DNA of 64,000 nt from Candidatus Eiseniibacteriota bacterium (GTDB lineage: Bacteria; Eisenbacteria; RBG-16-71-46; DASYSL01): positions 1,258 to 65,257 of the forward strand of contig DASYSL010000086.1 in the NCBI GenBank assembly GCA_036003365.1. The letters are read 5' to 3'. Positions within the stretch are counted from its first letter, which is position 1. Every line of letters begins with the position of its first letter. The notes beneath the pieces are model-generated. The model was not told the origin of the DNA. It was given only the letters and a program-made list of their open reading frames with translations, and searched no databases. A program made the position numbers and the translations under genes. This document shows positions 1 to 64,000 of this stretch, one piece after another.

Positions 1-316
1 TGATCACGCGATCGGGTGGCGGCCCAACGAGCGCTTCGCCGAGCACGAAGCGCGCGCGCGGCGGGATGACGTCAGCGGCGGTGCCTTGCCACAGCCCGCG
101 CCAGCGCGCCGGGCCCGCGCCATCGCCGGCCTGGAGCCGGAAGCCGGCGAGCGACACCGTGGTGTCGGCCGGATTCCACAGCTCGATGAACTCATAGCCC
201 GCGTCGGCGCCAGGATGGTCGTAATAGATTTCGTTCAACACCACCGCCGCCGCGGGCGCGGAAGCGAGCGCGGCGAGCAGCGTGCACGCGAACAGCGTTC
301 GAATGAGGAAAGACAA
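1..316 (-). CDS. Secreted lamin-tail-domain (LTD) protein, 3' partial; not in the ORF track because it has no stop in the window. Start is a putative TTG at 316.
   Basis: Minus-strand frame reads MSFLIRTLFACTLLAALASAPAAA|VVLNEIYYDHPGADAGYEFIELWNPADTTVSLAGFRLQAGDG..., a signal peptide followed by an LTD-like ('YEFIELwN...v.L.G..L') motif. GGGAG sits 8 nt upstream of the TTG. Confidence 0.45.
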   Translation of the reverse strand, partial: MSFLIRTLFACTLLAALASAPAAAVVLNEIYYDHPGADAGYEFIELWNPADTTVSLAGFRLQAGDGAGPARWRGLWQGTAADVIPPRARFVLGEALVGPPPDRVI

Positions 317-354
317 GAAACGGCTCCCACGGGGGCGATGCGTGGGGGGCTCGA

Positions 355-437
355 GGGGCTGGTGCAGCTCGGAGGGCTTGGTGCAGCTCGGAGGGCTTGG
401 CGCAGCTCGGGGGCTTGGTGCACCTCGGAGGCGCTCG
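355..437. repeat. Tandem repeat of a ~19-bp unit (ggcttggtgcagctcggag) in about 4 copies, in the intergenic region upstream of the LTD gene.
   Basis: Near-identical units are read directly at 363-380, 381-399, 400-418 and 419-437. Confidence 0.6.
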
Positions 438-474
438 GGCGGTCTTGGGCCGACTTGCGCCGAGAGGAGCTAAT

Positions 475-2676
475 TCAAGGTAACCCTCTCTTGCGCCGCA
501 GGAACCACTCGCCCGAGAGCAGCCCGACCGCGACCAGATAGAACAACGGGCTCTCCCACAAGCGATGCTCGCGCACCTTGCCGGAGGTCGCGGCACTCGA
601 GGCGATCTTGCCACTCAAGGAAGGAATGCGATCCGGCGCGCCAGATGCGCCGCCGCTCACCTGCGCCATGCGCTCGAGCGTGCGCGCGTCCGACTCGGAG
701 GCGAGATACTCGGGACTCCAATCGTCGACCACGAACTCCGAGGTCGCGCTCGAGCGCGCCCCGCCGGGGCCGGCGGAGGTGGCACGCAGGCGATAGCGCC
801 CCGGTGGCAGCGATTCCCAGCGGCCGCCGTACGTGCCGCCGCCTTGGTTGTGCAAGCGAATCGGCCCCGGCAGCGAGCCCGAGCCCGCTGCACCCGCAGC
901 ACCCGGCGCCGATGACTTTGCCGCGCCCGGCAGATCCGACTCGCGTTCCAGAGACGCCGTCACGTTCGCGCCATCGACCGGCTGGAAGCGCGCATCTTGT
1001 AAGGACGCGCTGACCTCGATCGGCTCGCCGCGCGACACCAGCGGGCGATCGGCCGCCACCCGCAAGGGCTCCTGTTGCGTGGGCTCCGACAAGAGCCGGA
1101 GCGCGTTCCCCCACATGCGATCGAAGCGCGCCGCCGCTTCCTGATCGGCGGCCGAGAAGCCCCAGCGCCACAAGCCGCTGCCGTTCAGGAACAGCACGTG
1201 GCCGCGCCCGACGCGCCGCGTCCACAACAAAGGCACGCGCCCGTTGGCCGCCGTGAGCGCCACCTGGTCGCCGGGCCGCGGATTCACGGGCGACACGCCG
1301 GTCAGAGGCGGCGCTCCGGCGAAGAAGCGCCGCACGAGATCGGGATCCTCCTCGACGCGAATCAAGTCGTGCAGATTTCCCGCAGGCGCGTCGGCCTGAA
1401 AGTCGGCCGCCGAGGAGCCGACGTCGAGCCCCACCTCGCGCGCGAGCGCGCTGCCGCGCAATGCCGCCAGCGCCGATCCGCCCGCGCCATCGCCGCCCCA
1501 CAGCACGAGTCCCCCGCCATTGCGCACGTATTCGGCGAGCTTGGCGCCCAAAGGCCCCGCGGCGTCGGACGACGACAATCCTTGCGCGACCACGACGGCG
1601 TAGCGCGAGAGCGCCGCCCCCGCCGGAGGTGCGGCGCGCGACGGAACCGAAGGCATCGGCGCCCACCCACCAGGACGGATCTGCGCGTGCTCGGCCGCCC
1701 ACGAGGAATCGGCGTCGACGGCGCGCTTGAGCCACGTCCAATCCCAGTTGGGCCCGGGCACGAGCACCAGCACGCGCTGGCGATCCGGAGTCACCGTCTG
1801 CACCGCGGCGCGGCGGTTGTCGGCGTTCATGGTCTCGCCCGGGCCGCCGTCGAGCTGCACGCGATAGAACGCGAGCCCCGGCCGACGCGGCGTGAGCGTC
1901 ATCTCCTCGACCGTCTCCTCGCCGTTGGGCGGCAGAACGACGTCCTTCTGCGCCATCACCTCGGCGCCTTCGCTGACGGTGACGTGGGCGCGCCGCGAAC
2001 CCGAACCCTGATTGCGCAAGCGCACCGCGATGGGCGTGGGCTGGCCGGCGCGCGCCGTGGGATTGACCATCACTTCTTCGATGGATGCGTTCCAGCCGCG
2101 CGGACCTTCGACCACCACCGTGGACACGGGGCGCCCCAGCTCGCGCGCCGCCTGCACGGGATCGCGTCCGCGGTTGGCCGCACCGTCGCTCACCACCACC
2201 ACGCCGGCGAGTCCCTCGCGCCCCGAGAGCGAAGCGATGGCGTCGCCGAGCGCAGTCGAGGCGCGATCGAGCCGGCCGGCCGAATCGCTCTCGGCCGGGC
2301 GCGCCTCGGAGGCGAACACATAGCGGCGTACGCGATAGCGCTGGCCGAGGCGCCGCGCCACGTCATCGGCGGCGCGGTGCGCGATGTCGGTGCGCGTGCG
2401 CTTGGCCTGCGCGGACGGCAAGTCCATGGAGAGCGAACGATCCTCGAGCACCACGACTTCGCGGCCGCCGCCCGGCTCGGGCGAGGAGAAGATGGGGCGG
2501 GCCAGCAAGAAGACCAGGGCAGCGAGAGGCACGGCACGCAAGAGCAAGAGCAGCCGCCGCGTCCGAGGCGCCAGAGGCGGCAGGAGAAAGCGGTAGGCCC
2601 ACACCGCGAGCGCGACCGCGGCGAAGAGCAGCGGCAGCGTCCACCAGAGGTCGCCGGGGGTTACCGAGAATCGCAC
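475..2676 (-). CDS. BatA-like membrane protein with an N-terminal TM segment and a VWA domain (aerotolerance-related family). GTG start.
   Basis: N-terminal hydrophobic segment, then 'VVVLEDRSLSM' and 'GLAGVVVVSDGAANRG', which resemble a VWA MIDAS motif. Length 733 aa. Confidence 0.65.
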   Translation of the reverse strand: MRFSVTPGDLWWTLPLLFAAVALAVWAYRFLLPPLAPRTRRLLLLLRAVPLAALVFLLARPIFSSPEPGGGREVVVLEDRSLSMDLPSAQAKRTRTDIAHRAADDVARRLGQRYRVRRYVFASEARPAESDSAGRLDRASTALGDAIASLSGREGLAGVVVVSDGAANRGRDPVQAARELGRPVSTVVVEGPRGWNASIEEVMVNPTARAGQPTPIAVRLRNQGSGSRRAHVTVSEGAEVMAQKDVVLPPNGEETVEEMTLTPRRPGLAFYRVQLDGGPGETMNADNRRAAVQTVTPDRQRVLVLVPGPNWDWTWLKRAVDADSSWAAEHAQIRPGGWAPMPSVPSRAAPPAGAALSRYAVVVAQGLSSSDAAGPLGAKLAEYVRNGGGLVLWGGDGAGGSALAALRGSALAREVGLDVGSSAADFQADAPAGNLHDLIRVEEDPDLVRRFFAGAPPLTGVSPVNPRPGDQVALTAANGRVPLLWTRRVGRGHVLFLNGSGLWRWGFSAADQEAAARFDRMWGNALRLLSEPTQQEPLRVAADRPLVSRGEPIEVSASLQDARFQPVDGANVTASLERESDLPGAAKSSAPGAAGAAGSGSLPGPIRLHNQGGGTYGGRWESLPPGRYRLRATSAGPGGARSSATSEFVVDDWSPEYLASESDARTLERMAQVSGGASGAPDRIPSLSGKIASSAATSGKVREHRLWESPLFYLVAVGLLSGEWFLRRKRGLP

Positions 2677-2750
2677 GCGAGCTCGTTCGAGGGGGGCGGG
2701 TGAAAGGTGAGCGACTCGAAAGCGAGTCTAGGCGCGAGCGGCGACGAAAT

Positions 2751-3893
2751 TCAAGAATGCAGTGCTGGACGATTCCATGACAAGAAATCGATGGGCACGC
2801 GCGCCCGGCCGTCGAGCGCGAGGTCGGCCAGCACCTCCCCGAGCGCGCTGGTGAACTTGAAGCCGTGCCCCGAAAGGCCGGCCGCGAACACGACCCGCGC
2901 GTGCTCGGGATGGGCGCCGATGAGGAAGTGATCGTCGGGGCTCATCGGGTAGAAGCAGACGGCATGCGTCAGCAGGCGCGTGCCGACGCCAGGCAGATAG
3001 CTCTGCGCGAAGCTCTCGACGCGCGCGCGTTCTTCACGATCCTCGTGACGATCGTCGCCGCGCGGCGCGGGCACGAGGCGGCCGCCCGTGTGCTCGGCCA
3101 CCTTGATGCCCGACCCGCCCACGGCCGGCGTGCCGTAGAAGACGCCCTCCTCCGGCAATTCATAGAGGAAGACAGGGCAGCCGTTCTCGGCGTGGTGCTC
3201 GGGCCTGGGCGCGTCGAACCACCACATGGTCTTGCGCACCGTCGTGAAGCGCACGCCGAGATCGGCGAGCAACGTGCTCGCCCAGGCGCCGGGCGCGAGC
3301 ACGAGCTTGTCGGCGGCGTAGGTGCCACGATCGGTCGTGACCTCGACGGCTCCGGATGTGGCCCGCCAGCCCGTCACCTCTTCGCCGGTGCGCAGCGTGG
3401 CGCCGACACGCTCGGCGCCTTGTGCGTGGGCGATCACGCAATCCTCCACGTCGAGGAATCCGCCGCTCGGCTCGTATACGACGTCCAAGCCTTCGGGCAC
3501 GCGCAGGCCGGGAAAGCGACGCATGGCGTCCGCGCCCGCCATCTGCTCGACCGCGAGCTTGTGGATGAAGGCGCTGGCGAGCACGCCCGGGACCACCTCG
3601 CCGTCGGGCGCGCCGATCTCGACCAGGCCCGTCTGATGAAGGAGATTCTTGCCGCTTTCGCTCTCGAGCTCGTTCCACAATTGATAGGCGCGGCGCAGGA
3701 GCGGCACGTAATCGGGATGCTCGAAATACGCCATGCGGATGACGCGCGTCTTGCCGTGCGAGCTGCCGAGATCGTGTCCGGGCGGAGAGCGGTCGAGGCC
3801 GAGCACGCGCGCGCCGCGGCGGCTCAAGTGATAGGCGGCCGCGCTGCCGGCGCCGCCGCTCGCGCCGACGACGATGACGTCGTAGTGGGCCAT
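2751..3893 (-). CDS. FAD-dependent N-methyl-L-tryptophan / monomeric sarcosine oxidase family (SolA/MSOX-like).
   Basis: N-terminal 'DVIVVGASGGAGSAAAY' Rossmann dinucleotide motif and C-terminal 'GLSGHGFKF'. Overall colinear with E. coli SolA as recalled from memory. Confidence 0.8.
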   Translation of the reverse strand: MAHYDVIVVGASGGAGSAAAYHLSRRGARVLGLDRSPPGHDLGSSHGKTRVIRMAYFEHPDYVPLLRRAYQLWNELESESGKNLLHQTGLVEIGAPDGEVVPGVLASAFIHKLAVEQMAGADAMRRFPGLRVPEGLDVVYEPSGGFLDVEDCVIAHAQGAERVGATLRTGEEVTGWRATSGAVEVTTDRGTYAADKLVLAPGAWASTLLADLGVRFTTVRKTMWWFDAPRPEHHAENGCPVFLYELPEEGVFYGTPAVGGSGIKVAEHTGGRLVPAPRGDDRHEDREERARVESFAQSYLPGVGTRLLTHAVCFYPMSPDDHFLIGAHPEHARVVFAAGLSGHGFKFTSALGEVLADLALDGRARVPIDFLSWNRPALHS

Positions 3894-3903
3894 GTTGGCT
3901 CTG

Positions 3904-4476
3904 CTAGAGGATCGGAGTCGGGCCGGCCGGGCTGCGTCCGACCAGCTCTTCGAGGCGCACGTCGGGGCGCACGAGATCGGCCGGCTCGGCGATCAGGTCG
4001 GGAAGTCCGGAGCCCTCGCTCCAGAAGCTGAAACGCCCGTCATCCCAGGCGAGAACCGGGAGGGCCAGGCGCACCACTGCGTCCTCGAGGGCGCGGCGCA
4101 GGACGTCGATCGAAACCTGGCGCGTCTCGAGGAGAAGCTGCCCGAGCCGCTGCGGCACGCGGCCGCTGCGCTTGGCCAGGCTCTGGCGCTTGAGGCCGTC
4201 GATGACCGCTTCGATCGAGACCCCGTACTGCTTGACGAGCAGCTCGCCCAGATAAGTGCACGTGGCACTCGTCTGCGCGCCGATCAGGCAGCCGCGGCGC
4301 ACGGTCAACTCGACGCGCTCTTCTCTTTGCGAGTCCAAGGCGCGCACGAATTCGAGACGGCCGGAGAGCCCGAGCGTGCTGAGGAGCGTGTAGATGTCCG
4401 CCGGCGGGCAGGTTGCGAGGTCGCCTTCCAGGGCGGGAAGCTCCGGGGCCGAAACGAGGTGCGGAAATGCCATGCT
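3904..4476 (-). CDS. DUF4388 (PATAN-like) domain protein, about 190 aa. The track ORF 3904..5754 is a fusion artifact and only the C-terminal part looks real.
   Basis: 'LPALEGDLATCPPADIYTLLSTLGLSGRLEF' matches the DUF4388 signature. An ATG sits at 4474-4476. Confidence 0.5.
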   Translation of the reverse strand, partial: SMAFPHLVSAPELPALEGDLATCPPADIYTLLSTLGLSGRLEFVRALDSQREERVELTVRRGCLIGAQTSATCTYLGELLVKQYGVSIEAVIDGLKRQSLAKRSGRVPQRLGQLLLETRQVSIDVLRRALEDAVVRLALPVLAWDDGRFSFWSEGSGLPDLIAEPADLVRPDVRLEELVGRSPAGPTPIL

Positions 4477-4553
4477 GAAGAGCCTACACCCGCAAGCCCA
4501 GGACGCAATCGAGAAACCGTTTACAGGAAAGCCCTGATTGAGTTTAAGCCACT

Positions 4554-5492
4554 CTAACCGCCGAAGCGCACACCCCGAATCACCTTCTCGTAGGCCTCTT
4601 CGACATGCTTCCAGTTGTGCCAGCCGAGGACGGCGCCATGGAGAACGCCGGCGGCCAGGAGGACCACCACGGCGTCGTGCGCGAGCGGCGTGAGCACGGG
4701 GCCGAAGCGCCCGGCGCCATACGCCGGGCCGAGCAGCAGAAAACCAACGATCGTGCCCAAGATGAGGCCGCTGATCTTGCCCGGGAGCGTCGAGTTGATG
4801 CGCACCGGTCCGTGCGTGACATAGAGGAACACGCCGCCCGCGAGGAAACCGCCATAGCGCAGCACTGCGAGTGCGGCGGCGAGCGAGGAGACCAAGCCTG
4901 CCGCGCGCATGGAGAGGAAGAGCGCCAAGGCGAAGATGATGTCGGTGATGGGATCGAGCACGGCGCCGAGTCCCGTCTCCTGGCGCATGGAGCGCGCCGC
5001 CCAGCCGTCGAGCACGTCGCTCGCCATGGCAGCGATGAAGATCCAGAAGGCGGCGCGCGGATGGCCGTCGAGGAGCGTGAGACAGAACGCGGGCACACTC
5101 GCCAGCCGGGCCACGGTCAGCGCCGTGGCGAGGTTGATCGCCGAAAGCGAATAGCCTTCGCGCGTGCGCAGGAGGCCGACGTGCAGCACCAGGCTGGCGG
5201 TGAGAGGGGCGAGCCACAGGCCGGTCCACACGAGCACGTGCCGCGCCGTGCCCACCGCGCCCATGCCGAGCAACACACAGCCCGCGAACGTGAGCGCGAA
5301 GAGGATGAGGCCGAGCACCAGGATCGAGCGCGCCGCACCGGGATTGGCCGAGACGTCCTTGCGGCCGCGCAGCCAGGTGCGCGAGGCATAACGGACCCAG
5401 GCGGCGAGCGAGTACTTCTGCTCTCTCAGATCCTGCAGGTAAGTCTCGATGAACACCCGGCGGCTCCTTGGGCGCGTGGCGAATCGGCGCAA
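4554..5492 (-). CDS. CDP-alcohol phosphatidyltransferase family membrane protein.
   Basis: 'DVLDGWAAR' fits the D-x2-DG-x2-AR motif, and there are multiple TM segments. Confidence 0.7.
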   Translation of the reverse strand: MRRFATRPRSRRVFIETYLQDLREQKYSLAAWVRYASRTWLRGRKDVSANPGAARSILVLGLILFALTFAGCVLLGMGAVGTARHVLVWTGLWLAPLTASLVLHVGLLRTREGYSLSAINLATALTVARLASVPAFCLTLLDGHPRAAFWIFIAAMASDVLDGWAARSMRQETGLGAVLDPITDIIFALALFLSMRAAGLVSSLAAALAVLRYGGFLAGGVFLYVTHGPVRINSTLPGKISGLILGTIVGFLLLGPAYGAGRFGPVLTPLAHDAVVVLLAAGVLHGAVLGWHNWKHVEEAYEKVIRGVRFGG

Positions 5493-5559
5493 GACAATGC
5501 GATGGTTCGATCGTGCGGATCAATGGTAACACGCGCCAAGAATTTTCTGTCATCGGCGG

Positions 5560-6762
5560 GTGCGATGCTGTCAATGGAAGAGAACCTTCGATGGTCTCCG
5601 GTTCGCCCCCGCGAACGGCATTCCCGTGGATCGTTATGATCTGACCCATCTGACCGACGACGCCGTCGATCTCGAGTGGGACCGCTCGGTCGACAACGAT
5701 CGCTCGTCGACCGCAGACATGCTCGCCAGGCTGGCCGAATACGATGCGCGCCAACTCTACCGTCGGGCCGGCTATCCATCGATGTATGCGTATTGCGTGG
5801 GCGCCAAGAATTTCTGCGAGAATTCAGCGCGCAAACGAATCCATGCAGCTCGGACAGCTCGCCGGTTTCCTGCACTCTTTGTAGCCCTGGCTGAGGGGAG
5901 GCTTCATCTCAGGGCAGTGGTGATGCTCGCTCCCCATCTCCATTCGGAGAACTTCGACGAACTGGTGCGGGCGTGTTCGAATCGGACGGCTGCCCAGATC
6001 GAGGAGATCCTGAACGGGCGTTTCGTGCGATTGGAGACCTTGAAGGAAGGAACGCGCCAGGAGTCCGCTGGCGGCGTCCCGAACGCGGAAGTCGAAAACG
6101 GCACTCCGGGCGCGTTAGGCGACTTGCCCCTTATCGACCCTTCACGCGCCCTGGGGCGCGTTGAGGAAGGGGCAGGAATTAGCCTTCAGGCCTCTCCGCA
6201 GCCCACATCTCCCCCGCGGGCATCCAGTCAAGCGCCACGCCCGGAGCCTTCCTTCTCTGTCGTGCTCGAGAAGAGCGCGCAGGAACTGCTCGAATATGCT
6301 CGCGCCCTCCTGAGCCATCGGATGCCGCTGGCGAGCGCCTCTCAAGTGATCGAGCGCGCGCTGCAAGAGCTCGTCGCCCGAGAAGAGAAGAGGAAGTTCG
6401 CCGCTACGGATCGCCCCAAGGCCCTGCGCGCGAGCCGAAGCGCGCGCCATATCCCCGCATACGTAAAGCGCGCCGTGTGGAAGCGCGATGGCGGGAGGTG
6501 CACAGCCGTCGGATCCGATGGCCATCCGTGCCATTCACGCGAATTCCTGGAATACGACCACGTTCAGCCCGTAGCTCGCGGCGGTAAAGCCACCGTGGCG
6601 ACCGTGCGGTTGCGATGTCGGGCGCACAACCAATATGAGGCGGAGCAGGCGTTCGGCGCTGATTTCATGAAGCGCAAACGTGAGCAGCGGCAATCGGGAG
6701 GAGACCATCGGCGGCCTTCCTCTGCCTCCCCAGCACCTGAGCCCAAGCACGCCCCCGGCTAG
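5560..6762 (+). CDS. DUF222-domain / HNH endonuclease (13E12-repeat-like family). Start uncertain. Lower GC and lower GC3 than its neighbours.
   Basis: C-terminal HNH motif ('HIPAYVKRAVWKRDGGRCTAVGSDGHPCHSREFLEYDHVQPVARGG...CRAHNQYEAEQ') and an N-terminal DUF222-like region. Many A/T-ending codons are visible, unlike neighbouring genes. Confidence 0.7.
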   Translation: MRCCQWKRTFDGLRFAPANGIPVDRYDLTHLTDDAVDLEWDRSVDNDRSSTADMLARLAEYDARQLYRRAGYPSMYAYCVGAKNFCENSARKRIHAARTARRFPALFVALAEGRLHLRAVVMLAPHLHSENFDELVRACSNRTAAQIEEILNGRFVRLETLKEGTRQESAGGVPNAEVENGTPGALGDLPLIDPSRALGRVEEGAGISLQASPQPTSPPRASSQAPRPEPSFSVVLEKSAQELLEYARALLSHRMPLASASQVIERALQELVAREEKRKFAATDRPKALRASRSARHIPAYVKRAVWKRDGGRCTAVGSDGHPCHSREFLEYDHVQPVARGGKATVATVRLRCRAHNQYEAEQAFGADFMKRKREQRQSGGDHRRPSSASPAPEPKHAPG

Positions 6763-6822
6763 GAGGCAGCGCGCATGACAAACGATTAGACTCCCCCGCC
6801 GGACCCCATCAAGGAGGGCACG

Positions 6823-7467
6823 GTGGCGGGTTGGCTACGGCAGGATTGGCTACAGGCGGATTGGCTGTGGGCGATCGGCGGATTCGCGGTCGGGGCGTTT
6901 TTGTTCGGGCTTCGGCGGCGCAAGGGCGAAGCACGCTCGGGCGGCGGGCCGGGCGCGGGCACGCTCGAGGAGCGGATCCATGCGTTGGGTCAGCGGCAGC
7001 GCGCGGTGCTCGAGCGGCTCTTGCGCCATGATCGCGCGCTGCGCGACCCGAACGAGAGCTTCGACGAGAAGCTGACGTTCGGCCAGCGCGCCGCGGATCG
7101 CATTGCCACGTGGGGCGGGAGCTGGACATTCATCCTGCTCTTTTTGGCGTTCTTGAGCGCGTGGATCGCGTTCAACGCCAGGAGCGCGGGGCGCTTCGAT
7201 CCGTTTCCGTTCATCCTGCTGAACCTGATCCTGTCGTGCCTCGCGGCATTGCAGGCGCCGCTGATCATGATGAGTCAGAACCGCCTGTCGGCAAAGGACC
7301 GGCACGACGCGCACCTCGATTACGAAACCAACGTGCACGCCGAGCTGGAGATCCAGGCGCTCCAGAGCAAGGTGGATCTCCTGCAAGATCAGCAGTGGGT
7401 CGAGCTCATGCGCCTGCAGGAGCGTCAGATCGAGCTCTTGGAGCGAATCGTGACGGCGGAGCGCTAG
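6823..7467 (+). CDS. DUF1003 family membrane protein.
   Basis: Two TM helices ('WTFILLFLAFLSAWIAFN', 'FPFILLNLILSCLAALQAPLIMMSQNR') plus a C-terminal coiled-coil, the typical DUF1003 architecture. Confidence 0.65.
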   Translation: MAGWLRQDWLQADWLWAIGGFAVGAFLFGLRRRKGEARSGGGPGAGTLEERIHALGQRQRAVLERLLRHDRALRDPNESFDEKLTFGQRAADRIATWGGSWTFILLFLAFLSAWIAFNARSAGRFDPFPFILLNLILSCLAALQAPLIMMSQNRLSAKDRHDAHLDYETNVHAELEIQALQSKVDLLQDQQWVELMRLQERQIELLERIVTAER

Positions 7468-7469
7468 CC

Positions 7470-7530
7470 GGGCGACGCTCGATCGTCGCCTTGCGTCGCC
7501 TTGCGTCGCCTTACATCGCTTTGCGCCGCT
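7470..7530. repeat. Hairpin (ggcgacg-ctcgat-cgtcgcc) followed by about 3.5 tandem copies of a 10-bp unit (cgccttgcgt). It lies between convergent DUF1003 and ppdK and may act as a bidirectional terminator.
   Basis: Read directly from the sequence; a 7-bp perfect stem and the tandem units are at 7478-7528. Confidence 0.45.
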
Positions 7531-10401
7531 CTAGCGGTTGTCGCTGCCCTTGCCCTTGCCGCGCGCCGCCGCCTGCGCCGCTGCGAGCCGCGCGATCGGC
7601 ACGCGGAACGGCGAGGCGGAGACGTAGTCGAGGCCGGCTTCGTGGCAGAACTCGACCGAGGCCGGGTCGCCGCCATGCTCGCCGCAGATGCCGACTTTGA
7701 GGCCGGGCCGCGCCGCGCGGCCTTCGTCCGTGCCCATGCGCACGAGGCGGCCGACGCCGCTGGCATCGAGCGAGACGAACGGATCGCCGGGCAGGATCTT
7801 GCGCTCGAGATATTCCGGTAGGAATTTGCCGGCGTCGTCGCGCGAATAGCCGAAGGTCATCTGCGTGAGGTCGTTGGTGCCGAACGAGAAGAACTCGGCC
7901 TCGCGCGCGATCTGGCCGGCGGTCAGCGCGGCACGCGGTACTTCGATCATGGTGCCGACCTTGTAGTCGACGCGGCGGTCGGCCTTCTGGAAGACCTGTT
8001 GAGCGACGCGGTCCACGATCAGGCGCTGCTCGTGGAACTCTTCGACCGTGCCCACGAGTGGAATCATGATCTCGGGATACACCTTCGCGCCGCGCTCCTC
8101 GGCCTGCACCGCGCCCTCGAGGATGGCTCGGGCCTGCATCTCGGTCACCTCGGGATAGGTGATCCCGAGCCGGCAACCGCGGTGGCCCAGCATGGGATTG
8201 AACTCGTGCAGCTCCTCGACGCGGGCGAGCAAAGCTTTCTTCTCGCGCAGCTTGCGCGTGACTGACGGCGGCACCTTGCGGCGCAGCGCGACCTCAGTCT
8301 CGAGGCGCGCGACGTCGGCGATCAGATCTTCGCGCTTGGGCAGGAACTCGTGGAGCGGCGGGTCGAGCGTGCGAATGGTGACCGGGAGCCCGTCCATGGC
8401 GAGGAACAGGTCGCGGAAGTCGCGCCGCTGGAAGGGCAGGAGCCGCGCGATCGCCCCGCGATATGCCTTCTCGGGCGCGCGGATGGCGCTCGCCAGGCCG
8501 GCAATCTCCTTGCGCAAAGCCCCTTGCGCCTTGGCCGTCGTCTCGCGGGCCAACTCGCCGCGCTTGGCGGCCAAGGCTTTCTCCTGCGCCTTGAACACGC
8601 TCGCCGAGAGGATCATCTGCACGACGTGCGGCAGGCGATCCTCGGCGAAGAACATGTGCTCGGTGCGGCAGAGCCCGATGCCCTGGGCCCCGAACTCGCG
8701 GGCCTTCTTGGCGTCGACCGGCTGGTCGGCGTTGGCCCGCACGCCCAGGCGGCGATGACGGTCGGCGATCTCCATGAAGCGGCCGAAGTCGCCGGTCAGC
8801 GCCGGCTCCTCGAGCTTGGCCACGCCCAAATAGACGATCCCGCGCGAGCCGTCGACCGAGATCTCATCGCCTTCGCGCACCGTCTTGCCGCCGGCCACGA
8901 GCTTCTTGCCGGCGACGTCGATGCGCAAATCGCTCGCGCCCACGACGCACACCCGCCCCATGCCGCGCGCCACGACGGCGGCGTGCGAGGTCATGCCGCC
9001 GGTGGCGGTCACGATGGCCTGCGCCGCGGTCATGCCGTGGATGTCGTCGGGCACCGTCTCGTTGCGCACGAGGATGACGCGATCGCCCTTCTCCCCGCGC
9101 TCGGCGGCATCGTCGGCGGTGAACACCACGGCTCCCACGGCCGCGCCCGGAGACGCCGGCAAGCCGCGCGCGATCTGGGGCAGCGCGACCTTCTCGCCCA
9201 TGTGCGGATGCAGCAGCTGATCCAAGGAGGCGGGATCGACCCGCAGGATCGCTTCCTCTTCTCCGATCAGCCCCTCTTCCACCATGTCGACCGCGATCTT
9301 CACTGCCGCGGCGGCGGTGCGCTTGCCGTTGCGGGTCTGGAGCAGGAAGAGCTTGCCTTCTTGAATCGTGAACTCGAAATCCTGGATGTCCTTGTAGTGC
9401 TTCTCGAGCATGCGCGTGACTTCGTGCAGCTCGCGATAGACGCGCGGCTGCGCCTTCTTCAGCGAGGCCAGCGGCAGCGGCGTGCGGATGCCCGCGACCA
9501 CGTCCTCGCCTTGCGCGTTCATGAGGAACTCGCCGTAGAACTCTTTCTGACCGGTCGCCGGATTGCGCGTGAAGCCCACACCCGTGCCCGAATCCTCGCT
9601 CAGGTTGCCAAACACCATCGCCTGCACGTTGACCGCGGTGCCGAGGTCGTCAGGGATGCGGTTCTGCTTGCGGTAGAAGACGGCGCGGTCGTTCATCCAC
9701 GAGCCGAACACCGCGTCACGCGCCCCATGGAGCTGGGTGATGGGATCCTGCGGGAAGTCGCGGCCGGAATGCTTGCGCACGATGGCCTTGAACTCGGTCA
9801 CGAGCGCCTGGAAGTCTTCCGCGGTCAGCTCGGTGTCCTGGGTGACGCGGCGCTTCTTCTTGCGCTCGGCGATGCGGTGCTCGAACTCTTCCTTCTCGAT
9901 GCCGAGCACGACGTTGCCGTACATCTGGATGAAGCGGCGGTAGCAATCCCAGGCGAAACGATCATTGCCGGTCTTGCGAGCGAGCCCGAGCACCGAGCGG
10001 TCGTTGAGGCCGAGATTCAAGATGGTGTCCATCATGCCCGGCATCGAGAACTTGGCGCCCGAGCGCACCGAGACGAGCAACGGATCGGCAGGATCGCCGA
10101 GCTTCTTCTCCATCACGCGCTCGAGCCGCGCCAGCGCCTCGCTCTCTTCGGTGTCGAATCCGTCCGGAAGGCGGTGCCCGTTGGCGTAGTAGTAGCGGCA
10201 GACGTCGGTGGTAATGGTGAAGCCAGCGGGCACGGGGACGCCGGCGTTGGTCATCTCGGCCAGCCCCGCGCCCTTTCCCCCCAAGAGATCCTTCATGTCG
10301 CCGCGGCCCTCGGCGCGGCCGTCGCCGAAGAAATAGACGTATTGCGTGCCGCGGGCGCGCGACTCGCGCGGGGTGGATTCGGACCGAATGGTGGTGGACA
10401 C
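7531..10401 (-). CDS. ppdK: Pyruvate, phosphate dikinase.
   Basis: 'YVYFFGDG...MKDLLGGKGAGLAEM', the PEP-utilising 'GGMTSHAAVVARGMG' and the C-terminal 'IGLCRTEHMF' TIM-barrel motif. GTG start with GGAGG 5 nt upstream at 10401. Confidence 0.9.
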   Translation of the reverse strand: MSTTIRSESTPRESRARGTQYVYFFGDGRAEGRGDMKDLLGGKGAGLAEMTNAGVPVPAGFTITTDVCRYYYANGHRLPDGFDTEESEALARLERVMEKKLGDPADPLLVSVRSGAKFSMPGMMDTILNLGLNDRSVLGLARKTGNDRFAWDCYRRFIQMYGNVVLGIEKEEFEHRIAERKKKRRVTQDTELTAEDFQALVTEFKAIVRKHSGRDFPQDPITQLHGARDAVFGSWMNDRAVFYRKQNRIPDDLGTAVNVQAMVFGNLSEDSGTGVGFTRNPATGQKEFYGEFLMNAQGEDVVAGIRTPLPLASLKKAQPRVYRELHEVTRMLEKHYKDIQDFEFTIQEGKLFLLQTRNGKRTAAAAVKIAVDMVEEGLIGEEEAILRVDPASLDQLLHPHMGEKVALPQIARGLPASPGAAVGAVVFTADDAAERGEKGDRVILVRNETVPDDIHGMTAAQAIVTATGGMTSHAAVVARGMGRVCVVGASDLRIDVAGKKLVAGGKTVREGDEISVDGSRGIVYLGVAKLEEPALTGDFGRFMEIADRHRRLGVRANADQPVDAKKAREFGAQGIGLCRTEHMFFAEDRLPHVVQMILSASVFKAQEKALAAKRGELARETTAKAQGALRKEIAGLASAIRAPEKAYRGAIARLLPFQRRDFRDLFLAMDGLPVTIRTLDPPLHEFLPKREDLIADVARLETEVALRRKVPPSVTRKLREKKALLARVEELHEFNPMLGHRGCRLGITYPEVTEMQARAILEGAVQAEERGAKVYPEIMIPLVGTVEEFHEQRLIVDRVAQQVFQKADRRVDYKVGTMIEVPRAALTAGQIAREAEFFSFGTNDLTQMTFGYSRDDAGKFLPEYLERKILPGDPFVSLDASGVGRLVRMGTDEGRAARPGLKVGICGEHGGDPASVEFCHEAGLDYVSASPFRVPIARLAAAQAAARGKGKGSDNR

Positions 10402-10629
10402 GGAGCCTCCGGATTGCCAAGCGTGCGAGTCGGTTAGGGCGGGTTGCCGCAGCCGTTTCCAGCAGTCGCGCGCATCGTACATCCGGGATCCCCGAGTCTC
10501 AACCCAGCGCGCTGCGGGGGCGACGGCGCTCGCGCGGCCGAGATCCGGCGAGATACGGCCGAGATCCGGGCGAAATCCCGCCGAAGTTCCGAGCCTTGCA
10601 TGGCGTCGCACCCGGTCGCATCATGGGGT

Positions 10630-10690
10630 CGCCCGTTCGTACCGTTCATACCGTTCGTACCGTTCGTACCGTCTTCGTCCCGTTACGGCC
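10630..10690. repeat. Tandem 9-bp repeat (ccgttcgta) of about 5 copies in the divergent ppdK/pepN intergenic region.
   Basis: 'cgttcgtaccgttcataccgttcgtaccgttcgtaccgtc'. It translates as SYRSYRSYR in the spurious upstream extension of the pepN track ORF. Confidence 0.6.
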
Positions 10691-10729
10691 CGTTCGTCCT
10701 CGATCGACAGCCCTCGACATGGAGGCACG

Positions 10730-13396
10730 ATGCTTGCCCACCGGGCGTTCGCGCGATTCGCGCTTCTCGCATTCGCTGCTTTCGCCGCGCTCGCTGCTCT
10801 CGCCACCCTCCCCCGCCCCGCCGTCGCCATCGAGCGCCTCGGCCAAAACGTCATGCCCTCCCAGGAAACGCTGCACCTCAACCTGGATCCGCGGCAGGAC
10901 CGCTACTCGGGCGTCGCGACCATGACCGTCGAGGTGAAAGCGGCCACCGACACCATCCGCTTCACCGCCAAGCAAATGACGCTCGAAAAAGTGACGCTCG
11001 CTCCCTCGAAAAAGGGCAAGCCCAACGGCACGGCGATGACTCTGGCCGCGACCGCCGACGACGAGGGCATCGTGCGCGCGGTGGCGCCGGCGCACGTCTA
11101 CCCGGGCGAGTACACGCTCACCGTCGCCTTCTCGAACGACTACGACCGGCGGGCCAACGCGCTCTACAAGGTGATCGTCGACGGCGAGTCGTATCTGTTC
11201 ACCGATTTCGAGCCGGCCGACGCGCGGCAGGCCTGGCCATGCTTCGACGAGCCGTCGTTCAAGATTCCCTGGCGCGTGAGCCTCACGGTGCCGGCGGGCG
11301 ACAAGGTCGTGGGCAACATGCCGATCGCCAAGCAGAAGAAGGGCGCAAGCGGCGACACCAACGACATCGCCTTCCAAACCACGCCGCCGCTGCCGTCGTA
11401 TTTGATCGCCGTCGCCGCCGGACCGCTCGAGTTCGTTCCGGTCACCGGCATGAAGATGCCGGGCAACATCGTCACCGTGAAAGGCCGCGCCGGGTTCGCC
11501 GCCGAGGCGGCGCGCCAGATGCCCAAGATCGTGAACATGCTCGAGAGCTACTTCGGGCAGCCGTTTCCCTTCCCCAAGTGCGACCTGCTCGCGGTGCCCG
11601 AGTTCTACGCCGGCGCCATGGAGAACGCGGGCGCGGTCACCTTCCGTGAGGAGATCCTGCTCTACGATCCCAAGACCGGCACGCCGCGCCAGCAGGCGCG
11701 CATGGCGAGCACGATCGCGCACGAGCTGTCGCACATGTGGTTCGGCGACCTCGTGACCCTGGCGTGGTGGGACGACGTGTGGCTCAACGAATCGTTCGCC
11801 TCGTGGCTCGGCGACAAGATCACGTTCGCGTGCTTTCCGGAATTCGCCAACGACTTGAAGCAGGTGCACGACGTGCAGCGCGCGATGACCATCGACGCGC
11901 GGCCCTCGACGCGCGTGATCAAATCGCTGGGCACGGGCAACGATCAGTCGCTCGACCGCCTGTTCGACCGTCTCGCCTACGACAAGGGCCAGGCGGTTTT
12001 GCAGATGTTCGAGGCCTGGATCGGGCCCAACGTGTTCCGTCAGGGCGTGCATCTCTACATCGCCCAGCACGCTTGGGGGAACGCCACGTCCGACGACCTG
12101 TGGAACGCGCTCTCGCGGGCGGCCGGCCACGACATCGGCAAGTCGCTCTCGGGCTTCATCACGCAGCCCGGCATTCCGCTGGTCGCGGCCGAGATCCAGC
12201 CCAATGGCCAGGTGAAGCTCACGCAATCGCGCTTCCACAATGACGGCGCCACCGTCACACCTTCGCACTGGCAGATCCCGGTCATGCTCAAGTACGCGGC
12301 CTCGGGCCGCGTGCACACCAAGTGGGTTCTGCTCACCGAGGACTCGCAGACCTTCACCCTGCCCGACGCGGCGAAGCCGGAGTGGATCGACCCCAACGGC
12401 AACGAGAGCGGCTATTACCGGTGGAGCGTGCCGGGGGCGGCGCTCGTCGACCTGGCGTCGCACGCGCCGCAGAACTTGAACGCGCGCGAGCGCGTCGGCT
12501 TCCCGGCCAACGCCGGCGCGCTGCTCGACGCCGGGCTCCTGCGCGGCGACGAGTACCTGCGCATCGTGGCGCAATTCTCGAGCGACACCGAGCCCGAGGT
12601 CACGCAGTCGCAGATCGAAGCGCTCACCAAGGTGCGCGACACGTTCGTGGAGAAAGACGACCGTGCCGCGTTCGCCGGCTACGTGCGCCAGGTGCTCGAG
12701 CCCGTGCTGGCGCGCATCGGCATGACGCCCAAGGCCGGCGAGCCCGACGGCGTGACCTCGATCCGGCCCACCGTGCTGCAGTGGCTCGGAGATGACGGCG
12801 CCGATACCGCGGTGCAGGCCTTTGCCGACTCACTGGGCCGCGTGTACCGCTCCAATCCCGAACGTGTGACTGGTTCGCTGGCCGATGTCGCCGTGCGCCT
12901 GCCCGCCACACGCGGGGACGCCGCTTTGTACGCGGCCTATCGCACGCATCTCGAGCAGGCGCGGCTCCCGGTCGACCGCGCGCGCTGGCTCACCGGCCTC
13001 GGCTCGTTCGCTCAGCCGGCTTTGGTCGACTCGGCGCTCGAGTACGCGCTGCATGGGCCGCTGCGCCCGCAGGAGCGCGGCAACCTCACACGCGCGCTCC
13101 TCGAGCACAAGGACAACCAGGCCAAGCTGTTCGCGTGGATGATGGCAAACCGCGACGAGATCATCGCGCAGACGACGCCATCGGCGGCGTCGTTCCTGCC
13201 CATCTATGCGGGAGGCTGCTCGACCGAGCGTCTCGAGAAGGCGAAGGCCTTCTTCGCCGAGCCCGCGCACCAGGCGCCGGGCGTCAACATGTCGCTGGCT
13301 CAAGTATCGGACGCGGTCACCGACTGCTCGGCGCTCAACGAGCGCGAGGGCGCGCCGGTGCGCGCGTTTCTGCACCAGGTGGCAACGGCGAAGTAG
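10730..13396 (+). CDS. pepN: Aminopeptidase N (M1 family) with signal peptide.
   Basis: 'GAMENAG' exopeptidase motif and 'HELSHMWFGDLVTLAWWDDVWLNESFASW' (HExxH...E zinc site). ATG at 10730 with GGAGG 5 nt upstream. Confidence 0.9.
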   Translation: MLAHRAFARFALLAFAAFAALAALATLPRPAVAIERLGQNVMPSQETLHLNLDPRQDRYSGVATMTVEVKAATDTIRFTAKQMTLEKVTLAPSKKGKPNGTAMTLAATADDEGIVRAVAPAHVYPGEYTLTVAFSNDYDRRANALYKVIVDGESYLFTDFEPADARQAWPCFDEPSFKIPWRVSLTVPAGDKVVGNMPIAKQKKGASGDTNDIAFQTTPPLPSYLIAVAAGPLEFVPVTGMKMPGNIVTVKGRAGFAAEAARQMPKIVNMLESYFGQPFPFPKCDLLAVPEFYAGAMENAGAVTFREEILLYDPKTGTPRQQARMASTIAHELSHMWFGDLVTLAWWDDVWLNESFASWLGDKITFACFPEFANDLKQVHDVQRAMTIDARPSTRVIKSLGTGNDQSLDRLFDRLAYDKGQAVLQMFEAWIGPNVFRQGVHLYIAQHAWGNATSDDLWNALSRAAGHDIGKSLSGFITQPGIPLVAAEIQPNGQVKLTQSRFHNDGATVTPSHWQIPVMLKYAASGRVHTKWVLLTEDSQTFTLPDAAKPEWIDPNGNESGYYRWSVPGAALVDLASHAPQNLNARERVGFPANAGALLDAGLLRGDEYLRIVAQFSSDTEPEVTQSQIEALTKVRDTFVEKDDRAAFAGYVRQVLEPVLARIGMTPKAGEPDGVTSIRPTVLQWLGDDGADTAVQAFADSLGRVYRSNPERVTGSLADVAVRLPATRGDAALYAAYRTHLEQARLPVDRARWLTGLGSFAQPALVDSALEYALHGPLRPQERGNLTRALLEHKDNQAKLFAWMMANRDEIIAQTTPSAASFLPIYAGGCSTERLEKAKAFFAEPAHQAPGVNMSLAQVSDAVTDCSALNEREGAPVRAFLHQVATAK

Positions 13397-13472
13397 TCGC
13401 CGGGCGCGAAGACCCGGTGGCCACGCCCGCTTCCGCGAGAGTGGTCACCGGCGCAGTCCTCGGCGAAGGCGC

Positions 13473-14237
13473 CTACGGCGCGAGTGCCGTGAACAACACG
13501 CTCCCCGTCATCACCACACTCACGACCTCGGTACGGGTGAGCAACCGCGGCTCGAGGAGCTTGGCCAGTCTCTCGGCGTCGGTGCGCTCGATCAAAAGGC
13601 GCACATCGAGGTCGTACTGGCCGCTCGCGCTCATGCTCGGCGGCAGGATGAAGATCGACGGCTCGCGGGCGCCGGCGCAGCTCTGGTAGCGCCAGGTGAT
13701 CGAGGTCAGAGAGTCGCCGGCGGCGGTTTCCTGCACGGCACTCTTCCACTTGAGCAGAGCCGTCGCAGCCGCCTGCTTGCTTCCGTAACTCCCCAAGCGA
13801 ACCGTGTAGAGCCGCGCCACAGACGACTTGTCGGCGTAGCGGAAACGCGCTAGCGCCGAGTCCGGCTTGGGCACGGCCGCGCCCGATCGACGCAACGGTC
13901 CCCTCGGCGTGCGCACGAGCGCGATGGGCGCGCCACTCAGCGAGGCCCGTAGGTCCGGATTGTTCTGCACCAGGTGCCACGCCTGCGAGGCGACGGCGAC
14001 GCCGTGCGCCATGCGCTGCAGGAGCTGCTGCTTCTGCAAGGTCGTCAGGGTCCTCTCGAGATCGCTCGCGGCTTCGCTGGGACAGGTGTCCTGCCACGCC
14101 AGCGTGAACCACGGGCTCGACGCCGCGATGTCACATTCGCACGCTGCCGAAGCCGGAACCGAAGCGGGACCGGCCGCGGTCCATGCCGCCACCGATCCCG
14201 CGAAGAGGAGGGCGAGGACGCGCCTCACGAGCTTCAC
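13473..14237 (-). CDS. Secreted hypothetical protein with a possible SPOR-like C-terminal region. GTG start overlaps the TGA of the upstream MetE-like gene.
   Basis: Signal peptide 'VKLVRRVLALLFAGSVAAWTAAGPA'. 'YTVRLGSYGSKQAAATALLKW' resembles a SPOR repeat. GTG at 14235-14237 overlaps the stop at 14234-14236. Confidence 0.4.
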   Translation of the reverse strand: MKLVRRVLALLFAGSVAAWTAAGPASVPASAACECDIAASSPWFTLAWQDTCPSEAASDLERTLTTLQKQQLLQRMAHGVAVASQAWHLVQNNPDLRASLSGAPIALVRTPRGPLRRSGAAVPKPDSALARFRYADKSSVARLYTVRLGSYGSKQAAATALLKWKSAVQETAAGDSLTSITWRYQSCAGAREPSIFILPPSMSASGQYDLDVRLLIERTDAERLAKLLEPRLLTRTEVVSVVMTGSVLFTALAP

Positions 14238-15217
14238 CGCGCCGCGGCGCTCAGCTTCTCCCGCGCCTGCTTCGCCGCCTGCACCATGTTGGCGCATTTC
14301 GCGCGGGACTCGTCCCAGGTGCGCGTCTTGAGCCCGCAGTCGGGCACCACGCGGATGCGCTCGGGCGGCAGATACTGGAGCGTCTTCTCGATGCCGGCGC
14401 GCATCTCGTCGACCGACTCGAGGCGGTGCGTGTGCACGTCGAACACGCCGAGGCCGAGCGTCTTGGTGAACGGATGCTTCTTGAAGTGATCGACCAGCGC
14501 GAAGCCCGTGTTGGCCATCGCCAGATCGTACTCGTCCACCGCCAGGTCGAGCATGCGCGGATAGATCTGCTCGAAAGTGCCGTAACAGATGTGCGTCAGC
14601 GTCGTGGCCTTGATGCCGCTGGTCACGATGGCCATGGCGTCGATCGCCGTGTCCAGCTCGTCGACCCGTACCGACAGCGCCGGCTCGTCGATCTGGATGT
14701 ACTTGGCGCCCGCGTCGGCCAGCTCGCGCACCTCTTCGTGCAGCGCCCGCGCCAAGTCCAGGCACGCTTCGCGTCGCGAGGCGTAGTGCTCGTCGAACGA
14801 CCAATCCATCATCGTGTACGGTCCGGTGATGATCGCCTTCATGGGCTTCGACGTCAGAGATTGCGCCCACTTCCACCACTCCACCGTGATCGGCCCGCGG
14901 AAGCGCACCGGGCCGGTCAGGATCGGCTTGCGGTAGTAGCGATTCCCGTACGAGCGCACCAAGCCGGAGATGGCGAAGCCGTCCGTGTTCTCGGCGAAGT
15001 AGGTGGCCATGTCGCCGCGGTACATCTCGCCGTCGACCAGGATGTCCATGCCCAGCTCTTCCTGCATGGCGATGGTCTCGCGCGTGGCGCGCTCCTCGAC
15101 CGCCTTGAGCTCGGGCTCGCCGATCTTGCCCTGCTGGAACGCGGTGCGCGCCTTGGTCAGGTACTCGGGCTTGGGAAACGACCCGATCGAGCTGGTCAGC
15201 AATGCGTCGTTCGACAT
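14234..15217 (-). CDS. Cobalamin-independent methionine synthase (MetE) C-terminal catalytic-domain homolog, 327 aa.
   Basis: Zn-ligand motifs are present: 'THICYG' (His-x-Cys), a conserved Glu, and 'PDCGLK' (Cys). 'IQIDEPAL' substrate-binding motif. ATG at 15217. Confidence 0.8.
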   Translation of the reverse strand: MSNDALLTSSIGSFPKPEYLTKARTAFQQGKIGEPELKAVEERATRETIAMQEELGMDILVDGEMYRGDMATYFAENTDGFAISGLVRSYGNRYYRKPILTGPVRFRGPITVEWWKWAQSLTSKPMKAIITGPYTMMDWSFDEHYASRREACLDLARALHEEVRELADAGAKYIQIDEPALSVRVDELDTAIDAMAIVTSGIKATTLTHICYGTFEQIYPRMLDLAVDEYDLAMANTGFALVDHFKKHPFTKTLGLGVFDVHTHRLESVDEMRAGIEKTLQYLPPERIRVVPDCGLKTRTWDESRAKCANMVQAAKQAREKLSAAAR

Positions 15218-15243
15218 GTTCTCTCGCCTTTCGATGAATGCCC

Positions 15244-16227
15244 TTAGCTTCTCGCTCCCGCTCCCAAGGTGTGCGCCGCCTCGCTCAGGCGCGCGAGCTT
15301 CTGCTGCGCGCGGTCGCGGGGCAAGAATTCCAGGCCGGCCGACGTGGTCGCGACCACGCGCTCGGCGCCCTGGCGATCGGCCACGCGCGCCAGCGCTTCG
15401 CGCACCTGGTCGGCGCTCTCGAGGCGCGTGTTGCGCGCGTTCACGATGCCGACGCCGAGCTTCACCGTGCCCGCGGCAGCGCGCGTCGCCAGACGCTCGA
15501 CCAGCGCCGGATCGCTCACCCCGTCGAGCCACAGGCCCGCGACCGCCCACTCCAGAGCGCGATCCAGCAGCTTGACCGGCGAGCCCATGGTCAGCGCCAC
15601 CCAGATCTCGGCGCGCGTTCCGGCCAGCGTGCGCGCCAGGAGCCGCTTGGCCAGGGGCTCGTCCGAAGGATCCTGGACCAGCGCCGGCTCGTCGATCTGG
15701 ATCGCCTTGGCGCCCGCCTCCTCCAGGGCGCGGACCTCCTCGTGCAGGGCCGCGGCCACGTCGGCGGCGAAGCTCTCGAAGTCGCCGTAGTGCGCGTTCT
15801 CCGACAGGCGCGCCAGCGTGTACGGCCCAGTCACCACCGGCCGCACCGGTTTCGACGCCCGCGCCTGCGCGAACTTCCAGTCGTCGACCGCGATCGGCGC
15901 CTTCCAGCGGATCGGCCCCGTGGCCACGGGCTGGCGGTAATACGTGTTGGTGTCGAAATAGCGGATGAGCTGGCCGCGCTTGAAGCCCTCGAGCCGGTCG
16001 GCGAAGTAGGTCTGGCCGTCCTCCCAGCGCACGAGCCCGTCGGTGATCCAGTCGAGGCCGGCCGCTTCCTGCTCGGCGATGGCCTCGCCCGTCACCTCGT
16101 TCTCGACCTCGCGCAACGCTTCGCGCGTCATGCCGCCGGCCTGGAATTTCTGGATGGAGCGGCGCAGCTTCTGCGCTTCCGCTCCTTCCCCGATGCGCGG
16201 GTAAGAACCCAGCGCCGATGCGATCAT
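15244..16227 (-). CDS. MetE N-terminal-domain-like paralog, 327 aa, lacking the Zn ligands.
   Basis: Clearly paralogous to the downstream gene ('TGPYT', 'ALHEEVRALEEAGAKAIQIDEPAL'). The His-x-Cys and Cys ligands are replaced ('VALTMGS', 'TSAGLEFL'). ATG at 16227 with GGGAGG 6 nt upstream. Confidence 0.75.
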   Translation of the reverse strand: MIASALGSYPRIGEGAEAQKLRRSIQKFQAGGMTREALREVENEVTGEAIAEQEAAGLDWITDGLVRWEDGQTYFADRLEGFKRGQLIRYFDTNTYYRQPVATGPIRWKAPIAVDDWKFAQARASKPVRPVVTGPYTLARLSENAHYGDFESFAADVAAALHEEVRALEEAGAKAIQIDEPALVQDPSDEPLAKRLLARTLAGTRAEIWVALTMGSPVKLLDRALEWAVAGLWLDGVSDPALVERLATRAAAGTVKLGVGIVNARNTRLESADQVREALARVADRQGAERVVATTSAGLEFLPRDRAQQKLARLSEAAHTLGAGARS

Positions 16228-16282
16228 GCGGACCTCCCGATCGCCGCGAGGGACACGCCCGCCGCGGCACACGAATGAACGA

Positions 16283-18427
16283 TCACTGGACCGGCCGCCG
16301 GAACAGGCTGGCCGGCACGACCGGATTCCACTTCACTTCCGCCAGCGTCTGCTGGACGGCTTTCTCTCCGTTGGCATAGACCGTGACCTGATACGGGAAC
16401 TTCACCTTGCCGCTGGTGCGGTAGTCCGTGTACACGCGGCGCACCGGCACCCACCCGGATCCCAGAGGCGAGAGCTCCTGCTCCTCGATCAAGAGCAAGA
16501 GCCCGGTGGCAGAGTCGATGTACACGCTGGCCGGCCGCCCGTCGGGGCGGTTCCACTCGATCACATCTGCGGTCTTGCCGAAGGCCGTGTCGGTGCCGGC
16601 GTAGCGAATGTCGGCCCGCGCATTGGACAGCACGGTCAGGAGCCGCACCGGATTGGCGTACGTGCCCTGGCGCATGGCTTCCATCTGATCCGGCGACATC
16701 GGCACCAGGCGTCCCGATGCCGAGGCCCACGCGCTGTCACCGTCGAGCACCTGGATCATGGTCTGGCCCATCACGGCCATCTCCATGCGCCGGCGCGCCG
16801 GCAATTGCACCGTCTCGCTGTAGGCGCCGTCGAGATTGGTCGAGCCGACGTTGATCCACAGCTGACCTTGCGCGTGCCAATTCTTGATCGCGGCGAGCGC
16901 CGGCATGCCGCCGTGGGCCTTGACGGCCTTGGCCACGACAGCCGCCGCCTTGGCGCGCGACTCCTTGGTATCGGGCGCGCGCATCGCCGGCGCGGCCGGC
17001 GCCACCTCGGGCACGGCACCGCTCCTGGCCGTGAAATCGAGGCGCTCCACCTGGCCGTAGCCCGTGAGCTGCGTGGCCACGCTGTCGGCGCGGCCGGCCA
17101 CCACGAGCGCCACCGGCTCGGTGCGCAGGTACTTCTGCGCCACGCGCTTCACGTCCTCGACGGTGACGCCGCGGATGCGATCGCGATACTTGTCGAAGTA
17201 GTCGTCACCGAGCCCGTAGAACTCGATCACGAGCCAGGCGCGCGCCACGTCGCCCGGACTCTCGAACTGGAAGGGAAACGAGCCGAGATAATAGGACTTG
17301 GCCTTGGCCAGCTCGTCGGCCGTCGGCCCCTGGTCGCGGTAGCGGCGGATCTGGTCGAAGGTGGCGTCGATCGCCTGCTTCACCGTGGCGTTCTTGGTGA
17401 AGGTCTCGATCACGAACGTGCCCGGGTCGACGCCGTACGTGAAAGCGGTCGAGATGTCGTAGGTGAGCCCCATCTTGGAGCGCACCTCCGAGGTCAGCCG
17501 TGAGGCGAAGCCGCCGCCGCCCACGATGTAGTTCATGAGCTGCACGGAGTAGTAGTCGGGCGTGGTGCGCGGCAGGCCGAGATAGCCGATGCGCACCTGC
17601 GACTGCGTGAGGTCCGGCTTGTTGAGCAGGCGGACGCGGTTGCCCTGCAGGTCCGGATCGGGCACCTGGGGGCGCGGCGGCACGTCGCGCTTCTGCCAGC
17701 CGCCGAACGCCTTCTCGACCGCGGCGAAGGCTTCCTCCGGGTTGATGTCGCCGGCCACGGCGAGCACGGCGTTGTTGGGACGCCAGTAGTTGGTGTGGAA
17801 TTCCACCAGGTCCTGGCGCGTGAGTCCGCCCACCGAATGCTCGTCGCCGCTCACCGGGCGCGCGTAGGGATGCGAGCCATGGACCAGTGCTGCCAGATGC
17901 TCGTCGGCCACCGTGCCCGGATCGTCGCGGCTCTGGCGAATGGCCGCCTGCGCCTGGCTCTTCGCGCGGTCCACCTCGCCCGGCGCAAAGGCGGGACGCA
18001 GGCAGACGTCGGCCATGAGGCCCAGGACCACGTCCTTGTCCTGCGTGCGCGCTTGTCCGACCAGCATCGAGTAGTCGCGGTCGGCGCTGGCTTCGAGATC
18101 GGCGCCCAGGAAGTCGATCTTCTCGGCCAGCTCGAGCGACGTCATGGTGTCCGTGCCCTTGCGCATCACGTCGGCGGTGAGCGAGGCGAGGCCGGACTTC
18201 TCGGCCCCCTCGTTCGACGCGCCGGTGCGGATCAGCATGCGGTAGTAGACCGCGGGCAGGTCGTGGTCTTCGAACACGTGCACGACGAGCCCGTTGGGCA
18301 GCGTGCGCGTGACGGGATGGGGAACCTTGTATTCGTTGGCCGGGGCAGCGTTCTTGTCGGCGGCCCACGTAGGCAGCGGCGCGAGCAGAGCGCCAAGAAC
18401 GAGAAAGCGCATGACGAAGCGCATCAC
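16283..18427 (-). CDS. M16 family peptidase, non-catalytic subunit-like, with signal peptide and a roughly 250-aa C-terminal extension.
   Basis: M16 fold motifs are present but no HxxEH ('HVFEDHDLP'). 714 aa. Its ATGA overlaps the downstream M16 gene. Confidence 0.75.
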   Translation of the reverse strand: MMRFVMRFLVLGALLAPLPTWAADKNAAPANEYKVPHPVTRTLPNGLVVHVFEDHDLPAVYYRMLIRTGASNEGAEKSGLASLTADVMRKGTDTMTSLELAEKIDFLGADLEASADRDYSMLVGQARTQDKDVVLGLMADVCLRPAFAPGEVDRAKSQAQAAIRQSRDDPGTVADEHLAALVHGSHPYARPVSGDEHSVGGLTRQDLVEFHTNYWRPNNAVLAVAGDINPEEAFAAVEKAFGGWQKRDVPPRPQVPDPDLQGNRVRLLNKPDLTQSQVRIGYLGLPRTTPDYYSVQLMNYIVGGGGFASRLTSEVRSKMGLTYDISTAFTYGVDPGTFVIETFTKNATVKQAIDATFDQIRRYRDQGPTADELAKAKSYYLGSFPFQFESPGDVARAWLVIEFYGLGDDYFDKYRDRIRGVTVEDVKRVAQKYLRTEPVALVVAGRADSVATQLTGYGQVERLDFTARSGAVPEVAPAAPAMRAPDTKESRAKAAAVVAKAVKAHGGMPALAAIKNWHAQGQLWINVGSTNLDGAYSETVQLPARRRMEMAVMGQTMIQVLDGDSAWASASGRLVPMSPDQMEAMRQGTYANPVRLLTVLSNARADIRYAGTDTAFGKTADVIEWNRPDGRPASVYIDSATGLLLLIEEQELSPLGSGWVPVRRVYTDYRTSGKVKFPYQVTVYANGEKAVQQTLAEVKWNPVVPASLFRRPVQ

Positions 18428-19779
18428 TCGCCTCCTCCTTCCTTGGGCACGAGCCAGACCACGGTGCGCCCGCTGGGCTGCAGATATTCGCTCACCACTC
18501 GGCGCACGTCGGCCGCCGTGACCCGTCGCACTTCATCGAGCTGGCGCGCGGCCGCGTGGTCGTCCCCGGTGATGACGGCAGCCGTGCCGACCGCCGTGGC
18601 GCGGTCTTCGACGCTCTCGAGACCGAAGATGAGCTCGGACTCGGCTTGGTTCTTGGCTTTGGTCAGCTCCTCGGCCGTGGGCCCATCCTTGCCGAGCCGC
18701 TCGATCACCGAGAACATCGTGTCCTCGACCGCTTGGCGATCCTTGCCCGGCTTCACGGCGGTGAACGCGTAGAACAGACCGGGGTTCTTGCGGCCGAGCG
18801 TGAACCCGCCGGCGAAGAGCGCCGACTGGTCGTCGTACACGAGCTTTCGATAGAGGCGCGACGACTCGCCCTGCGAAAGGATCCGGTTCACCACCTCGAG
18901 CGCCGGCGTGTCGGAGGACGAGTCCGGAGGCACCTTGTAGCCCGCGATCAGGATGGGAAGCTGCACCACGGCCTGCTTGATGGAGCGGCGCTCCGCGGTT
19001 TGCTTGGGCTCCACCACGTTCACGGGTGGCGACGGCCGCCCGGGCTTCAGGGGCCCGAAGTACTTCTTCACGATCTTCATCACCTGGTCGTGCGTGACCG
19101 GCCCGCACACCACGATGGTCGCTTTGTCGGGCGCGTAATGGATGGCGTAATAGTCCTTCACGTCGGCGAGATTGATGGAGTCGAGATCGGCCGGCCAGCC
19201 GAGCGTCGGCCAGTGATAGGGATGGGTGGTGAAGGCGAGCGCCGTCATCTCCTCGATGGCCTGGCCGATGGGCTGGCTGTCGACGCGGTAGCGGCGCTCT
19301 TCCTTCACCACCTCGCGCTCGCTCTTCAGATTCTCGGGCGTGAGGCGCAGCGTCGACATGCGGTCGGACTCGAGCCGCGCGCACAGCTCGAGCTGGTCGG
19401 GCGGCACGTCCTCGTAATAGACGGTCACGTCCCAGGTCGTGAACGCGTTGTCCTGGCCACCCGCCGCCTGGATGATCCTCGAGTGCTCCTCGGGACCAAA
19501 GTTCTTCGAGCCCTTGAACATCATGTGCTCGAAGAGATGCGAGATGCCGGTGATGCCCGGCCGCTCGTTGCGCGAGCCGACGTCGTACCACACCTGAAAG
19601 CTCAGGACGGCCGCCTTGGGGTCCTCCAGCGTGAGCACGCGGAGCCCGTTCTTGAGGCGTCCCTCCTTGGGCAAAAGCAGATCGGCGGGCGCCGCCGCAA
19701 CCGTGATCGCCGACCCCAGACCCAGACTCGCTGCCACGGCGAGCGTGGCGAGGCCCCGGGTCCATCCCCTGCCGATCAT
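18424..19779 (-). CDS. M16 family zinc peptidase, active subunit, with signal peptide.
   Basis: 'HLFEHMMFKG' inverted zinc motif HxxEH. ATG at 19779 with AGGAGGAAGGA immediately upstream. Confidence 0.85.
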   Translation of the reverse strand: MIGRGWTRGLATLAVAASLGLGSAITVAAAPADLLLPKEGRLKNGLRVLTLEDPKAAVLSFQVWYDVGSRNERPGITGISHLFEHMMFKGSKNFGPEEHSRIIQAAGGQDNAFTTWDVTVYYEDVPPDQLELCARLESDRMSTLRLTPENLKSEREVVKEERRYRVDSQPIGQAIEEMTALAFTTHPYHWPTLGWPADLDSINLADVKDYYAIHYAPDKATIVVCGPVTHDQVMKIVKKYFGPLKPGRPSPPVNVVEPKQTAERRSIKQAVVQLPILIAGYKVPPDSSSDTPALEVVNRILSQGESSRLYRKLVYDDQSALFAGGFTLGRKNPGLFYAFTAVKPGKDRQAVEDTMFSVIERLGKDGPTAEELTKAKNQAESELIFGLESVEDRATAVGTAAVITGDDHAAARQLDEVRRVTAADVRRVVSEYLQPSGRTVVWLVPKEGGGE

Positions 19780-19848
19780 TCCTTCCTCCTGGCGGGGATC
19801 CCCCCCGCCTCCTCGGCCTTCCAAAATGGAGTGGGTGAAACGAGGAAA

Positions 19849-21597
19849 CTACAACAAAACGAGGCGTCTTCCGAGATGTACCCCCGGCGCTTCGAAGCGG
19901 ATGAAATAAACCCCGGCATGGGCGCGCACGCCGCCGCCGTCGGTGCCATCCCACGAGAACAGGCGCTCGGAGCCGGCGCGTAGGCTGCCCGCGAACAGCT
20001 CGCGCACCTGGCGGCCGCGCGCGTCGAACACCCCCAGGCTCGCCGGCCCGCCGGCAGCACCGGCGCGTGCCCAGAAGGCGATCGATCCCCCGCTCACCAC
20101 AGGCAGAGGCCCGACCATCACGAGCGCCGCCGCCCCGGACACGGTTTGCGCGAACACGGTGCTCGGCGTCCAGGCGAGTGCCGCCTCGGCGCGCGCGAGC
20201 CCATAGCCGAAATGCGTGTCGGCCGCTCCGAACTGACTCGCCGTCGCGCGCAGCGCCTGCAGCACCTCGAAGGGCGACCACTGCGGATGCGCTTCGAGGA
20301 GCATTGCCGCCACCCCGGCCACCGCCGGCGTCGAGAACGAAGTCCCGGTCGCCAGCGTGAGGTTCACGTCGGAGGCCGGTGAGGCCAGGGACGTGCTCAC
20401 GCCCATGGCGCACACGTCCGGCTTCACGCGGCCGTCGGCGCTCGGCCCGTACGACGAGAAGAACGCCACCCGCCCGGTCGAGTCGGTGGCGCCCACGGCG
20501 CACACCGTGTCGGCATCGGCGGGGGCGATCAGATAGCGCCATGGCGTCAGGCCCTCGTTGCCCTGCGCCGTGACCACGACGATGCCGCGCCGCGCGGCTT
20601 CGGCGGCGGCGCGCGTGACCACCGTGGTGCGTCCGTCCATGTCGCCATAGCTGTACGACGGAAACGGCGCGTCGAACGTCGTGTAGCCGAGCGACGAGGA
20701 GATGACGTCGGCGCCCAGGCTGTCGGCCCACTCGGCCGCCGCCTGCCACCAGTCCATCTCGACCGGCGTCTCGCTCGTCACCACCTCCACCTTGGCGAGC
20801 GCGAAGGTGGCGCGAAACGCCGTGCCCACGAGCACGCCGGGCTCGTACGCGCCCACCACCGAGAGCGTCTCGGTGCCGTGGTAATCCTGGCCCGCGTCGT
20901 CCTGGCCCGCCTCGTTCGCCACCACCGTGTCGCCGTGGACGAAGTCGCGGCGCGCCACGACGTGCAGCGAATCGAACACCTCGTGCGTCTCGCGGAAGCC
21001 CGTGTCGATCATGGTCACGAGGATGCCGGCGCCGGACAGCCCGCGCGCGTGCAGGCGATCGCTCTCGATCAAGGCGTTCTGCGCCGCCGAGGCGCCGTAG
21101 AACGCGGCATCCCCCGGCTCGGCGAACCTGGCGTCCGCCAACCGCGGCGCGGCCGGGGGCACGATTTCGGTCGTCGCGCGCTCGAGGTCGGAATCGACGC
21201 GCACCCGCTCCACCGGCTCGATCCGGCTCACGAACGGGAGCCCGGCGAGCTCGGCGAGGCGCTCGGGCGCGGCTCCGACGCTCGCCGCGTTGAGCCAGCG
21301 GCTCACGACTCGAACCTGGAACCCGCGCGCCATGAGCGCGCTCACGTAGCGCGGCTCGACGGGAAGATCGTTGGCGAAGGGCTCGGCCGCCCCGCGTCGC
21401 GCGCGGCGCTCGAGAGCCCGGGCCGAGACCGTGGCCCGCGCGGCGGCGCGGCACTGCGCGGCCGGCGCGTTCTCCAAGTCTCCGTGATCGGCGAAGCGCA
21501 CCCACACGACGTCGGCGCGCGCCGTGCCTGCGAGCGCGAGCAGCGCCCAGGCCAGCGCCCACGCCGGGACCCAGGCCAGCGCCCACGCGCGCTTCAA
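19849..21597 (-). CDS. S8 subtilisin-like serine protease with signal peptide and T9SS/Por-type C-terminal sorting domain. TTG start overlaps the asparaginase TGA.
   Basis: Asp/His/Ser triad motifs 'VTMIDTGF', 'HGTETLS', 'GTSFSTPAVAG'. C-terminal 'GVYFIRF...RLVLL'. The signal-peptide region contains a 24-bp tandem repeat coding AWALAW. Confidence 0.8.
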   Translation of the reverse strand: MKRAWALAWVPAWALAWALLALAGTARADVVWVRFADHGDLENAPAAQCRAAARATVSARALERRARRGAAEPFANDLPVEPRYVSALMARGFQVRVVSRWLNAASVGAAPERLAELAGLPFVSRIEPVERVRVDSDLERATTEIVPPAAPRLADARFAEPGDAAFYGASAAQNALIESDRLHARGLSGAGILVTMIDTGFRETHEVFDSLHVVARRDFVHGDTVVANEAGQDDAGQDYHGTETLSVVGAYEPGVLVGTAFRATFALAKVEVVTSETPVEMDWWQAAAEWADSLGADVISSSLGYTTFDAPFPSYSYGDMDGRTTVVTRAAAEAARRGIVVVTAQGNEGLTPWRYLIAPADADTVCAVGATDSTGRVAFFSSYGPSADGRVKPDVCAMGVSTSLASPASDVNLTLATGTSFSTPAVAGVAAMLLEAHPQWSPFEVLQALRATASQFGAADTHFGYGLARAEAALAWTPSTVFAQTVSGAAALVMVGPLPVVSGGSIAFWARAGAAGGPASLGVFDARGRQVRELFAGSLRAGSERLFSWDGTDGGGVRAHAGVYFIRFEAPGVHLGRRLVLL

Positions 21598-22640
21598 CGC
21601 GCGCGCACGGTCGCCGTGTCCGGCTCGGCCGCCTCCCGCTCGGCCCGCAAGAATCCCACGACGAGCCCGCGATGGTTCTTGATCGACGGCTGCGCCCAGC
21701 GTTCGAGCGCGGCGAGTGCCGAGTCGCTCAGGCGGCCGCTCTCGCGCATCCACGCGATCACCGACGGGCCCACGGCGCGCCGCGAGCCGTCGAGCACCTT
21801 GACCGCCACGCCTTCACCCGTCTCCGGGAATCCCAGACATTGCAGGCCCTCGGCGCCCGTCTTGGTCACCACGGCCCCGGCTCCTGCCGTCAGCACGTCG
21901 GTGCAGAAGCGCCCCTCGCCCGCCACCATACGGGGCTCGGCGATCATGGCCCGGCGCACGAGCGCGAGCGCGCGATCGCGCGCGTCCATGGCGTCGGCGC
22001 GGGCCACGGCGAAGCGCGAGAAGCCACGCGCCATGGCCGAGAGCGGCAGCGCCGGATTGGCGGCGCTGCAGCCGTCGACGCCGAGCGGCATGGCACGCGC
22101 GTCCACACCGCAAACCTCGGCGACCGCGGCCATGCAGGCGCGCTGCACCGGATGGTCGAAGGCCACGTAGTCCTCGACCGGCCAGCCCTCGCACACGGCG
22201 AGCGCCAGCATGCCGGCGTGCTTGCCCGAGCAGTTGTTGTAGATCGGCGAGGGCGCGAGCGCGCCCTGCCGCAGGCCGGCGTCGTGCTCGGGATCCTCGG
22301 GGTAGTGGAACCCGCACAAGAGATGCCGGTCCGAGAGACCGATGCGCTCGAGCATGCCGCGCACCACCGTGACGTGCTCGGCCGCGCCATTGTGCGAGGC
22401 CGACATGACCGCCAGCTCCCGCGCGCCGAACCCCAGCTTCTCGGCGTGGCCGCGCTCGACCAGTGGCAGCGCCTGGAAGGGCTTGCAGGCGGAGCGAAAG
22501 AAGGTGACGAAGTCGCCCTCCGGTCCCTCGTCCAGCCCCTGGGGACGCCACGTCACCACCACCGCCTCGTGCACCGCCTCGTCCTGCCCGGGCGCGCCGC
22601 GGCGCACGTGCACGCGATAGCGCGCGAGCCCGGCGCTCAA
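21594..22640 (-). CDS. L-asparaginase II family protein (PF06089-like). TTG start overlaps the aminotransferase TGA.
   Basis: 'FFRSACKPFQALPLV', 'NNCSGKHAGMLA' and 'KTGAEG' family motifs. The fusion ORF 21594..23897 in the track is split here. Confidence 0.7.
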   Translation of the reverse strand: MSAGLARYRVHVRRGAPGQDEAVHEAVVVTWRPQGLDEGPEGDFVTFFRSACKPFQALPLVERGHAEKLGFGARELAVMSASHNGAAEHVTVVRGMLERIGLSDRHLLCGFHYPEDPEHDAGLRQGALAPSPIYNNCSGKHAGMLALAVCEGWPVEDYVAFDHPVQRACMAAVAEVCGVDARAMPLGVDGCSAANPALPLSAMARGFSRFAVARADAMDARDRALALVRRAMIAEPRMVAGEGRFCTDVLTAGAGAVVTKTGAEGLQCLGFPETGEGVAVKVLDGSRRAVGPSVIAWMRESGRLSDSALAALERWAQPSIKNHRGLVVGFLRAEREAAEPDTATVRAR

Positions 22641-24061
22641 CCGACCCGCCGCACCGCACCGGCGGCTCGCTTCGGCCGGCGTCCGTTCTGCCGCGCTCGG
22701 CCCCGCCCGGCGCGCGATTCGACCGCGGTCACCGCATCCTCGAGCACTTCGAGGCCGACCTGTGCCTGGGCGCGGGTCAAGGTGAGCGGCGGCGAGATGC
22801 GAATGGCGGAGTTCCCCGCCCCCAGCGTCAAGAGTCCGCGCTCGAAGCAGGCTTGGATGATGGCGTCGCGCCGGTCGTGATCGCCGCGCGTCGTATCCGG
22901 CTCGACCACCTCGACCGCCAGCATGAGGCCCATGCCGTTCACCCAGCCGAGGTGCGGGTGACGCTTCACCATGGCCTCGAGCTCCTTCTTCATGAAGTCG
23001 CCGACCTGGCGCGCGTTGTCGAGCAGCTGCTCCTCGATGAGGTCGAGCGTGGCGAGAGCGGCCGCGCACGAGACCGGGTTGCCGCCGAACGTGTTGCCGT
23101 GCGAGCCCGGCGGCCACGACATGAGCTCCTTCGAGGCCACCGTGATGCCGAGCGGCATGCCCGAGGCGATGCCCTTGGCGATCGTCACCACGTCGGGCTT
23201 CACGTTCCAGTGCTCGATGGCGAACCACTTGCCGGTGCGCCCCATGCCCGACTGCACCTCGTCGGCCACGAACAGGATGCCGTACTTGTCGCACAGCGCG
23301 CGCAGGCGCTCCAGGTAGCCGGGCGGCGGCGTGACGTAACCGCCCTCGCCCTGGATGGGCTCGACGAACAGCGCCGCCACGTCCTCCGGCGGCGTGTGCT
23401 TGGCGAAGACGTAGTCCTCGATGAACGACACGCAGGCGTAGCCGCAATCGGGAAACTTGAGATTGAAGATGCAACGCTTGCAGTCGGCGAAAGGCACGTG
23501 CGTGGCTTGCGGCGTCTGCGGCGCGAAGCCGCGGCGCTGCACCGCCTTCGACGCCGTGAGCGTGAGCGAGCCCATAGTGCGGCCGTGAAACGCCCCATAA
23601 AACGCCATGAACAGCGGCCGGCGCGTCTGGTAGCGCGCCAGCTTCATGGCCGCCTCGACTGCTTCGGTGCCGGAGTTGGAGAAGAAGGCCTGCTTGGGCC
23701 CGGAGCCGGGCACGAGCTTGGTGATGCGCTCGCCGAGCCGCACCTCGAGGTCGTAGTAGAAGTCGGTTCCCGACATGTGGAGGAAGCGGCCCGCCTGGTC
23801 GCGGATCGCCTTGACCACACGCGGATGCGAGTGGCCGCTCGCCCCCACCGCGATGCCGGCCGTGAAGTCGAGGAAGCGGTTGCCGTCCACGTCCCACAGG
23901 AGGGCGCCGCGCCCGTGGCTCATGGCCAGCGGATAGGCCCGCGTGTAGGACGCCGAGATGGCGCGGCGGTCGCGCTCGACGATCGCGCGGGCGCGCGGCC
24001 CGGGCAGCTCCTTGGTGATCAGCTCGGGGCCGTGGGGACTCGGCCTCTGGGTCGTGGTCAC
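22637..24061 (-). CDS. Class III PLP-dependent aminotransferase (GabT / acetylornithine aminotransferase-like).
   Basis: 'FVADEVQSGMGRTGKWFA' and 'TIAKGIASGMPLG' (PLP-lysine region). Confidence 0.85.
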   Translation of the reverse strand: MTTTQRPSPHGPELITKELPGPRARAIVERDRRAISASYTRAYPLAMSHGRGALLWDVDGNRFLDFTAGIAVGASGHSHPRVVKAIRDQAGRFLHMSGTDFYYDLEVRLGERITKLVPGSGPKQAFFSNSGTEAVEAAMKLARYQTRRPLFMAFYGAFHGRTMGSLTLTASKAVQRRGFAPQTPQATHVPFADCKRCIFNLKFPDCGYACVSFIEDYVFAKHTPPEDVAALFVEPIQGEGGYVTPPPGYLERLRALCDKYGILFVADEVQSGMGRTGKWFAIEHWNVKPDVVTIAKGIASGMPLGITVASKELMSWPPGSHGNTFGGNPVSCAAALATLDLIEEQLLDNARQVGDFMKKELEAMVKRHPHLGWVNGMGLMLAVEVVEPDTTRGDHDRRDAIIQACFERGLLTLGAGNSAIRISPPLTLTRAQAQVGLEVLEDAVTAVESRAGRGRARQNGRRPKRAAGAVRRVG

Positions 24062-24195
24062 GCAGACCTCTGGGTCGGGGTCAAAGGGCGCCTCCGGATG
24101 AGGGGATTGCGCTCATTCTCGCCCGAAGCGTCGCCCAAAACAAGCCGAGGCCCTCCGGGAAGCGGAGGGCCTCGACGACGCGCAACGCCCAGGGG

Positions 24196-25209
24196 TCAGC
24201 GGACGACGACGAAGTGCGCTTTGTACTCGAATCCTTCGGGCGTGGTCACGCGATACATGTAGATGCCCCCGCTCACATCCTGGGCGCGCCCGTTCTTGAG
24301 ATCCCAGATGGCGGTGCCGCTCACCACCGTGTCCTTGCTCAGCTCGCGCACGAGGTCGCCTGAGACCGTGTAGATCTGCACCTTGGCCTGCGCCGGCAGA
24401 TTGCGGAACTCGAGCTTGTGCGTGCCCGGCGAGTCCCAGGCTTCGGTGCCGCGGTACGGATTGGGCACCACGATCACGTGCTCGAGATCCGACGAGGGCC
24501 CGCCCGTGACGATCACCGGCTCGGTCATCAGGTTCAGCGCCAGGTTGTTGATGTTGCAGCAGGTCTCGGGGTGCGACGGGTCCGAGCAACCCGCGAGGTC
24601 GGGCACGAACTCGTTCTCGAAGCCGCCCTGGATGAGATTCGGATCGGCCCCGTACACGATGGCGTAGTAGGCGGCAAAGCCGTCCGGCGGCGGCGGCGGC
24701 GGGACGAGCGCCCACACCGAGTCGATCTGGGCACAGCGCTTGGGATTCAAGGGATCGATGCGGCGGCAGATCGGCACGCGGTGGATGTCGCCGGCCGAGT
24801 CCGGATCCACGAACGTGGCGCGCGCCACGTTGTCCGGGAAGTGCCACAACAAGGTGTCGTGGTACACGTAGCGCCGCAAGAGCTCCATCTTGCAGGTGTC
24901 GGCGCTCACGTACACGCGATAGATGTTGTAGCCGCCGAACCCGCCCACCGACGAATCCGCGATCAGCCTCTGCTCGAGCGCCAGATCACGGTCCCAGACC
25001 AGCGTCACCTTGCGGCTCACCGTGCTGTCCTGTCCCTGCGAGCCAATCACGCCCGGAAAAGCGCGGAAATGGATGCGCGGGAACGTGTCCGGCTTGGCCA
25101 CGCTCGCGCAACCGGCGGCCGCCGGATTGGGACAGTCGGCGCGGGTTCCGCCCGCCAGTCCCGCCATCCCGCTCGCCGCGAGGCACGCGGCGAGCAGGAG
25201 GCGGATCAT
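24196..25209 (-). CDS. Cys-rich secreted protein with T9SS/Por-type C-terminal sorting domain, 337 aa.
   Basis: Signal peptide MIRLLLAACLAASGMAGLAG. About 10 Cys residues and a PPPPPP stretch. C-terminal 'VQIYTVSGDLVREL...GGIYMYRV...HFVVVR'. Confidence 0.6.
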   Translation of the reverse strand: MIRLLLAACLAASGMAGLAGGTRADCPNPAAAGCASVAKPDTFPRIHFRAFPGVIGSQGQDSTVSRKVTLVWDRDLALEQRLIADSSVGGFGGYNIYRVYVSADTCKMELLRRYVYHDTLLWHFPDNVARATFVDPDSAGDIHRVPICRRIDPLNPKRCAQIDSVWALVPPPPPPDGFAAYYAIVYGADPNLIQGGFENEFVPDLAGCSDPSHPETCCNINNLALNLMTEPVIVTGGPSSDLEHVIVVPNPYRGTEAWDSPGTHKLEFRNLPAQAKVQIYTVSGDLVRELSKDTVVSGTAIWDLKNGRAQDVSGGIYMYRVTTPEGFEYKAHFVVVR

Positions 25210-25244
25210 CCATGGATCAGCATGCGATTCGTTCGAGCGTGCGG

Positions 25245-27779
25245 TCACTCGATCGGTCTCCAGTCCTTGGCATCGAGCTGGACGGCGCCCGGCCCGGTCT
25301 GCGTCAGCGGGTTGGTGTTCTTCGTGAAGCCGAACTTCTCGAGCACCTTGGTGGTCGCGATCTGCACCTGAGTGCGGTCGAGGTACCAGAGCGGGATGCC
25401 GGTCCAGTCGAGCTCCCATGCCGCCCCTGTGTGGTCGACGACGTGGAACCACACCGGCTTGCCGTCCGGCCAGTCGTTCGCGGCGCGGATTCTCTGCGTC
25501 AGGCAGCGGCCGAGGAAGAGCGTGTCGAACTCGGCCTCGGACGGGGAGATGCTATTGGCCAGCGAAAGATACGGGCAAGCGATGCTCGACGGCGGCTTGG
25601 TCGGCCAAAAGTTGAATTCCGTCTGCATGGGGATGATCGACAGCCCATCCCAGGTCGGCAGGTTCCTGACCGAGGCCGGGCCGACGCGCGGATCGCAGGT
25701 CGCGGTGCGCTGGCCCGTCCATCCATCGGGTGGCCAGGGCGCGTCCGTGCACATGAACTGCGGCAGATAGGGAATGAAATCGCCGTAGTTGTCGTTCACG
25801 GACTGAATGTCTCCCGCCCCACCCTGGTCGGCGATGTCGATCCCCGAATGGATCTTCAGGTAGTCGTACATGAAGTTTCCCGGCCACAGGATGTGCTGGC
25901 GGTCCGGCTTCGTACCCTCCCCGCGGTACGGGAAGGGCGCCGGGCCGGTGCCGGCGAAGCGCGTGACGTAGCCGGCGGCGAGCGTCTGCAGGATGCCGCT
26001 GCCGAACAGGAACGCCTTGCCGCCCTGCGACAGGTAGACGGCCAGCGTGTTGAGGTGGCCGGCGTCGGTGATGTAGTGCAGGGCGCTCTCGGGGCTCGAT
26101 CCGAACTTGCTCGTGCCGATGCGGCCCGCGTCCTTGTCGCCCGTGTACCAGACGACCGCTCGGTACTTGGTCATGATGCTCAGCGGCAAGCCGTTGGTGG
26201 GCGTGAAGCGGTAGTCGAGCGTGTCGCTCACGATATTGCCGCTGGCGTCGGAGAAGAAGCCGGAGAAGATGCCCGGTTTCGATGTTCCTCCGATTCCGAC
26301 CCAGGGAACTCCGCCCTTGGCGTAGAACAGCGTATCGAGCGTCGACTCGATCGGATAGTTCGAGTATGCCGCGTGGTCGGCGCGGTCGGTGTCGCCGCGG
26401 AAGTCGTCGAAGAACAGGATGTTCTTGGCGATGCTCGGATCCTTGAACGCTGCTTTCACCACTTCGAGCTGGATGACCATGATCGAGGTGGCGCCGGTGT
26501 TGTCACGCGCCTCGAGGTAGAAGCGGTGGAAGATGGTCGTGTCGGGATGCCCGTTCACGGTCGTGATCTGGTAGAACGGCCCGAGGATGGTGGACGTCTC
26601 GGTGGTCGACCAGCTCGACCAGCGGTAGGTCTGCGAATCGTTGTCGCGCGGCGTCTCGTTGAAGATGTCGCCGTCGATGGGGTCGAGCACCCAGCGGAAG
26701 CCGTTCAGGACGGTGCCCTGCGAGAGGGCGGCGACGTCCCAGTTCATGGGGATCGGCTGTCCCTCGGGAACTTCCAGCGGCACGACGCGCGACTCGCTCA
26801 AGTCGAAGCTCCCGCGCGCACCCTGGCTGCGGATGAAGAACGAGTTGAAGACCACGATGGCCGGCGCCTGCAGCTCGGTGCTGGGCTTGAAGCGCAGCAC
26901 GTTGTTGTTGAGGTTGAAGCGCGGCTCGTAGGCGCCCGCGATGTCGAACGCGACGACGGCGAAGTACCACACCTGACCGGGGGTCACGCCTTCGTACTGC
27001 TTGAACGTGGTGTCGGCGGACACCGAATCCCAGTCGGCGAAATTGGGCGCATCATGGCTGAAGAAATTCTGGATGTCCTGCTGGGTGGGCGTGATGCCGC
27101 CGATTTGCTGCACCTGCTGGATCGTCGACTGGCTCACCAGCTTGAACTTGTACAAGCGGGGCGGGCCGCCGACGCCTTCGCCTTCACGGTCCGGGTCGGT
27201 GCCGTGCCACTCGATGCGCACGCTGGGAGCCGTGGTGGCCGTGCTTCCCGCTCCGGGGTTGGGCGATGTGATCTGGGTGACCGGGGCCACGGTGCGCGAG
27301 CTGAAGCTCACGCTCGTGGGCGGCGAGAAGGCGCCTTCGTTGTCGACCGCCTTGATGGTGAACTCGTGGTAGTCCTTGCTCGTCACCTGGGTGGCCGGGA
27401 AGCTCCCCGAAGTCACGTTCGTGCTGCCCGGACTCGGCTCGCTCGACTTGAAGAAGATCGTCGTCTCGTTGCGGTCGATCCGCGTCCACACGGTGTCGCC
27501 CAGCGCCGGCGGGTCCACGGCGTAGATGAAATAATCGACGCGGCCGTCGGAGTCCGAGCCAGTCCACTGCAGGCGCACCTTGAAGTAGACGGAGTCGCCC
27601 GGCTGCGGGCGCGCCGTCAGCTGGACCTGCGGACGATAGTTTTGGACCCCGATCCCCCCGCCTCCCTTGGACGAACAGCCCCACGCCGCGAGCGCCAGAC
27701 AAGCGGCGAACAGCAGCCGCTGCGCTCCACCCCATGCATTGTTCATGCGGCTCACATCCTTTCGCCGTCCGGCCTTCAT
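25245..27779 (-). CDS. Large lipoprotein (844 aa), uncharacterised, paralogous to the upstream gene. Its ATGA overlaps the upstream stop.
   Basis: Lipobox 'LALAAWGC'. Repeated 'W.GSD.DG.V..F.YAV' and 'YKFKLV' beta-sandwich-like modules. Confidence 0.7.
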   Translation of the reverse strand: MKAGRRKDVSRMNNAWGGAQRLLFAACLALAAWGCSSKGGGGIGVQNYRPQVQLTARPQPGDSVYFKVRLQWTGSDSDGRVDYFIYAVDPPALGDTVWTRIDRNETTIFFKSSEPSPGSTNVTSGSFPATQVTSKDYHEFTIKAVDNEGAFSPPTSVSFSSRTVAPVTQITSPNPGAGSTATTAPSVRIEWHGTDPDREGEGVGGPPRLYKFKLVSQSTIQQVQQIGGITPTQQDIQNFFSHDAPNFADWDSVSADTTFKQYEGVTPGQVWYFAVVAFDIAGAYEPRFNLNNNVLRFKPSTELQAPAIVVFNSFFIRSQGARGSFDLSESRVVPLEVPEGQPIPMNWDVAALSQGTVLNGFRWVLDPIDGDIFNETPRDNDSQTYRWSSWSTTETSTILGPFYQITTVNGHPDTTIFHRFYLEARDNTGATSIMVIQLEVVKAAFKDPSIAKNILFFDDFRGDTDRADHAAYSNYPIESTLDTLFYAKGGVPWVGIGGTSKPGIFSGFFSDASGNIVSDTLDYRFTPTNGLPLSIMTKYRAVVWYTGDKDAGRIGTSKFGSSPESALHYITDAGHLNTLAVYLSQGGKAFLFGSGILQTLAAGYVTRFAGTGPAPFPYRGEGTKPDRQHILWPGNFMYDYLKIHSGIDIADQGGAGDIQSVNDNYGDFIPYLPQFMCTDAPWPPDGWTGQRTATCDPRVGPASVRNLPTWDGLSIIPMQTEFNFWPTKPPSSIACPYLSLANSISPSEAEFDTLFLGRCLTQRIRAANDWPDGKPVWFHVVDHTGAAWELDWTGIPLWYLDRTQVQIATTKVLEKFGFTKNTNPLTQTGPGAVQLDAKDWRPIE

Positions 27780-29722
27780 GGCGTCACCGTCTGCCAGTAG
27801 AAGGGGATCTTCGCGCGCACGATCCGGCGGTCGACGAGGCTGACCGCGTCGGGATCGGGGAAGTCGGACAGCTCGAACTCGAAATAGTGGCGTCCCGGAG
27901 GGAAGACGGATGGATCAGTCGGAATGTTGATGGGAAGCGTTTCGCCCGAGTGCATGAGCTGGCCCTGCGACGAGCTCCAGCCTTCGTCGTCGGCAAGGTT
28001 ATCGCCGTCGGTGCGGAAACGGACGCGGACCAGGAACGGGGCGGGACCGGAGCTGGTCGAATCGGAGTCGTACATGAACAGGCGCGCGACGAAGTTGGGC
28101 GCCGTGATCAGGGTATCGGGCGTCGGCGCGAAGCCCACGATCTGCGGCAGGAAGTATGGGTTGTAGTTCGAGAACCAGTTCAGCACGAGGCGACGCAGCA
28201 CCGTGTCGGCCGGAGCCAGCGAGCCGTTGTTGTAGTTGTAGATGTACTCGCGCGGGTTGCGGATGCGGCGGTCGCGGCCGAGATTGCCGTCCACCGAGCG
28301 CACCTGGGCGAACGATTTTCCGGTGAACCCGGCGCCCGGGAAGTACGGCACGTTGAAGTACAGCTCCGGCCGATAGCTGGGTGAGAGCGGATCGAAGTTG
28401 GGATAGATCTCGGTGAACGACGGCGTCTGCGGCACACCGGTCGTGAGCTCGGTGATGATGCGGTATTCGACGCCGATCGGCGAGCCGTTGGCCGGGCCGG
28501 GAATCGCCACCACGCCCTTGTCGGTGGGCGGCGGATTGCTGGTGAGCACCGCGTAGGGCGAATCCTTGTCGCGGCCACCGGCGAAGAAGTAAAGACCCTC
28601 GGCATTGCGCGCCACGGTGTCCGAGTCGACGCGGATGTACCAGTGCCACTCGAATCCGATGCGAACCTTCTCGAGGAAGGTCGCCATCGGCTTGCGGTCG
28701 GCGGGCAGCGTGTTGAAGCGCCCCGGGCCGAGCCACTTGTCGAGCACCGCGGGCGCCGCGCCCGTCGACGGATCGCCGAGCACGTAGAGGCCGCGGCCGT
28801 CACGCAAGGAGGCGGCGCGCACATCGGGATCGGTGGTGTCCGGGCCCGCCCACCAGGTGTCGGGATCGAAGTTCACGACGAAGCGGCGCAGCGAGTCGGG
28901 GAACGTGGTGCCGCCCGCCTCGTCGACCGAGCGCACGCGGAAGACGTTGAGGCCTACGGGAGGCGGCGCCGGATTCGGGCCGGTGCCCGTGCCATACGAC
29001 ACCTGCTTGGTGAGCGAGTCGACGGACTGGTAGTCGGTCTCCACGAGCTTGTAGCGGTAGCCCGCGATCTGGCTCTGCCAATCCTTGTCGAATCCGTGCC
29101 ACCCGAAGTAGACCGCGGAGCCGACCGGAATGGTGTCGCGCGGCAACGACGTCGCCTGCGTGGGATCCTGCGGATCGGTGAGATTGATCGCGAACGGTTG
29201 CGAGACCACGCCGCCGCCCGGCGCCGGCACGAAGATGTTGCCCTCGGCGCGCGCGAAGTCCCACACGATGCCGGGCAGGTTGCGATCGCGCGCCACGAAG
29301 CGCGTGAACGCCGGCGTGGGATCCGCCTTGCCCTCGTTGTCGACGGCGAACACGTAGAGCCCGTGCTCACGGTCGGTGCCGAGACCCTCGTGGATGTTGA
29401 AGATGAACACCGAGTCGGTCTTGGTCGTGAAATGCCACTGGCTCGGCTTGGGCCCAGGCAACGGATTGCCGGACAGCGTCTCGGTCACGGCGAAGTAGAA
29501 GCCGGCCACGGCGCCATCCACGTCGGAGCCCGACCAGTGCACGTGATAGCGGTACGGCGCACGGTTCAAGGGCTTGCCACCGATCGAATCGAGAGGAGCC
29601 GCGGTGAGATAGGTCTCAGGGGCGCGGTTTCGATCCGTATTCGGGGCGACCGTCTTCCGGCAGGAGATTTGGGCCAGGGCGACAAGCAAAACGACAAAAA
29701 TTCCCCACCACTTCAAACGCAT
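27776..29722 (-). CDS. Large lipoprotein (648 aa), uncharacterised paralog of the 844-aa lipoprotein.
   Basis: Signal peptide with 'LAQISC' lipobox-like cysteine. 'RYHVHWSGSDVDGAVAGFYFAV', 'YRYKLVETD' and 'VFRVRSVDEAGG' modules shared with the downstream gene. Confidence 0.7.
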   Translation of the reverse strand: MRLKWWGIFVVLLVALAQISCRKTVAPNTDRNRAPETYLTAAPLDSIGGKPLNRAPYRYHVHWSGSDVDGAVAGFYFAVTETLSGNPLPGPKPSQWHFTTKTDSVFIFNIHEGLGTDREHGLYVFAVDNEGKADPTPAFTRFVARDRNLPGIVWDFARAEGNIFVPAPGGGVVSQPFAINLTDPQDPTQATSLPRDTIPVGSAVYFGWHGFDKDWQSQIAGYRYKLVETDYQSVDSLTKQVSYGTGTGPNPAPPPVGLNVFRVRSVDEAGGTTFPDSLRRFVVNFDPDTWWAGPDTTDPDVRAASLRDGRGLYVLGDPSTGAAPAVLDKWLGPGRFNTLPADRKPMATFLEKVRIGFEWHWYIRVDSDTVARNAEGLYFFAGGRDKDSPYAVLTSNPPPTDKGVVAIPGPANGSPIGVEYRIITELTTGVPQTPSFTEIYPNFDPLSPSYRPELYFNVPYFPGAGFTGKSFAQVRSVDGNLGRDRRIRNPREYIYNYNNGSLAPADTVLRRLVLNWFSNYNPYFLPQIVGFAPTPDTLITAPNFVARLFMYDSDSTSSGPAPFLVRVRFRTDGDNLADDEGWSSSQGQLMHSGETLPINIPTDPSVFPPGRHYFEFELSDFPDPDAVSLVDRRIVRAKIPFYWQTVTP

Positions 29723-29837
29723 CCAGCGTCCTCCAGAAACGCCCTGAATTGTGCCCGGTGTGACAAGAATCTAACGATTGGGGGCGTGGTCCGTCAACCA
29801 CCCGATCGCGGCCAAGAACCTTCCCGCCAGCGCGCCG

Positions 29838-30080
29838 GGGGCCTGCCCTCGCCCTAGAACATGGGCGGGCGTCGGGCAGGCCCCCGCGTGGCGGTGGGCT
29901 CTACGCACAAACCTACTGGTTCACTTCGCGTCCCTGCCGTCAATTCCCTCAGTTTCCCCGATTTGGACTCCCCAGGCTTCAGATGGCGATGCCCCACCTT
30001 GCTGGCTTCCTGGTGCGGGGTCGCGGGCTTTCCCGAAGGGCCTCGTGTGTCCGGCCCGAGGGAAAGCCCGGGACTTCGCA
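29838..30080. promoter_or_regulatory. Structured intergenic region with two long inverted repeats. It lies between the end of the 1420-aa gene and the start of the lipoprotein operon.
   Basis: First inverted repeat is GGGGGCCTGCCC...GGGCAGGCCCCC at 29838-29886. Second is CGGGCTTTCCC-(GGGCC..GGCCC)-GGGAAAGCCCG at 30034-30080. Confidence 0.4.
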
Positions 30081-30085
30081 CCACC

Positions 30086-30121
30086 AAAAAAAAGAAGGCG
30101 GGGGGTCTCCCCCCCGCCCTC
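30086..30121 (-). terminator. Rho-independent terminator for the 1420-aa secreted-protein gene.
   Basis: Minus strand reads GGCGGGGGGGAGACCCCCCGCC followed by TTCTTTTTTTT, 25 nt downstream of the stop. Confidence 0.75.
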
Positions 30122-30146
30122 TGCGCTTTCGCGCCCGACTCAGACG

Positions 30147-33100
30147 TTAGTTGCCCGCCTGACCCAGGAGCACCATGCGCTGGCTGTTGTTCTGGAACTG
30201 CACGCCAGGAGCCGACAGGCGATAGAAGTACACGCCCGAGGCAGCCTTCGTGCCGCTCGAAGTGACGCCGTCCCAGCGATAGAGGTTGTCCGCGCCCACA
30301 TGACCCTCGACGGTCGCCTCATGCACGAGACGGCCCGCGACGTTGTAGAAGCGGATCGTGACCTTCGCCGGCTGAGCCAGCGAGAACCGCACCGACGCCG
30401 CACCCGCAACCGAGGGGTTGGGGAACGCGCCGCGCACGAAGTTCAGCGCCAGACCAGGAACGTCGCCCACGCCGATGACCGGGTTCACACGCGCGCACTG
30501 GTTGAACGCCGTCAACGCGTCGTTCATCCACTCGCGGCGACCGTAGTCGTTCGCGGCGATGTTCGACACCGCGGCAGTCGTCGGGTCCGAAGGACCACCC
30601 CAACCGCGCAGGTTGTCGAACGAGAAGCCGTCGAGCAGCGTGGCATAGAAGCGACCCGCGCCCGCGTCCAGACGACGATACACCGACGAATAGAACGGCC
30701 CAGCAGAGCCGGCACCACGGTCCGAGACGTCTTCGTAACGGGCCGCGCGCTCAGCACCGGGGACGCCACCATCGCGATCGATGATGTCGAGGATGCCCTG
30801 GCACGAGTTGAAGATGCCGTAACGGCGATTGGAGTGGAACGGATCGGCAGCACCCGGATCAGCATCCAGCGGCTTGAAGATGGCCACCGTCGACTGGTTC
30901 CCGGTGAAGTCGAAGTAGTTGTCCTGCACGAACAGGCCGCCCATGCGCGACAAGAGGATGCCGCACGAGGTTCCGGGCGAGGTGGCGAGATCCTGAGTCA
31001 GACCGTCACCGTTGCCCCAGAAGGCCTTCTCGTTCCCCGACGCCGCGCGGTCGAGCCACTGGTTGATCATACCCGCGTCGTCCGCCTGCTCCTGACCCGT
31101 GCCCGAGCCGTCATGCATGGCACCGGCCGACTCGTCGAGGTCCACGGAGTCCCAGATGATCGTGTTGTAGTAGCGGTCAAGCATGTCGACCGTCGGACCC
31201 TGCTTGCTCTGCCGGTCCGAAACGCCCGGATCGACACCGCCACCAGGGATGCGGCAACCAATACGGTCACCCTCTCCCGACTCGGAAGCGCGAATGTCGA
31301 ACTTGTCGTACGCCAGGCCCATCATGCCCAGGTTCGGCGACACGAAGCCGGCAGGATTGTTGACGTCGTTCGACGTGGCCACGGCCTTCCAGCCGCGGTC
31401 GGCGCCGTTGTCCGTGCCATAACCGAGCGAGTCGAGCGCGCCCACAACCGCGGGCTCGCCGCCGCGCCGGTCACCGGCATCGACGTAGAGCAAGCAAGCC
31501 AGACCGTTGCCGCCGAACCGCGTGTCCTTCCACATGTCGGGGAAGACATCGAAGCTGTCGAAACGGAGCTGGTCGAAGTAGCCGCCCATTCCGGTCTGCA
31601 GCGATACCGTCGTCGTATCCGGCGACATGTTCAGTAGCGCGTGCGTCCCGTCGGAAGCAGCCGAGCGACGGACGAAGTACTCGATGTGCGTACCGGGCGT
31701 GAACAGACCGTCCGGCAGAATCTTCGTGCCCTCTTTCGTCGTCGTACCCGCCGGATAACCATCACCGCTCGGCGGATAGGTCGTCCCGAGGGCCAAGCAT
31801 GAGGCCGGGTCGCAGCAGAGGTTCGACTGGTTGACCGGGCCGCTGAAATCGATCACGTAGCAGTAGCTGACCGTCTTGGCGAGCACGCCCGAATTGGCGC
31901 CGCCGTGCGGATCGGTCTCCTCGTAGGTGCCCTGCCAGTTGTCGGGCGCCGTCTGGCCGATGCTCTTGAACGCGACCGGATACAGCTGGGTCGCCTGAGC
32001 CGAGTCCATACGCGCCGAGTTCCACGTGTTGGGATCCCACTTGGTGCCGCTGTGGTGAGCGCCCGCACCCGCAGGGGTGCCTACATCACCGTCGTTGGCC
32101 ATGTACTGGCCCCAGAACGAACCGTCTCCAGGAACAGCCAGGTTGCCAGCAACGTTGCCCAGCGCCACGACCTTCAACAGCGCGCTGTTCACGTTGCCCT
32201 TGGTGGAGTAGTTGCCCGGACCCGGCTTGATACGGAAGACCAGGTCCATGCGCGCATCGGCGCCCGCCGAGGTGTAGAGGAGCGAGTCACCAGAGATGAC
32301 GCCCTCACCACCGCCCGTCTTGGCGTTGTTCAGACCGTCCTTCACCAGAGCGGTGACGGTGTCGAACCCAGCCGAGCCCGGAGCGATGCTCTCGTTGAAC
32401 GGGAACGTGTCGCCCAAGAGGAACCAGAAGAAGGTGCTCAGAGACGGCTTCGCAGCGCCGGCTCCGGTGATGAAGCCCATGCGGATGTTGTCCCAGTACG
32501 TGCCGTCGGTCTGACCGCACGCCGTCGCCGAGAAGCGGGCGCAGCGCGTCTGGTTCTCGACCGCAACCTTGACCGAGTCCGCGTGAGCGATGTTGATGAA
32601 GGCGCCGAGGTCGCCAGGATCCGAGTCGTACGTGACGCAGACCGGCGTGCCGTAGTCATTGATGGCGCCCAGTGTGTTGACCGAGGACCACTCGACGTTC
32701 GTCGGTCCCTCGACCTGCTTCTCACCCGAGTTCGCCAGTGCCGGGTCGTACTTCACTTGGATCGCGTACCAGAAGAACACGCCCGAGAGACCGGCATCGT
32801 CGAAGCCAGAGTAGAAGTCGAACTGGAGGTTCGTGTTGCTGGCATCCGTCCGCAGCGTCGGGGGAGTCCCCTGCGCCGTGGCACGGCCCGAGAGATCGTG
32901 CAGGACGATCGTCGGGCTGATGGACCAGTTCTGCGACTCGAGGTGGAACGTGTGCGCCGGGTTGGCGCCCTCGGGGTCGTGGTTGGACTGGACCAGGATG
33001 TTCTCGCTCAGGTTACAGAACAGCTTGCCGCAAGGATCGGCGAACGGCAGGTCGTTCTGGTTGTGAATGTGGCCGTAGTACGCGGGCGAGCGGCCCGACG

Positions 33101-34409
33101 TGATCCACGACGACGACGGCGAGTTCTCGACGAACGAGGCACCCGACCGCGTGAAGCGCGGCTTGATGTCGCTGGCCGACTCGAAGGTCGTCGTGCTGCC
33201 GTACACGCTCACGTTGTCGACCACGACTGCTCCGGTCGTGGAGTTCCACGCCGAGGCCGTCGGGGTGCTCGCGGGACGAGCGTCATCGAAGAAACGGTTC
33301 GTCTTGACGCGGAGGACGACGCGAACCGAGCTCCAGCCCGTGCCAGCCGGAATCGCCAGGGGGCCCGTATTGGCCGTCGGTGCGACGCCCGTCACGGAGA
33401 AGAGGAGCTTCGGCGCAGCGGCGCCGCCGAGACTGAAATCGAGCGCATCCGAAAGATAGCGGTGAGCCTTGTCATAGACTCCCGACTCCTTCGGGGCGCC
33501 GATCCATACTTCGAACGAGTCCACCGGCTCTGCACCCGAGTTGGCGAGGCAGACCAGGTTGGCGCTCGAGAACGGATCGGGGGTGAACCAGCCACCACCG
33601 TTGCCCGGAGAAGTGCCCGGATCCGTCGTCCCGCCGTTGTTCAGCTCGGGACGGTAATCCATCGAGATCGTTCCGGCGCCGGTGTAGGTGAAGTCCCTGT
33701 ACAGGAGCTGGTCCCACTGCGACGCGTAACCAGGCCAAGCGCTACGGATGTTCGACGAAGTCGCGCGGAAATCCACGTGCTCCTCGTCCGCCGTGTACTT
33801 GTTGTTGGTGTACGAATCGGTGGGAGCATTGGCATCACCGGACATGCGCAGACCGCACCAAGCCGATCCGTTGCCCGTGATGTTGCTGGCGAATCCAGGA
33901 GCCACGCGGCCCGTGTCAGGCACCGACGTGAGGTTGTCCTGGTGCCACACGCCGGCCAGACCGTGCATGCGCGTCGCGCGGCCGTTGGCGAAGCGATTGA
34001 CCGTGAGGTTGTGGTCGCCGTTGTTGATGTCGTTGCCGAAATCGTAGTACCAGAACGGCCGGCTTACGGTCGTCAGGTACTTCGTGGTGCCGTCCGACGC
34101 CTGCGGGGCCTGGACGAACTCCCAGAACTGGGAGGAGTCCGTGCCCGTGATGTCGCCGGCATAGTAGGGCGTATCGAAATCCCACTTGCCGCCCACACCG
34201 ACCTTGTTGGGATCGGTGCTCGACGCCAAGAAGCCGTACCAAACGGTGGCCGCGGCTGCGGTCGAGAATCCCGACCGATAGCGCGGGGCGTTCAGTGCCG
34301 GCTTCTTCACGGCAACGTCCTGGTCGGTGGTCTGCGCAAGGGCAAAGCCCTGGCCCAGAACCATCGTTCCCAGCACGAGGCCGAGAAGCAGAGCAAGGAA
34401 ACGACGCAT
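30147..34409 (-). CDS. Giant secreted protein (1420 aa) with T9SS/Por-type C-terminal sorting domain. No other domains recognised.
   Basis: Signal peptide MRRFLALLLGLVLGTMVLGQGFALAQ. C-terminal 'FPNPS...VRFSLAQPAKVTIRFYNVAGRLVHE...GVYFYRL...RMVLL'. ATG at 34409 with GGAGG 8 nt upstream. Confidence 0.8.
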   Translation of the reverse strand: MRRFLALLLGLVLGTMVLGQGFALAQTTDQDVAVKKPALNAPRYRSGFSTAAAATVWYGFLASSTDPNKVGVGGKWDFDTPYYAGDITGTDSSQFWEFVQAPQASDGTTKYLTTVSRPFWYYDFGNDINNGDHNLTVNRFANGRATRMHGLAGVWHQDNLTSVPDTGRVAPGFASNITGNGSAWCGLRMSGDANAPTDSYTNNKYTADEEHVDFRATSSNIRSAWPGYASQWDQLLYRDFTYTGAGTISMDYRPELNNGGTTDPGTSPGNGGGWFTPDPFSSANLVCLANSGAEPVDSFEVWIGAPKESGVYDKAHRYLSDALDFSLGGAAAPKLLFSVTGVAPTANTGPLAIPAGTGWSSVRVVLRVKTNRFFDDARPASTPTASAWNSTTGAVVVDNVSVYGSTTTFESASDIKPRFTRSGASFVENSPSSSWITSGRSPAYYGHIHNQNDLPFADPCGKLFCNLSENILVQSNHDPEGANPAHTFHLESQNWSISPTIVLHDLSGRATAQGTPPTLRTDASNTNLQFDFYSGFDDAGLSGVFFWYAIQVKYDPALANSGEKQVEGPTNVEWSSVNTLGAINDYGTPVCVTYDSDPGDLGAFINIAHADSVKVAVENQTRCARFSATACGQTDGTYWDNIRMGFITGAGAAKPSLSTFFWFLLGDTFPFNESIAPGSAGFDTVTALVKDGLNNAKTGGGEGVISGDSLLYTSAGADARMDLVFRIKPGPGNYSTKGNVNSALLKVVALGNVAGNLAVPGDGSFWGQYMANDGDVGTPAGAGAHHSGTKWDPNTWNSARMDSAQATQLYPVAFKSIGQTAPDNWQGTYEETDPHGGANSGVLAKTVSYCYVIDFSGPVNQSNLCCDPASCLALGTTYPPSGDGYPAGTTTKEGTKILPDGLFTPGTHIEYFVRRSAASDGTHALLNMSPDTTTVSLQTGMGGYFDQLRFDSFDVFPDMWKDTRFGGNGLACLLYVDAGDRRGGEPAVVGALDSLGYGTDNGADRGWKAVATSNDVNNPAGFVSPNLGMMGLAYDKFDIRASESGEGDRIGCRIPGGGVDPGVSDRQSKQGPTVDMLDRYYNTIIWDSVDLDESAGAMHDGSGTGQEQADDAGMINQWLDRAASGNEKAFWGNGDGLTQDLATSPGTSCGILLSRMGGLFVQDNYFDFTGNQSTVAIFKPLDADPGAADPFHSNRRYGIFNSCQGILDIIDRDGGVPGAERAARYEDVSDRGAGSAGPFYSSVYRRLDAGAGRFYATLLDGFSFDNLRGWGGPSDPTTAAVSNIAANDYGRREWMNDALTAFNQCARVNPVIGVGDVPGLALNFVRGAFPNPSVAGAASVRFSLAQPAKVTIRFYNVAGRLVHEATVEGHVGADNLYRWDGVTSSGTKAASGVYFYRLSAPGVQFQNNSQRMVLLGQAGN

Positions 34410-34539
34410 GTTGTCAGCCTCCAACGAGACGGCTCGAGTCCGCCTCTGAGAGTAGAGAGAACGACTCCCGGGAGGAGTATCCAGAAGAACAATCCGACGC
34501 GCCGGCTTCACCCGCCCGAGAACCTTGTCCGCTCGCAAT

Positions 34540-35112
34540 CCATCCGGCGACGACCCCGTTCCGGTGCGCGATGGCAGACATGGGTGAAGAGGATTTCGGT
34601 TTTCTCAAGGAACCGCCTCCGACTTCGCAATGCGTATGCATGCAATTGCGAGTGCGAGCGAGGTGTCGTTTCTGGTGGCGCATCCGGGAGAACGGAGAAA
34701 TCGAGCATTCGCCGACATGGATGCACCGGTGTGGCATCTTTGGAGAATCCGGCCTCGCATCACCCCTTTCCGAATCCATGATGGTGGTCGACTCCGAACG
34801 AATCGACGCGATTACGAGTGCGCGAATCACGTCGAAACACGTCCGCGTCCTCTCGCGAGGACGGAAGCAAGCCTTAGGGATGAAGATGAAGCCAAGTCCT
34901 GCACTCACCCCGGCAGCGATCGGAATCCATTCGACTGTTCCCAACTCCCATCGTCCGAAATGCGGCCCTTCGGGTCGGGCTGCTCGTCACGCCTCGGACA
35001 GGCGCGGGGGAATGCCACTGGGTGTAAAACAACACAACCGTAGGGTTTACATGATCATTGCGTCAAGCAGATTTTGCCTACAAACACCGTGCCAGCAGGT
35101 CGAAAGGGGAGT
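34540..35112. other. 570-bp non-coding region with noticeably lower GC, forming the long leader/promoter region of the giant secreted-protein gene. Contains a near-palindrome cgcaatgcgtatgcatgcaattgcg.
   Basis: Embedded ORFs have low GC3 unlike real genes here. The palindrome is at about 34626-34650. Confidence 0.5.
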
Positions 35113-36423
35113 TCACTGAGCGGTCAGGTGGCCGTCCTCGATCGCGTAACGCCGTGTGCGCCAAGCATCCAGACGCGGATCCTGGCTGGCCACGAGGGCC
35201 GCGCCACCGGTCGAAGCGAAGCGTCTCAAGGTGGTTTCGAGAACCGAAACTCCAGCTCGGTCGAGCCCCGTCGAGGGCTCGTCCAGAAGCCAGAGGCCGG
35301 CGTTCTGGGCCAGCAGTCCGGCCCACGCCGCGCGCCGCCGCTCGCCGTGACTGAGTGCTGTGGGCGGGCGCGCCCCATGCGCCGCCGGATCCAATCCCAC
35401 TTCGGCGAGCGCCGCACGCACGTCGCGCTCACGCTCGTGCCCGGAGCGCTTCGATCCCATCGCGACGTCTTCACCGACGGTCGTCGAGACGAGTTGGTCC
35501 TCGGGTGACTGCAGGAGCACGCCGAGGCGCGCGCTGCCTGCGAGCTCGATCGCGCCCTGTTGCGGCTCGAGGACGCCCGCGAGAAGCAGAAGAAGCGTCG
35601 TCTTGCCGGCGCCGCTCGCGCCCGTGAGCAGGACGATCTCCCCCGCTCCGATCTCGAGATCGACGCCGCACACGAGCGGTGTCGCAGGCGCGTATCCGAA
35701 CCCAAGTGAACGCGCGCGCAGGAGTGCGGGGCCAGGCGCGAACGATTCCAGTCCCCCGGCATCGCGCTCGAGCGGGTCATCCGTTGCCGCGGCGAGCCGG
35801 CCGCGCTCGAGCCTGAGCCGGCGATCGGCGGCCGCCCATTCTTCCTCGAGCTGGGTGACGAAAACGGCACCGCGGCCGCGCTCCACCTCGCGCCGCACCA
35901 GTGCCCGCAAGCGCTCGCGCGCGCGCGCGTCGAGATAGACGCCGGGCTCGTCGAGGACCAGATAGCGCGGATCGCCGGCGAGGGCGGCGGCCAGTCCGAG
36001 CCGGCTCTTCTCGCCGCCCGAGAGGCTCTGCGGCGTGCGGCCGGCGAGGGCGGCGAGATCGAATTCCTCGACCATCCGGCGCACACGCTCGCGGATGGCC
36101 GCGCGCTCCCAACCCAGATTCTCGAGCGGGAAGGCGATCTCTTCTTCGAGGGTGGGCGCGACCAGCTGGCCTTCGGGCTCCTGGAACACCATGCCCACGG
36201 CGCGCCGCCCGGGCTCGTGCGGGGCGAGCGCCACGCCATCGGCGAGCACGCTGCCGGCGCGCGGCCCCAGCAAGCCGGCCAGCGCCAGGCAGAAGAGACT
36301 CTTGCCGCCCCCGTTGGCGCCGGTCAGCGCCACCCACTCGCCGGGGGCGAGCGCGAAGTCGAGATCGCGGAGCACGAGCGGACCGCCCGGCGGCCCCACG
36401 GCCAGACCGCGCGCTTCGAGCAT
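35113..36423 (-). CDS. ABC transporter ATP-binding protein with two fused ATPase domains (ECF/CbiO-type energy-coupling module).
   Basis: Two Walker A motifs ('GANGGGKS', 'GASGAGKT'), two signature motifs ('LSGGEKSR', 'LSHGERRR') and two Walker B motifs ('LVLDEP', 'WLLDEP'). Confidence 0.8.
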   Translation of the reverse strand: MLEARGLAVGPPGGPLVLRDLDFALAPGEWVALTGANGGGKSLFCLALAGLLGPRAGSVLADGVALAPHEPGRRAVGMVFQEPEGQLVAPTLEEEIAFPLENLGWERAAIRERVRRMVEEFDLAALAGRTPQSLSGGEKSRLGLAAALAGDPRYLVLDEPGVYLDARARERLRALVRREVERGRGAVFVTQLEEEWAAADRRLRLERGRLAAATDDPLERDAGGLESFAPGPALLRARSLGFGYAPATPLVCGVDLEIGAGEIVLLTGASGAGKTTLLLLLAGVLEPQQGAIELAGSARLGVLLQSPEDQLVSTTVGEDVAMGSKRSGHERERDVRAALAEVGLDPAAHGARPPTALSHGERRRAAWAGLLAQNAGLWLLDEPSTGLDRAGVSVLETTLRRFASTGGAALVASQDPRLDAWRTRRYAIEDGHLTAQ

Positions 36424-36438
36424 GGCGGTTGGGGCTTT

Positions 36439-37620
36439 CTAGTGTCCGCCGTTCCAGGCGGCGAGGACGGATCGCGACAGCTCGAGCAGCGGAATGCCCG
36501 TCTTCTCGGCGAGGGCGGCGAGACTTTCGTACTCGGGCATGAGACGGCGCGTGCCGTCGGGCAGCAGGGCTTCCTTGGCGGCCACGCGCCCGTGCGGCGT
36601 GTCGATCTCCACCGCGCGCCGCGCCAGCTCGATCCGCTCCTCGCGGCGCACGCGCACACCGAGCGTGGGCGACTCGCGGAAGAGCAGGCCGGCCAGCGCG
36701 TCCTCCTGCCCGGGATCGCACAGGCAGGTGACGAGGATGCCCGGCCGTCCCTTCTTCATCTGAATGGCCGTGAGGAAGGCGTCGCGCGCGCCGGCCGCGA
36801 GGAGCCCCGGCACCAAGGTGGCGATGACTTGCGGCGAGGCGTCGTCGAGCGCGGTCTCGAGCACCATGACCGTGCGGCGGCCGAGCCCCGGCTCCGCGCC
36901 TTCGGACGTGTCGCCGACGAAGAGCCGGAGCACGTTGGGCTGCTCGGCGAGATCGCGTCCGCCGGCGCCCACGCCCTGGGCCCGGACGCGAAACGCAGGC
37001 GCCCATCCCCAGCGGCGGACGAGCGTGGTGAGAAGCGCAGCCCCCGTGGGCGTCACCAATTCGGCCTGCACGTCGGGCATCTCCACCGGCACGCCGCGCA
37101 GAAGCTCGGCGGTGGCCGGCGCCGGCACCGGCAGCACGCCGTGCTCGGTCTGCACGCGGCCGCGCCCCAGCGGCAGCGCCGAGGCGTAAACCTCCTCGAC
37201 ACCGAGACTCTCGAGACCCCAGCAGGTGCCGACGAAATCGATCAGCGCGTCGACCGCGCCGACCTCGTGAAAGTGAATCTTGTCCACCGTCGTGCCGTGA
37301 ACCTTGGCCTCGGCCTCGGCGAGCCGCTCGAAGGCGCTCATGGCCCGCGTCTTGGCTCGCTCGGGCACGTCGGCCGCCATCACGCGCTCGCGCACCTGGT
37401 GCAGGTGGCGCGTGGGCTGGGCTTGGCCCACGTCCACGCTCACGCGCGCCGCCTCGATGGCGCCGCGGCGGGCCCGCCCCACGCTCACCGTCACGCCGCT
37501 CAAGCCGAGCTTCTGGGGCAAGGACTCGAGCTCCGCTTGGGCCCAACCGGCGTCGACCAAGGCACCCAAGAGCATGTCGCCGCTGGCGCCCGAGAAGCAG
37601 TCGAAGTAGGCGACGATCAC
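36439..37620 (-). CDS. larC: LarC, nickel-pincer cofactor Ni-insertion protein (DUF111).
   Basis: N-terminal 'AYFDCFSGASGDMLLGALVDAG'. GTG start with GGAGAAA upstream, overlapping the larB TGA (GTGA). Confidence 0.8.
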   Translation of the reverse strand: MIVAYFDCFSGASGDMLLGALVDAGWAQAELESLPQKLGLSGVTVSVGRARRGAIEAARVSVDVGQAQPTRHLHQVRERVMAADVPERAKTRAMSAFERLAEAEAKVHGTTVDKIHFHEVGAVDALIDFVGTCWGLESLGVEEVYASALPLGRGRVQTEHGVLPVPAPATAELLRGVPVEMPDVQAELVTPTGAALLTTLVRRWGWAPAFRVRAQGVGAGGRDLAEQPNVLRLFVGDTSEGAEPGLGRRTVMVLETALDDASPQVIATLVPGLLAAGARDAFLTAIQMKKGRPGILVTCLCDPGQEDALAGLLFRESPTLGVRVRREERIELARRAVEIDTPHGRVAAKEALLPDGTRRLMPEYESLAALAEKTGIPLLELSRSVLAAWNGGH

Positions 37621-38390
37621 GCGCCGTTTCTCCGCGCGCTGCGCCCGCGCCGCGCGGCGAGCGCGTTGACGCGATGGGCGGCGAAGGCGGCGCCGAATCC
37701 ATTGTCGATGTTGACCACGGCGACGCCGGGCGCGCACGAGTTGAGCATGCCGAGCAAGGCGGCGAGCCCATGGAAGGAGGCGCCGTAGCCCACGCTCGTG
37801 GGCACGGCGAAGACCGGCCGCGCGGTGAGGCCGCCGACCACGCTGGGGAGCGCCCCTTCCATGCCCGCGACCACGATCACCGCGTTGGCGGCGCGCACGC
37901 TCGGGCTCTTGAGAAGGATGCGGTGCAACCCCGCCACGCCCACGTCCACCAGGCGCTCGACGCGGCTGCCCAGCGCGCGCAGCGTCTCGACCGCCTCCTC
38001 GGCCACCGGAAGATCGGAGGTCCCGGCCGAGACCACGCATACGCGACCGAGCGCGGCCGGGGCCCGGCCCACGAAAACGGTGCGCGCGCGATCGTTCACG
38101 CGCGCCTCCGGAAAGACGCCGACGAGGGCGGCCCGCGTGTCCTCGCTCGCGCGCGTGATCAGGCAGCGGCCGGCGCGGCGCACGATGCGGCGCGCGATCT
38201 CGACCACCTGCGCGGGCGTCTTGCCCGCCGCGTACACGACCTCGGGCGCGCCGGTGCGGCGCTTGCGGTCGTGATCGAGGGTGGCGTACGGCAAAGCATC
38301 GCCGCCGCCATTCTGGAGAAGGCGCGCCAGCAGCTTCTCGAGCGGCTCGCCGCGGCGGGCGCCGCGGCCGGCGCCGCCGCGCGACTTCAC
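37617..38390 (-). CDS. larB: LarB, PurE-like pyridinium-3,5-biscarboxylic acid mononucleotide synthase.
   Basis: 'TLDHDRKRRTGAPEVVYAAGKT', 'SAGTSDLPVAEEA', 'VVAGMEGALPSVVGGL' and 'LNSCAPGVAVVNIDNGFGAAF' match LarB throughout. The GTG start overlaps the dus TGA. Confidence 0.85.
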   Translation of the reverse strand: MKSRGGAGRGARRGEPLEKLLARLLQNGGGDALPYATLDHDRKRRTGAPEVVYAAGKTPAQVVEIARRIVRRAGRCLITRASEDTRAALVGVFPEARVNDRARTVFVGRAPAALGRVCVVSAGTSDLPVAEEAVETLRALGSRVERLVDVGVAGLHRILLKSPSVRAANAVIVVAGMEGALPSVVGGLTARPVFAVPTSVGYGASFHGLAALLGMLNSCAPGVAVVNIDNGFGAAFAAHRVNALAARRGRSARRNGA

Positions 38391-39442
38391 ACGCCGACCG
38401 GCTCGCTCCACGCTTCCTCCACGCGGTATCCCTCGCCGCTCTCGAGCCGGCCCAAGTAAGAGAGGAGAAGCTCTTCGATCTCGACCGCGGTGGTGGCGCG
38501 GTTGGCGCTCTCCTTCACGGTCGCGGCGCGCGGCAGACCCTTCAGGTACCAGGCCACGTGCTTGCGCATCTCGCGCACGGCCACCGACTCGCCCACCACC
38601 GTCGCCAGGAGTCCGAGCTGGCGCAGGCAGCCTTCCATGCGCTCGCGCGGCGTCGCCGGCGCCACGACGCGCCCGTGGTCGAGCAGGGCGCGAGTCTCGC
38701 GGAAGATCCACGGATTGCCGAAGGCGGCGCGTCCGATCATCACCCCCGCCGCCCCGGTCTCGTTCAACAAACGCACGGCCTCGGAGGCCGAGGTCACGTC
38801 ACCGTTGCCGACCACCGGAATCGACACCGCAGCCTGCGCGTCGCGAATCATGTCCCAGTTGGCCTTGCCCTCGAAGCCCTGCGAGCGCGTGCGCGCGTGC
38901 ATGGCCACCAGCGCCACCCCCGCGGCCGCGAAGAGGCGCGTCACCTCGACGCCGTTCTGTTGCGAATTGTCCCACCCGCAGCGCGTCTTGGCGGTGACCG
39001 GAAGCGTGCTCGCCCCGACCACGGCGCGCACCACGTCCTCGAGCAGAGGCAGATTGCAGAGCAGCGCGGCGCCAGCCTCCCGCGTCACGACTTTATGCAC
39101 GGGGCAGCCGATGTTGAGATCGACGAAGTCGGGACGCACCTCTTCCGGCAGGTCGCACACGATGCGCGCCGCCTCGGCCATCACCGCCGGATCGGAGCCG
39201 AAGAGCTGCACGCCCATGGGCCGCTCGGCGGGATAGAAATGGAGATAGCGAAGCGTCTTCCGGTTGCCGCGCACGAGCCCGTCGGCGCTCACCAGCTCGG
39301 TGCACACCGAGGCCGCCCCCTGCTCGCGACAGAGCAGGCGGAAAGGCGCGTCGCTCACGCCCGCGAGCGGCGCGAGCATGACCGGCGAGGCGAGGGTGAT
39401 GGGTCCCAGCTTCAGGGGACGAAGGTCGGCAATGGACGACAA
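38387..39442 (-). CDS. tRNA-dihydrouridine synthase (Dus family). Putative TTG start.
   Basis: 'LAPLAGVSDAPFR', 'VDLNIGCPVHKV' (catalytic Cys) and 'MHARTRSQGFEGKANWD' are Dus/FMN TIM-barrel motifs. Confidence 0.8.
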   Translation of the reverse strand: MSSIADLRPLKLGPITLASPVMLAPLAGVSDAPFRLLCREQGAASVCTELVSADGLVRGNRKTLRYLHFYPAERPMGVQLFGSDPAVMAEAARIVCDLPEEVRPDFVDLNIGCPVHKVVTREAGAALLCNLPLLEDVVRAVVGASTLPVTAKTRCGWDNSQQNGVEVTRLFAAAGVALVAMHARTRSQGFEGKANWDMIRDAQAAVSIPVVGNGDVTSASEAVRLLNETGAAGVMIGRAAFGNPWIFRETRALLDHGRVVAPATPRERMEGCLRQLGLLATVVGESVAVREMRKHVAWYLKGLPRAATVKESANRATTAVEIEELLLSYLGRLESGEGYRVEEAWSEPVGV

Positions 39443-39476
39443 GGCGGTTTCCGATCGCGCGCGATGGACGATACCG

Positions 39477-40229
39477 TCATGAGGCGTCGCCGGCGCCTCG
39501 CGCGGCAGCGTCGACGCCGGAACTATAGCCGCTGGGCCCGAAGCCGGGCCAGCCCTCGGCGCGCGCCACGTCGGACAAGGTGGTGAACGCGCGCGCCCCG
39601 ATCCCGTTCGCCAGGCACCACGGCAAGAGATCGTCCTTGGCGTACACGACGTCGGCAGCACCGGCGCCGCAGCGATCGGAAAAGCCGTCGCCAACCAGGA
39701 GCACGCGGCGAAAACGTCCGCTCTGCTTGGCCTCGCGCACCCAGGCGCCCTTGCAGTGGCCACACGCCCCGCAGCCCGGGGCCGCATCCGCGCGCGCGCG
39801 CGCCACGCGGCCGTCGGCGAATCTCACTTCGGGTCCCGAGGACCCATACTCGGGCAGCGGCCCGCGCTCGCCGAAGAGCATGCGGTTGGCGCGAAACGGC
39901 ACCTCGAGCGAGGCTCGCGCCAGCAGGATCTCGATGTAGAAGGAGAGTCCGTCCGAAGCCACCGCGACCTCGTGTCCGGCGGCCCGCGCCGCCGCCACGA
40001 AGGGGCGCGCATCCGGGACCAGCGCGAAGTCGCGCACGAAGGCGTGCGCCGCCTCCTCCCCCAGTCCCGGCGCCAGCTCGCACTCGCGCGCCAGGCACTC
40101 GCGCGAGGTGATGCGTCCTTCCTTCCACTCGGCGATGAGGCGCGTCCAGCGCTCGGGATCCTGGCCGAAGCGGCGGAACAAACGGTTGCCGATGTCGGCG
40201 CCGGCCAGCGTTCCGTCGAAATCGACCAC
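39477..40229 (-). CDS. HAD-superfamily phosphatase (MtnX-like). Start uncertain, GTG at 40229 or up to about 40283.
   Basis: HAD motif I 'VVDFDGTL' and motif IV 'VGDGFSD'. Confidence 0.65.
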   Translation of the reverse strand: MVDFDGTLAGADIGNRLFRRFGQDPERWTRLIAEWKEGRITSRECLARECELAPGLGEEAAHAFVRDFALVPDARPFVAAARAAGHEVAVASDGLSFYIEILLARASLEVPFRANRMLFGERGPLPEYGSSGPEVRFADGRVARARADAAPGCGACGHCKGAWVREAKQSGRFRRVLLVGDGFSDRCGAGAADVVYAKDDLLPWCLANGIGARAFTTLSDVARAEGWPGFGPSGYSSGVDAAARGAGDAS

Positions 40230-40279
40230 GACGAAGTCGCGCGCGGCCGTGTCTTCGTGTGTCAGAGGAGCGGGTCCGC

Positions 40280-41854
40280 TCAGTGGAGCATCGAGAGCTT
40301 GAGCAGCTCGCGCGGCGCGCGGGCGCGGCGCACCAGATCGATCGCCTTCTGCAGCATCACGTCCTGCTCGGACGCGACGCGGAAGGCGGCCTGATCGCCA
40401 CCCAGGCGGCGCGCGATCTCGCGGTGCACGGCATTGTCGAGATAGGCGCGCTGCGCCGCGAGTGAGTCGGGCGCCGTCTTGAACTTCTGCTGGCTGAGAT
40501 AGGCCGTGAAGGTGGGCCACAAGGCTTGCGACGACGCCTGCTCGAGGGTGACGCCGGGGTGAGAAGCGACGTAGTGATTGGCGAACTGGAAGAGCAGCGC
40601 GCGACGCTCGATCTCGAGCGCCGGATTGGCGAGCGTGTCGGGATGGATCAGGACGTCGGGCGTGATGCCGCCGCCGCCGTACACGACGCGCCCCGAATCG
40701 GTCTTGAACTTGGGCTTGTTGGCCTTCGACGTGGTGTCGGCCGGGGGTGCGGCGTCGTCATCTTCGTCCGCGGACTCCTCGCCGATCTTCGCGTTGTAGG
40801 CGTCTTTGTGAATCGAGCGGCCGCTCGGCGTGTAGTACTTGGCCGTGGTCAGCTTGAGCGCCGCCTTGGTGCCCGGCAGGTTGAGCAGGCTCTGCACCGA
40901 GCCCTTGCCGAACGTGGGCTCGCCCACCACCAGGGCGCGGTCGTGATCCTGCAGCGCGCCCGAGACGATCTCGGCCGCCGACGCGGTGAACTCGTCCACC
41001 AGGACGACGATGGGCTGCGTGAGGTTGGGACGCGTCTCCTCGGCGTAGAACGTCTGGTCGGAGTTGGGCGCGCGCCCGCGCGTCTGCACCACGACGGCGC
41101 CCTTGGGCAGGAAGCGCTCGGACACGTCCACCGCTTCCGACAGGAGCCCGCCGGGATTGCCGCGCAGATCGAGCACGATGCCCTTGGCGCCTTCCGACTG
41201 CAGCGTGTTGAGCGCGTCGGTCAGCTCGTCGCCGCTCGTCGCCGAGAAGCTCGAGAGGCGGATGTAGCCCACGCCGCCCGAGAACAGATTGGTGTAGGGA
41301 ATGCTCTTCACGTGGATGATGCGGCGCGTCACGGTCACCGAGCGCGGGGCATCTTCGTCCACGCCTTGCACCTGGATCATCACCTTGGTGCCTTCTTCGC
41401 CGCGCAGCTTGGAAACCACCTCGTCGATCGCCAGACCGCGCGTCGACTTGTTCTCGATCTCCACGATGCGGTCGCCGGGCAGGATGCCGAGCGAGGCGGC
41501 GGGCGTGCCCTCGAGCACCGAGATCACCGTCGGCCAGTTGTCACGCACGCTGACCACGATGCCGAGGCCGCCGAACTGACCCTGCGTCTGCACGGTCAGC
41601 TCTTCGTTGGACTTGGCATCGAGGTAGTTCGAGAAGGGATCGAGCCGCTTCATCATGCCGTTGATGGCGCCGGTGACGAGCTTCTGCGGATCGACCGGAT
41701 CGACGTAGTAGGACTCGACCTTGGACAGCGCGTCGACGAAGAGATCGAGCTTTTCGTAGCGGTCGCGAGCCTGCGCGCGGCTCCAGCCGAACATCCAGCC
41801 GGCGACGAACAAGACGACGAGAAGGGCTCCCAATCCCAGGCGGCGACGGATCAT
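40280..41854 (-). CDS. ctpA: Carboxyl-terminal processing protease (S41A, CtpA/Prc-like) with PDZ domain and N-terminal TM anchor.
   Basis: 'LDLRGNPGGLL', 'GEPTFGKGSVQ' (catalytic Ser) and a PDZ 'GLGIVV...GILPGDRI' segment. Confidence 0.85.
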   Translation of the reverse strand: MIRRRLGLGALLVVLFVAGWMFGWSRAQARDRYEKLDLFVDALSKVESYYVDPVDPQKLVTGAINGMMKRLDPFSNYLDAKSNEELTVQTQGQFGGLGIVVSVRDNWPTVISVLEGTPAASLGILPGDRIVEIENKSTRGLAIDEVVSKLRGEEGTKVMIQVQGVDEDAPRSVTVTRRIIHVKSIPYTNLFSGGVGYIRLSSFSATSGDELTDALNTLQSEGAKGIVLDLRGNPGGLLSEAVDVSERFLPKGAVVVQTRGRAPNSDQTFYAEETRPNLTQPIVVLVDEFTASAAEIVSGALQDHDRALVVGEPTFGKGSVQSLLNLPGTKAALKLTTAKYYTPSGRSIHKDAYNAKIGEESADEDDDAAPPADTTSKANKPKFKTDSGRVVYGGGGITPDVLIHPDTLANPALEIERRALLFQFANHYVASHPGVTLEQASSQALWPTFTAYLSQQKFKTAPDSLAAQRAYLDNAVHREIARRLGGDQAAFRVASEQDVMLQKAIDLVRRARAPRELLKLSMLH

Positions 41855-41993
41855 GAGGCCGGTTTCCCAATCCTTTCGAGTATGGGCCTAAGGGCCGGCC
41901 GCGCCTGGTGCGCGCACACCAACCTTGAAGGGAAGCCTAGCATAGAGATCGGCCGGGAATGCCACGGGCTTATGGCCCAAGTCCGGCTTTCAG

Positions 41994-42653
41994 TCAGGTT
42001 TTCGGAAATCCAGTCCCCGCCGCGGTTTGGCGCGAGGCGCGGCGCAGGATCTCGGCCTCGATCGTGTCGGCGAGCTCGGCCGAGGGCGATTCCGCGGCCA
42101 AGACGAGCCAGCGCCCGGGCTCGGCCTTGGCCAGCTCGAGGTAGGTGTTGCGCACCCGCTCGAAGAAGGCCACCGGCTCCGACTCGAAGCGATCGAGAGC
42201 GGCACGGGCCCGCAGCCGCTCGAGCGCGTGCGCCGGCGCGAGATCGAGCAGCACCGTGAGATCGGGCGCGAGGGCGCCGGTGGCGAGCCGGTTCAGCGCG
42301 GCGATCTGCGCGCGCTCGACGCCCGATCCTCCGCCCTGATAGGCGAGCGAAGCGTCGGCGTGGCGGTCGCAGAGCACGACGCGCCCGGCGGCGAGCGCCG
42401 GACGAATGACTTGGCGCACGTGCTCGGCGCGGTCGGCGACCATGAGCAGGGTCTCGACCAGGGGATCGGATCCGCGTTCACGGCGCGCCAGCAAGAGAGC
42501 CCGGAGCGACTCCCCCAGGGGGGTGCCGCCGGGCTCACGTGTGACCGCGACCTCGAGACCGCGCGCCCGCAAGCGCTCGGCCGCGAGCGCGACTTGCGTC
42601 GACTTGCCCGTGCCCTCGATGCCCTCGAAGGTGACGAAGAGACCGCGCGGCAC
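41994..42653 (-). CDS. tmk: Thymidylate kinase.
   Basis: 'FVTFEGIEGTGKST' P-loop, 'REPGGT', 'DRHADASLAYQG'. Confidence 0.9.
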   Translation of the reverse strand: MPRGLFVTFEGIEGTGKSTQVALAAERLRARGLEVAVTREPGGTPLGESLRALLLARRERGSDPLVETLLMVADRAEHVRQVIRPALAAGRVVLCDRHADASLAYQGGGSGVERAQIAALNRLATGALAPDLTVLLDLAPAHALERLRARAALDRFESEPVAFFERVRNTYLELAKAEPGRWLVLAAESPSAELADTIEAEILRRASRQTAAGTGFPKT

Positions 42654-42664
42654 GGAGCGCGTCT

Positions 42665-43930
42665 TTAGCTGCGCGACTTGGTCAGCGTGCGCTTCGTCTT
42701 CTTGCGCTTGGTGGCGCGGGCCTTGCCGGGACGCCCGTTGGCGCTCACGCGTCCATTCATCGACGGACCGCTCTCACGCGCGCCGGAGCCGGTGGCCGCC
42801 TGCATCTTCACGCGCACCTGCACGGGACCGGTCGGGGCCGGCGTCTTGCCCTTCTTGTGGCCGTAGGTGCGGATGTAGTCCTCGACCATCTCGCGCGCCT
42901 GGTCGTCGGGGAACTGCTGCGGCGGCGACTTCTTGAAGTACGCCGAGGGCGCGAGCAGAGCGCCCTTGAGCCCGTGGTCCAGGCCCAGCTTGGCGCAGCG
43001 CACGGCGTCGATCACCACGCCGGCCGAGTTGGGCGAGTCCCAGACCTCGAGCTTGGCCTCGAGCGTGAGCGGCACATCGCCGAAGGTCGTGCCCTCCATG
43101 CGGATGTGGCACCACTTGCGGTCGAGCAGCCAGGGCACGTAGTCGGAAGGGCCGACGTGCACGTTCTCCGCGTCCATCGCGTAAGGAATCTGGCTCGTGA
43201 CCGCGTTGGTCTTGGAGATCTTCTTCGACTCCAGGCGCTCGCGCTCGAGCATGTTCAAGAAGTCGGTGTTGCCGCCGAAGTTGAGCTGGTAGGTGCGGTC
43301 GATGCGCACGCCGCGGTCGACGAACAGGCGCGCCAGCACGCGGTGCGCGATGGTGGCGCCGACCTGCGACTTGATGTCGTCGCCGATGACCGGCAAGCCA
43401 CGCTGCTCGAAGCGGCGCTGCCAGTAGCGCTCGCGGGCGATGAACACCGGGATGCAGTTGACGAAGGCGCAGCCGGCGTCAAGCACCTGCTCGACGTACC
43501 ACTTGGTCGCCTCCTCCGAGCCCACCGGGAGATAGTTCACCACCACGTCGGTGCCCGTGTCCTTGAGCAGCTTGACGATGTCGACGGTCGAGCCCGGCGC
43601 CTTCTGGATGATCTGCGACAGGTACTTGCCGAGACCGTCGTGAGTCATGCCGCGCTGCACCTTGATGCCGGTGCGGGGGACGTCGGCGAAGCGATACGTG
43701 TTGTTGGGCGTGGTGTAGATCGCTTCGGCGAGATCCTTGCCGACTTTGTTCTTGTCGATGTCGATGGCGGCGGAGAACTCGACGTCCTTCACGTGGTAGC
43801 CGCCCAGGTTCACGTGCATGAGGCCCGGCACTCGGTCCGTGTCCTTGGCGTTCTTGTAGTAGTGAACACCCTGGACGAACGACGAGGCGCAGTTGCCCAC
43901 GCCGATGACGGCGACTCTGACCTTTCCCAT
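42665..43930 (-). CDS. myo-Inositol-1-phosphate synthase (bacterial/archaeal short type) with a roughly 60-aa Lys/Arg-rich C-terminal tail.
   Basis: '[18 protein letters not shown]' NAD-binding N-terminus and MIPS core motifs ('NGSPQNTFVPG'-like region '[11 protein letters not shown]'). Tail '[20 protein letters not shown]'. Confidence 0.8.
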
Positions 43931-43975
43931 GGGGAAACCTTCCTCCGGTAAGGCGCGTCGTGTTCGCGCTTGCTC

Positions 43976-44692
43976 TTAGAGGGCGCTGCGTCCCGACCGC
44001 GGGGACGGCTGCGCCAGGTGGCGTCGCACGTAGAGCACGCGCTGCACCACGGTGATCCAGCTCATGATCGCCAGGAAGAGGAGGGCGAACTCCATCCACA
44101 CGCCGACGCCGAAGAGCGCCGCGCCGAGCAGGACGATCAACCGCTCCGGGCGCTCGAACCACCCCACCTTGCACTCCAGGCCCAGCCCTTCGGCCCGAGC
44201 CCGCGTGTAGGAAACCATGTACGCCCCCGCCAGCGCCAGTAGGCCCGAGAGACCCACGAGCCAGTCGTTGACGGGCTCGCTTCCGAGGTACTTGGACTCC
44301 AGGACGTTGGAGATGGTCGAGGCGGTGAGGACGGGCAGGTAGAAGTAGTAAGCGCTCACCCCCAGGAGCAGCAAGGTGTCGCTGATCCGGTCGACCGTGG
44401 AGTCGAGGAAAGCGCCGAAGCGTGTCTCCTTGCCGCGCTCGCGGGCCACCGGCCCATCCAAGGCGTCGAGCAGCGATCCGCCGATCGCCCACAGAGCCCC
44501 GATGGTGAAGCGGCCGTGCGAGATTTCGACCGCGCCGATGCCGGTGAGCACGAGTCCGGCCCAGGTGAGGACGTCGGGACTCACCCCGGTGCGCGCGAGC
44601 CCCCGGGCCACCGGCTGGAGCCAGCCGCGCACACGATCGCGACCGCCCTGCTTCCAGCGCGTCGCCGCTCCTTCGGCGGGCTCGCGACTCAC
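43976..44692 (-). CDS. CDP-alcohol phosphatidyltransferase, likely phosphatidylinositol-phosphate synthase given its MIPS neighbour. The GTG start overlaps the rsmI TGA.
   Basis: 'DALDGPVAR' D-x2-DG-x2-AR motif and TM helices. Adjacent to the inositol-1-phosphate synthase gene. Confidence 0.65.
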   Translation of the reverse strand: MSREPAEGAATRWKQGGRDRVRGWLQPVARGLARTGVSPDVLTWAGLVLTGIGAVEISHGRFTIGALWAIGGSLLDALDGPVARERGKETRFGAFLDSTVDRISDTLLLLGVSAYYFYLPVLTASTISNVLESKYLGSEPVNDWLVGLSGLLALAGAYMVSYTRARAEGLGLECKVGWFERPERLIVLLGAALFGVGVWMEFALLFLAIMSWITVVQRVLYVRRHLAQPSPRSGRSAL

Positions 44693-45501
44693 CGCTTGGG
44701 CTTCCGGCTGCGCTCGCGCTGCGAAGACGCGCCGAAGACGAACTCCGCGCGTCGCCGCGCCTCTTCGTCCTCCACGCCGCTCTCCTTCTGCGCCCGCGCG
44801 AAGGCGGTCGCGCCGGCGGTGATTTCCGTGCGCTGCGCGCCTTCTTCGCGCGCGGGGCCGATCACCAGCGTCCACTCGCCGCGCTCGCGCTCCTCATCGA
44901 GGGCGCGCGCCACCTCGGCCGGCGTGCCGCGCAGCACTTCCTCGTGCGCCTTGGTCAGCTCGCGGCAGGCGGCGAGCGGCCGCGCCGGCGCGAGCTCGGT
45001 CAGATCGGCGAGCAGCTCGCGCACGCGATGCGGCGCTTCGTAGAGCACGATCGGCTCCTTCCGTGGCAAGAGCTCGGCGAGACGGCGGCGGCGGGCGGCG
45101 GGGCGCGCCGGCAAGAAACCGCCGAAGGTGAACTGGTCGGCGGAGAAGCCCGAGATGGCGAGGGCGGCCGCGACCGCCGAGGCGCCGGGCACGGCGACCA
45201 CGGCGAAGCCGGCCTCGGCCGCCGCCGCCACCAGCCGCGCACCCGGATCGGCGACTCCGGGCGTGCCCGCATCGGTGACGAGCGCCACCTTCTCCCCGCG
45301 GCCGAGCCGGCGCAAGAGATCCGATCGGCGGCGGGCCTCGTTGTGGGCGTGGGCGCTGAATAGGGGGGCGGCGATGCCGTGGCGGGCCAGGAGCACGCGG
45401 CTATGCCGCGTGTCCTCGGCGAAGATGGCGTCGGCGCCGCGCAGCACTTCGAGGGCGCGCAACGTGATGTCGCTCAGGTTCCCGATGGGAGTCGCGACCA
45501 C
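44689..45501 (-). CDS. rsmI: 16S rRNA (cytidine1402-2'-O)-methyltransferase RsmI. Start approximate.
   Basis: 'VVATPIGNLSDITLRALEVL', 'AEDTRHSR' and 'SDAGTP'-like 'VTDAGTPGVADPG' motifs. Confidence 0.8.
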   Translation of the reverse strand: MVATPIGNLSDITLRALEVLRGADAIFAEDTRHSRVLLARHGIAAPLFSAHAHNEARRRSDLLRRLGRGEKVALVTDAGTPGVADPGARLVAAAAEAGFAVVAVPGASAVAAALAISGFSADQFTFGGFLPARPAARRRRLAELLPRKEPIVLYEAPHRVRELLADLTELAPARPLAACRELTKAHEEVLRGTPAEVARALDEERERGEWTLVIGPAREEGAQRTEITAGATAFARAQKESGVEDEEARRRAEFVFGASSQRERSRKPKR

Positions 45502-45539
45502 GTGGAAAACACCAAGACGGCTTCCTGCCGTGCTTCGGC

Positions 45540-46364
45540 TCAGGGTCGCGTTTCCTCCATCTGGGCCGCATCGCCATCGGCGTCGTGCTTGGGTAGGCGC
45601 CAGCGCGCGATGCGCTTGTCGGCCCAGGCGACGTGGCCCTGGGAGAAGCCCTTGGCCACGCATTCGGCGGGCGTGAGCCCGCTCTCGAGCAGCGCGTCGA
45701 GCAAGGGATCGATGGCGGCGTAGGGATAGCCGAGATCGGATTCGTCGCTCTGCCCCGCCCAGTACTCGAGCGTGGGCCGGCGGCGGCGCACGTCGGGCAT
45801 GAGACTCATGGACTCGGCGAGCAATTGCACCTGCGTCTTCCACAAGCCGGCCAGCGGCTTCACCGAGGCGAGCAGCTCCTGCTGGGCTTCGCCGTAGTGG
45901 AGCGCCGTGTCGGTGCGGTTCAACGCCTGCACGACCGAAGCACCGTAGTGCGAGCCCAGGTCGAGCAGCGTTCCGACGCGCGCCCAGGCCACGGCGAGGC
46001 CGCGGCGGTTGCGGTTGGCGTCGGGAAAGTTGGCGAAGTACGAATCGACCACGGGACTCATGTTGACGCGCCGCGAGGTGAGGCCGAGCGAGTTCACGAG
46101 CCCCTGCGCGAGGGATACCGAGGACGGGTCGGTGGTGCGCAGCGGCATGAGCACGGCGAGCACGTTGTCGGCGCCCAGCGCTTCCACGCACAGAGCGGCG
46201 GCGACCGCCGAGTCGAGGCCGCCCGAGAGCCCGAGGGCAATGCGCGGATGGCCGCGCGCCTCCACCTCGGCCTTGATCTCGACCACCAGGCGACGGCGCG
46301 CCTCGGCCATCTGGCCGCGCCACGTGTCGGCGGCGCCGAGCGGATCGAAGGCGACGTCGTTCAC
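45540..46364 (-). CDS. nadE: NH3-dependent NAD+ synthetase. The GTG start overlaps the ltaE TGA.
   Basis: PP-loop 'LGLSGGLDSAV'. Length about 274 aa. Confidence 0.8.
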   Translation of the reverse strand: MNDVAFDPLGAADTWRGQMAEARRRLVVEIKAEVEARGHPRIALGLSGGLDSAVAAALCVEALGADNVLAVLMPLRTTDPSSVSLAQGLVNSLGLTSRRVNMSPVVDSYFANFPDANRNRRGLAVAWARVGTLLDLGSHYGASVVQALNRTDTALHYGEAQQELLASVKPLAGLWKTQVQLLAESMSLMPDVRRRRPTLEYWAGQSDESDLGYPYAAIDPLLDALLESGLTPAECVAKGFSQGHVAWADKRIARWRLPKHDADGDAAQMEETRP

Positions 46365-47431
46365 GTGCGGACGCCGGCCGTGCTCACGGCGCTCAGGGAG
46401 AGCACGCGGCGGAGGACGTCGATGACGCGCGCCAGCTTGGCGTCGTCGACGTCGAGGTGGATGGCGAGGCGCACGATACGCGTGTCCATGCGGCCGACCA
46501 GGATGCCTTCGGCCCGCGCGCGGGCCACGGCGTGATCGGCATCGTCTTCGGGATCGGTGATGCCGACGAGCACCATGTTGGTGTCGACGCGCTCCGGCGA
46601 CACGTCGAGCCCGGGGAGGCCGGCCAACGCTTCCGCCAAACGCTTGGCGCGCGCGTGATCGTCGGCCAGGCGCTCCACGTGATGATCGAGCGCGTGCAGG
46701 CACGCGGCCGCCAGCACGCCGCCCTGGCGAATGCCGCCGCCCAGCATCTTGCGGAAGCGGCGCGCGCGGCGGATCACGTCGGCGGGCCCGGCGAGGATCG
46801 AGCCCACGGGCGCGCCCAAGCCTTTCGAGAAGCACATCTGCACGGTGTCGGCGACGGCGGCGTAGCGCGCGATGGCGATGCCGCTGGCCACCGATGCGTT
46901 CCACAGACGGGCACCGTCCAGGTGCACGCGCAGGCCCTGGGCGCGCGCCGCGGCGGCCGCCGCCTGCATCGACTCGAGCGGCACCACGGCACCGCCCGAG
47001 CGGTGGTGCGTGTTCTCGAGACAAAGCAGCGTGGGCGGCGGGAAGTGGTCGTTCTCGCCGCGCGCGACGCGCTGCGTGATGGCCGCCGGATCGAAGCGCC
47101 CGCGATCGCTTTCGATGGTGTAGGTCTGCACCCCCGAGATCGCCGACGCCGCCCCGCACTCGTAGTCATAGATGTGACAGCGCTTGTCGAGCACGATCTC
47201 GTCGCCGTGGTGGGTCTGCGAGCGGATGGCGAGCTGGTTGCCCATGGTGCCGCTCACCACGTAGAGGGCCGCTTCCTTGCCGGTGAGGGCGGCGATGCGC
47301 TCCTCCAGCCGGCGCAGCGTGGGATCGTCGCCGAAGACGTCGTCCCCCACCTCGGCCTCGGCCATGGCGCGGCGCATGGCCGGGGTGGGGCGCGTGACCG
47401 TATCGCTACGGATGTCGACGATGTCGCTCAC
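46361..47431 (-). CDS. ltaE: Low-specificity L-threonine aldolase. GTG start with AGAGGAA RBS.
   Basis: 'VDIRSDTVTRPT', 'SGTMGNQLA' and 'CFSKGLGAPVGS' (PLP-Lys) motifs. Confidence 0.8.
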   Translation of the reverse strand: MSDIVDIRSDTVTRPTPAMRRAMAEAEVGDDVFGDDPTLRRLEERIAALTGKEAALYVVSGTMGNQLAIRSQTHHGDEIVLDKRCHIYDYECGAASAISGVQTYTIESDRGRFDPAAITQRVARGENDHFPPPTLLCLENTHHRSGGAVVPLESMQAAAAAARAQGLRVHLDGARLWNASVASGIAIARYAAVADTVQMCFSKGLGAPVGSILAGPADVIRRARRFRKMLGGGIRQGGVLAAACLHALDHHVERLADDHARAKRLAEALAGLPGLDVSPERVDTNMVLVGITDPEDDADHAVARARAEGILVGRMDTRIVRLAIHLDVDDAKLARVIDVLRRVLSLSAVSTAGVRT

Positions 47432-47765
47432 GCGTTCCTCTCTGCGCAGGCCTTGCCAGGCCGCGCGAAGGTCCGTGGGGCTCGGAGGATGAGCTCCGGG
47501 TCCCGGTTGGGCGGCCGCTGGCTCCTTGTGGGAGATGCCGTCGCTGAGGCGCGGGCCGCGAGTCCTCGGGGGGCAAGGGGCGGCAGGATTCGCCGGTGGG
47601 CCTGCGTTGACCCACTCCGAGGGCGTTGATAGCCTCCGTACAGCAAACGCAAACAATGTACCGAGTGAATGACTCCCCGGCAACCCGCTCGAAGCCTCGA
47701 ACGGGCGCCTTGCACGGTCGCGGTCGGGCCGCGTAAGTCACCATCGAATCAGGAGCAAGCGCGAG

Positions 47766-48449
47766 ATGTTCCTCTACGACTGGACCTTCCTGCTCCTCAT
47801 CCCGGGACTCATCCTGGGAATTTGGGCTCAACGGCGGGTCATTTCCACCTATCGCAAGTACGCGAATGTCCCCTCCTCGAGCGGACTGACCGGCCGCGAG
47901 ATGGCGGCCCGCATCCTGCAGCACGGCGGGGTCACCGACGTCGCCATCGAGCCGACCCCGGGCCAGCTCTCCGATCACTACGACCCGGTGAAGCGCACGC
48001 TCAAGCTGTCGCAGCCGGTGTACGACTCGAACTCGATCGCGGCCCTTGGCGTGGCCGCTCACGAAGCCGGTCATGCCATCCAGCACGCCCAGCACTACTT
48101 CCCGATGAGCGTGCGCTGGGCTCTCCTGACCCCCGCCAACCTGGGCACCACCATCGCGCCCTGGCTCGTGATCGCGGGATTCTTCCTCGGGCAGGCCGGT
48201 CCCATCGTCATGGACATCGGCATCGTGCTGTTCTCGGCGGCGGTGCTCTTCCACCTCGTGACCTTGCCGGTGGAGTTCAACGCCAGCCGGCGCGCGGTGC
48301 AGGAGCTGCAGACAGCGGGGATCGTGGCGCCGAATGAAGTGGGCGCGGTGCGGGAAGTGCTGCAAGCCGCGGGCTTCACTTACGTCGCCGCGGCCGCGTC
48401 GTCGATTCTGGGTCTGATCCGTCTTCTGGTCTTGCGGCGCCAGCGCTAG
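47766..48449 (+). CDS. YugP-like membrane zinc metallopeptidase (Zn_peptidase_2 family).
   Basis: 'HEAGHAIQH' HExxH and flanking TM helices. AGGAG 10 nt upstream of the ATG. Confidence 0.8.
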   Translation: MFLYDWTFLLLIPGLILGIWAQRRVISTYRKYANVPSSSGLTGREMAARILQHGGVTDVAIEPTPGQLSDHYDPVKRTLKLSQPVYDSNSIAALGVAAHEAGHAIQHAQHYFPMSVRWALLTPANLGTTIAPWLVIAGFFLGQAGPIVMDIGIVLFSAAVLFHLVTLPVEFNASRRAVQELQTAGIVAPNEVGAVREVLQAAGFTYVAAAASSILGLIRLLVLRRQR

Positions 48450-48484
48450 AGCTCTGGGAAAAGAGAAGCCTGCCGCGGGGCCAC

Positions 48485-48593
48485 CAAGTGGTCACTTCCG
48501 ACACTCGGCCGACTTATCTGCTCTGGAACGGGCAAGTGGTCACTTTCTGAAAGCGACCCACTTCCATGCCGTGCGGCCACCGAGTGGTCACCC
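48485..48593. repeat. Three direct copies of a 13-17-bp motif (GGCCACC[A/G]AGTGGTCAC, core CAAGTGGTCAC) at about 40-50-bp spacing, in the convergent intergenic region between the metallopeptidase and HU genes.
   Basis: Copies are at 48485-48497, 48533-48545 and 48581-48593. The core holds a CCAC...GTGG inverted symmetry. Confidence 0.6.
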
Positions 48594-48646
48594 GACGTCT
48601 TCGGCCCACTTTTTCTTGGGAATCGGCGAAGCGATGGTGGCCCGCC

Positions 48647-48928
48647 TCAGGGATGCTGGGCCACCTGATCTTTCAATTCCTTCGACACCTTGAACACGGG
48701 CACGCGGCGCGGCGGTACGGGCACCGCTTCTCCCGTGCGCGGATTGCGCGCCAGGCGCGACTTGCGGTCCTTCACCTTGAAGGTGCCGAAGCCGCGGATC
48801 TCGATGTGCTGGCCGTTGGACAACGCCTTGCTCACCGCGTCGAGAAAACCGTCGACCGTGTCGGCCACGTCCTTCTTCGTGAGGCCGGTACGGTCGGCGA
48901 TCTGGTCGACGATGTCGGCCTTGGTCAT
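48647..48928 (-). CDS. HU/IHF-family nucleoid DNA-binding protein, 93 aa.
   Basis: 'MTKADIVDQIADRTGLTKKDVADTVDGFLDAVSKALSNGQHIEIRGFGTFKVKDRKSRLARNPRTGE' is the canonical HU/IHF fold sequence. Confidence 0.9.
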   Translation of the reverse strand: MTKADIVDQIADRTGLTKKDVADTVDGFLDAVSKALSNGQHIEIRGFGTFKVKDRKSRLARNPRTGEAVPVPPRRVPVFKVSKELKDQVAQHP

Positions 48929-49033
48929 GGCGCCGATCCTCCCCCAACGGACCCGACGGTCGTGCTCCAGGGCCCGCTCGCTGGCCATATTGGGGCCCGG
49001 GAAAAGTCTGTCAACAACTTTTTCGACAAGGTC

Positions 49034-49999
49034 TTAGCGAGACGACCCCGGCCGCGGCGCCGGTCCCAGCGCCTGGTCGCGCGCCGCCTGCAGCCGCCCC
49101 CATCGCCCGGCATCGGCCTGGCTCAGGAGATCCCAGAGCCGGGTGCCGCCCGCCGCCTGGTCGGACGAGAGCTCGCGGGCGAAGCGCCCATCCTTGAGCT
49201 CGGCCAGGATCTCCTCCATGCGCCGGCGCGCCTGCTCGCCGACCACGCGCGGCCCGCGCGTGAGTCCTCCATAGAGGGCGGTGCTGCTCACGCCTTGCGT
49301 GAAGCCGCGCGGCCCCTCCTTGTGCAGGAGGTCGGCCATGTACTTGATCTGATGCACGCACTCGAGATACGCCATGGCCGGCGCGTAGCCTGCGCGCACC
49401 AGCACATCGACCGCGTTGGACACGAGCTCGATCAGGCCACCCACGAGCACCACCTGCTCGCCGAAGAGATCCACGATCACTTCTTCTTCCACCGTGGTGC
49501 GCAAGAGCCGCGCGCGATGGCTGCCGATGCCGGCGGCGTAGGTCTCGGCGCGCACCCAGCCCCGTCCGGAAGGCTCCTCGGCGACGGCCAGGTACGCCGG
49601 CACGCCGCGCCCCGCCTCATACTCGGAGGCCAGCACGCTGCCGGGTGCGGTAGGCGAGACGAGGAGCACGTCGACGCCCGGCTTCCACGCGTTCTTGCCG
49701 AAGAGGATCGAATAGCCGTGGGCGAAGACGATGGCCGATCCGGAGCGGATCGCGGGCGCCAGCTGATCGCGATAGAGAGCGGGGAACGCGGGATCGGGGA
49801 CGAGGGCGGCGATGTACTCGGCGCCGGCACAGGACTCGGCGGGCAGACTCACGTCGAATCCGTCGGCGCGGGCGCGCTCGGCGCTCGCGCCGGGCCTGGC
49901 GCCGATGACCACAGACCAGCCGGAGCCGCGCAAGCATTTCGCCTGCGCGGCTCCCTGATTGCCGTACCCGATGACCGCGACGCGCGGGGCGCTGGTCAA
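49034..49999 (-). CDS. ilvC: Ketol-acid reductoisomerase (class I).
   Basis: 'VAVIGYGNQGAAQAKCLRGSG' NADPH motif, with length and C-terminal knotted domain motifs. Confidence 0.9.
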   Translation of the reverse strand: MTSAPRVAVIGYGNQGAAQAKCLRGSGWSVVIGARPGASAERARADGFDVSLPAESCAGAEYIAALVPDPAFPALYRDQLAPAIRSGSAIVFAHGYSILFGKNAWKPGVDVLLVSPTAPGSVLASEYEAGRGVPAYLAVAEEPSGRGWVRAETYAAGIGSHRARLLRTTVEEEVIVDLFGEQVVLVGGLIELVSNAVDVLVRAGYAPAMAYLECVHQIKYMADLLHKEGPRGFTQGVSSTALYGGLTRGPRVVGEQARRRMEEILAELKDGRFARELSSDQAAGGTRLWDLLSQADAGRWGRLQAARDQALGPAPRPGSSR

Positions 50000-50012
50000 G
50001 GCAGGTTCGTGT

Positions 50013-51371
50013 CTAGCGCTTCTTCTTCGCCGGCTGAGGCGGGGCCGCCGCGGCCACCGCCACCGAGTTCCAGTCGGCCGCCGTCACCTGCACGCCTTTG
50101 CTGAACAGGATCGCCCGCTTCTTGCCGTTCCACATCCAGGTCTCGACCTGGTAGTCGCCCATGGTCATGGTGCGGATCTCGTCCGGCGGCCCCAGCTCCT
50201 TGTACTTCTTGGCCACGGCCGACGTGGCGCCCGCGGCGCTGGCTTCCTTCTGCGCGAAGGCGGCTGCGTCGTCCACCTTCTGTCCTTCCTTGAGCGAGCG
50301 CGCCACCAGCGTGTGCGCCGCCGCGGCGTCGTCGACCTTGAGGTCGCGATAGGCCTGCGCCAGGAAGTTGTGGTACTCCGCCGCCACACTGTCCGCAGGA
50401 GAGGTGGCCAGCCCCTCTTGCGAGAGCTTGGCCGCACTGGCCGCGTCGCCGGCCGAGAGCGAAGCGATGGTGTAGTTGTAGAGGCCGTCCTTATCGTCGG
50501 GCTTGGCGGTGTGATAGAGGCCGAAGTTCTTCGCCGACTTGCCGAAGGCCTCCTTGGCCTCGCCGTCCTTCTTGTCGTTGGCGAGCTTGGTGGCCTGCTC
50601 GAAGTAGAGCTGGCCCAGACGCAACGCCGCGTCCGAGTCGTTGGGATTGGCGGCCAGCTTCTTCTCGTAGGTCGCGGCCGCGGCGGCGTAGTCGCCGGTC
50701 TGCGCCGCTTTCTCGCCCATCGAAACGCCGATCTGGTTCTTGGTTTCGGTCAGGCAGGGCGCGTCGGGAGCCACCTTGAGCCCGTCGTCGACGACCTGGT
50801 TCGCTTCCTCGGTCTTGCCGGCGTTGGCGAGGAAGGCCGCGAGGTTGCAGTAGCCCTTGGGATTGCTCGGATCTTCGGCCACCGCCTTGCGCATGGCATC
50901 GGCGGCGGGGATGAACGCCGAGGGATCGGGATTTCCCCCCTGCGGCGCCGAGGCCAGCGCCTCCTGATACTTCTTGATGGCGGCGTTGAAGTAGGTCACC
51001 CAGTAGTGTTCCTGGTTGGCCTTCATGCGCTCGAGCAGCTTCTTCTTCTCGTCGCCCTTGGCGGTCGCGAGCGCGATCCCCTGCGTGAACGCGTGACCCG
51101 ACTGGGTGGCATCGTCCAGCTCGGCATAGGAGACGCCGAGATAGTCGTACGCCTCGATGTCGCTGGGATCCTCGGTCAGGCACTGCGTGAGCTGGGCCAC
51201 CGCCTTGCCGTAGATCCGATGCGAGTCCTCGATGTTGCCCTTGTTGAATTCGGCTTGCGCTTGCGTGACGTACTGAATGCCGCCGGCACAATGATAATTG
51301 CGCGCTTCGGCGCGCGGCACCGCCACGGCGGCGAGCAACACGGCCGCCGCCATCCACGATTTCACCTTCAA
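50013..51371 (-). CDS. Secreted tetratricopeptide-repeat protein. Start is TTG at 51371, with an alternative ATG at 51353.
   Basis: Signal peptide 'MAAAVLLAAVAVPRAEA' and multiple TPR-like A/Y/L-rich repeats. GGGGGA RBS before the TTG. Confidence 0.65.
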   Translation of the reverse strand: MKVKSWMAAAVLLAAVAVPRAEARNYHCAGGIQYVTQAQAEFNKGNIEDSHRIYGKAVAQLTQCLTEDPSDIEAYDYLGVSYAELDDATQSGHAFTQGIALATAKGDEKKKLLERMKANQEHYWVTYFNAAIKKYQEALASAPQGGNPDPSAFIPAADAMRKAVAEDPSNPKGYCNLAAFLANAGKTEEANQVVDDGLKVAPDAPCLTETKNQIGVSMGEKAAQTGDYAAAAATYEKKLAANPNDSDAALRLGQLYFEQATKLANDKKDGEAKEAFGKSAKNFGLYHTAKPDDKDGLYNYTIASLSAGDAASAAKLSQEGLATSPADSVAAEYHNFLAQAYRDLKVDDAAAAHTLVARSLKEGQKVDDAAAFAQKEASAAGATSAVAKKYKELGPPDEIRTMTMGDYQVETWMWNGKKRAILFSKGVQVTAADWNSVAVAAAAPPQPAKKKR

Positions 51372-51672
51372 CGCTGTTTCCCCCTTTCGGTCGGGGCGAT
51401 GGCGGTTGCCCGTGCCCCCACCTTGGTACCCGCAATCGGCGTGCCGAGCGAGCGGCGCTGCCGGAAGTCTGCGCGCGTCCAAGGGCTGTTCGCGCGGCCC
51501 TCGCTGCAAGACGATGGAACTCCCGCGTTTCGGACTCTAGGCGGGGGGTGAAGAATCGGTCAAGGCCGAGCGAACACGCCGGCCGGCGGCCGCGCGCACG
51601 CTTCCCGCGTCGATCTGGGGCGACAAGGTGTGGCGCGGGCGCCCCGACCCTAACGGCCGCGCGACCCGGGGG

Positions 51673-53769
51673 TCACAGGACGTCCTGCGGATCCACGTCC
51701 ACGGCGACCCGCACCCCCGCCGGCATCTTCTCCTGGGCGAGCGCTTCCGTGAGCCGGACCGCGCTCTCGAGCAAGCGCCGCCGCTGGCGCGAGCGCAGCG
51801 TGACGTGCCAGCGATAGCGGCCGCGCAGACGCATGAGCACGTGCGGCGCCGGACCCAAGACCTCGATCTCGGAGGCGGCCGGCTCGGCTGCGACGCGCGC
51901 CGCCTGCGCCAGCCGCTCGGCGGCGTCGATCACGCGATCCTCGTGCGGACTCGACGCCAGAAACGAAACCAGGCGCGTGGCCGGCGGATAGCCGGCTGCG
52001 TCGCGGATGGCGAGCTCCGCTTCGGCGAAGTTCTCGTAGTCGTGCCGTGCGGCGGCGACGAGCGCTGGATGGTCGGGATGGCGCGTTTGCAAGATCACGT
52101 GGCCCGGCCGCTCCCCGCGCCCGGCGCGTCCCGCCACCTGCGTGAGCAATTGGAACGTGCGCTCGGAGGCGCGGAAGTCGGGCACGTGCAAGGACGTGTC
52201 GGCGTTCAACACGCCGACCAGCGTCACGCCAGGGAAGTCGTGCCCCTTGGCGACCAGCTGCGTGCCGAGCAGGATACCGGGCTCGCCGGAACGGAAGCCG
52301 TCGAGCACCGTCTCGGTGTGCCCGCGGGTGCGCGCGCTGTCGGAATCGAGGCGATGGATGGGCGTGCCGGGAAAGAGCTGCCCGAGCTCCTTCTCGACGC
52401 GCTGCGTGCCTGCCACCTTGTAGCGGAAGAAGGGATGGCCGCACGCCGGGCACGAGGGCCGCGCCTCCTCGCTGTGCTCGCAGTAATGACAGAGGAAGAG
52501 CCCGCGCGCCGAATGAAAGGTGAGCGACACGTCGCAGTGCGGGCAGCGCGCCGCGTAGCCGCAGGCCTCGCACTCGACCACGCGCGAGTGGCCGCGGCGA
52601 TTGAGGAAGAGCAGCACTTGCTCCTGCCGCGCCAGCACAGCTTCGACAAGCGTGGCGAGACGGGGCGAGAGGAGGGCCGGGCCGGTGGCCGCCTTGACGC
52701 GCGCCGGTGCGGCCACCAAGGCCACGCCACCCTCTCCCCCGCGAGCGCCGGCCGGCTCGCGCGCCTCGGCGTTCCCCAGGTCCACGACCTCGACCGTGGG
52801 CAAGGGCCGGCGGTCGACGCGCTCGGGCAGGGAAAGCATCACGTACTTGCCGCGGCGCGCGTTGTCGTACGACTCGAGCGAAGGCGTGGCCGAGCCCAGG
52901 AGGCACGGCACGCCGACGAGGCGCGCGCGCATCACGGCCACGTCGCGTCCGTGATAGCGCAGCTGCTCCGATTGCTTGTAGGCCGGCTCGTGCTCCTCGT
53001 CGACCACGACGAGCCCGAGCGCGGGCAAGGGCGCGAACACCGCCGAGCGCGCGCCGATCACCAGGTCCAGGGCGCCGCGCCGCGCGCGCTCCCAGGTGGC
53101 TCGCCTCTCGCCCACGCCGAGATACGAGTGCAGAACGCCGACGCGCGCGCCGAAGCGCCGCCGCGCTTCGCTCACCACGCTGTGCGCGAGCGCCACCTCG
53201 GGCACCAGAAGGAGCGTCTGGCGTCCGGCGTCGCGCGCCGCGGCGGCCGCCTGCAGGTAGACCTCGGTCTTGCCGCTGCCGGTCACGCCGTGGAGGAGGA
53301 AGGTCTCGAAGCGGGGCTCGGCGACCGCGGCGCGCACCGCGCCGAGCGCATGCGCTTGAGCCGTCGTGAGCGTGTGGCGCTTGGGCAGGGCGGCCGGCTG
53401 GGGCGCTGCGCTCTCGGCGGCGGCACGCTTGCGCGAGCGGCTGCCGGCGAGCCCTTGGAGCCCGCCGGGCAGCTGGGCGGCGATCGCCTCGCCGAGCGAG
53501 CACAAGTAGTACTCGGAGACCCAACCCGCCAAGCGCAGCCCGCTCGCATCGATCACTGGATCCGGCGACAGCACGCTGGCCAAGGGCTTCACGCGCTCGG
53601 GATCGTGATCGGCCGCCTCGCTCACCTCGACCACGATGCCGCGCTTGACGCGGGCGCCGAACGGCGCGGTGACCTCGACACCGGGCGCGCACGCCTCGGC
53701 CCACTCCTCCGGGATCGAATAGACGAAGGTGCGGCGCACGGGGATGGGAAAGGCGACGTGGGCGAACAC
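51673..53769 (-). CDS. priA: Primosomal protein N' (PriA replication-restart helicase).
   Basis: Walker A 'GVTGSGKTEVY', DExH 'VVVDEEHE' and Cys4 zinc-finger 'CEACGYAARCPHCDVSLTFH...CHYCEH...CPACG'. Confidence 0.9.
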   Translation of the reverse strand: MFAHVAFPIPVRRTFVYSIPEEWAEACAPGVEVTAPFGARVKRGIVVEVSEAADHDPERVKPLASVLSPDPVIDASGLRLAGWVSEYYLCSLGEAIAAQLPGGLQGLAGSRSRKRAAAESAAPQPAALPKRHTLTTAQAHALGAVRAAVAEPRFETFLLHGVTGSGKTEVYLQAAAAARDAGRQTLLLVPEVALAHSVVSEARRRFGARVGVLHSYLGVGERRATWERARRGALDLVIGARSAVFAPLPALGLVVVDEEHEPAYKQSEQLRYHGRDVAVMRARLVGVPCLLGSATPSLESYDNARRGKYVMLSLPERVDRRPLPTVEVVDLGNAEAREPAGARGGEGGVALVAAPARVKAATGPALLSPRLATLVEAVLARQEQVLLFLNRRGHSRVVECEACGYAARCPHCDVSLTFHSARGLFLCHYCEHSEEARPSCPACGHPFFRYKVAGTQRVEKELGQLFPGTPIHRLDSDSARTRGHTETVLDGFRSGEPGILLGTQLVAKGHDFPGVTLVGVLNADTSLHVPDFRASERTFQLLTQVAGRAGRGERPGHVILQTRHPDHPALVAAARHDYENFAEAELAIRDAAGYPPATRLVSFLASSPHEDRVIDAAERLAQAARVAAEPAASEIEVLGPAPHVLMRLRGRYRWHVTLRSRQRRRLLESAVRLTEALAQEKMPAGVRVAVDVDPQDVL

Positions 53770-53869
53770 GACATCAAGATAACGGCTGCAGAGGACGGAA
53801 TGAATCGGGGGAACGGAAGCGATCAGCCGAGACCGCGGGCGCGGTCCGGCGGCACGTCAGCGAGCCCGA

Positions 53870-53910
53870 GAACGGCCGGAGTGGAAGCGGGTGCTCCCGA
53901 CCGGCCGTTC
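53870..53910. other. Perfect 10-bp inverted repeat (gaacggccgg ...21 nt... ccggccgttc) immediately downstream of the REC gene stop. A candidate transcript-end structure.
   Basis: Read directly from the sequence. No T-tract follows, so it is not a canonical intrinsic terminator. Confidence 0.35.
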
Positions 53911-53911
53911 C

Positions 53912-54319
<408 letters not shown>

Positions 54320-54358
54320 CTCCTCGCACGGCCGCGACCAACGGAGTCGCGGCGCGTC

Positions 54359-57019
54359 CTAGGCCGCCTTCGGCATCGCGCTCCGTCGCGGAGCCAGCCG
54401 GCCTTCCTTCTCCAGCACGTCGACCAGCGCTTCGACGACACGTGGGTCGAACCGCTGGCCACCCAGACGTCTCAGATCCTCGACCGCTTCTTCCACGCTC
54501 ACCCCCGCGCGTCCCACGCCGCCGAGGAGCAAGCTTTCGAACCGGTCCACCACCGCGAGCACGCGGGCGCCGAGAGGAATCCGATTGCCCGCGAGCCCCT
54601 TCGGGTAACCGCCCCCGTTCACCCACTCGTGGTGGGCGAGGATGGTCTCCCGAACGCCCGGATCGCAGCCGAGCGGCGCGAGAATCTCGAGCGCCATCTC
54701 GGGATGCCGCCGGTGCCGCGTTTCGTCCTCCGGCTCCGGCCCCAGCTCCTGCCGATCCAGCTCGCGCTCCAGGCGCTCGGCCAGCACGCCCGCCGGCACC
54801 GTCGCGATGGCCTGCACCGCATCCGCCTCGCTCACCGTGTCGCCCTCGCTGGCCGGCGTAACCGGCCGCGACAGCGCGAGGTCGGCGAGCAAGGCCGCGA
54901 TCTCGATCCGTGCTGCGTCGTCGCCGCGCCAGCCCAGCTCGTGGGCGACCGCGCGCACGTAGCGCGCGCGCTCGGCCCCGGTGCGGCGGTCGCGCCGCAG
55001 ATGCGTGAGCACACTCTTCAGCGTCTCGGCGGCCATCACCGTCTCGGCTTCCCCCTGGCGCATCCGCTCGACCCGAGCAAGCACGGTGCCGACTTGCGCG
55101 GCGAGCTGCCCCAGGAGGGCGATCTGGTCCTCTTCCGGGCGACCGGAAGGCGGCGTAATCCCGTTATCGGCAGCGCCTTCGCTCTCTGAAGCGCAGGCGA
55201 AAGAAACCACCAGAGCCCCCGCCGTCCGGTCTCCCAGATGGACGGGAGCGGCAAGAACCTTGCCCTTCCGGTAAGGCTCGCGCCGATGACCCAGGAAACG
55301 CGCGTCCTGCTCGCCGTCCTCGGAGCTCACGGCCTCGCCCGTCGCCAGCACGTGCCCGGCCACCCCCTCGCCGGCCCGCAGGCGCAAACCGCGCATCTCG
55401 TCCTTGCCGATGCCGGCGCTCGCCATGGGGACGAGGTCACCGTCGGCCTGTGCGATCAGCAACGTCACGGAGGGCGCTTCGAGAATCTGCGCCGTCATCT
55501 CCACCGCCAGCGCGAGCGCCTGATCGGAGCCCTCGCGCCGGTGCCGCCGTGTCGTCCACACTTCGGCGCGCACGGGCGGCGCCAAGGGCAGCATGACGGT
55601 GAAGCACGAGCCCTTGGCCGGACGGCTCGCCACCGAGATGTGCCCGCCATGCCACTCGGCCACCGATTTGCAGATGGCGAGGCCAAGGCCGGTGCCGCCG
55701 TAGTGGCGCGAGAGTCCGCCGTCGACCTGGTAGAAGCGCTCGAAGATGCGCTCGCATTCTTGGGGCGCGATGCCGATGCCCGTGTCCCTTACCCACAGGC
55801 GGAACTCGTCCTCCTGGGCCGCGACGCCAATGGTCACGCGGCCGTCCTTGGGGGTGAACTTGACGGCGTTGCCGCCGAGCTGGAGGAGGAGCTGCTTCAA
55901 GAGCTCGCGGTCGGCCTGGAGCGACGCGTTTTTCTCGGGCAGATCGGTCTTGAGTTCGATGCCCTTGGCGCGCGCCGCGGGGGCGAGCAGCTCGGCGCAC
56001 TCCTGCACCAGTCCCGAGAGATCGACTTCGGCGGCTTGCGGCCCGGCGCCCGACTCGAGCGCCGAGAACGAAAGCACCGAATCGATGAGGGCTTCCAGGC
56101 GCGTGCTCTCTTCCGAGAGCACGGCCAGCGAGCGGTTCCAGGCTTCGGGATCGCCGCCGTCGGCGCCATACGGGCTCGCGTCGCGCAAGCTCTCGGTGTA
56201 GGCGCGGATCGAGGTCAAAGGCGTGCGCAGCTCGTGCGAGATGGCCGAGAGAAAATTCGACTTGAGGCGCGTCAGCTCGCCCAGGCGCACATTGGCCTGC
56301 TCGAGGCGGTTCGAGTGCTCCTCGAGCGAGTGGTAGAGGCGGGCGTTCTCCAGGGCCACGACCACGTGATTGGCGAACACTTCGAGCAGCTCGATGGTCT
56401 CGCGCGAGGGCACGAGGCGGTCCACCGGATCGTCGACCGAGAGATAGCCCATGATCTCGCCGCTCTTCTGATAGAGCGGCACGAACAGCACGTCCTCCTC
56501 GTGCCACTCCCAGGGCTCGCGCTGGCCGAGACTCGGCCGCACGCCCTCGGGCAGCTGGCGCGACATCGACGTGGTGTGGCTGATGAAGTACGAGCGGCCG
56601 ACGCGGAACTCGTCGGAGAGCCACGACAGAAAGGTGTCGAGCGAGATTTCCTCGGACTCGAGCTTGGCCACGGCCTCGGTCGGCATGCCGGCGAAGGCAC
56701 GGGCCGCGAGCTGGCGCGTCTTGGGATCGAGCACGCGCAGGAGCACGACGCGGAAACCGAGCGTGGCCTGAACGGCGCGCACGATGCCGGCGAGGAGCGT
56801 GTCGAGCTCGAGCGTCGAGTTGAGCTGAGTCACCACCTCGAGCAGGCGGTGCAGCTTCTCCATGCGCGCCTTGCCGGCCTCGACCTGGGAGAAGTAAAGA
56901 CGCGACAGGCGCTCGCGCATGAGCTCGAGATCGCGCACGCGGCGGCGCAGCTGCTCGATCTCGTTCCAGGTGACGCGGGTCGAGCCGCGCATGCCACGCG
57001 GGCGGGCCGTGCGGGCCAT
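54359..57019 (-). CDS. Hybrid sensor: GAF - HisKA/HATPase histidine kinase - GAF - HD-GYP-like domain (886 aa).
   Basis: H-box 'ISHELRTPLTSIRAY', G-boxes 'DTGIGI' and 'GGTGLGLAI'. C-terminal 'AHHEWVNGGGYPKGL' is an HD-GYP signature with D replaced by N, and the HD dyad reads 'HE'. Confidence 0.85.
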   Translation of the reverse strand: MARTARPRGMRGSTRVTWNEIEQLRRRVRDLELMRERLSRLYFSQVEAGKARMEKLHRLLEVVTQLNSTLELDTLLAGIVRAVQATLGFRVVLLRVLDPKTRQLAARAFAGMPTEAVAKLESEEISLDTFLSWLSDEFRVGRSYFISHTTSMSRQLPEGVRPSLGQREPWEWHEEDVLFVPLYQKSGEIMGYLSVDDPVDRLVPSRETIELLEVFANHVVVALENARLYHSLEEHSNRLEQANVRLGELTRLKSNFLSAISHELRTPLTSIRAYTESLRDASPYGADGGDPEAWNRSLAVLSEESTRLEALIDSVLSFSALESGAGPQAAEVDLSGLVQECAELLAPAARAKGIELKTDLPEKNASLQADRELLKQLLLQLGGNAVKFTPKDGRVTIGVAAQEDEFRLWVRDTGIGIAPQECERIFERFYQVDGGLSRHYGGTGLGLAICKSVAEWHGGHISVASRPAKGSCFTVMLPLAPPVRAEVWTTRRHRREGSDQALALAVEMTAQILEAPSVTLLIAQADGDLVPMASAGIGKDEMRGLRLRAGEGVAGHVLATGEAVSSEDGEQDARFLGHRREPYRKGKVLAAPVHLGDRTAGALVVSFACASESEGAADNGITPPSGRPEEDQIALLGQLAAQVGTVLARVERMRQGEAETVMAAETLKSVLTHLRRDRRTGAERARYVRAVAHELGWRGDDAARIEIAALLADLALSRPVTPASEGDTVSEADAVQAIATVPAGVLAERLERELDRQELGPEPEDETRHRRHPEMALEILAPLGCDPGVRETILAHHEWVNGGGYPKGLAGNRIPLGARVLAVVDRFESLLLGGVGRAGVSVEEAVEDLRRLGGQRFDPRVVEALVDVLEKEGRLAPRRSAMPKAA

Positions 57020-59298
57020 CAGGCGGCCTTTCGCGGGCGGGCGGCGTTCTCCTCGTCCAGCTCTCTGGCGAGCGCCGACTGCACGCGCGGATCGAGGCGC
57101 GTGCCGCTCAGGCGCTCCATTTCCTCGAGCGCGAAGGCGGCGGGCAGCGCCGGGCGGTGGGCGCTGCCGCGCGTGAGATCGCGCAGGGCATCGACGGCGG
57201 CGAGGATGCGGGCGCCGAGCGGGATGGCGTTGCCGCTCAGGCCGCGCGGATAACCACTGCCATCCCAGCGCTCGGCGCGGGCGAGCAGGATGTCGCGCGC
57301 CGTACCGAGCACGCGCGTGCGCCGGCCATTGCTGCTCGGCTTCTCGTTCAGCTCCCCGATTTCCATCGCCTCAGCGTCGTCGCCGCCCGCGAGCCGCGAC
57401 AGGGAGCGCGCTTCGGCCGGGCTCGCGCCCAGGCGGCGCGCCAGCGCGTAGGCCACGGCACCCGGCGGGCGCTGGCCGATGGCCAGGTCCTGGCGCAAGT
57501 GGATGGAGGCGCGGAGCGCGGCCATGGTCTCGGCCGGCGACTCCGGCGACTCCGGGAAGGCGAGCGAGCGGTCGACGGTCGAGCACACGCGATCGACCAG
57601 CGTCGACATGAGGGCGAGATCCGGTTGCCCGAACGCCTCGCGCGAGCGCTTGTTGTTCACGTTGATGACGCCGATCGAGCGCCCGCTCACGATGAGCGGC
57701 ACGCAGATGAGCGACTTGGTCGAGTACTGGGGGTGGTTGGGGCGCCGGAAGCGCGGATCGGTCTCGATGTCGTTCACGAGCACCGGCGCGGCCTGCGCCA
57801 AGGCCTTGCCGCCGACGCCGCCGCGGAAGCCGACGCGGCGCTTGAGCGCCGTCTCGTCCAAGCCCAGGGCGGCGGCCATCTTGAGATCGCCGCGCTCGGG
57901 ATCGACCAGCATGAGCGAGACGATCTGCGCTTCCATCGCCTCGGAGACCAAGGCCACGGCCTCGTCGAGGAGGCGCAGGCAGTCGCGGCGCTCCCACAGC
58001 TCGGCCGCCACGCGGCGCGATTCCTCGGGCGCGCGCTGCACGCGCGGCAAGATGACCGTGAACACGCTGCCGCCGCCGGGGCGCGCTTTGACGCCGATCT
58101 TTCCGCCGTGCAGCTCGGTGATGTTGCGCGCAATGGCGAGACCGAGGCCGGTGCCGGGCACGGCGTGACGGCCGTCCTGCTCGAAGCGGTAGAAGCGCTC
58201 GAAGACGCGCTCCGACTGCTCCTCGGGGATGCCCGGGCCGCGATCCATCACGTCGAGCTGCCAGCGCTCCTCGTCGCCCGAGACCACGATCTCGACCGTG
58301 GTCCGCTCGGGCGAGAACTTGATGGCGTTGCTCACCAGGTTGAGTCCGAGCTGCTTCAGGAGATCGAGGTCGCCCTCGACCGAGCCGAAGTTCTCGGGCA
58401 CGTGGCCCTGCACCTCGACGCTCCGGCGCTTGCCTTCGGGCGCCATGGTGAGGAGCACGTCGTCCACCAGCTCATGGGGCAGGAGCGTCGTGAGATGGAA
58501 CGACTTCTGCCCCGATTCGAGACGCGAGTAGTCGAGCGCGTTGGTGAGCAGGCGCCCCAGGCGGTCGCACTCCTCGTTGATGATCTCGAGGAACGGCCGG
58601 CGCGACTCCCATTCTTCTCCGGGCGTGTCGATGAGCGTTTCGGCGTAGGCCTTGATGCAGGTGAGCGGCGTGCGCATCTCGTGCGCCACCACCGAGAGCA
58701 TCTGGCCGAGGAGCGCTTCCCCTTCCTCGGCGCGCGCCTCGAGATGTTGCGCCGCCAGCTCGCGCTCGGCAAGGGTCCGGTCCGAGCGCGAACGCTCGAG
58801 GCCGAGCGCCAGCGCGTCGGCCAGCAGATGGATGGCGAGCTTGTCGGAAGTGGAGAAAGCGCGCGCCAGGCCGAACGTGGCCACCCAGACCCCGTCCGTC
58901 GCACTGCGCGCGCGCAAAGGAAAACAGAAGAAGGCACCGGCCTTCTTGCCCCCGAGTGCCTGGTCGAGCGGCGTCGCCGCGTCGGCAGCGCTGGCGAACA
59001 GCGGCTCCTCACGGTGGAGTGCGTACTCGAGCGCGCCGCCGGGGCTCGGCAGGAAGGCTTCGCCGGGCCCGCCACGCTTGGCGTCCCACGGGCGTAGTGC
59101 ACCGGTGCGCTCGTCGATGAGGAAGAGCTGGCTGTCCTTGGCGCCGAGTGCCGCGCGCGCGCCCGCGCTCACGGTCTCGACCAGAGCGCCGACGTCCGAA
59201 GACGTGCGCAGAAGGAAGGTCGCCTCGGCCAGGCTCGCGAGGACCGAGTCGGCCGGCTTGCCGTTCGCCGACGGGCGGGCCGCGCGGCGGGCGGGCAT
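57019..59298 (-). CDS. Paralogous hybrid sensor: GAF - histidine kinase - GAF - degenerate HD-GYP-like domain (about 759 aa). The ATG overlaps the upstream TGA (TGATG).
   Basis: H-box 'VAHEMRTPLTCIKAY', 'DRGPGI' and 'GTGLGLAI'. C-terminal 'ARAERWDGSGYPRGL' keeps GYP but has lost the His residues of HD and HHE. Confidence 0.85.
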   Translation of the reverse strand: MPARRAARPSANGKPADSVLASLAEATFLLRTSSDVGALVETVSAGARAALGAKDSQLFLIDERTGALRPWDAKRGGPGEAFLPSPGGALEYALHREEPLFASAADAATPLDQALGGKKAGAFFCFPLRARSATDGVWVATFGLARAFSTSDKLAIHLLADALALGLERSRSDRTLAERELAAQHLEARAEEGEALLGQMLSVVAHEMRTPLTCIKAYAETLIDTPGEEWESRRPFLEIINEECDRLGRLLTNALDYSRLESGQKSFHLTTLLPHELVDDVLLTMAPEGKRRSVEVQGHVPENFGSVEGDLDLLKQLGLNLVSNAIKFSPERTTVEIVVSGDEERWQLDVMDRGPGIPEEQSERVFERFYRFEQDGRHAVPGTGLGLAIARNITELHGGKIGVKARPGGGSVFTVILPRVQRAPEESRRVAAELWERRDCLRLLDEAVALVSEAMEAQIVSLMLVDPERGDLKMAAALGLDETALKRRVGFRGGVGGKALAQAAPVLVNDIETDPRFRRPNHPQYSTKSLICVPLIVSGRSIGVINVNNKRSREAFGQPDLALMSTLVDRVCSTVDRSLAFPESPESPAETMAALRASIHLRQDLAIGQRPPGAVAYALARRLGASPAEARSLSRLAGGDDAEAMEIGELNEKPSSNGRRTRVLGTARDILLARAERWDGSGYPRGLSGNAIPLGARILAAVDALRDLTRGSAHRPALPAAFALEEMERLSGTRLDPRVQSALARELDEENAARPRKAA

Positions 59299-60344
59299 CA
59301 GGCCGCCGCTTGCTGGGGCGACGAGGCAGCGTTGCGGCGGCGCCGCTCGGAGACGACCACGCTTCCTTGCATCCCCTTGCCGAGCGTCTTGAGCTCGGCG
59401 AGTGCGTCGTCGAGCTGCGCGAGGTGCATGCCTTCGATGTCGGTGTTCGCGGCCAGCGCGATGGTCACGCTCATGAGCGGGAAATTCTCGAAGTCGTGGC
59501 GGCGGTTGCGCACGCGCACGAAACCCTGCTTGCGGTCCTCTTCCTCGTAGAGGAGGGGCAGCTCCTTTTCGAGCGTCTCCTTGAGGCGCTCGGCCAGGGC
59601 TTCCCCCGCCTCCGGCGAGCACAGAACCACGAAGTCGTCGCCGCCGATGTGGCCGACGAAGTTGTCGGCGTGTCCGTCTTCGTCCACGACCTTGGTGAGG
59701 ATCTCGGCCACGCGCGAGATGGCGACGTCGCCGCGCGCGAAGCCATAGCGGTCGTTGTAGGCCTTGAAGTAGTCGATGTCGAGCACGAGTTGCGAGAATG
59801 GCTTGTCGTCGTCGAGCCGGTGCTGGCGCTCGGCGAGAATGCTGACGCCGCCGGGCAGGCCGGTGAGCGGGTTCACCGCCTTCTGCGTCTTCGCCCACTC
59901 GAGGTGGTTGTGCACGCGCGTCACCAGCTCCCGCTTGTTCCACGGCTTGACCATGTAGTCGTTGGCGCCGCCCTGCAGGCCCTCGAGCTTGTCCTCCTCG
60001 GTGCCCTTGGCGGTGAGCAAGATCACCGGGATGTGGCGCGTGCGGTAGTGCGAGCGCAGCCGCTTGCAGACTTCGTAGCCGTCCATGCCGGGCATCATGA
60101 CGTCGAGCAGGACGACGTCCGGAAGCTCAGCGCGGGCCGTCTCCAGCGCTTCCGGACCATCGCCCGCCTGGAGCACGGTGTAACCCTCGCGCGAGAACGT
60201 CATCTCGAGCGCGTCACGCAGGCTTTTCTCGTCGTCGACGATGAGGACTGTCCGGCTCGGCTTGATCTCGCTCACAGTTGCCCCCGCGGCTCGGCTCACG
60301 CGCCCGGGCGAAGAGGTCCCGTGCGACGGAGTCTTCCACGGCAA
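59298..60344 (-). CDS. Response regulator with REC + GGDEF-family domain (motif reads GGDDF). True start probably a GTG about 45-70 nt inside the track ORF.
   Basis: 'VLIVDDE', 'DVVLLDVMMPGMDG', 'ILLTAKG', then 'GHIGGDDFVVL' and 'NDRYGFARGD'. Confidence 0.8.
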   Translation of the reverse strand: MPWKTPSHGTSSPGRVSRAAGATVSEIKPSRTVLIVDDEKSLRDALEMTFSREGYTVLQAGDGPEALETARAELPDVVLLDVMMPGMDGYEVCKRLRSHYRTRHIPVILLTAKGTEEDKLEGLQGGANDYMVKPWNKRELVTRVHNHLEWAKTQKAVNPLTGLPGGVSILAERQHRLDDDKPFSQLVLDIDYFKAYNDRYGFARGDVAISRVAEILTKVVDEDGHADNFVGHIGGDDFVVLCSPEAGEALAERLKETLEKELPLLYEEEDRKQGFVRVRNRRHDFENFPLMSVTIALAANTDIEGMHLAQLDDALAELKTLGKGMQGSVVVSERRRRNAASSPQQAAA

Positions 60345-60544
60345 GCCAACCGCAAGTTGTGTGCCACGGGCGTCGAGCGCAGCCGGCTACAAGTCCGCTG
60401 GCGCGAAAGACTTTCAGGCGCGCGGCAGGACAACGATTAGCGCGGGTCCGCGGTCGAGATCGGCGTGCGCGCCCCGGCGCTGCTCCCCATGCGCGCGTTG
60501 CACGACGCACGCCGAGGGGGGCCCGGCGTGCGAAAAGCACTTCG

Positions 60545-62956
60545 TCAATTCATCACCACCAGCTTGGCGAGCGCGGGATGGCCGCCGAAGGCGCCACGCG
60601 CGAAGTAGACGCCGGCGGGCACCGCGACGCCCGAGCTGTTCTTGCCGTCCCACGCCTCTCGATAGGACCCGGCGTTCTTCGTGCCGGAGAGGAGATGACG
60701 GACGAGACGGCCACGCAGATCGTAGATGCCGAGCTCGACCTGCCCCGCTCGCGGCATCGCATAGGCGAACGACACGGGACCGCGCGCCGGATTCGGGGAC
60801 GCGGCGAGCGCCACGCGGCCGGGGAGGCGCGGGTTGGCTGCCACGAACTCCGTCTTCTGCAGCAGGAAGCGAAGCTGTTCCCCTCCGGCCATCACGATAT
60901 CGGGCGCGCCGTCGCCGTTCAGGTCGAGCACGTAGGGCACGCCACCCGCGTCCAGACCGAAATCCTCCTCCTGCGGACCGAACACGAATCCTTCATGGCC
61001 CTGGAGGACGCGCAGCTGCCTGGCGGAGTCGTCGTGGTCGATGAGGTCCACGACGCCGTCGCCGTCGAGGTCGGCGAAGATCGCGCTCGAGGATGTGCTC
61101 CCCGTGAAGGGAATCGCTGAACCCAGAGTGCCGGTCCCGTCACCGGGATACAGCTCGAACCGCAGGTTGGTGGCGTCCCAGACGAGGATGTCCGGCTTGC
61201 CGTCGCCGTCCATATCGCTCACGCCCGCTAGGGTCGCGGGCCCCTGGATCTCGATGACCCCCGGCTCGAAGTACGTCCCCACCATGCCGGGATAGATCAC
61301 GATATGGTTGTCGTCTTCGACGATCGCTTCGGGGTGACTGTCGCCGTTCAGATCGGCGAGCACGAGGCGAAGCGGGAAGTCGGCGGATTGCGGATTCGAC
61401 CGCGCTTCGAGGGCCCCGTTCCCGACGCCGAAATAAGTCGAGATCGAACCCTGCTCCGCGACGACGACGTCGGATGAAGCGTCGGCATTCACCGGCGCCG
61501 TGGCGATGGTGAAGGGATTGTCAGTGGCCGTCAGCTGACTCGGTTGGCCGGCGAAGGTTCCGTCGGTCTGTGCCAGCCAGACCTGCACGGCTCCCCAGGG
61601 ATTGGCGTAGCTCCGCGATTGCAAGACCTCGAGATCGGCCTTGCCGTCATTGTTCATGTCGCGCAATTGCAGATGAATGCCTCCCACCCACGAGATCGAG
61701 AGACGGCTCGGAAGCCCGTCGGGCGAGATGGCATAAGCGTCGACGTAGCCTCCCGAAAGCGCCGCCAGATCGGGATGGCCGTCTCCGTTCATGTCACCGA
61801 ATTCGATCTGAGGATTGGGCCCGTAGGTCGGCACCGCGGCATCCGGCGCCTCGCCCCAGGTACCGTCGCCGTTTCCGTGCGCGACCGCCTGTCCTACGCG
61901 ATCTCCCGCCGTCACGATGTCGAGCTTGCCGTCGCCATCGAAGTCCGCCGCTGCGGCGACCGCCACACTTGTCCAACCGAGTCCAGGAACGACGGAATAG
62001 GAGGCGAATGCAGGCTGAGCCGCGCCCAGGTACAGCCGGACCTGACCCGCACCGCGATCCCAGATCACCAGGTCGTCGTACCCATCCCCATTCCCATCGC
62101 CAACCGCCTGGAGGCTTGGGGTGGCACCGCTGAGGAACGAAATCGGCCCGTACCCTCCCGAGCCGTTGCCAAGCAGCACGGTGATGGCGTTGTCTCCGTC
62201 CACGGCGAGGTCCGTGACGCCGTCCTGATTGAAATCTCCTGACACGACTTTCGTGGCCCCGTAAGAGAAAGCATTGAAAAGCGGGTAGGTTCCATCTCCA
62301 GCACCATAGTAGGTGCGCAAAGCGGTGCTGCCCGCGACCGCGATGTCGAGGGTTCCGTTGCCATCGAGATCGGCAACCACCGCGCTCACCGGGAAAGGCG
62401 GTGCGACCATCGTGGCAGACAAGGAGAAGCTGCCGTCCGCCTGCTGCAAGTAGACCCGTACCTTGGTTTCCGTGTACGTCGCCACGACCAGATCCGTGCG
62501 TCCGTCTCCGTCGAGATCTCCGCACGCGATCGCGTTGGGGTGGCTGGGGGACGCGATCGTCCTGGGCGGCCCGAATCCCCCACTCGCCAGACCGGATCGC
62601 AAGGTCACCGTACTCGTCGCATAGCTCGCGATCACCAGGTCAGCGCGATTGTCTCCGTCCACGCGCGTCAGTGAAACCGCGGTGGGGCTCGATTCCAGCG
62701 TCAAGGTGCCAAACGGCTTCAGGTCGCCCCCGGGCGCGCCGAGAAGCAGCGAGAAGTTGCCCGACGTTCCGTCGCGCGTCAGCACGTCGGGCCAGCCGTC
62801 GCCGTCGACGTCTCCCGTGTACACGCCGACGGTCACGTCGTGGGAAGCCAGAAAGCGGGTGAAACGCGAGGGGAAGTGCACGATGGCCGAGGCCGTGGCC
62901 GGCAGGGCCAGCGCGAGGCAGACCCCCAGAGAGAGAACAGAACGAGGACGACGCAT
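60545..62956 (-). CDS. Secreted FG-GAP/VCBS repeat beta-propeller protein with T9SS/Por-type C-terminal sorting domain.
   Basis: Signal peptide MRRPRSVLSLGVCLALALPATASA. Many 'D.DGDG..D' FG-GAP Ca-binding repeats. C-terminal 'PNPARGPVSFAYAM...LGIYDLRGRLVRHL...GVYFARG...KLVVMN'. Confidence 0.85.
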   Translation of the reverse strand: MRRPRSVLSLGVCLALALPATASAIVHFPSRFTRFLASHDVTVGVYTGDVDGDGWPDVLTRDGTSGNFSLLLGAPGGDLKPFGTLTLESSPTAVSLTRVDGDNRADLVIASYATSTVTLRSGLASGGFGPPRTIASPSHPNAIACGDLDGDGRTDLVVATYTETKVRVYLQQADGSFSLSATMVAPPFPVSAVVADLDGNGTLDIAVAGSTALRTYYGAGDGTYPLFNAFSYGATKVVSGDFNQDGVTDLAVDGDNAITVLLGNGSGGYGPISFLSGATPSLQAVGDGNGDGYDDLVIWDRGAGQVRLYLGAAQPAFASYSVVPGLGWTSVAVAAAADFDGDGKLDIVTAGDRVGQAVAHGNGDGTWGEAPDAAVPTYGPNPQIEFGDMNGDGHPDLAALSGGYVDAYAISPDGLPSRLSISWVGGIHLQLRDMNNDGKADLEVLQSRSYANPWGAVQVWLAQTDGTFAGQPSQLTATDNPFTIATAPVNADASSDVVVAEQGSISTYFGVGNGALEARSNPQSADFPLRLVLADLNGDSHPEAIVEDDNHIVIYPGMVGTYFEPGVIEIQGPATLAGVSDMDGDGKPDILVWDATNLRFELYPGDGTGTLGSAIPFTGSTSSSAIFADLDGDGVVDLIDHDDSARQLRVLQGHEGFVFGPQEEDFGLDAGGVPYVLDLNGDGAPDIVMAGGEQLRFLLQKTEFVAANPRLPGRVALAASPNPARGPVSFAYAMPRAGQVELGIYDLRGRLVRHLLSGTKNAGSYREAWDGKNSSGVAVPAGVYFARGAFGGHPALAKLVVMN

Positions 62957-63217
62957 GAAGGCGGCCTCCACGGGAGGAAAGACTTGGGGCCGGGGGATGG
63001 CCAAGCGCCTCGGGTCGGCGCCGAATCAGTCTAGGACCGCTCGAAGAATGGAGGCAAGTGCTTCCTAGACCGCGCGCTCCAACGCCGGCAGGGCGAAGCC
63101 CATCTCCTCGAGGTTGGCCACCGGCTCGAGGTCGGAGCCGGCGCACGAGTCCAGGATTCGTTGGCGCCCCTTTGATAGGCTTCATCGGTCGCGCAGCTCG
63201 GGGAAGGACGTCTGTCC

Positions 63218-64000
63218 TGTGACGAATCCTCACCGTCGAAAGCACCGTGGAGATGACTCGAAGACGAACCGCTCATTCGTCTTGGGTCTCTTCATCCTGG
63301 CACTTGTGGTTCGTCTCGCGGGCCTGGGTTGGGGCCTTCCCAACCCCGCCGAGGAGGCGTACCCGCTCAAGGTGGCCTGGATCATGTCCGGGCTCTCGGG
63401 CACGGGCGGGTTCACGCTCGATCCCCACTTCTTTCGCTATCCAACCCTGGTCATCTATTTGAACCTGGCGGTGCTCGGGCTGGTTCGCGTCTGTCTCGCC
63501 ATCATCGGACAGGCGACGAACGCGGCGGCCGCCCGCGCGCTCTATCTCAGTGACCCCTCTGTTTTCTTTCTGGCGGCGCGCAGCCTCACGGCGGTCCTCG
63601 GAGCGTTGATCGTCTTGCCGGTCTACCGGATGGCGCGCGTCGCCGGAGGGCACACCGTTGGCGTGGTCGCCGCGGCGCTGGTTGCGCTGAATCCATTCCT
63701 CATCTCGAAGTCACAGATGGTGGACGTGGACGTGCCCATGACGCTTCTCGTGACGCTCTGTCTGGCTCAGAGCGTCGCCATCGCGTACGGACCACAGCCG
63801 CCGAGGACTCGGGCCACCTTGCTCGCCGGTGCCACTGCCGGTCTCGCGGCCTCGGCCAAGTATCCGGGCGCGCTGGTGATGCTCCCGTTGATCATGGCGA
63901 TCGCGTGGCGAACGAAGAGTATTCGAGCCACCGTGCTTCATGCCTCTTTCGCCATGGTCGCCGCCTTGTGTGCTTTCGCTCTGACCTCACCATTCGTGTT
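63218..64000 (+). CDS. GT39/ArnT-like dolichyl-phosphate-mannose protein mannosyltransferase family glycosyltransferase, 5' partial within the window. The frame differs from track ORF 63247..63462. Putative GTG start about 63218, give or take a few nt.
   Basis: Frame reads '...FVLGLFILALVVRLAGLGWGLPNPAEEAYPLKVAWIMSGLSGTGGF...FFRYPTLVIYLNLAVLGL...' with multiple TM helices. It runs to the window end without a stop. Confidence 0.65.

What the first reader, a model, noticed from the sequence alone, without database searches (positions are those of the whole stretch)
34540..35112. 570-bp low-GC non-coding island upstream of the giant secreted-protein gene
In a window that is about 70% GC and nearly gap-free, this stretch is visibly AT-richer. 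It carries an imperfect 25-bp palindrome (cgcaatgcgtatgcatgcaattgcg, about 34626-34650). It also holds only low-GC3 ORFs, e.g. the 176-aa track ORF 34414..34944, which ends 2 nt before the real start. It could be a complex regulatory region, such as a silencer or xenogeneic-silencing target, or it could encode an sRNA or long structured 5' leader. It could also be a remnant of acquired DNA.
Basis: seen in the sequence. Interest (0 to 1): 0.5.

Follow-up and report, generated by a model that had tools for sequence, protein, structure and literature searches.

The report
Conserved structured leader before giant gene
The AT-richer gap before a giant secreted-protein gene in this uncultured Eisenbacteria genome is not leftover DNA but a non-coding element of about 0.62 kb, kept nearly unchanged across related genomes and most likely a folded mRNA leader that controls production of the protein.

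Summary
The gap 34410-35112 (703 bp) is the lowest-GC stretch of the window: 57-58% against 68.5%, z about -3.2. It shows no coding signature in any frame. The imperfect palindrome sits at 34626-34650.

The gap is not junk or acquired DNA. The same gap of about 640-730 nt lies between the same two genes (a fused ECF-type ABC ATPase and a giant T9SS-tail protein) in every related Eisenbacteria contig recovered. It is as conserved as non-synonymous codon positions (84.5% against 59% at four-fold sites). Indels are 1-2 nt and mismatches show no 3-base periodicity.

At its far end is an invariant TTGAC-N17/18-TAnnnT promoter. The roughly 620 nt that follow fold into a consensus structure with compensatory changes (37 pairs against 13.5±2.7 in shuffles), stronger on the gene's strand.

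An invariant box GAAACGACACCUC can clamp both the ribosome-binding site and codons 2-5.

Nothing in Rfam matches. The best reading is a new, large cis-acting leader RNA. The RNA role and the mechanism are inferred, not shown.

The parts
35113..36423 (-). Upstream gene: fused double ABC ATPase (ECF/CbiO type). It follows LarC, LarB-like and Dus genes. Context only.
   Evidence: Pfam ABC_tran x2. NCBIfam cbiO/ECF ATPase. 100% identical to an NCBI 'Candidatus Eisenbacteria' MAG protein.
35079..35094 (-). Sigma-54-like motif TGGCACG-N4-TTGTA. Doubtful.
   Evidence: Conserved in the six closest leaders only. It is absent in L018, L019, L010 and L003, and the -12 element lacks the canonical GC.
35037..35066 (-). 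Sigma-70-type promoter: -35 TTGACG, 18-nt spacer, -10 TACGGT.
   Evidence: TTGAC and TA...T are invariant in the 8 aligned full-length leaders (7 distinct genomes), while the spacer varies. A regex for TTGACN-N17/18-TAnnnT finds a single match at the equivalent place in those leaders and in L010 and L003. It is the only promoter-like hit in the L007 homologue, against 0.1 expected. The window's own -10 is too weak for the scan.
34410..35030 (-). Predicted leader RNA of about 620 nt. The 5' end is inferred from the -10, not mapped.
   Evidence: 84.5% identity to L007 and about 75% to L001/L011, where four-fold sites of the flanking ABC gene are 59% and 51-56%. Consensus structure has 161 pairs, 37 with compensatory changes. 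Alignment z is -8.0 on the sense strand and -3.2 on the antisense.
35011..35017 (-). 5' arm UGGCAUU of the helix closing the distal domain of about 280 nt. Its partner is GAUGCCA at 34732-34738.
   Evidence: Helix 1: 96% of cells paired, with only one-sided changes compatible with pairing. It is also present in the single-sequence MFE fold.
34874..34930 (-). Candidate 18-codon upstream ORF (MDSDRCRGECRTWLHLHP*). Ambiguous.
   Evidence: Frame and stop are kept in window, L007, L001, L011 and L018, but a 2-nt deletion breaks the frame in L016. There is no third-position bias (read from the alignments).
34847..34862 (-). Hairpin GUCCUCGCGAGAGGAC.
   Evidence: Fold z is -3.3, with 0 of 200 shuffles as good. 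L018 keeps the hairpin with two compensatory pairs and loop length varies (helix 11).
34751..34771 (-). Purine box GGAAAGGGGUGAUGCGAGGCC, which marks the start of the conserved core.
   Evidence: Nearly invariant in all 12 leaders, including the short type L010/L003. In the 11-sequence consensus, GGGG pairs with the CCUC of the invariant box.
34677..34727 (-). Covarying nested hairpin domain (helices 14 and 15).
   Evidence: 9 of its 16 pairs show changes on both sides that keep the pair. The same holds in the 7-sequence alignment that includes the paralogue leaders.
34653..34672 (-). Invariant box GAAACGACACCUCGCUCGCA. It contains the anti-SD CCUC at 34660-34663.
   Evidence: Invariant in the 8 full-length leaders. 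The 12-mer GACACCUCGCUC is identical in all 12 distinct leaders and the 13-mer GACACCUCGCUCG in all but L013. GAAACGAC pairs with CDS nt +5..+12 (helix 16). RNAduplex clamps SD plus codons 2-5 in all ten long-type leaders tested, at -9.9 to -14.8 kcal/mol, against -9.1 to -10.3 (sd 2.2-2.6) for shuffled boxes; only L019 is no better than its shuffles.
34625..34651 (-).
   Evidence: The 3' arm is invariant and the 5' arm changes while keeping pairing. The loop is 4-8 nt, and about 30 nt in L010/L003. The hairpin is deleted in paralogue leaders L008/L013/L014.
34606..34620 (-). Internal SD-like GGAGGC followed after 7 nt by TTG. It is homologous to the true SD and start codon of the short-type leaders.
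   Evidence: GGAGG-N7-ATG is the real start in L010/L003. The following codons are similar (TTGAGAAAACCG against ATGAGAAAGTCG). Conserved in all long-type leaders.
34414..34608 (-). Possible 64-codon upstream ORF running from the internal TTG to a TGA 4 nt before the main ATG. Translation is unproven.
   Evidence: It ends 4 nt before the ATG in window, L007, L018, L008, L014 and L013. It is in frame with the CDS in the L001/L011/L016/L017 clade and ends 17 nt before the ATG in L019. Compensating frameshifts mean the peptide is not conserved.
34448..34478 (-). Hairpin ACUCCUCCCGGGAGU (second anti-SD CCUCC at 34471-34475) followed by the invariant CU-rich tract CGUUCUCUCUACUCUC. It is terminator-like.
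   Evidence: The terminator-like scan hits it in both the window and L007, though at chance frequency. The 22-mer is identical in four sequences and the 20-mer retrieved four metagenome contigs. Variants CCUCC, CUUCC and CCUUC all still pair with GGAGG.
34426..34446 (-). Covarying hairpin immediately upstream of the SD.
   Evidence: G-C/A-U/G-U exchanges among window, L007, L001, L008, L018 and L019 (helix 24).
34398..34422 (-). Ribosome-binding region: SD GGAGG 34418-34422, ATG 34407-34409, and CDS box GUCGUUUC 34398-34405.
   Evidence: Identical in nearly all leaders. Third-position identity of codons 2-10 is 0.81, against 0.57-0.65 further downstream.
30147..34409 (-). Regulated gene: 1420-aa secreted protein with a signal peptide and a C-terminal T9SS type A sorting domain.
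   Evidence: TIGR04183 scores 31 bits against a cutoff of 23, and Pfam FlgD_ig 30.5 against 27. Signal peptide MRRFLALLLGLVLGTMVLGQGFALAQ.

Best explanation
The gap is the promoter plus a long, conserved, structured 5' leader of the giant T9SS-cargo mRNA, about 620 nt.

Transcription most likely starts about 7 nt after a conserved sigma-70-type promoter (35066-35037). The RNA folds into three parts:
- a distal domain closed by UGGCAUU:GAUGCCA;
- a core of about 165 nt: purine box, covarying hairpins, the invariant box GAAACGACACCUCGCUCGCA, the palindromic hairpin, then GGAGG;
- an RBS-proximal module of about 200 nt.

Inferred mechanism: the invariant box acts as an anti-Shine-Dalgarno clamp. 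Its CCUC pairs with the SD GGAGG, and its GAAACGAC pairs with codons 2-5 (GUCGUUUC), looping out the AUG and blocking initiation. The same CCUC can instead pair locally with the internal decoy GGAGG beside the palindromic hairpin, or with the upstream purine box. A second anti-SD (CCUCC) and a CU tract offer further alternatives. A signal read by the upstream domains would therefore decide whether the ribosome-binding site is open. That signal could be a ligand, a protein, an sRNA or temperature, and it is unknown.

Shown: the GC dip, the lack of coding signal, syntenic conservation under purifying selection, the promoter consensus, and compensatory pair changes.

Inferred: the transcription start, RNA-level function, the clamp and switch, and the direction of regulation.
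For: Conservation: the ABC gene, a gap of 640-730 nt and the giant gene occur in that order in L007/L012, L001, L011/L017, L016, L018 and L019, and in two JGI contigs without DNA. ABC identity goes down to 48%.

Gap identity is 84.5% to L007, against 59% at four-fold sites and 86% at codon position 2. It is about 75% to L001/L011, against 51-56% and 78-79%.

Non-coding: indels are mostly 1-2 nt. GC3 is flat in all six frames, and mismatches show no 3-periodicity, p = 0.57-0.90. No Pfam hit.

Promoter: -35 TTGAC and -10 TA...T are invariant in the 8 aligned full-length leaders (7 distinct genomes), and a TTGACN-N17/18-TAnnnT match lies at the equivalent place in L010 and L003.

Structure: 161 consensus pairs with 90.9% of cells paired. 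37 pairs change on both sides, against 13.5±2.7 in shuffles (0 of 500) and 12-20 in slid controls. The covariation score is 0.200 against 0.05-0.10. Column-shuffle z is -8.0 on the sense strand and -3.2 on the antisense.

Clamp: RNAduplex gives the same bipartite pairing in all ten long-type leaders tested, and in nine of them it is more stable than their shuffled boxes. In the short-type relatives L010/L003 the same box pairs contiguously with the true SD in the MFE fold. Synonymous sites of codons 2-10 are unusually conserved.

The palindrome's arm spacing varies from 4 to about 30 nt. That fits a hairpin, not a dimeric protein site.
Against: No transcript data exist, so the 5' end and even the transcribed strand are inferred.

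The single-sequence fold is not more stable than dinucleotide shuffles: z is -0.86 on the sense strand and +0.79 on the antisense.

The alignment z-score used column shuffles that do not preserve dinucleotides. The tested structure was derived from the same 7-8 sequences, which belong to only about 4-6 independent lineages, so the covariation statistics are indicative, not R-scape-grade.

The RNAalifold covariation term is near zero or slightly positive.

The clamp helices are invariant and so carry almost no covariation support. Duplex energies beat shuffled boxes only at p about 0.02-0.08, and not in L019 (p about 0.44).

Two different alignments gave mutually exclusive helices for the proximal module. 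This may reflect a switch or just uncertainty.

The window's own -10 (TACGGT) is weak.
Confidence: 0.6

Rival explanations
1. A DNA-level regulatory region. The conserved blocks would be binding sites for several transcription factors, nucleoid proteins or enhancer-binding proteins, possibly serving a sigma-54 promoter. The palindrome would be an operator.
For: A TGGCACG-N4-TTGTA motif is conserved in six leaders. There is a palindrome with an invariant half-site GCATTGCGA. The region is AT-richer.
Against: Conservation is continuous over about 650 nt rather than in short islands. Variable segments change in a pair-preserving way, including many G-U pairs that would be A-C mismatches on the other strand. 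The structure signal is strand-asymmetric. Spacing between the palindrome arms varies from 4 to about 30 nt. The sigma-54-like motif lacks the -12 GC and is absent from L018, L019, L010 and L003. Conservation extends into synonymous sites of the first codons.
Confidence: 0.12
2. The gap encodes one or more independent small or large non-coding RNAs, for example the distal domain of about 280 nt as a separate transcript or a 3'-UTR-derived RNA of the ABC operon. The giant gene would have its own proximal promoter.
For: The distal domain is a self-contained unit closed by its own helix. It is missing or much reduced in the paralogue leaders L008/L013/L014, which keep only the proximal part of about 390 nt. 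There is no terminator between the ABC gene and the gap.
Against: No intrinsic terminator separates the modules. The only conserved promoter consensus is at the distal end. The element is always directly upstream of, and co-oriented with, a giant-protein gene, including at a locus with a different, divergent upstream neighbour (L008).
Confidence: 0.13
3. Regulation works through translated upstream ORFs. One candidate is the 64-codon ORF from the relic start (GGAGG-N7-TTG, 34608) ending at a TGA 4 nt before the main ATG, giving termination-reinitiation coupling. The other is the 18-codon Cys-containing ORF at 34930-34874. This could coexist with the RNA-structure model.
For: The SD-N7-TTG is conserved and homologous to the true start of short-type genes. 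The ORF stays open and stops 4 nt before the ATG in 4 of 6 lineages, even in L018 where it is 20 codons longer. JGI gene callers also call an ORF ending 4 nt before the gene. The 18-codon ORF keeps frame and stop in 5 sequences.
Against: In the L001/L011/L016/L017 clade the long ORF is in frame with the main CDS, and in L019 it stops 17 nt upstream. Compensating frameshifts mean the peptide is not conserved. Stop-poor high-GC sequence keeps frames open by chance; my own estimate is about a 15% chance for 64 codons. The 18-codon ORF is frame-shifted in L016. There is no codon-position bias.
Confidence: 0.12
4. An ordinary spacer, or a remnant of horizontally acquired DNA or a xenogeneic-silencing target, whose lower GC simply reflects relaxed or foreign composition.
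For: It is the lowest-GC stretch of the window. The giant gene itself is about 4 points below the window's GC.
Against: Purifying selection equals that on non-synonymous sites. Synteny is conserved in all relatives. There is no similarity to plasmids or phages. A GC of 58% is far from typical silencer targets (this last point is from general knowledge).
Confidence: 0.03

Closest known systems
Long inhibitory 5' leaders that fold back on the ribosome-binding site, e.g. the E. coli rpoS leader opened by the sRNAs DsrA, RprA and ArcZ (recalled from general knowledge, not tested here)
   Same: A leader several hundred nt long. An upstream segment pairs with the SD and start region at long range. 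Expression would depend on an event that disrupts this pairing.
   Different: No sequence or Rfam relationship. Here the anti-SD box pairs on both sides of the AUG, with the SD and with codons 2-5. There is an internal decoy SD derived from an ancestral start. The host is an uncultured FCB-group phylum. The trans factor, if any, is unknown.
Translational riboswitches and RNA thermometers with an SD, anti-SD and anti-anti-SD architecture
   Same: A conserved structured domain lies upstream of an invariant anti-SD (CCUC) and the SD. Alternative partners exist for the anti-SD: the purine box GGGG and the decoy GGAGG.
   Different: No Rfam family matches, including ROSE, FourU and all riboswitch classes. 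At about 620 nt it is several times larger than typical riboswitches. No ligand or temperature link is known. Aptamer-like evidence is limited to covariation in a few lineages.
Large, lineage-restricted structured non-coding RNAs found in long intergenic regions (OLE, GOLLD, HEARO, ROOL, raiA; in Rfam)
   Same: Unusually long, conserved, multi-helix non-coding element with variable-length hairpins. It is restricted to one lineage and was found as a conspicuous intergenic region.
   Different: No covariance-model match to any of them. This element is always attached, in cis and co-oriented, to one gene family, and its 3' end overlaps the start codon. That points to a leader rather than a free RNA.

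Membership tests
Any described RNA family (Rfam 15: riboswitches, thermometers, leaders, 6S, large ncRNAs) | A covariance-model match at the family's gathering score | tested here: not met
   There were 0 matches at gathering score over the whole window. At E<=10 on 34300-35250 only chance miRNA/lncRNA hits appeared, far below threshold.
Protein-coding gene or pseudogene | Codon-position GC bias as in this genome (GC3 about 0.8-0.9), 3-base periodicity of substitutions, indels in multiples of 3, and domain hits | tested here: not met
   GC3 is 0.56-0.61 in all six frames, and mismatch phase gives p 0.57-0.90. Indels are mostly 1-2 nt. No Pfam hits.
Sigma-70-type promoter | -35 TTGACA-like and -10 TAnnnT hexamers 17±1 nt apart, conserved while the spacer varies | tested here: met
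   TTGAC and TA...T are invariant in the 8 aligned full-length leaders (7 distinct genomes), and a single TTGACN-N17/18-TAnnnT match lies at the equivalent place in L010 and L003. It is the only scan hit in L007, with 9 of 12 matches. The window's own copy has a weak -10.
Sigma-70-type promoter | An experimentally mapped transcription start | not testable with these tools
   No transcriptome data are available for this uncultured organism.
Sigma-54 promoter | TGGCAC-N5-TTGC, with GG at -24 and GC at -12 | tested here: not met
   The -24 half is present (TGGCACG). The -12 half is TTGT or TTGA rather than TTGC. The motif is absent in L018, L019, L010 and L003.
Structured cis-regulatory leader RNA (general kind) | Conserved secondary structure supported by compensatory base changes, on the strand of the downstream gene | tested here: met
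   37 of 161 pairs have both-side changes, against 13.5±2.7 in shuffles and 12-20 in slid controls. Sense z is -8.0 and antisense -3.2. Caveats: few lineages, and the structure was derived from the same alignment. The single-sequence z is not significant.
Riboswitch | An expression platform with mutually exclusive pairings that hide or expose the SD or a terminator | tested here: inconclusive
   The anti-SD box can pair with the main SD plus codons 2-5, with the decoy GGAGG, or with the purine box. All partners are invariant, so there is no covariation to discriminate between them.
Riboswitch | Specific ligand binding by the aptamer | not testable with these tools
   This needs in-line probing or ITC. 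The genomic context (nickel-pincer cofactor genes and an ECF ATPase upstream) gives no clear ligand clue.
Intrinsic terminator / attenuator | A GC-rich hairpin directly followed by a U-tract | tested here: inconclusive
   ACUCCUCCCGGGAGU followed by CGUUCUCUCU is flagged in both the window and L007, but at the frequency expected by chance. The tract is a C/U mix. It is highly conserved.
Horizontally acquired island / xenogeneic-silencing target | Patchy presence at the site among relatives, similarity to mobile DNA, and strongly AT-rich composition | tested here: not met
   It is present at the syntenic site in all relatives. No plasmid or phage match. GC is only about 10 points below the genome. 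Silencer binding itself is not testable.
Leader-peptide / upstream-ORF control | A conserved SD, start codon and open frame, with conserved position of the stop relative to the regulated element | tested here: inconclusive
   SD-N7-TTG is conserved. The stop lies 4 nt before the ATG in 4 of 6 lineages, is in frame with the CDS in one clade, and lies at -17 in L019.

The most novel reading that the evidence does not exclude
This is a previously undescribed class of large (0.35-0.7 kb) structured regulatory RNA specific to Candidatus Eisenbacteria. It gates translation of a family of giant type-IX-secreted proteins through a bipartite clamp on the ribosome-binding site. In the long form it carries a fossil translation start, re-used as a decoy SD or a coupling upstream ORF.
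Probability: 0.45. Interest if true: 0.7.

Novelty: new variant of a known kind. Interest (0 to 1): 0.6.

Why it matters
If correct, this adds a new, unusually large cis-regulatory RNA family from a phylum with no cultured members and no described regulatory RNAs. Two literature searches for Eisenbacteria with riboswitch or type IX secretion terms found nothing.

It would also give a first handle on how these bacteria control their giant surface or secreted proteins.

The short and long forms also show how a leader may grow. A downstream start site seems to have replaced the ancestral one, and the old SD and start codon remain inside the leader. That reading is inferred from homology of the two forms.

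In practice, gene callers place spurious ORFs of 109-176 aa in this element. Recognising it would improve annotation.

Tried and rejected
- Rfam at gathering score over the whole window and at E<=10 over the gap found nothing real.
- Protein-coding readings of the gap were rejected. The evidence was the six-frame GC3, ORF conservation, the indel spectrum, Pfam on the four long ORFs tested, and mismatch periodicity.
- The exact-protein contig look-up for the giant protein, and for the four closest N-terminal homologues from the 'src' source, returned nothing on record. Two ABC-homologue contigs had gene maps but no DNA.
- P0007 (L015) turned out to be the second gene of a tandem pair with an 88-bp spacer and no leader.
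- Single-sequence thermodynamic stability of the whole leader is not significant.
- The sigma-54 promoter reading was rejected as the main promoter.
- The 18-codon upstream ORF is broken in L016.
- The palindrome as a dimeric operator was rejected because the arm spacing varies.
- Mobile or acquired DNA: no plasmid or phage similarity.
- nhmmer profiles of the distal, proximal and core parts found no second copy in the window. They also found none upstream of the more distant giant homologues L002, L004, L005, L006 and L009.
- A covariance model was not built.
Full report
**1. What is in the window**

The window is 68.4% GC. Its ABC ATPase gene (35113-36423, minus strand) is 100% identical to a protein of a Candidatus Eisenbacteria MAG.

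On the minus strand the order is Dus, a LarB-like gene (AIRC), LarC, a fused double ABC ATPase of ECF/CbiO type, the gap, and then a 1420-aa protein at 30147-34409. That protein has a signal peptide and a C-terminal T9SS type A sorting domain (TIGR04183 31 bits against a cutoff of 23; FlgD_ig 30.5 against 27).

The true start is ATG 34409-34407, preceded by GGAGG at 34422-34418. The non-coding interval is therefore 34410-35112, 703 bp.

**2. The observation**

It is the lowest-GC stretch of the whole window at 300, 573 and 703 nt scales, with z -3.1 to -3.2.

No frame carries the genome's coding signature. GC3 is 0.56-0.61 in all six frames, against 0.79-0.94 in genes. None of the four long ORFs tested has a Pfam hit.

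The 25-nt palindrome is at exactly 34626-34650. It is imperfect, and on its own only mildly unusual.

Three details of the finding need correction. The gap is 703 bp, not 570. The 176-aa ORF ends 4 nt, not 2, before the ATG. The window is 68%, not 70%, GC.

**3. Conservation**

Relatives of the giant protein and of the ABC ATPase were fetched from genome and metagenome collections.

The order ABC gene, long gap, giant gene recurs in L007 (identical to L012), L001, L011 (close to L017), L016, L018 and L019. The gaps are 643-733 nt. It also recurs in two JGI contigs for which only gene maps were available, with gaps of 715 nt. ABC identity falls to 48% across this set.

The gap aligns end to end. 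It is 85.6% identical to L007 and 76% to L001 and L011 by BLAST.

A region-by-region comparison gives the following identities to the window:

| Partner | Four-fold sites (ABC gene) | Codon position 2 | Gap |
|---|---|---|---|
| L007 | 59% | 86% | 84.5% |
| L001/L011 | 51-56% | 78-79% | about 75% |

The gap therefore evolves like non-synonymous sites. Neutral or foreign DNA would not be alignable at this divergence.

Indels are mostly 1-2 nt, and mismatches show no 3-base periodicity (p 0.57-0.90). The constraint is thus not on a protein.

The gap is also the AT-richer part of each related locus. It has no similarity to plasmid or phage records.

**4. Family structure**

- **Long type with distal domain.** These are the ABC-linked copies, about 640-730 nt from the -35 to the ATG.
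- **Paralogue leaders.** L008, L013 and L014 share only the proximal part of about 390 nt. L008 is in the same MAG as L007 but sits next to a divergent, unrelated gene.
- **Short type.** L010 and L003 lie upstream of giant homologues only about 31% identical. Their leaders are about 345-365 nt.

All 12 distinct leaders share a core of 145-172 nt. The core contains a purine box GGAAAGGGG, a hairpin domain, the box with the identical 12-mer GACACCUCGCUC, a hairpin, and GGAGG.

In the short type that GGAGG is the real SD (GGAGG-N7-ATG). In the long type the homologous GGAGG-N7-TTG (34620-34606) lies 211 nt upstream of the real ATG. The next codons are still similar (TTGAGAAAACCG against ATGAGAAAGTCG).

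The long leader therefore seems to contain a fossil of the ancestral start.

**5. Promoter**

At the distal end, TTGAC and the -10 TA...T are invariant in the 8 aligned full-length leaders while the spacer varies, and L010 and L003 carry a matching TTGACN-N17-TAnnnT at the equivalent place. In L007 it is the only promoter-like site, against 0.1 expected. In the window it is TTGACG-N18-TACGGT at 35066-35037, with a weak -10 that the scan does not call.

A sigma-54-like TGGCACG-N4-TTGTA lies just upstream at 35094-35079. It lacks the -12 GC and is missing from four of the leaders, so I treat it as doubtful.

**6. RNA structure**

RNAalifold on eight full-length leaders gives 161 pairs. Counted independently:
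- 90.9% of cells are paired.
- 37 pairs change on both sides while staying paired. Shuffles give 13.5±2.7 (0 of 500 reach the observed value) and slid controls give 12-20.
- The covariation score is 0.200, against 0.05-0.10 for slid controls.

Column-shuffled alignments give z = -8.0 for the sense strand and -3.2 for the antisense.

The best-supported helices are these:
- the nested hairpins at 34727-34677, with 9 of 16 pairs compensatory;
- the GUCCUC hairpin at 34862-34847;
- the distal long-range helices 4, 6 and 13;
- the hairpin just before the SD at 34446-34426.

Its 3' arm GCAUUGCGA is invariant, and its 5' arm changes but keeps pairing. The loop is 4-8 nt, and about 30 nt in L010/L003. 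The whole hairpin is deleted in the paralogue leaders. This is how a variable RNA stem-loop behaves, not how a dimeric operator behaves.

Caveats:
- There are only about 4-6 independent lineages.
- The structure was derived from the same alignment it was tested on.
- The covariation energy term is about 0.
- The single-sequence fold is not unusually stable, z -0.86.

**7. Mechanism (inferred)**

The invariant box GAAACGACACCUC (34672-34660) is complementary to two places flanking the start codon. CCUC pairs with the SD GGAG. GAAACGAC pairs with GUCGUUUC, which is coding nt +5 to +12 (34405-34398).

RNAalifold (helix 16), the single-sequence MFE fold and RNAduplex on the ten long-type leaders tested all find this. 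Duplex energies are -9.9 to -14.8 kcal/mol, against -9.1 to -10.3 (sd 2.2-2.6) for shuffled boxes; L019, the weakest, is no better than its shuffles.

In the short type the same box pairs contiguously with the true SD in the MFE fold.

Third positions of codons 2-10 are 81% identical across leaders, against 57-65% downstream. These codons are T-ending, which is rare in this genome. That fits an RNA-level constraint on the early coding sequence.

Other partners for the anti-SD exist: the decoy GGAGG next to the palindromic hairpin and the purine box.

A second anti-SD, CCUCC (34475-34471), varies as CUUCC and CCUUC, each of which still pairs with GGAGG. It sits in a terminator-like hairpin followed by an invariant CU tract.

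Two alignments gave mutually exclusive helices for this proximal module.

Taken together this looks like a translational switch, and possibly also an attenuation switch, whose input is unknown.

**8. Upstream ORFs**

From the relic TTG (34608) a 64-codon frame runs to a TGA 4 nt before the ATG. The arrangement by lineage is:

| Lineage | Where the frame ends |
|---|---|
| window/L007, L018, L008/L014, L013 | 4 nt before the ATG |
| L001/L011/L016/L017 | in frame with the coding sequence |
| L019 | 17 nt before the ATG |

The peptide is not conserved.

An 18-codon ORF (34930-34874) keeps its frame in five sequences but is broken in L016.

Translation of either ORF is possible but unproven.

**9. 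Comparison with known systems**

No Rfam family matches. Two literature searches on Eisenbacteria with riboswitch or type IX secretion terms returned nothing.

Functionally the closest analogues are long inhibitory leaders that fold back on the ribosome-binding site (rpoS-type, from general knowledge) and SD/anti-SD riboswitch platforms. In size and lineage restriction it resembles the large ncRNAs found in long intergenic regions.

It is not a member of any of these families.

**10. Verdict**

My confidence in each layer of the reading:

| Claim | Confidence |
|---|---|
| The element is functional and non-coding | about 0.95 |
| It acts as a cis leader RNA | about 0.6-0.7 |
| The specific clamp/decoy mechanism | about 0.35-0.4 |

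It is a new variant of a known kind, and the interest is moderate to high.

Noticed in passing
window 5400-6100: This is the second-lowest-GC stretch of the window (58-60% GC, z -2.6 to -2.8). It overlaps ORF 5560-6762 (+), which has no Pfam hit. It may be a compositionally atypical gene.
   Followed up: partly
L016 1555-1560; L017 3862-3867; L018 3675; L019 3931; L001 9232; L011 10166: In most relatives the called ABC ORF runs to, or stops at, the TGA inside the -35 hexamer TTGAC of the leader promoter. The end of one gene and the promoter of the next therefore overlap. In the window they are 47 nt apart.
   Followed up: partly
window 34380-34409 and homologues: The first 10 codons of the giant gene are almost identical at the nucleotide level across genomes. 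Third-position identity is 0.81, against 0.57-0.65 downstream. They use T-ending codons that are rare in this GC3-rich genome.
   Followed up: yes
L015 1-1000; L002 5529, 10001, 14737: Giant-protein homologues occur in tandem arrays: two in L015 with an 88-bp spacer containing a hairpin, and three in L002. The downstream copy in L015 lacks the long leader.
   Followed up: partly
L001 (CAVSLB010000009.1) 9891-10011: The record is titled 'uncultured Alphaproteobacteria' but carries the same Eisenbacteria-type locus and leader. Its giant gene has a frame break about 30-40 codons after the ATG, either a sequencing error or a pseudogene.
   Followed up: no
window 25245-29722 (minus strand): Two large genes downstream of the giant gene (648 and 844 aa) have no Pfam or NCBIfam hit. 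A 424-nt gap (29723-30146, 66% GC) separates them from the giant gene.
   Followed up: no
JGI contigs of P0023 and P0018 (no DNA); window 34414-34944: Automatic gene callers annotate an ORF of 109-176 aa inside the leader, ending 4 nt before the giant gene. Compensating frameshifts between relatives show it is not a conserved protein.
   Followed up: yes

What the first reader, a model, noticed from the sequence alone, without database searches (positions are those of the whole stretch)
35113..39442. larB-larC embedded with dus and a fused double-ATPase ABC gene, without larA or larE
LarB and LarC (nickel-pincer nucleotide cofactor biosynthesis) are confidently recognisable and coupled by GTGA overlaps to an upstream tRNA-dihydrouridine synthase. 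A 436-aa tandem-ATPase ABC protein of ECF/CbiO type follows. No LarE sulfur transferase, no LarA racemase and no ECF membrane components are in the window. Either they are elsewhere, or LarB/LarC serve a different NPN-dependent enzyme. The compact double ATPase lacking its T/S partners is also odd.
Basis: established knowledge. Interest (0 to 1): 0.5.

Follow-up and report, generated by a model that had tools for sequence, protein, structure and literature searches.

The report
Scattered nickel-pincer genes plus orphan ATPase
Two intact genes for making the nickel-pincer cofactor sit in a housekeeping operon of an uncultured Eisenbacteria genome, behind a tRNA-modification gene and ahead of an unusual fused ATPase; the missing partner genes are most likely just elsewhere in the genome, which is the usual situation.

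Summary
On the minus strand lie dusB (38387-39442), larB (37617-38390), larC (36439-37620) and a 436-aa tandem ABC ATPase (35113-36423). The dusB/larB and larB/larC junctions are GTGA overlaps. No LarE, LarA or ECF membrane gene is in the 64 kb window. This absence is not unusual. Among 43 larC loci from other genomes with at least 5 kb on both sides, only 10 have larE within 10 kb and 28 have neither larB nor larE. Published surveys put about 15% of genomes at larBCE without larA, and a LarA homologue from an Eisenbacteria MAG is in the literature. LarB and LarC keep every catalytic residue checked, so this is most likely a normal, scattered NPN pathway. Two things are new but modest. First, dusB-larB translational coupling recurs in Zixibacteria and Gemmatimonadota. 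Second, the ATPase belongs to a small clade found only downstream of larC in this lineage. It is a shortened derivative of an orphan fused EcfA-like family, and both switch histidines are replaced by glutamine. Its role is inferred, not shown: probably an ECF-type energising module, perhaps for nickel. Whether larE exists in this genome could not be tested.

The parts
38387..39442 (-). dusB, tRNA-dihydrouridine synthase B (351 aa from TTG 39442; the start is somewhat uncertain)
   Evidence: PF01207 at 276 bits and TIGR00737 at 353.7 against a cut-off of 293.3. The best PDB hit is E. coli DusB 6EI9 at 198 bits, aligned from query residue 9. The NIGCP catalytic Cys, K..R, H.RTR, NGD and GR..G.PWIF motifs are kept.
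37617..38390 (-). larB, NaAD carboxylase/hydrolase (257 aa from GTG 38390; an alternative GTG at 38411 follows a GGAGGA)
   Evidence: NF033503 at 276 against a cut-off of 175. 229 bits to L. plantarum LarB 7MJ0 over the full length. Cys219, Ser125 and Asp126 align with Cys221, Ser127 and Asp128. GTGA overlap with the dus stop codon.
36439..37620 (-). larC, CTP-dependent nickel insertase (393 aa, fused LarC1+LarC2)
   Evidence: PF01969 at 442 bits, with the LarC1 and LarC2 NCBIfam models above their cut-offs. 335 bits to full-length M. thermoacetica LarC 12BI. D15, R71, H72, E104, H108, H116, H118, E119, D124, D128, H160 and E187 are all conserved. GTGA overlap with the larB stop codon.
35113..36423 (-). 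abc2, fused tandem ABC ATPase of EcfA-EcfA' type. It is compact (no C-terminal domains) and has Gln in place of the switch His in both halves (Q191, Q414). The C-half signature is LSHGE.
   Evidence: Two PF00005 domains. The N half matches ECF_ATPase_1 best and the C half matches cbiO/ECF_ATPase_2 best. The AF2 model has pLDDT 91.9 and pTM 0.87 and is a closed tandem-NBD fold. It lies immediately downstream of larC in 7 of 7 clade members examined.
36424..36438 (-). 15-nt larC-abc2 spacer
   Evidence: Read directly. The spacer is 8-30 nt in relatives.
39477..40229 (-). HAD-IB phosphatase gene directly upstream of dus. It is the conserved upstream neighbour of (dus-)larB in the Eisenbacteria relatives.
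   Evidence: PF12710, and TIGR01488 at 67 against a cut-off of 45. Present in L003, L005 and the contig of P0009; in L003 it directly precedes larB.
34413..35112 (.). about 700-nt non-coding gap that ends the operon and precedes the next gene (a giant T9SS-sorted protein)
   Evidence: No credible ORF. Sequence blocks are conserved in L005, L002 and L003. No Rfam family matched.

Best explanation
This is the tail of a long co-directional housekeeping gene string (ctp, HAD phosphatase, dusB, larB, larC, abc2) in a Candidatus Eisenbacteria MAG.

LarB and LarC are catalytically intact enzymes for steps 1 and 3 of nickel-pincer nucleotide (NPN) synthesis. LarB carboxylates and hydrolyses NaAD. LarC performs the CTP-dependent nickel insertion. 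The step-2 sulfur transferase LarE and the NPN-using enzyme (a LarA homologue or a non-LarA user) are encoded elsewhere in the genome. This is inferred, and it is the normal layout among related larC loci.

The dusB-larB translational coupling is an inherited operon arrangement shared with Zixibacteria and Gemmatimonadota. It ties larB expression to a housekeeping gene. It does not mark Dus as an NPN enzyme.

The tandem ATPase is a lineage-specific, shortened descendant of an orphan fused EcfA-EcfA' family and is co-transcribed with larC. Most likely it is still the ATP-binding module of an ECF-type importer whose membrane parts lie elsewhere. By analogy with LarO of the L. plantarum lar(MN)QO nickel transporter, it may supply nickel to LarC. 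Because both switch histidines are lost, slow ATP turnover is predicted. The transporter role and the nickel link are inference only.
For: - Family scores are above curated cut-offs for LarB, LarC and DusB.
- All catalytic residues checked are conserved.
- Survey of 80 GTDB larC loci: of 43 with at least 5 kb on both sides, larE is near in 10, larB in 14, and neither in 28. larB-larC without larE occurs in 5 of 14.
- About 15% of genomes have larBCE without larA (PMC11796402).
- An Eisenbacteria LarA homologue, HSR24722.1, is listed in PMC12611868.
- dus-larB with overlaps or gaps of 4 nt or less occurs in Zixibacteria L035, in 9 of 80 metagenomic larB loci, and in the Gemmatimonadales MAG L168.
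- The ATPase halves match ECF_ATPase_1 and cbiO/ECF_ATPase_2 best.
- Relatives fused to a CbiQ/EcfT domain exist: P0031, P0092 and P0115 carry PF02361.
- The N-half AFPLENLGW block after the Q-loop is invariant, as are Walker A, Walker B and the Q-loop.
- Spacing to larC is tight, whereas a gap of about 700 nt follows the ATPase.
Against: - larE, larA and any ECF T/S gene were not found. The rest of this genome could not be searched, so 'elsewhere' is untested.
- Neither ATPase half reaches any family cut-off on its own, and the ECF equivalog cut-offs are missed.
- Both switch His residues are Gln in 20 of 20 clade members, against His in the C half of 34 of 35 outgroup proteins. The C-terminal domains typical of EcfA are absent. 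This could mean a non-transport role.
- No membrane partner lies within about 10 kb in any relative.
- The whole block, including the downstream giant gene, is syntenic throughout the clade. Adjacency of abc2 to larC may therefore be inheritance rather than function.
Confidence: 0.6

Rival explanations
1. The genome has no LarA homologue. LarB and LarC (with a LarE elsewhere) make NPN for a non-LarA enzyme, such as an AKR-type NphT-like hydride transferase or another misannotated NAD(P)-type enzyme.
For: - About 15% of genomes have larBCE but no larA, against about 9% with larA (PMC11796402).
- AKR-type NphT and an NPAD-dependent ornithine cyclodeaminase show that non-LarA users exist (PMC13524815).
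- No LarA cluster appeared near larC or larB in any of the 160 loci fetched in the two surveys.
Against: - A LarA homologue from a Candidatus Eisenbacteria MAG is published.
- No AKR or OCD gene is in the window.
- This reading is compatible with the main explanation apart from the identity of the user enzyme.
Confidence: 0.4
2. ABC2 is not a transporter subunit. It is a soluble ATP-binding accessory factor that works with LarC, for example in nickel delivery or turnover of the insertase. This would be comparable in kind to the tandem-ABC A2 component that activates the nickel enzyme methyl-coenzyme M reductase.
For: - It is strictly downstream of larC in 7 of 7 clade members, down to 44-45% identity.
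- It is found next to larC in no other lineage.
- Changes specific to this clade: loss of the second switch His, an LSHGE signature, and loss of both C-terminal domains.
- No membrane partner lies nearby.
- The AF2 model is a self-contained closed NBD dimer. The MCR A2 component (8S7V_K) is the second-best structural match, with TMq 0.85.
Against: - The structural match is generic to closed tandem NBDs: DppD, OppD and EttA score alike.
- There is no special sequence similarity to A2.
- The ECF-type Q-loop/helical-subdomain motif is conserved.
- LarC works without any such factor in L. plantarum, M. thermoacetica and Synechocystis systems (PMC11796402, PMC13510736).
- Synteny inertia explains the adjacency equally well.
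Confidence: 0.15
3. The neighbours have no functional tie to NPN at all. dus, HAD and abc2 sit beside larBC only because gene order in this lineage is very stable.
For: - About 20 kb around the locus is syntenic in all relatives, from threonine aldolase to the giant T9SS protein.
- Elsewhere larC sits beside unrelated housekeeping genes: metG-tatD in six loci from several phyla, and rlmI in Zixibacteria.
- dus is missing between HAD and larB in L003.
- The wider ATPase family is orphan in unrelated contexts.
Against: - 4-nt start/stop overlaps between dus and larB persist across three phyla with different flanks.
- The larC-abc2 spacer stays at 8-30 nt while abc2 diverged to 44% identity.
- abc2 acquired clade-specific changes only in the lar-linked lineage.
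Confidence: 0.3
4. The lineage truly lacks LarE. Sulfur insertion is done by another PP-loop enzyme, for example the diverged NadE-like protein at 45540-46364, which by family adenylates the nicotinate carboxylate of the LarB substrate NaAD. Alternatively, a sulfur-free pincer is made.
For: - No LarE in 64 kb here or within 10 kb in the relatives.
- The NadE-like gene lies in the same conserved block.
- It scores only 162 bits against the 255-bit cut-off of the NAD+ synthase equivalog PRK13980.
Against: - It passes the nadE domain model (113 against 63.65), and its only resemblance to LarE is the generic PP-loop.
- It is 7 kb and seven unrelated genes away from larB.
- Every bacterium needs a NadE.
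- larE is absent near larC in most genomes that are not suspected of lacking it.
Confidence: 0.05

Closest known systems
Lactiplantibacillus plantarum lar locus (larA-larB-larC1C2-glpF1-larE plus larR-lar(MN)QO)
   Same: LarB and LarC are clear orthologues with conserved catalytic residues. An ABC ATPase of CbiO/ECF type (LarO there, ABC2 here) is genomically associated with the nickel insertase.
   Different: There is no larA, larE, larR or membrane LarMNQ here. larC is a single fused gene with no frameshift. The ATPase is a fused tandem protein with both switch His residues replaced. The genes are embedded in a housekeeping string behind dusB.
Group II ECF transporter energising module EcfA-EcfA'-EcfT, including the fused 'duplicated ATPase' components (from my knowledge of Rodionov et al. 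2009)
   Same: The order is an EcfA1-like N half then an EcfA2-like C half. The Q-loop and the AFxLEN motif are conserved. Relatives fused to CbiQ/EcfT exist.
   Different: No EcfT is adjacent. Both roughly 60-aa C-terminal domains are missing (436 aa against 500-620 aa). The switch His is Gln in both sites. The ECF equivalog score cut-offs are not reached.
Degenerate nucleotide-binding sites of heterodimeric ABC exporters (TM287/288, TAP1/2; from my own knowledge)
   Same: A His-to-Gln change in the switch loop and a deviant signature motif are the classic marks of a non-hydrolytic site.
   Different: In those systems only one of the two sites is degenerate. Here both switch positions are Gln, while both Walker B glutamates are kept.
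E. coli dusB-fis operon (from my own knowledge)
   Same: dusB serves as the upstream, translationally linked leader gene for a functionally unrelated downstream gene.
   Different: The downstream gene here is larB. The arrangement occurs in FCB-type phyla, not in Proteobacteria.
MCR activation component A2 (tandem ABC ATPase, PDB 8S7V chain K)
   Same: It is a soluble fused double-NBD protein that acts on a nickel-cofactor enzyme, with a similar overall fold (TMq 0.85).
   Different: There is no specific sequence relationship. The structural similarity is shared with all closed tandem NBDs. No evidence shows that ABC2 is soluble or touches LarC.

Membership tests
LarB (pyridinium-3,5-biscarboxylic acid mononucleotide synthase) | Score above the curated equivalog cut-off (NF033503) | tested here: met
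   276.2 bits against a cut-off of 175.
LarB (pyridinium-3,5-biscarboxylic acid mononucleotide synthase) | Catalytic Cys221 and the Ser127/Asp128 region of L. plantarum LarB | tested here: met
   Cys219, Ser125 and Asp126 align in a full-length alignment to 7MJ0.
LarB (pyridinium-3,5-biscarboxylic acid mononucleotide synthase) | NaAD carboxylation/hydrolysis activity | not testable with these tools
   Needs an enzyme assay or a Duet-system complementation.
LarC (NPN nickel insertase) | LarC1 and LarC2 models above their cut-offs | tested here: met
   TIGR00299 at 209.1 against 90, and NF052512 at 125.2 against 50.
LarC (NPN nickel insertase) | His cluster (H72, H108, H116, H118, H160) and acidic pocket (D15, R71, E104, E119, D124, D128, E187) shown to be essential in LarC of M. 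thermoacetica | tested here: met
   All twelve residues are identical at the aligned positions (residue list from PMC13510736).
DusB (tRNA-dihydrouridine synthase B) | Equivalog score, plus the catalytic Cys and the FMN-site motifs | tested here: met
   TIGR00737 at 353.7 against 293.3. The NIGCP, K.R, H.RTR, NGD and GR..G.PWIF motifs align with E. coli DusB 6EI9.
ECF transporter ATPase (EcfA/EcfA', CbiO) | Score above the curated cut-offs | tested here: inconclusive
   The cbiO subfamily model is passed only by the sum of both halves (257 against 211.8); the halves alone score 140.5 and 121.6. ECF_ATPase_1 and ECF_ATPase_2 score 242.7 and 233 against cut-offs of 315 and 330.
ECF transporter ATPase (EcfA/EcfA', CbiO) | A cognate T component (EcfT/CbiQ), with or without an S component, encoded with it | tested here: not met
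   None is in the 64 kb window or within about 10 kb in six relatives. The rest of the genome was not searchable.
ECF transporter ATPase (EcfA/EcfA', CbiO) | Canonical catalytic motifs, including the switch His | tested here: not met
   Walker A, Walker B and the Q-loop are intact. The switch residue is Gln at positions 191 and 414, and the C-half signature is LSHGE.
LarE (sacrificial sulfur transferase), tested on the PP-loop gene at 45540-46364 | TIGR00268 above its cut-off | tested here: not met
   27.2 bits against a cut-off of 150. It fits nadE TIGR00552 instead (113.1 against 63.65). The LarE HMM matches only the PP-loop, at 17.5 bits.
Complete lar (NPN) system | larB, larC and larE plus an NPN-using enzyme in one genome | not testable with these tools
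   Only this window and 10-kb flanks of relatives could be read.

The most novel reading that the evidence does not exclude
The lar-linked, double-Gln tandem ABC protein is a new fourth component of nickel-pincer cofactor biosynthesis in Eisenbacteria. On this reading it is a soluble ATP-binding partner of LarC that gates or drives nickel insertion, rather than a transporter subunit.
Probability: 0.1. Interest if true: 0.7.

Novelty: new variant of a known kind. Interest (0 to 1): 0.3.

Why it matters
The lar genes themselves add only another lineage to a widespread, already characterised pathway.

Two side results may be useful to specialists.
- dusB-larB translational coupling is conserved across Eisenbacteria, Zixibacteria and Gemmatimonadota. 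I found no paper mentioning both genes. It may help predict how NPN synthesis is expressed in these uncultured phyla.
- A small clade of fused ECF-like ATPases is always downstream of larC. Both switch histidines are replaced in this clade. It is a natural test case for what an ABC dimer does without the switch histidine in either site, and a candidate link between nickel supply and LarC.

Neither result changes current understanding unless the ATPase turns out to act directly on LarC.

Tried and rejected
- **Reaching the source contig beyond the window.** The exact-protein look-up returned only a 3.9-kb Logan contig. The 71-kb NCBI contig was not retrievable.
- **Finding larE or larA in Eisenbacteria.**
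It returned only two Eisenbacteria loci (L005, L022), neither with larE.
  - A LarE or LarA query to the protein database was judged pointless, because only the 120 best hits are listed and there is no taxon filter.
  - I recalled the L. plantarum LarA sequence and confirmed it against 5HUQ (945 bits). The aim was to reach the His-to-Asn LarA subfamily that includes the published Eisenbacteria protein. Those PDB entries (9Q2U, 9Q3J) rank too low for their sequences to be printed, so this route ended.
- **No LarA-like cluster** emerged from all-against-all clustering of ORFs in the loci fetched in the two surveys.
- **Dus as a hidden NPN enzyme** (by analogy with TIM-barrel AKR NphT): rejected, because all DusB catalytic and FMN motifs and the equivalog score are intact.
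- **A riboswitch or known RNA** in or around the operon: no Rfam hit at gathering thresholds in the whole window, and only a spurious miRNA hit in the 700-nt gap. The gap RNA folds no better than shuffles (z = -1.2).
- **Promoter and terminator scans** of 34000-42200 gave nothing above the shuffled expectation.
- **Counting switch residues** in the 150 best representatives by automated pairwise alignment is noisy. Only the QQ, QH and HH classes are trusted.


Full report
**Source and gene calls**

The window has about 68% G+C, so raw ORF lists are full of spurious frames. Third-position GC singles out one minus-strand series through the finding: 35113-36423, 36439-38040, 37617-38711 and 38387-39787. 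Junction sequences and start candidates give the following genes:
- dusB, 38387-39442 (TTG start);
- larB, 37617-38390 (GTG start);
- larC, 36439-37620 (GTG start);
- the ATPase, 35113-36423 (ATG start).

The dus/larB and larB/larC junctions are true GTGA overlaps, in which the start GTG shares TG with the stop TGA. larC and the ATPase are 15 nt apart. The exact ATPase protein is on record as 'MAG TPA... Candidatus Eisenbacteria bacterium', on a 71,267-nt contig.

**Identity of the genes**

| Gene | Model | Score (bits) | Cut-off (bits) |
|---|---|---|---|
| larB | NF033503 | 276 | 175 |
| larC | LarC1 | 209 | 90 |
| larC | LarC2 | 125 | 50 |
| dusB | TIGR00737 | 354 | 293 |

- LarB aligns end to end with L. 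plantarum LarB (7MJ0, 229 bits). The catalytic Cys and the Ser/Asp pair are kept.
- LarC aligns over its full length with the cryo-EM structure of M. thermoacetica LarC (335 bits). It keeps all twelve histidine-cluster and acidic-pocket residues whose substitution reduced or nearly abolished activity in PMC13510736.
- The Dus protein aligns with E. coli DusB (6EI9) and keeps the catalytic Cys and the FMN-site motifs. I therefore reject the idea that it is a disguised NPN enzyme.

**What is absent**

Every plausible ORF in the 64 kb window was scanned against Pfam or NCBIfam. No LarA, LarE, CbiM, CbiQ/EcfT, AKR or ornithine cyclodeaminase was found.

I then built a LarE HMM from 16 larE genes that flank larB/larC in other phyla. 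Four of them were confirmed as TIGR00268 at more than 300 bits. Searched against the six-frame translation, it found only the PP-loop of a gene at 45540-46364, at 17.5 bits. That gene is a NAD+ synthase by family: TIGR00552 scores 113 against 63.65, while LarE scores only 27 against 150. A hydropathy scan found no unannotated polytopic membrane ORF.

**Is the absence unusual?**

It is not. A scan of one genome per species with the window's LarC returned 80 loci from many phyla. Of the 43 with at least 5 kb on both sides:
- larE lies within 10 kb in 10;
- larB lies within 10 kb in 14;
- neither is present in 28;
- 5 of the 14 larB-larC pairs have no larE nearby.

The literature agrees.
- About 15% of genomes have larBCE without larA (PMC11796402).
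- Non-LarA NPN enzymes are now known (PMC13524815).
- PMC12611868 lists a LarA homologue, HSR24722.1, from 'Candidatus Eisenbacteria'.

I could not search the rest of this genome, so the presence of larE remains inferred.

**Conservation of the arrangement**

Relatives at 44-87% ATPase identity all carry larB-larC-abc2 followed by a long gap and a giant T9SS-sorted protein. HAD and dus lie upstream, except in L003, where dus is missing. About 20 kb is syntenic in total, which weakens any functional reading of adjacency within the lineage.

Outside the lineage the picture differs. A second kind of Eisenbacteria locus (L022) has larC beside metG-tatD, as do five loci from other phyla.

**dus-larB coupling**

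This is the most robust new point.
- In Zixibacteria (L035, 43% GC) the order is dus-larB-larC-rlmI, with a divergent gene upstream.
- Nine of 80 metagenomic larB loci, all high-GC, have dus immediately before larB, often with a 4-nt overlap. A GAF-GGDEF gene follows and no larC is nearby.
- A Gemmatimonadales MAG shows guaA, dus, larB and GGDEF with 4-nt overlaps.

The coupling therefore persists across three phyla with different flanks. Because Dus is canonical, I read this as an inherited expression arrangement, comparable to dusB-fis in E. coli (from my own knowledge). No paper in the library mentions both genes.

**The ATPase**

- *Family fit.* Each half is most like ECF ATPases: the N half matches ECF_ATPase_1 and the C half matches cbiO/ECF_ATPase_2. 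Neither half reaches a cut-off alone, and the ECF equivalog cut-offs are missed.
- *Wider family.* Homologues form a wider family of fused proteins of 500-620 aa in Latescibacteria, Gemmatimonadota and others. These are orphan in the three contexts examined. Some more distant relatives are fused to a CbiQ/EcfT domain.
- *Switch residues*:

| Position | lar-linked clade (20 proteins) | Outgroup (35 proteins) |
|---|---|---|
| N-half switch residue | Gln in 20 | Gln in 27, never His |
| C-half switch residue | Gln in 20 | His in 34 |
| C-half signature | LSHG in 19 | LSGG in 29 |

- *Size.* The clade proteins are also 60-180 aa shorter than the wider family, because they lack the C-terminal domains.
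- *Rarity.* Among the 150 best representatives of 1.84 billion protein clusters, the Gln/Gln state was seen only in the four representatives of this clade. This is a rough count.
- *Intact motifs.* Walker A, Walker B (including both glutamates), both Q-loops and the N-half AFPLENLGW block are invariant.
- *Structure.* The AF2 model is confident (pLDDT 91.9, pTM 0.87) and shows a closed tandem NBD. Its best structural matches are ATP-bound DppD, the MCR A2 component, OppD and EttA. This is generic similarity, not evidence of function.

**Mechanism and how sure I am**

- *Shown.* The genes, their intact catalytic motifs, their coupling, and their conservation.
- *Inferred.* (a) larE and a user enzyme lie elsewhere. 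(b) The ATPase still serves an ECF-type importer, possibly for nickel, by analogy with larO. (c) Its ATP turnover is slow.
- *Rivals.* A soluble LarC partner (about 0.15). No functional link to the neighbours at all (about 0.3). A non-LarA user enzyme (about 0.4, which is compatible with the main view). True absence of LarE (about 0.05).

**Verdict**

This is an ordinary, scattered lar locus in a little-studied phylum. It has two modest novelties: the conserved dus-larB coupling and a lar-linked double-Gln tandem ATPase clade. Interest is 0.3.

Noticed in passing
window 45540-46364 (-): A NadE-like PP-loop gene is joined by a GTGA overlap to the upstream threonine aldolase gene (46361-47683). 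It passes the nadE domain model but scores far below the NAD+ synthase equivalog (162 against 255), and its YGD-region motif is altered. By family its substrate is NaAD, which is also the LarB substrate. It is syntenic in L002, L003, L005 and the contig of P0009.
   Followed up: partly
window 34413-35112: A non-coding gap of about 700 nt lies between abc2 and the giant secreted-protein gene. Several blocks are invariant across four Eisenbacteria loci (e.g. AACGACACCTCGCTCGCA and CGCATTGCGA). Near its start is a TTG...TAnnTTTG-like element of Bacteroidetes promoter type. No Rfam family matched, and the fold z-score is -1.2.
   Followed up: partly
window 30147-34412 (-), and 24196-29722 (-): A protein of about 1,420 aa has no recognisable domain except a C-terminal T9SS sorting domain. 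It is followed by three proteins (648, 844 and 418 aa) with no Pfam match; the last of them has T9SS-tail similarity. The set is conserved downstream of abc2 in all relatives.
   Followed up: no
L009, L020, L022, L025, L062, L071 (about 10000-15300 in each): larC lies directly upstream of metG, tatD and a polyprenyl synthase in six loci. They come from Acidimicrobiia, Dormiibacterota, Eisenbacteria, Acidobacteriaceae and Vicinamibacterales. This is another recurrent placement of larC among translation and housekeeping genes.
   Followed up: no
window 39477-40229 (-): An HAD-IB (MtnX-like) phosphatase starts almost at its DxD motif and carries a CGACGHC cysteine cluster. It is the conserved gene directly upstream of (dus-)larB in Eisenbacteria relatives only.
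   Followed up: no
window 42665-44875 (-) and 4554-5492 (-): The window holds an inositol-3-phosphate synthase, a phosphatidylinositol-phosphate synthase-like CDP-alcohol transferase, and a second CDP-alcohol phosphatidyltransferase. This suggests inositol phospholipid synthesis in this FCB-group bacterium.
   Followed up: no
L090, L134, L146, L159, L168, L169 (gene after larB): In the Gemmatimonadota-like dus-larB loci, the gene overlapping the larB stop codon is a GAF-GGDEF diguanylate cyclase instead of larC.
   Followed up: partly
L002 5000-10000: The gene calls for ctp, HAD, dus, larB and larC are fragmented into short pieces in this 211-kb contig. This probably reflects frameshift errors in the assembly rather than pseudogenes.
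   Followed up: no
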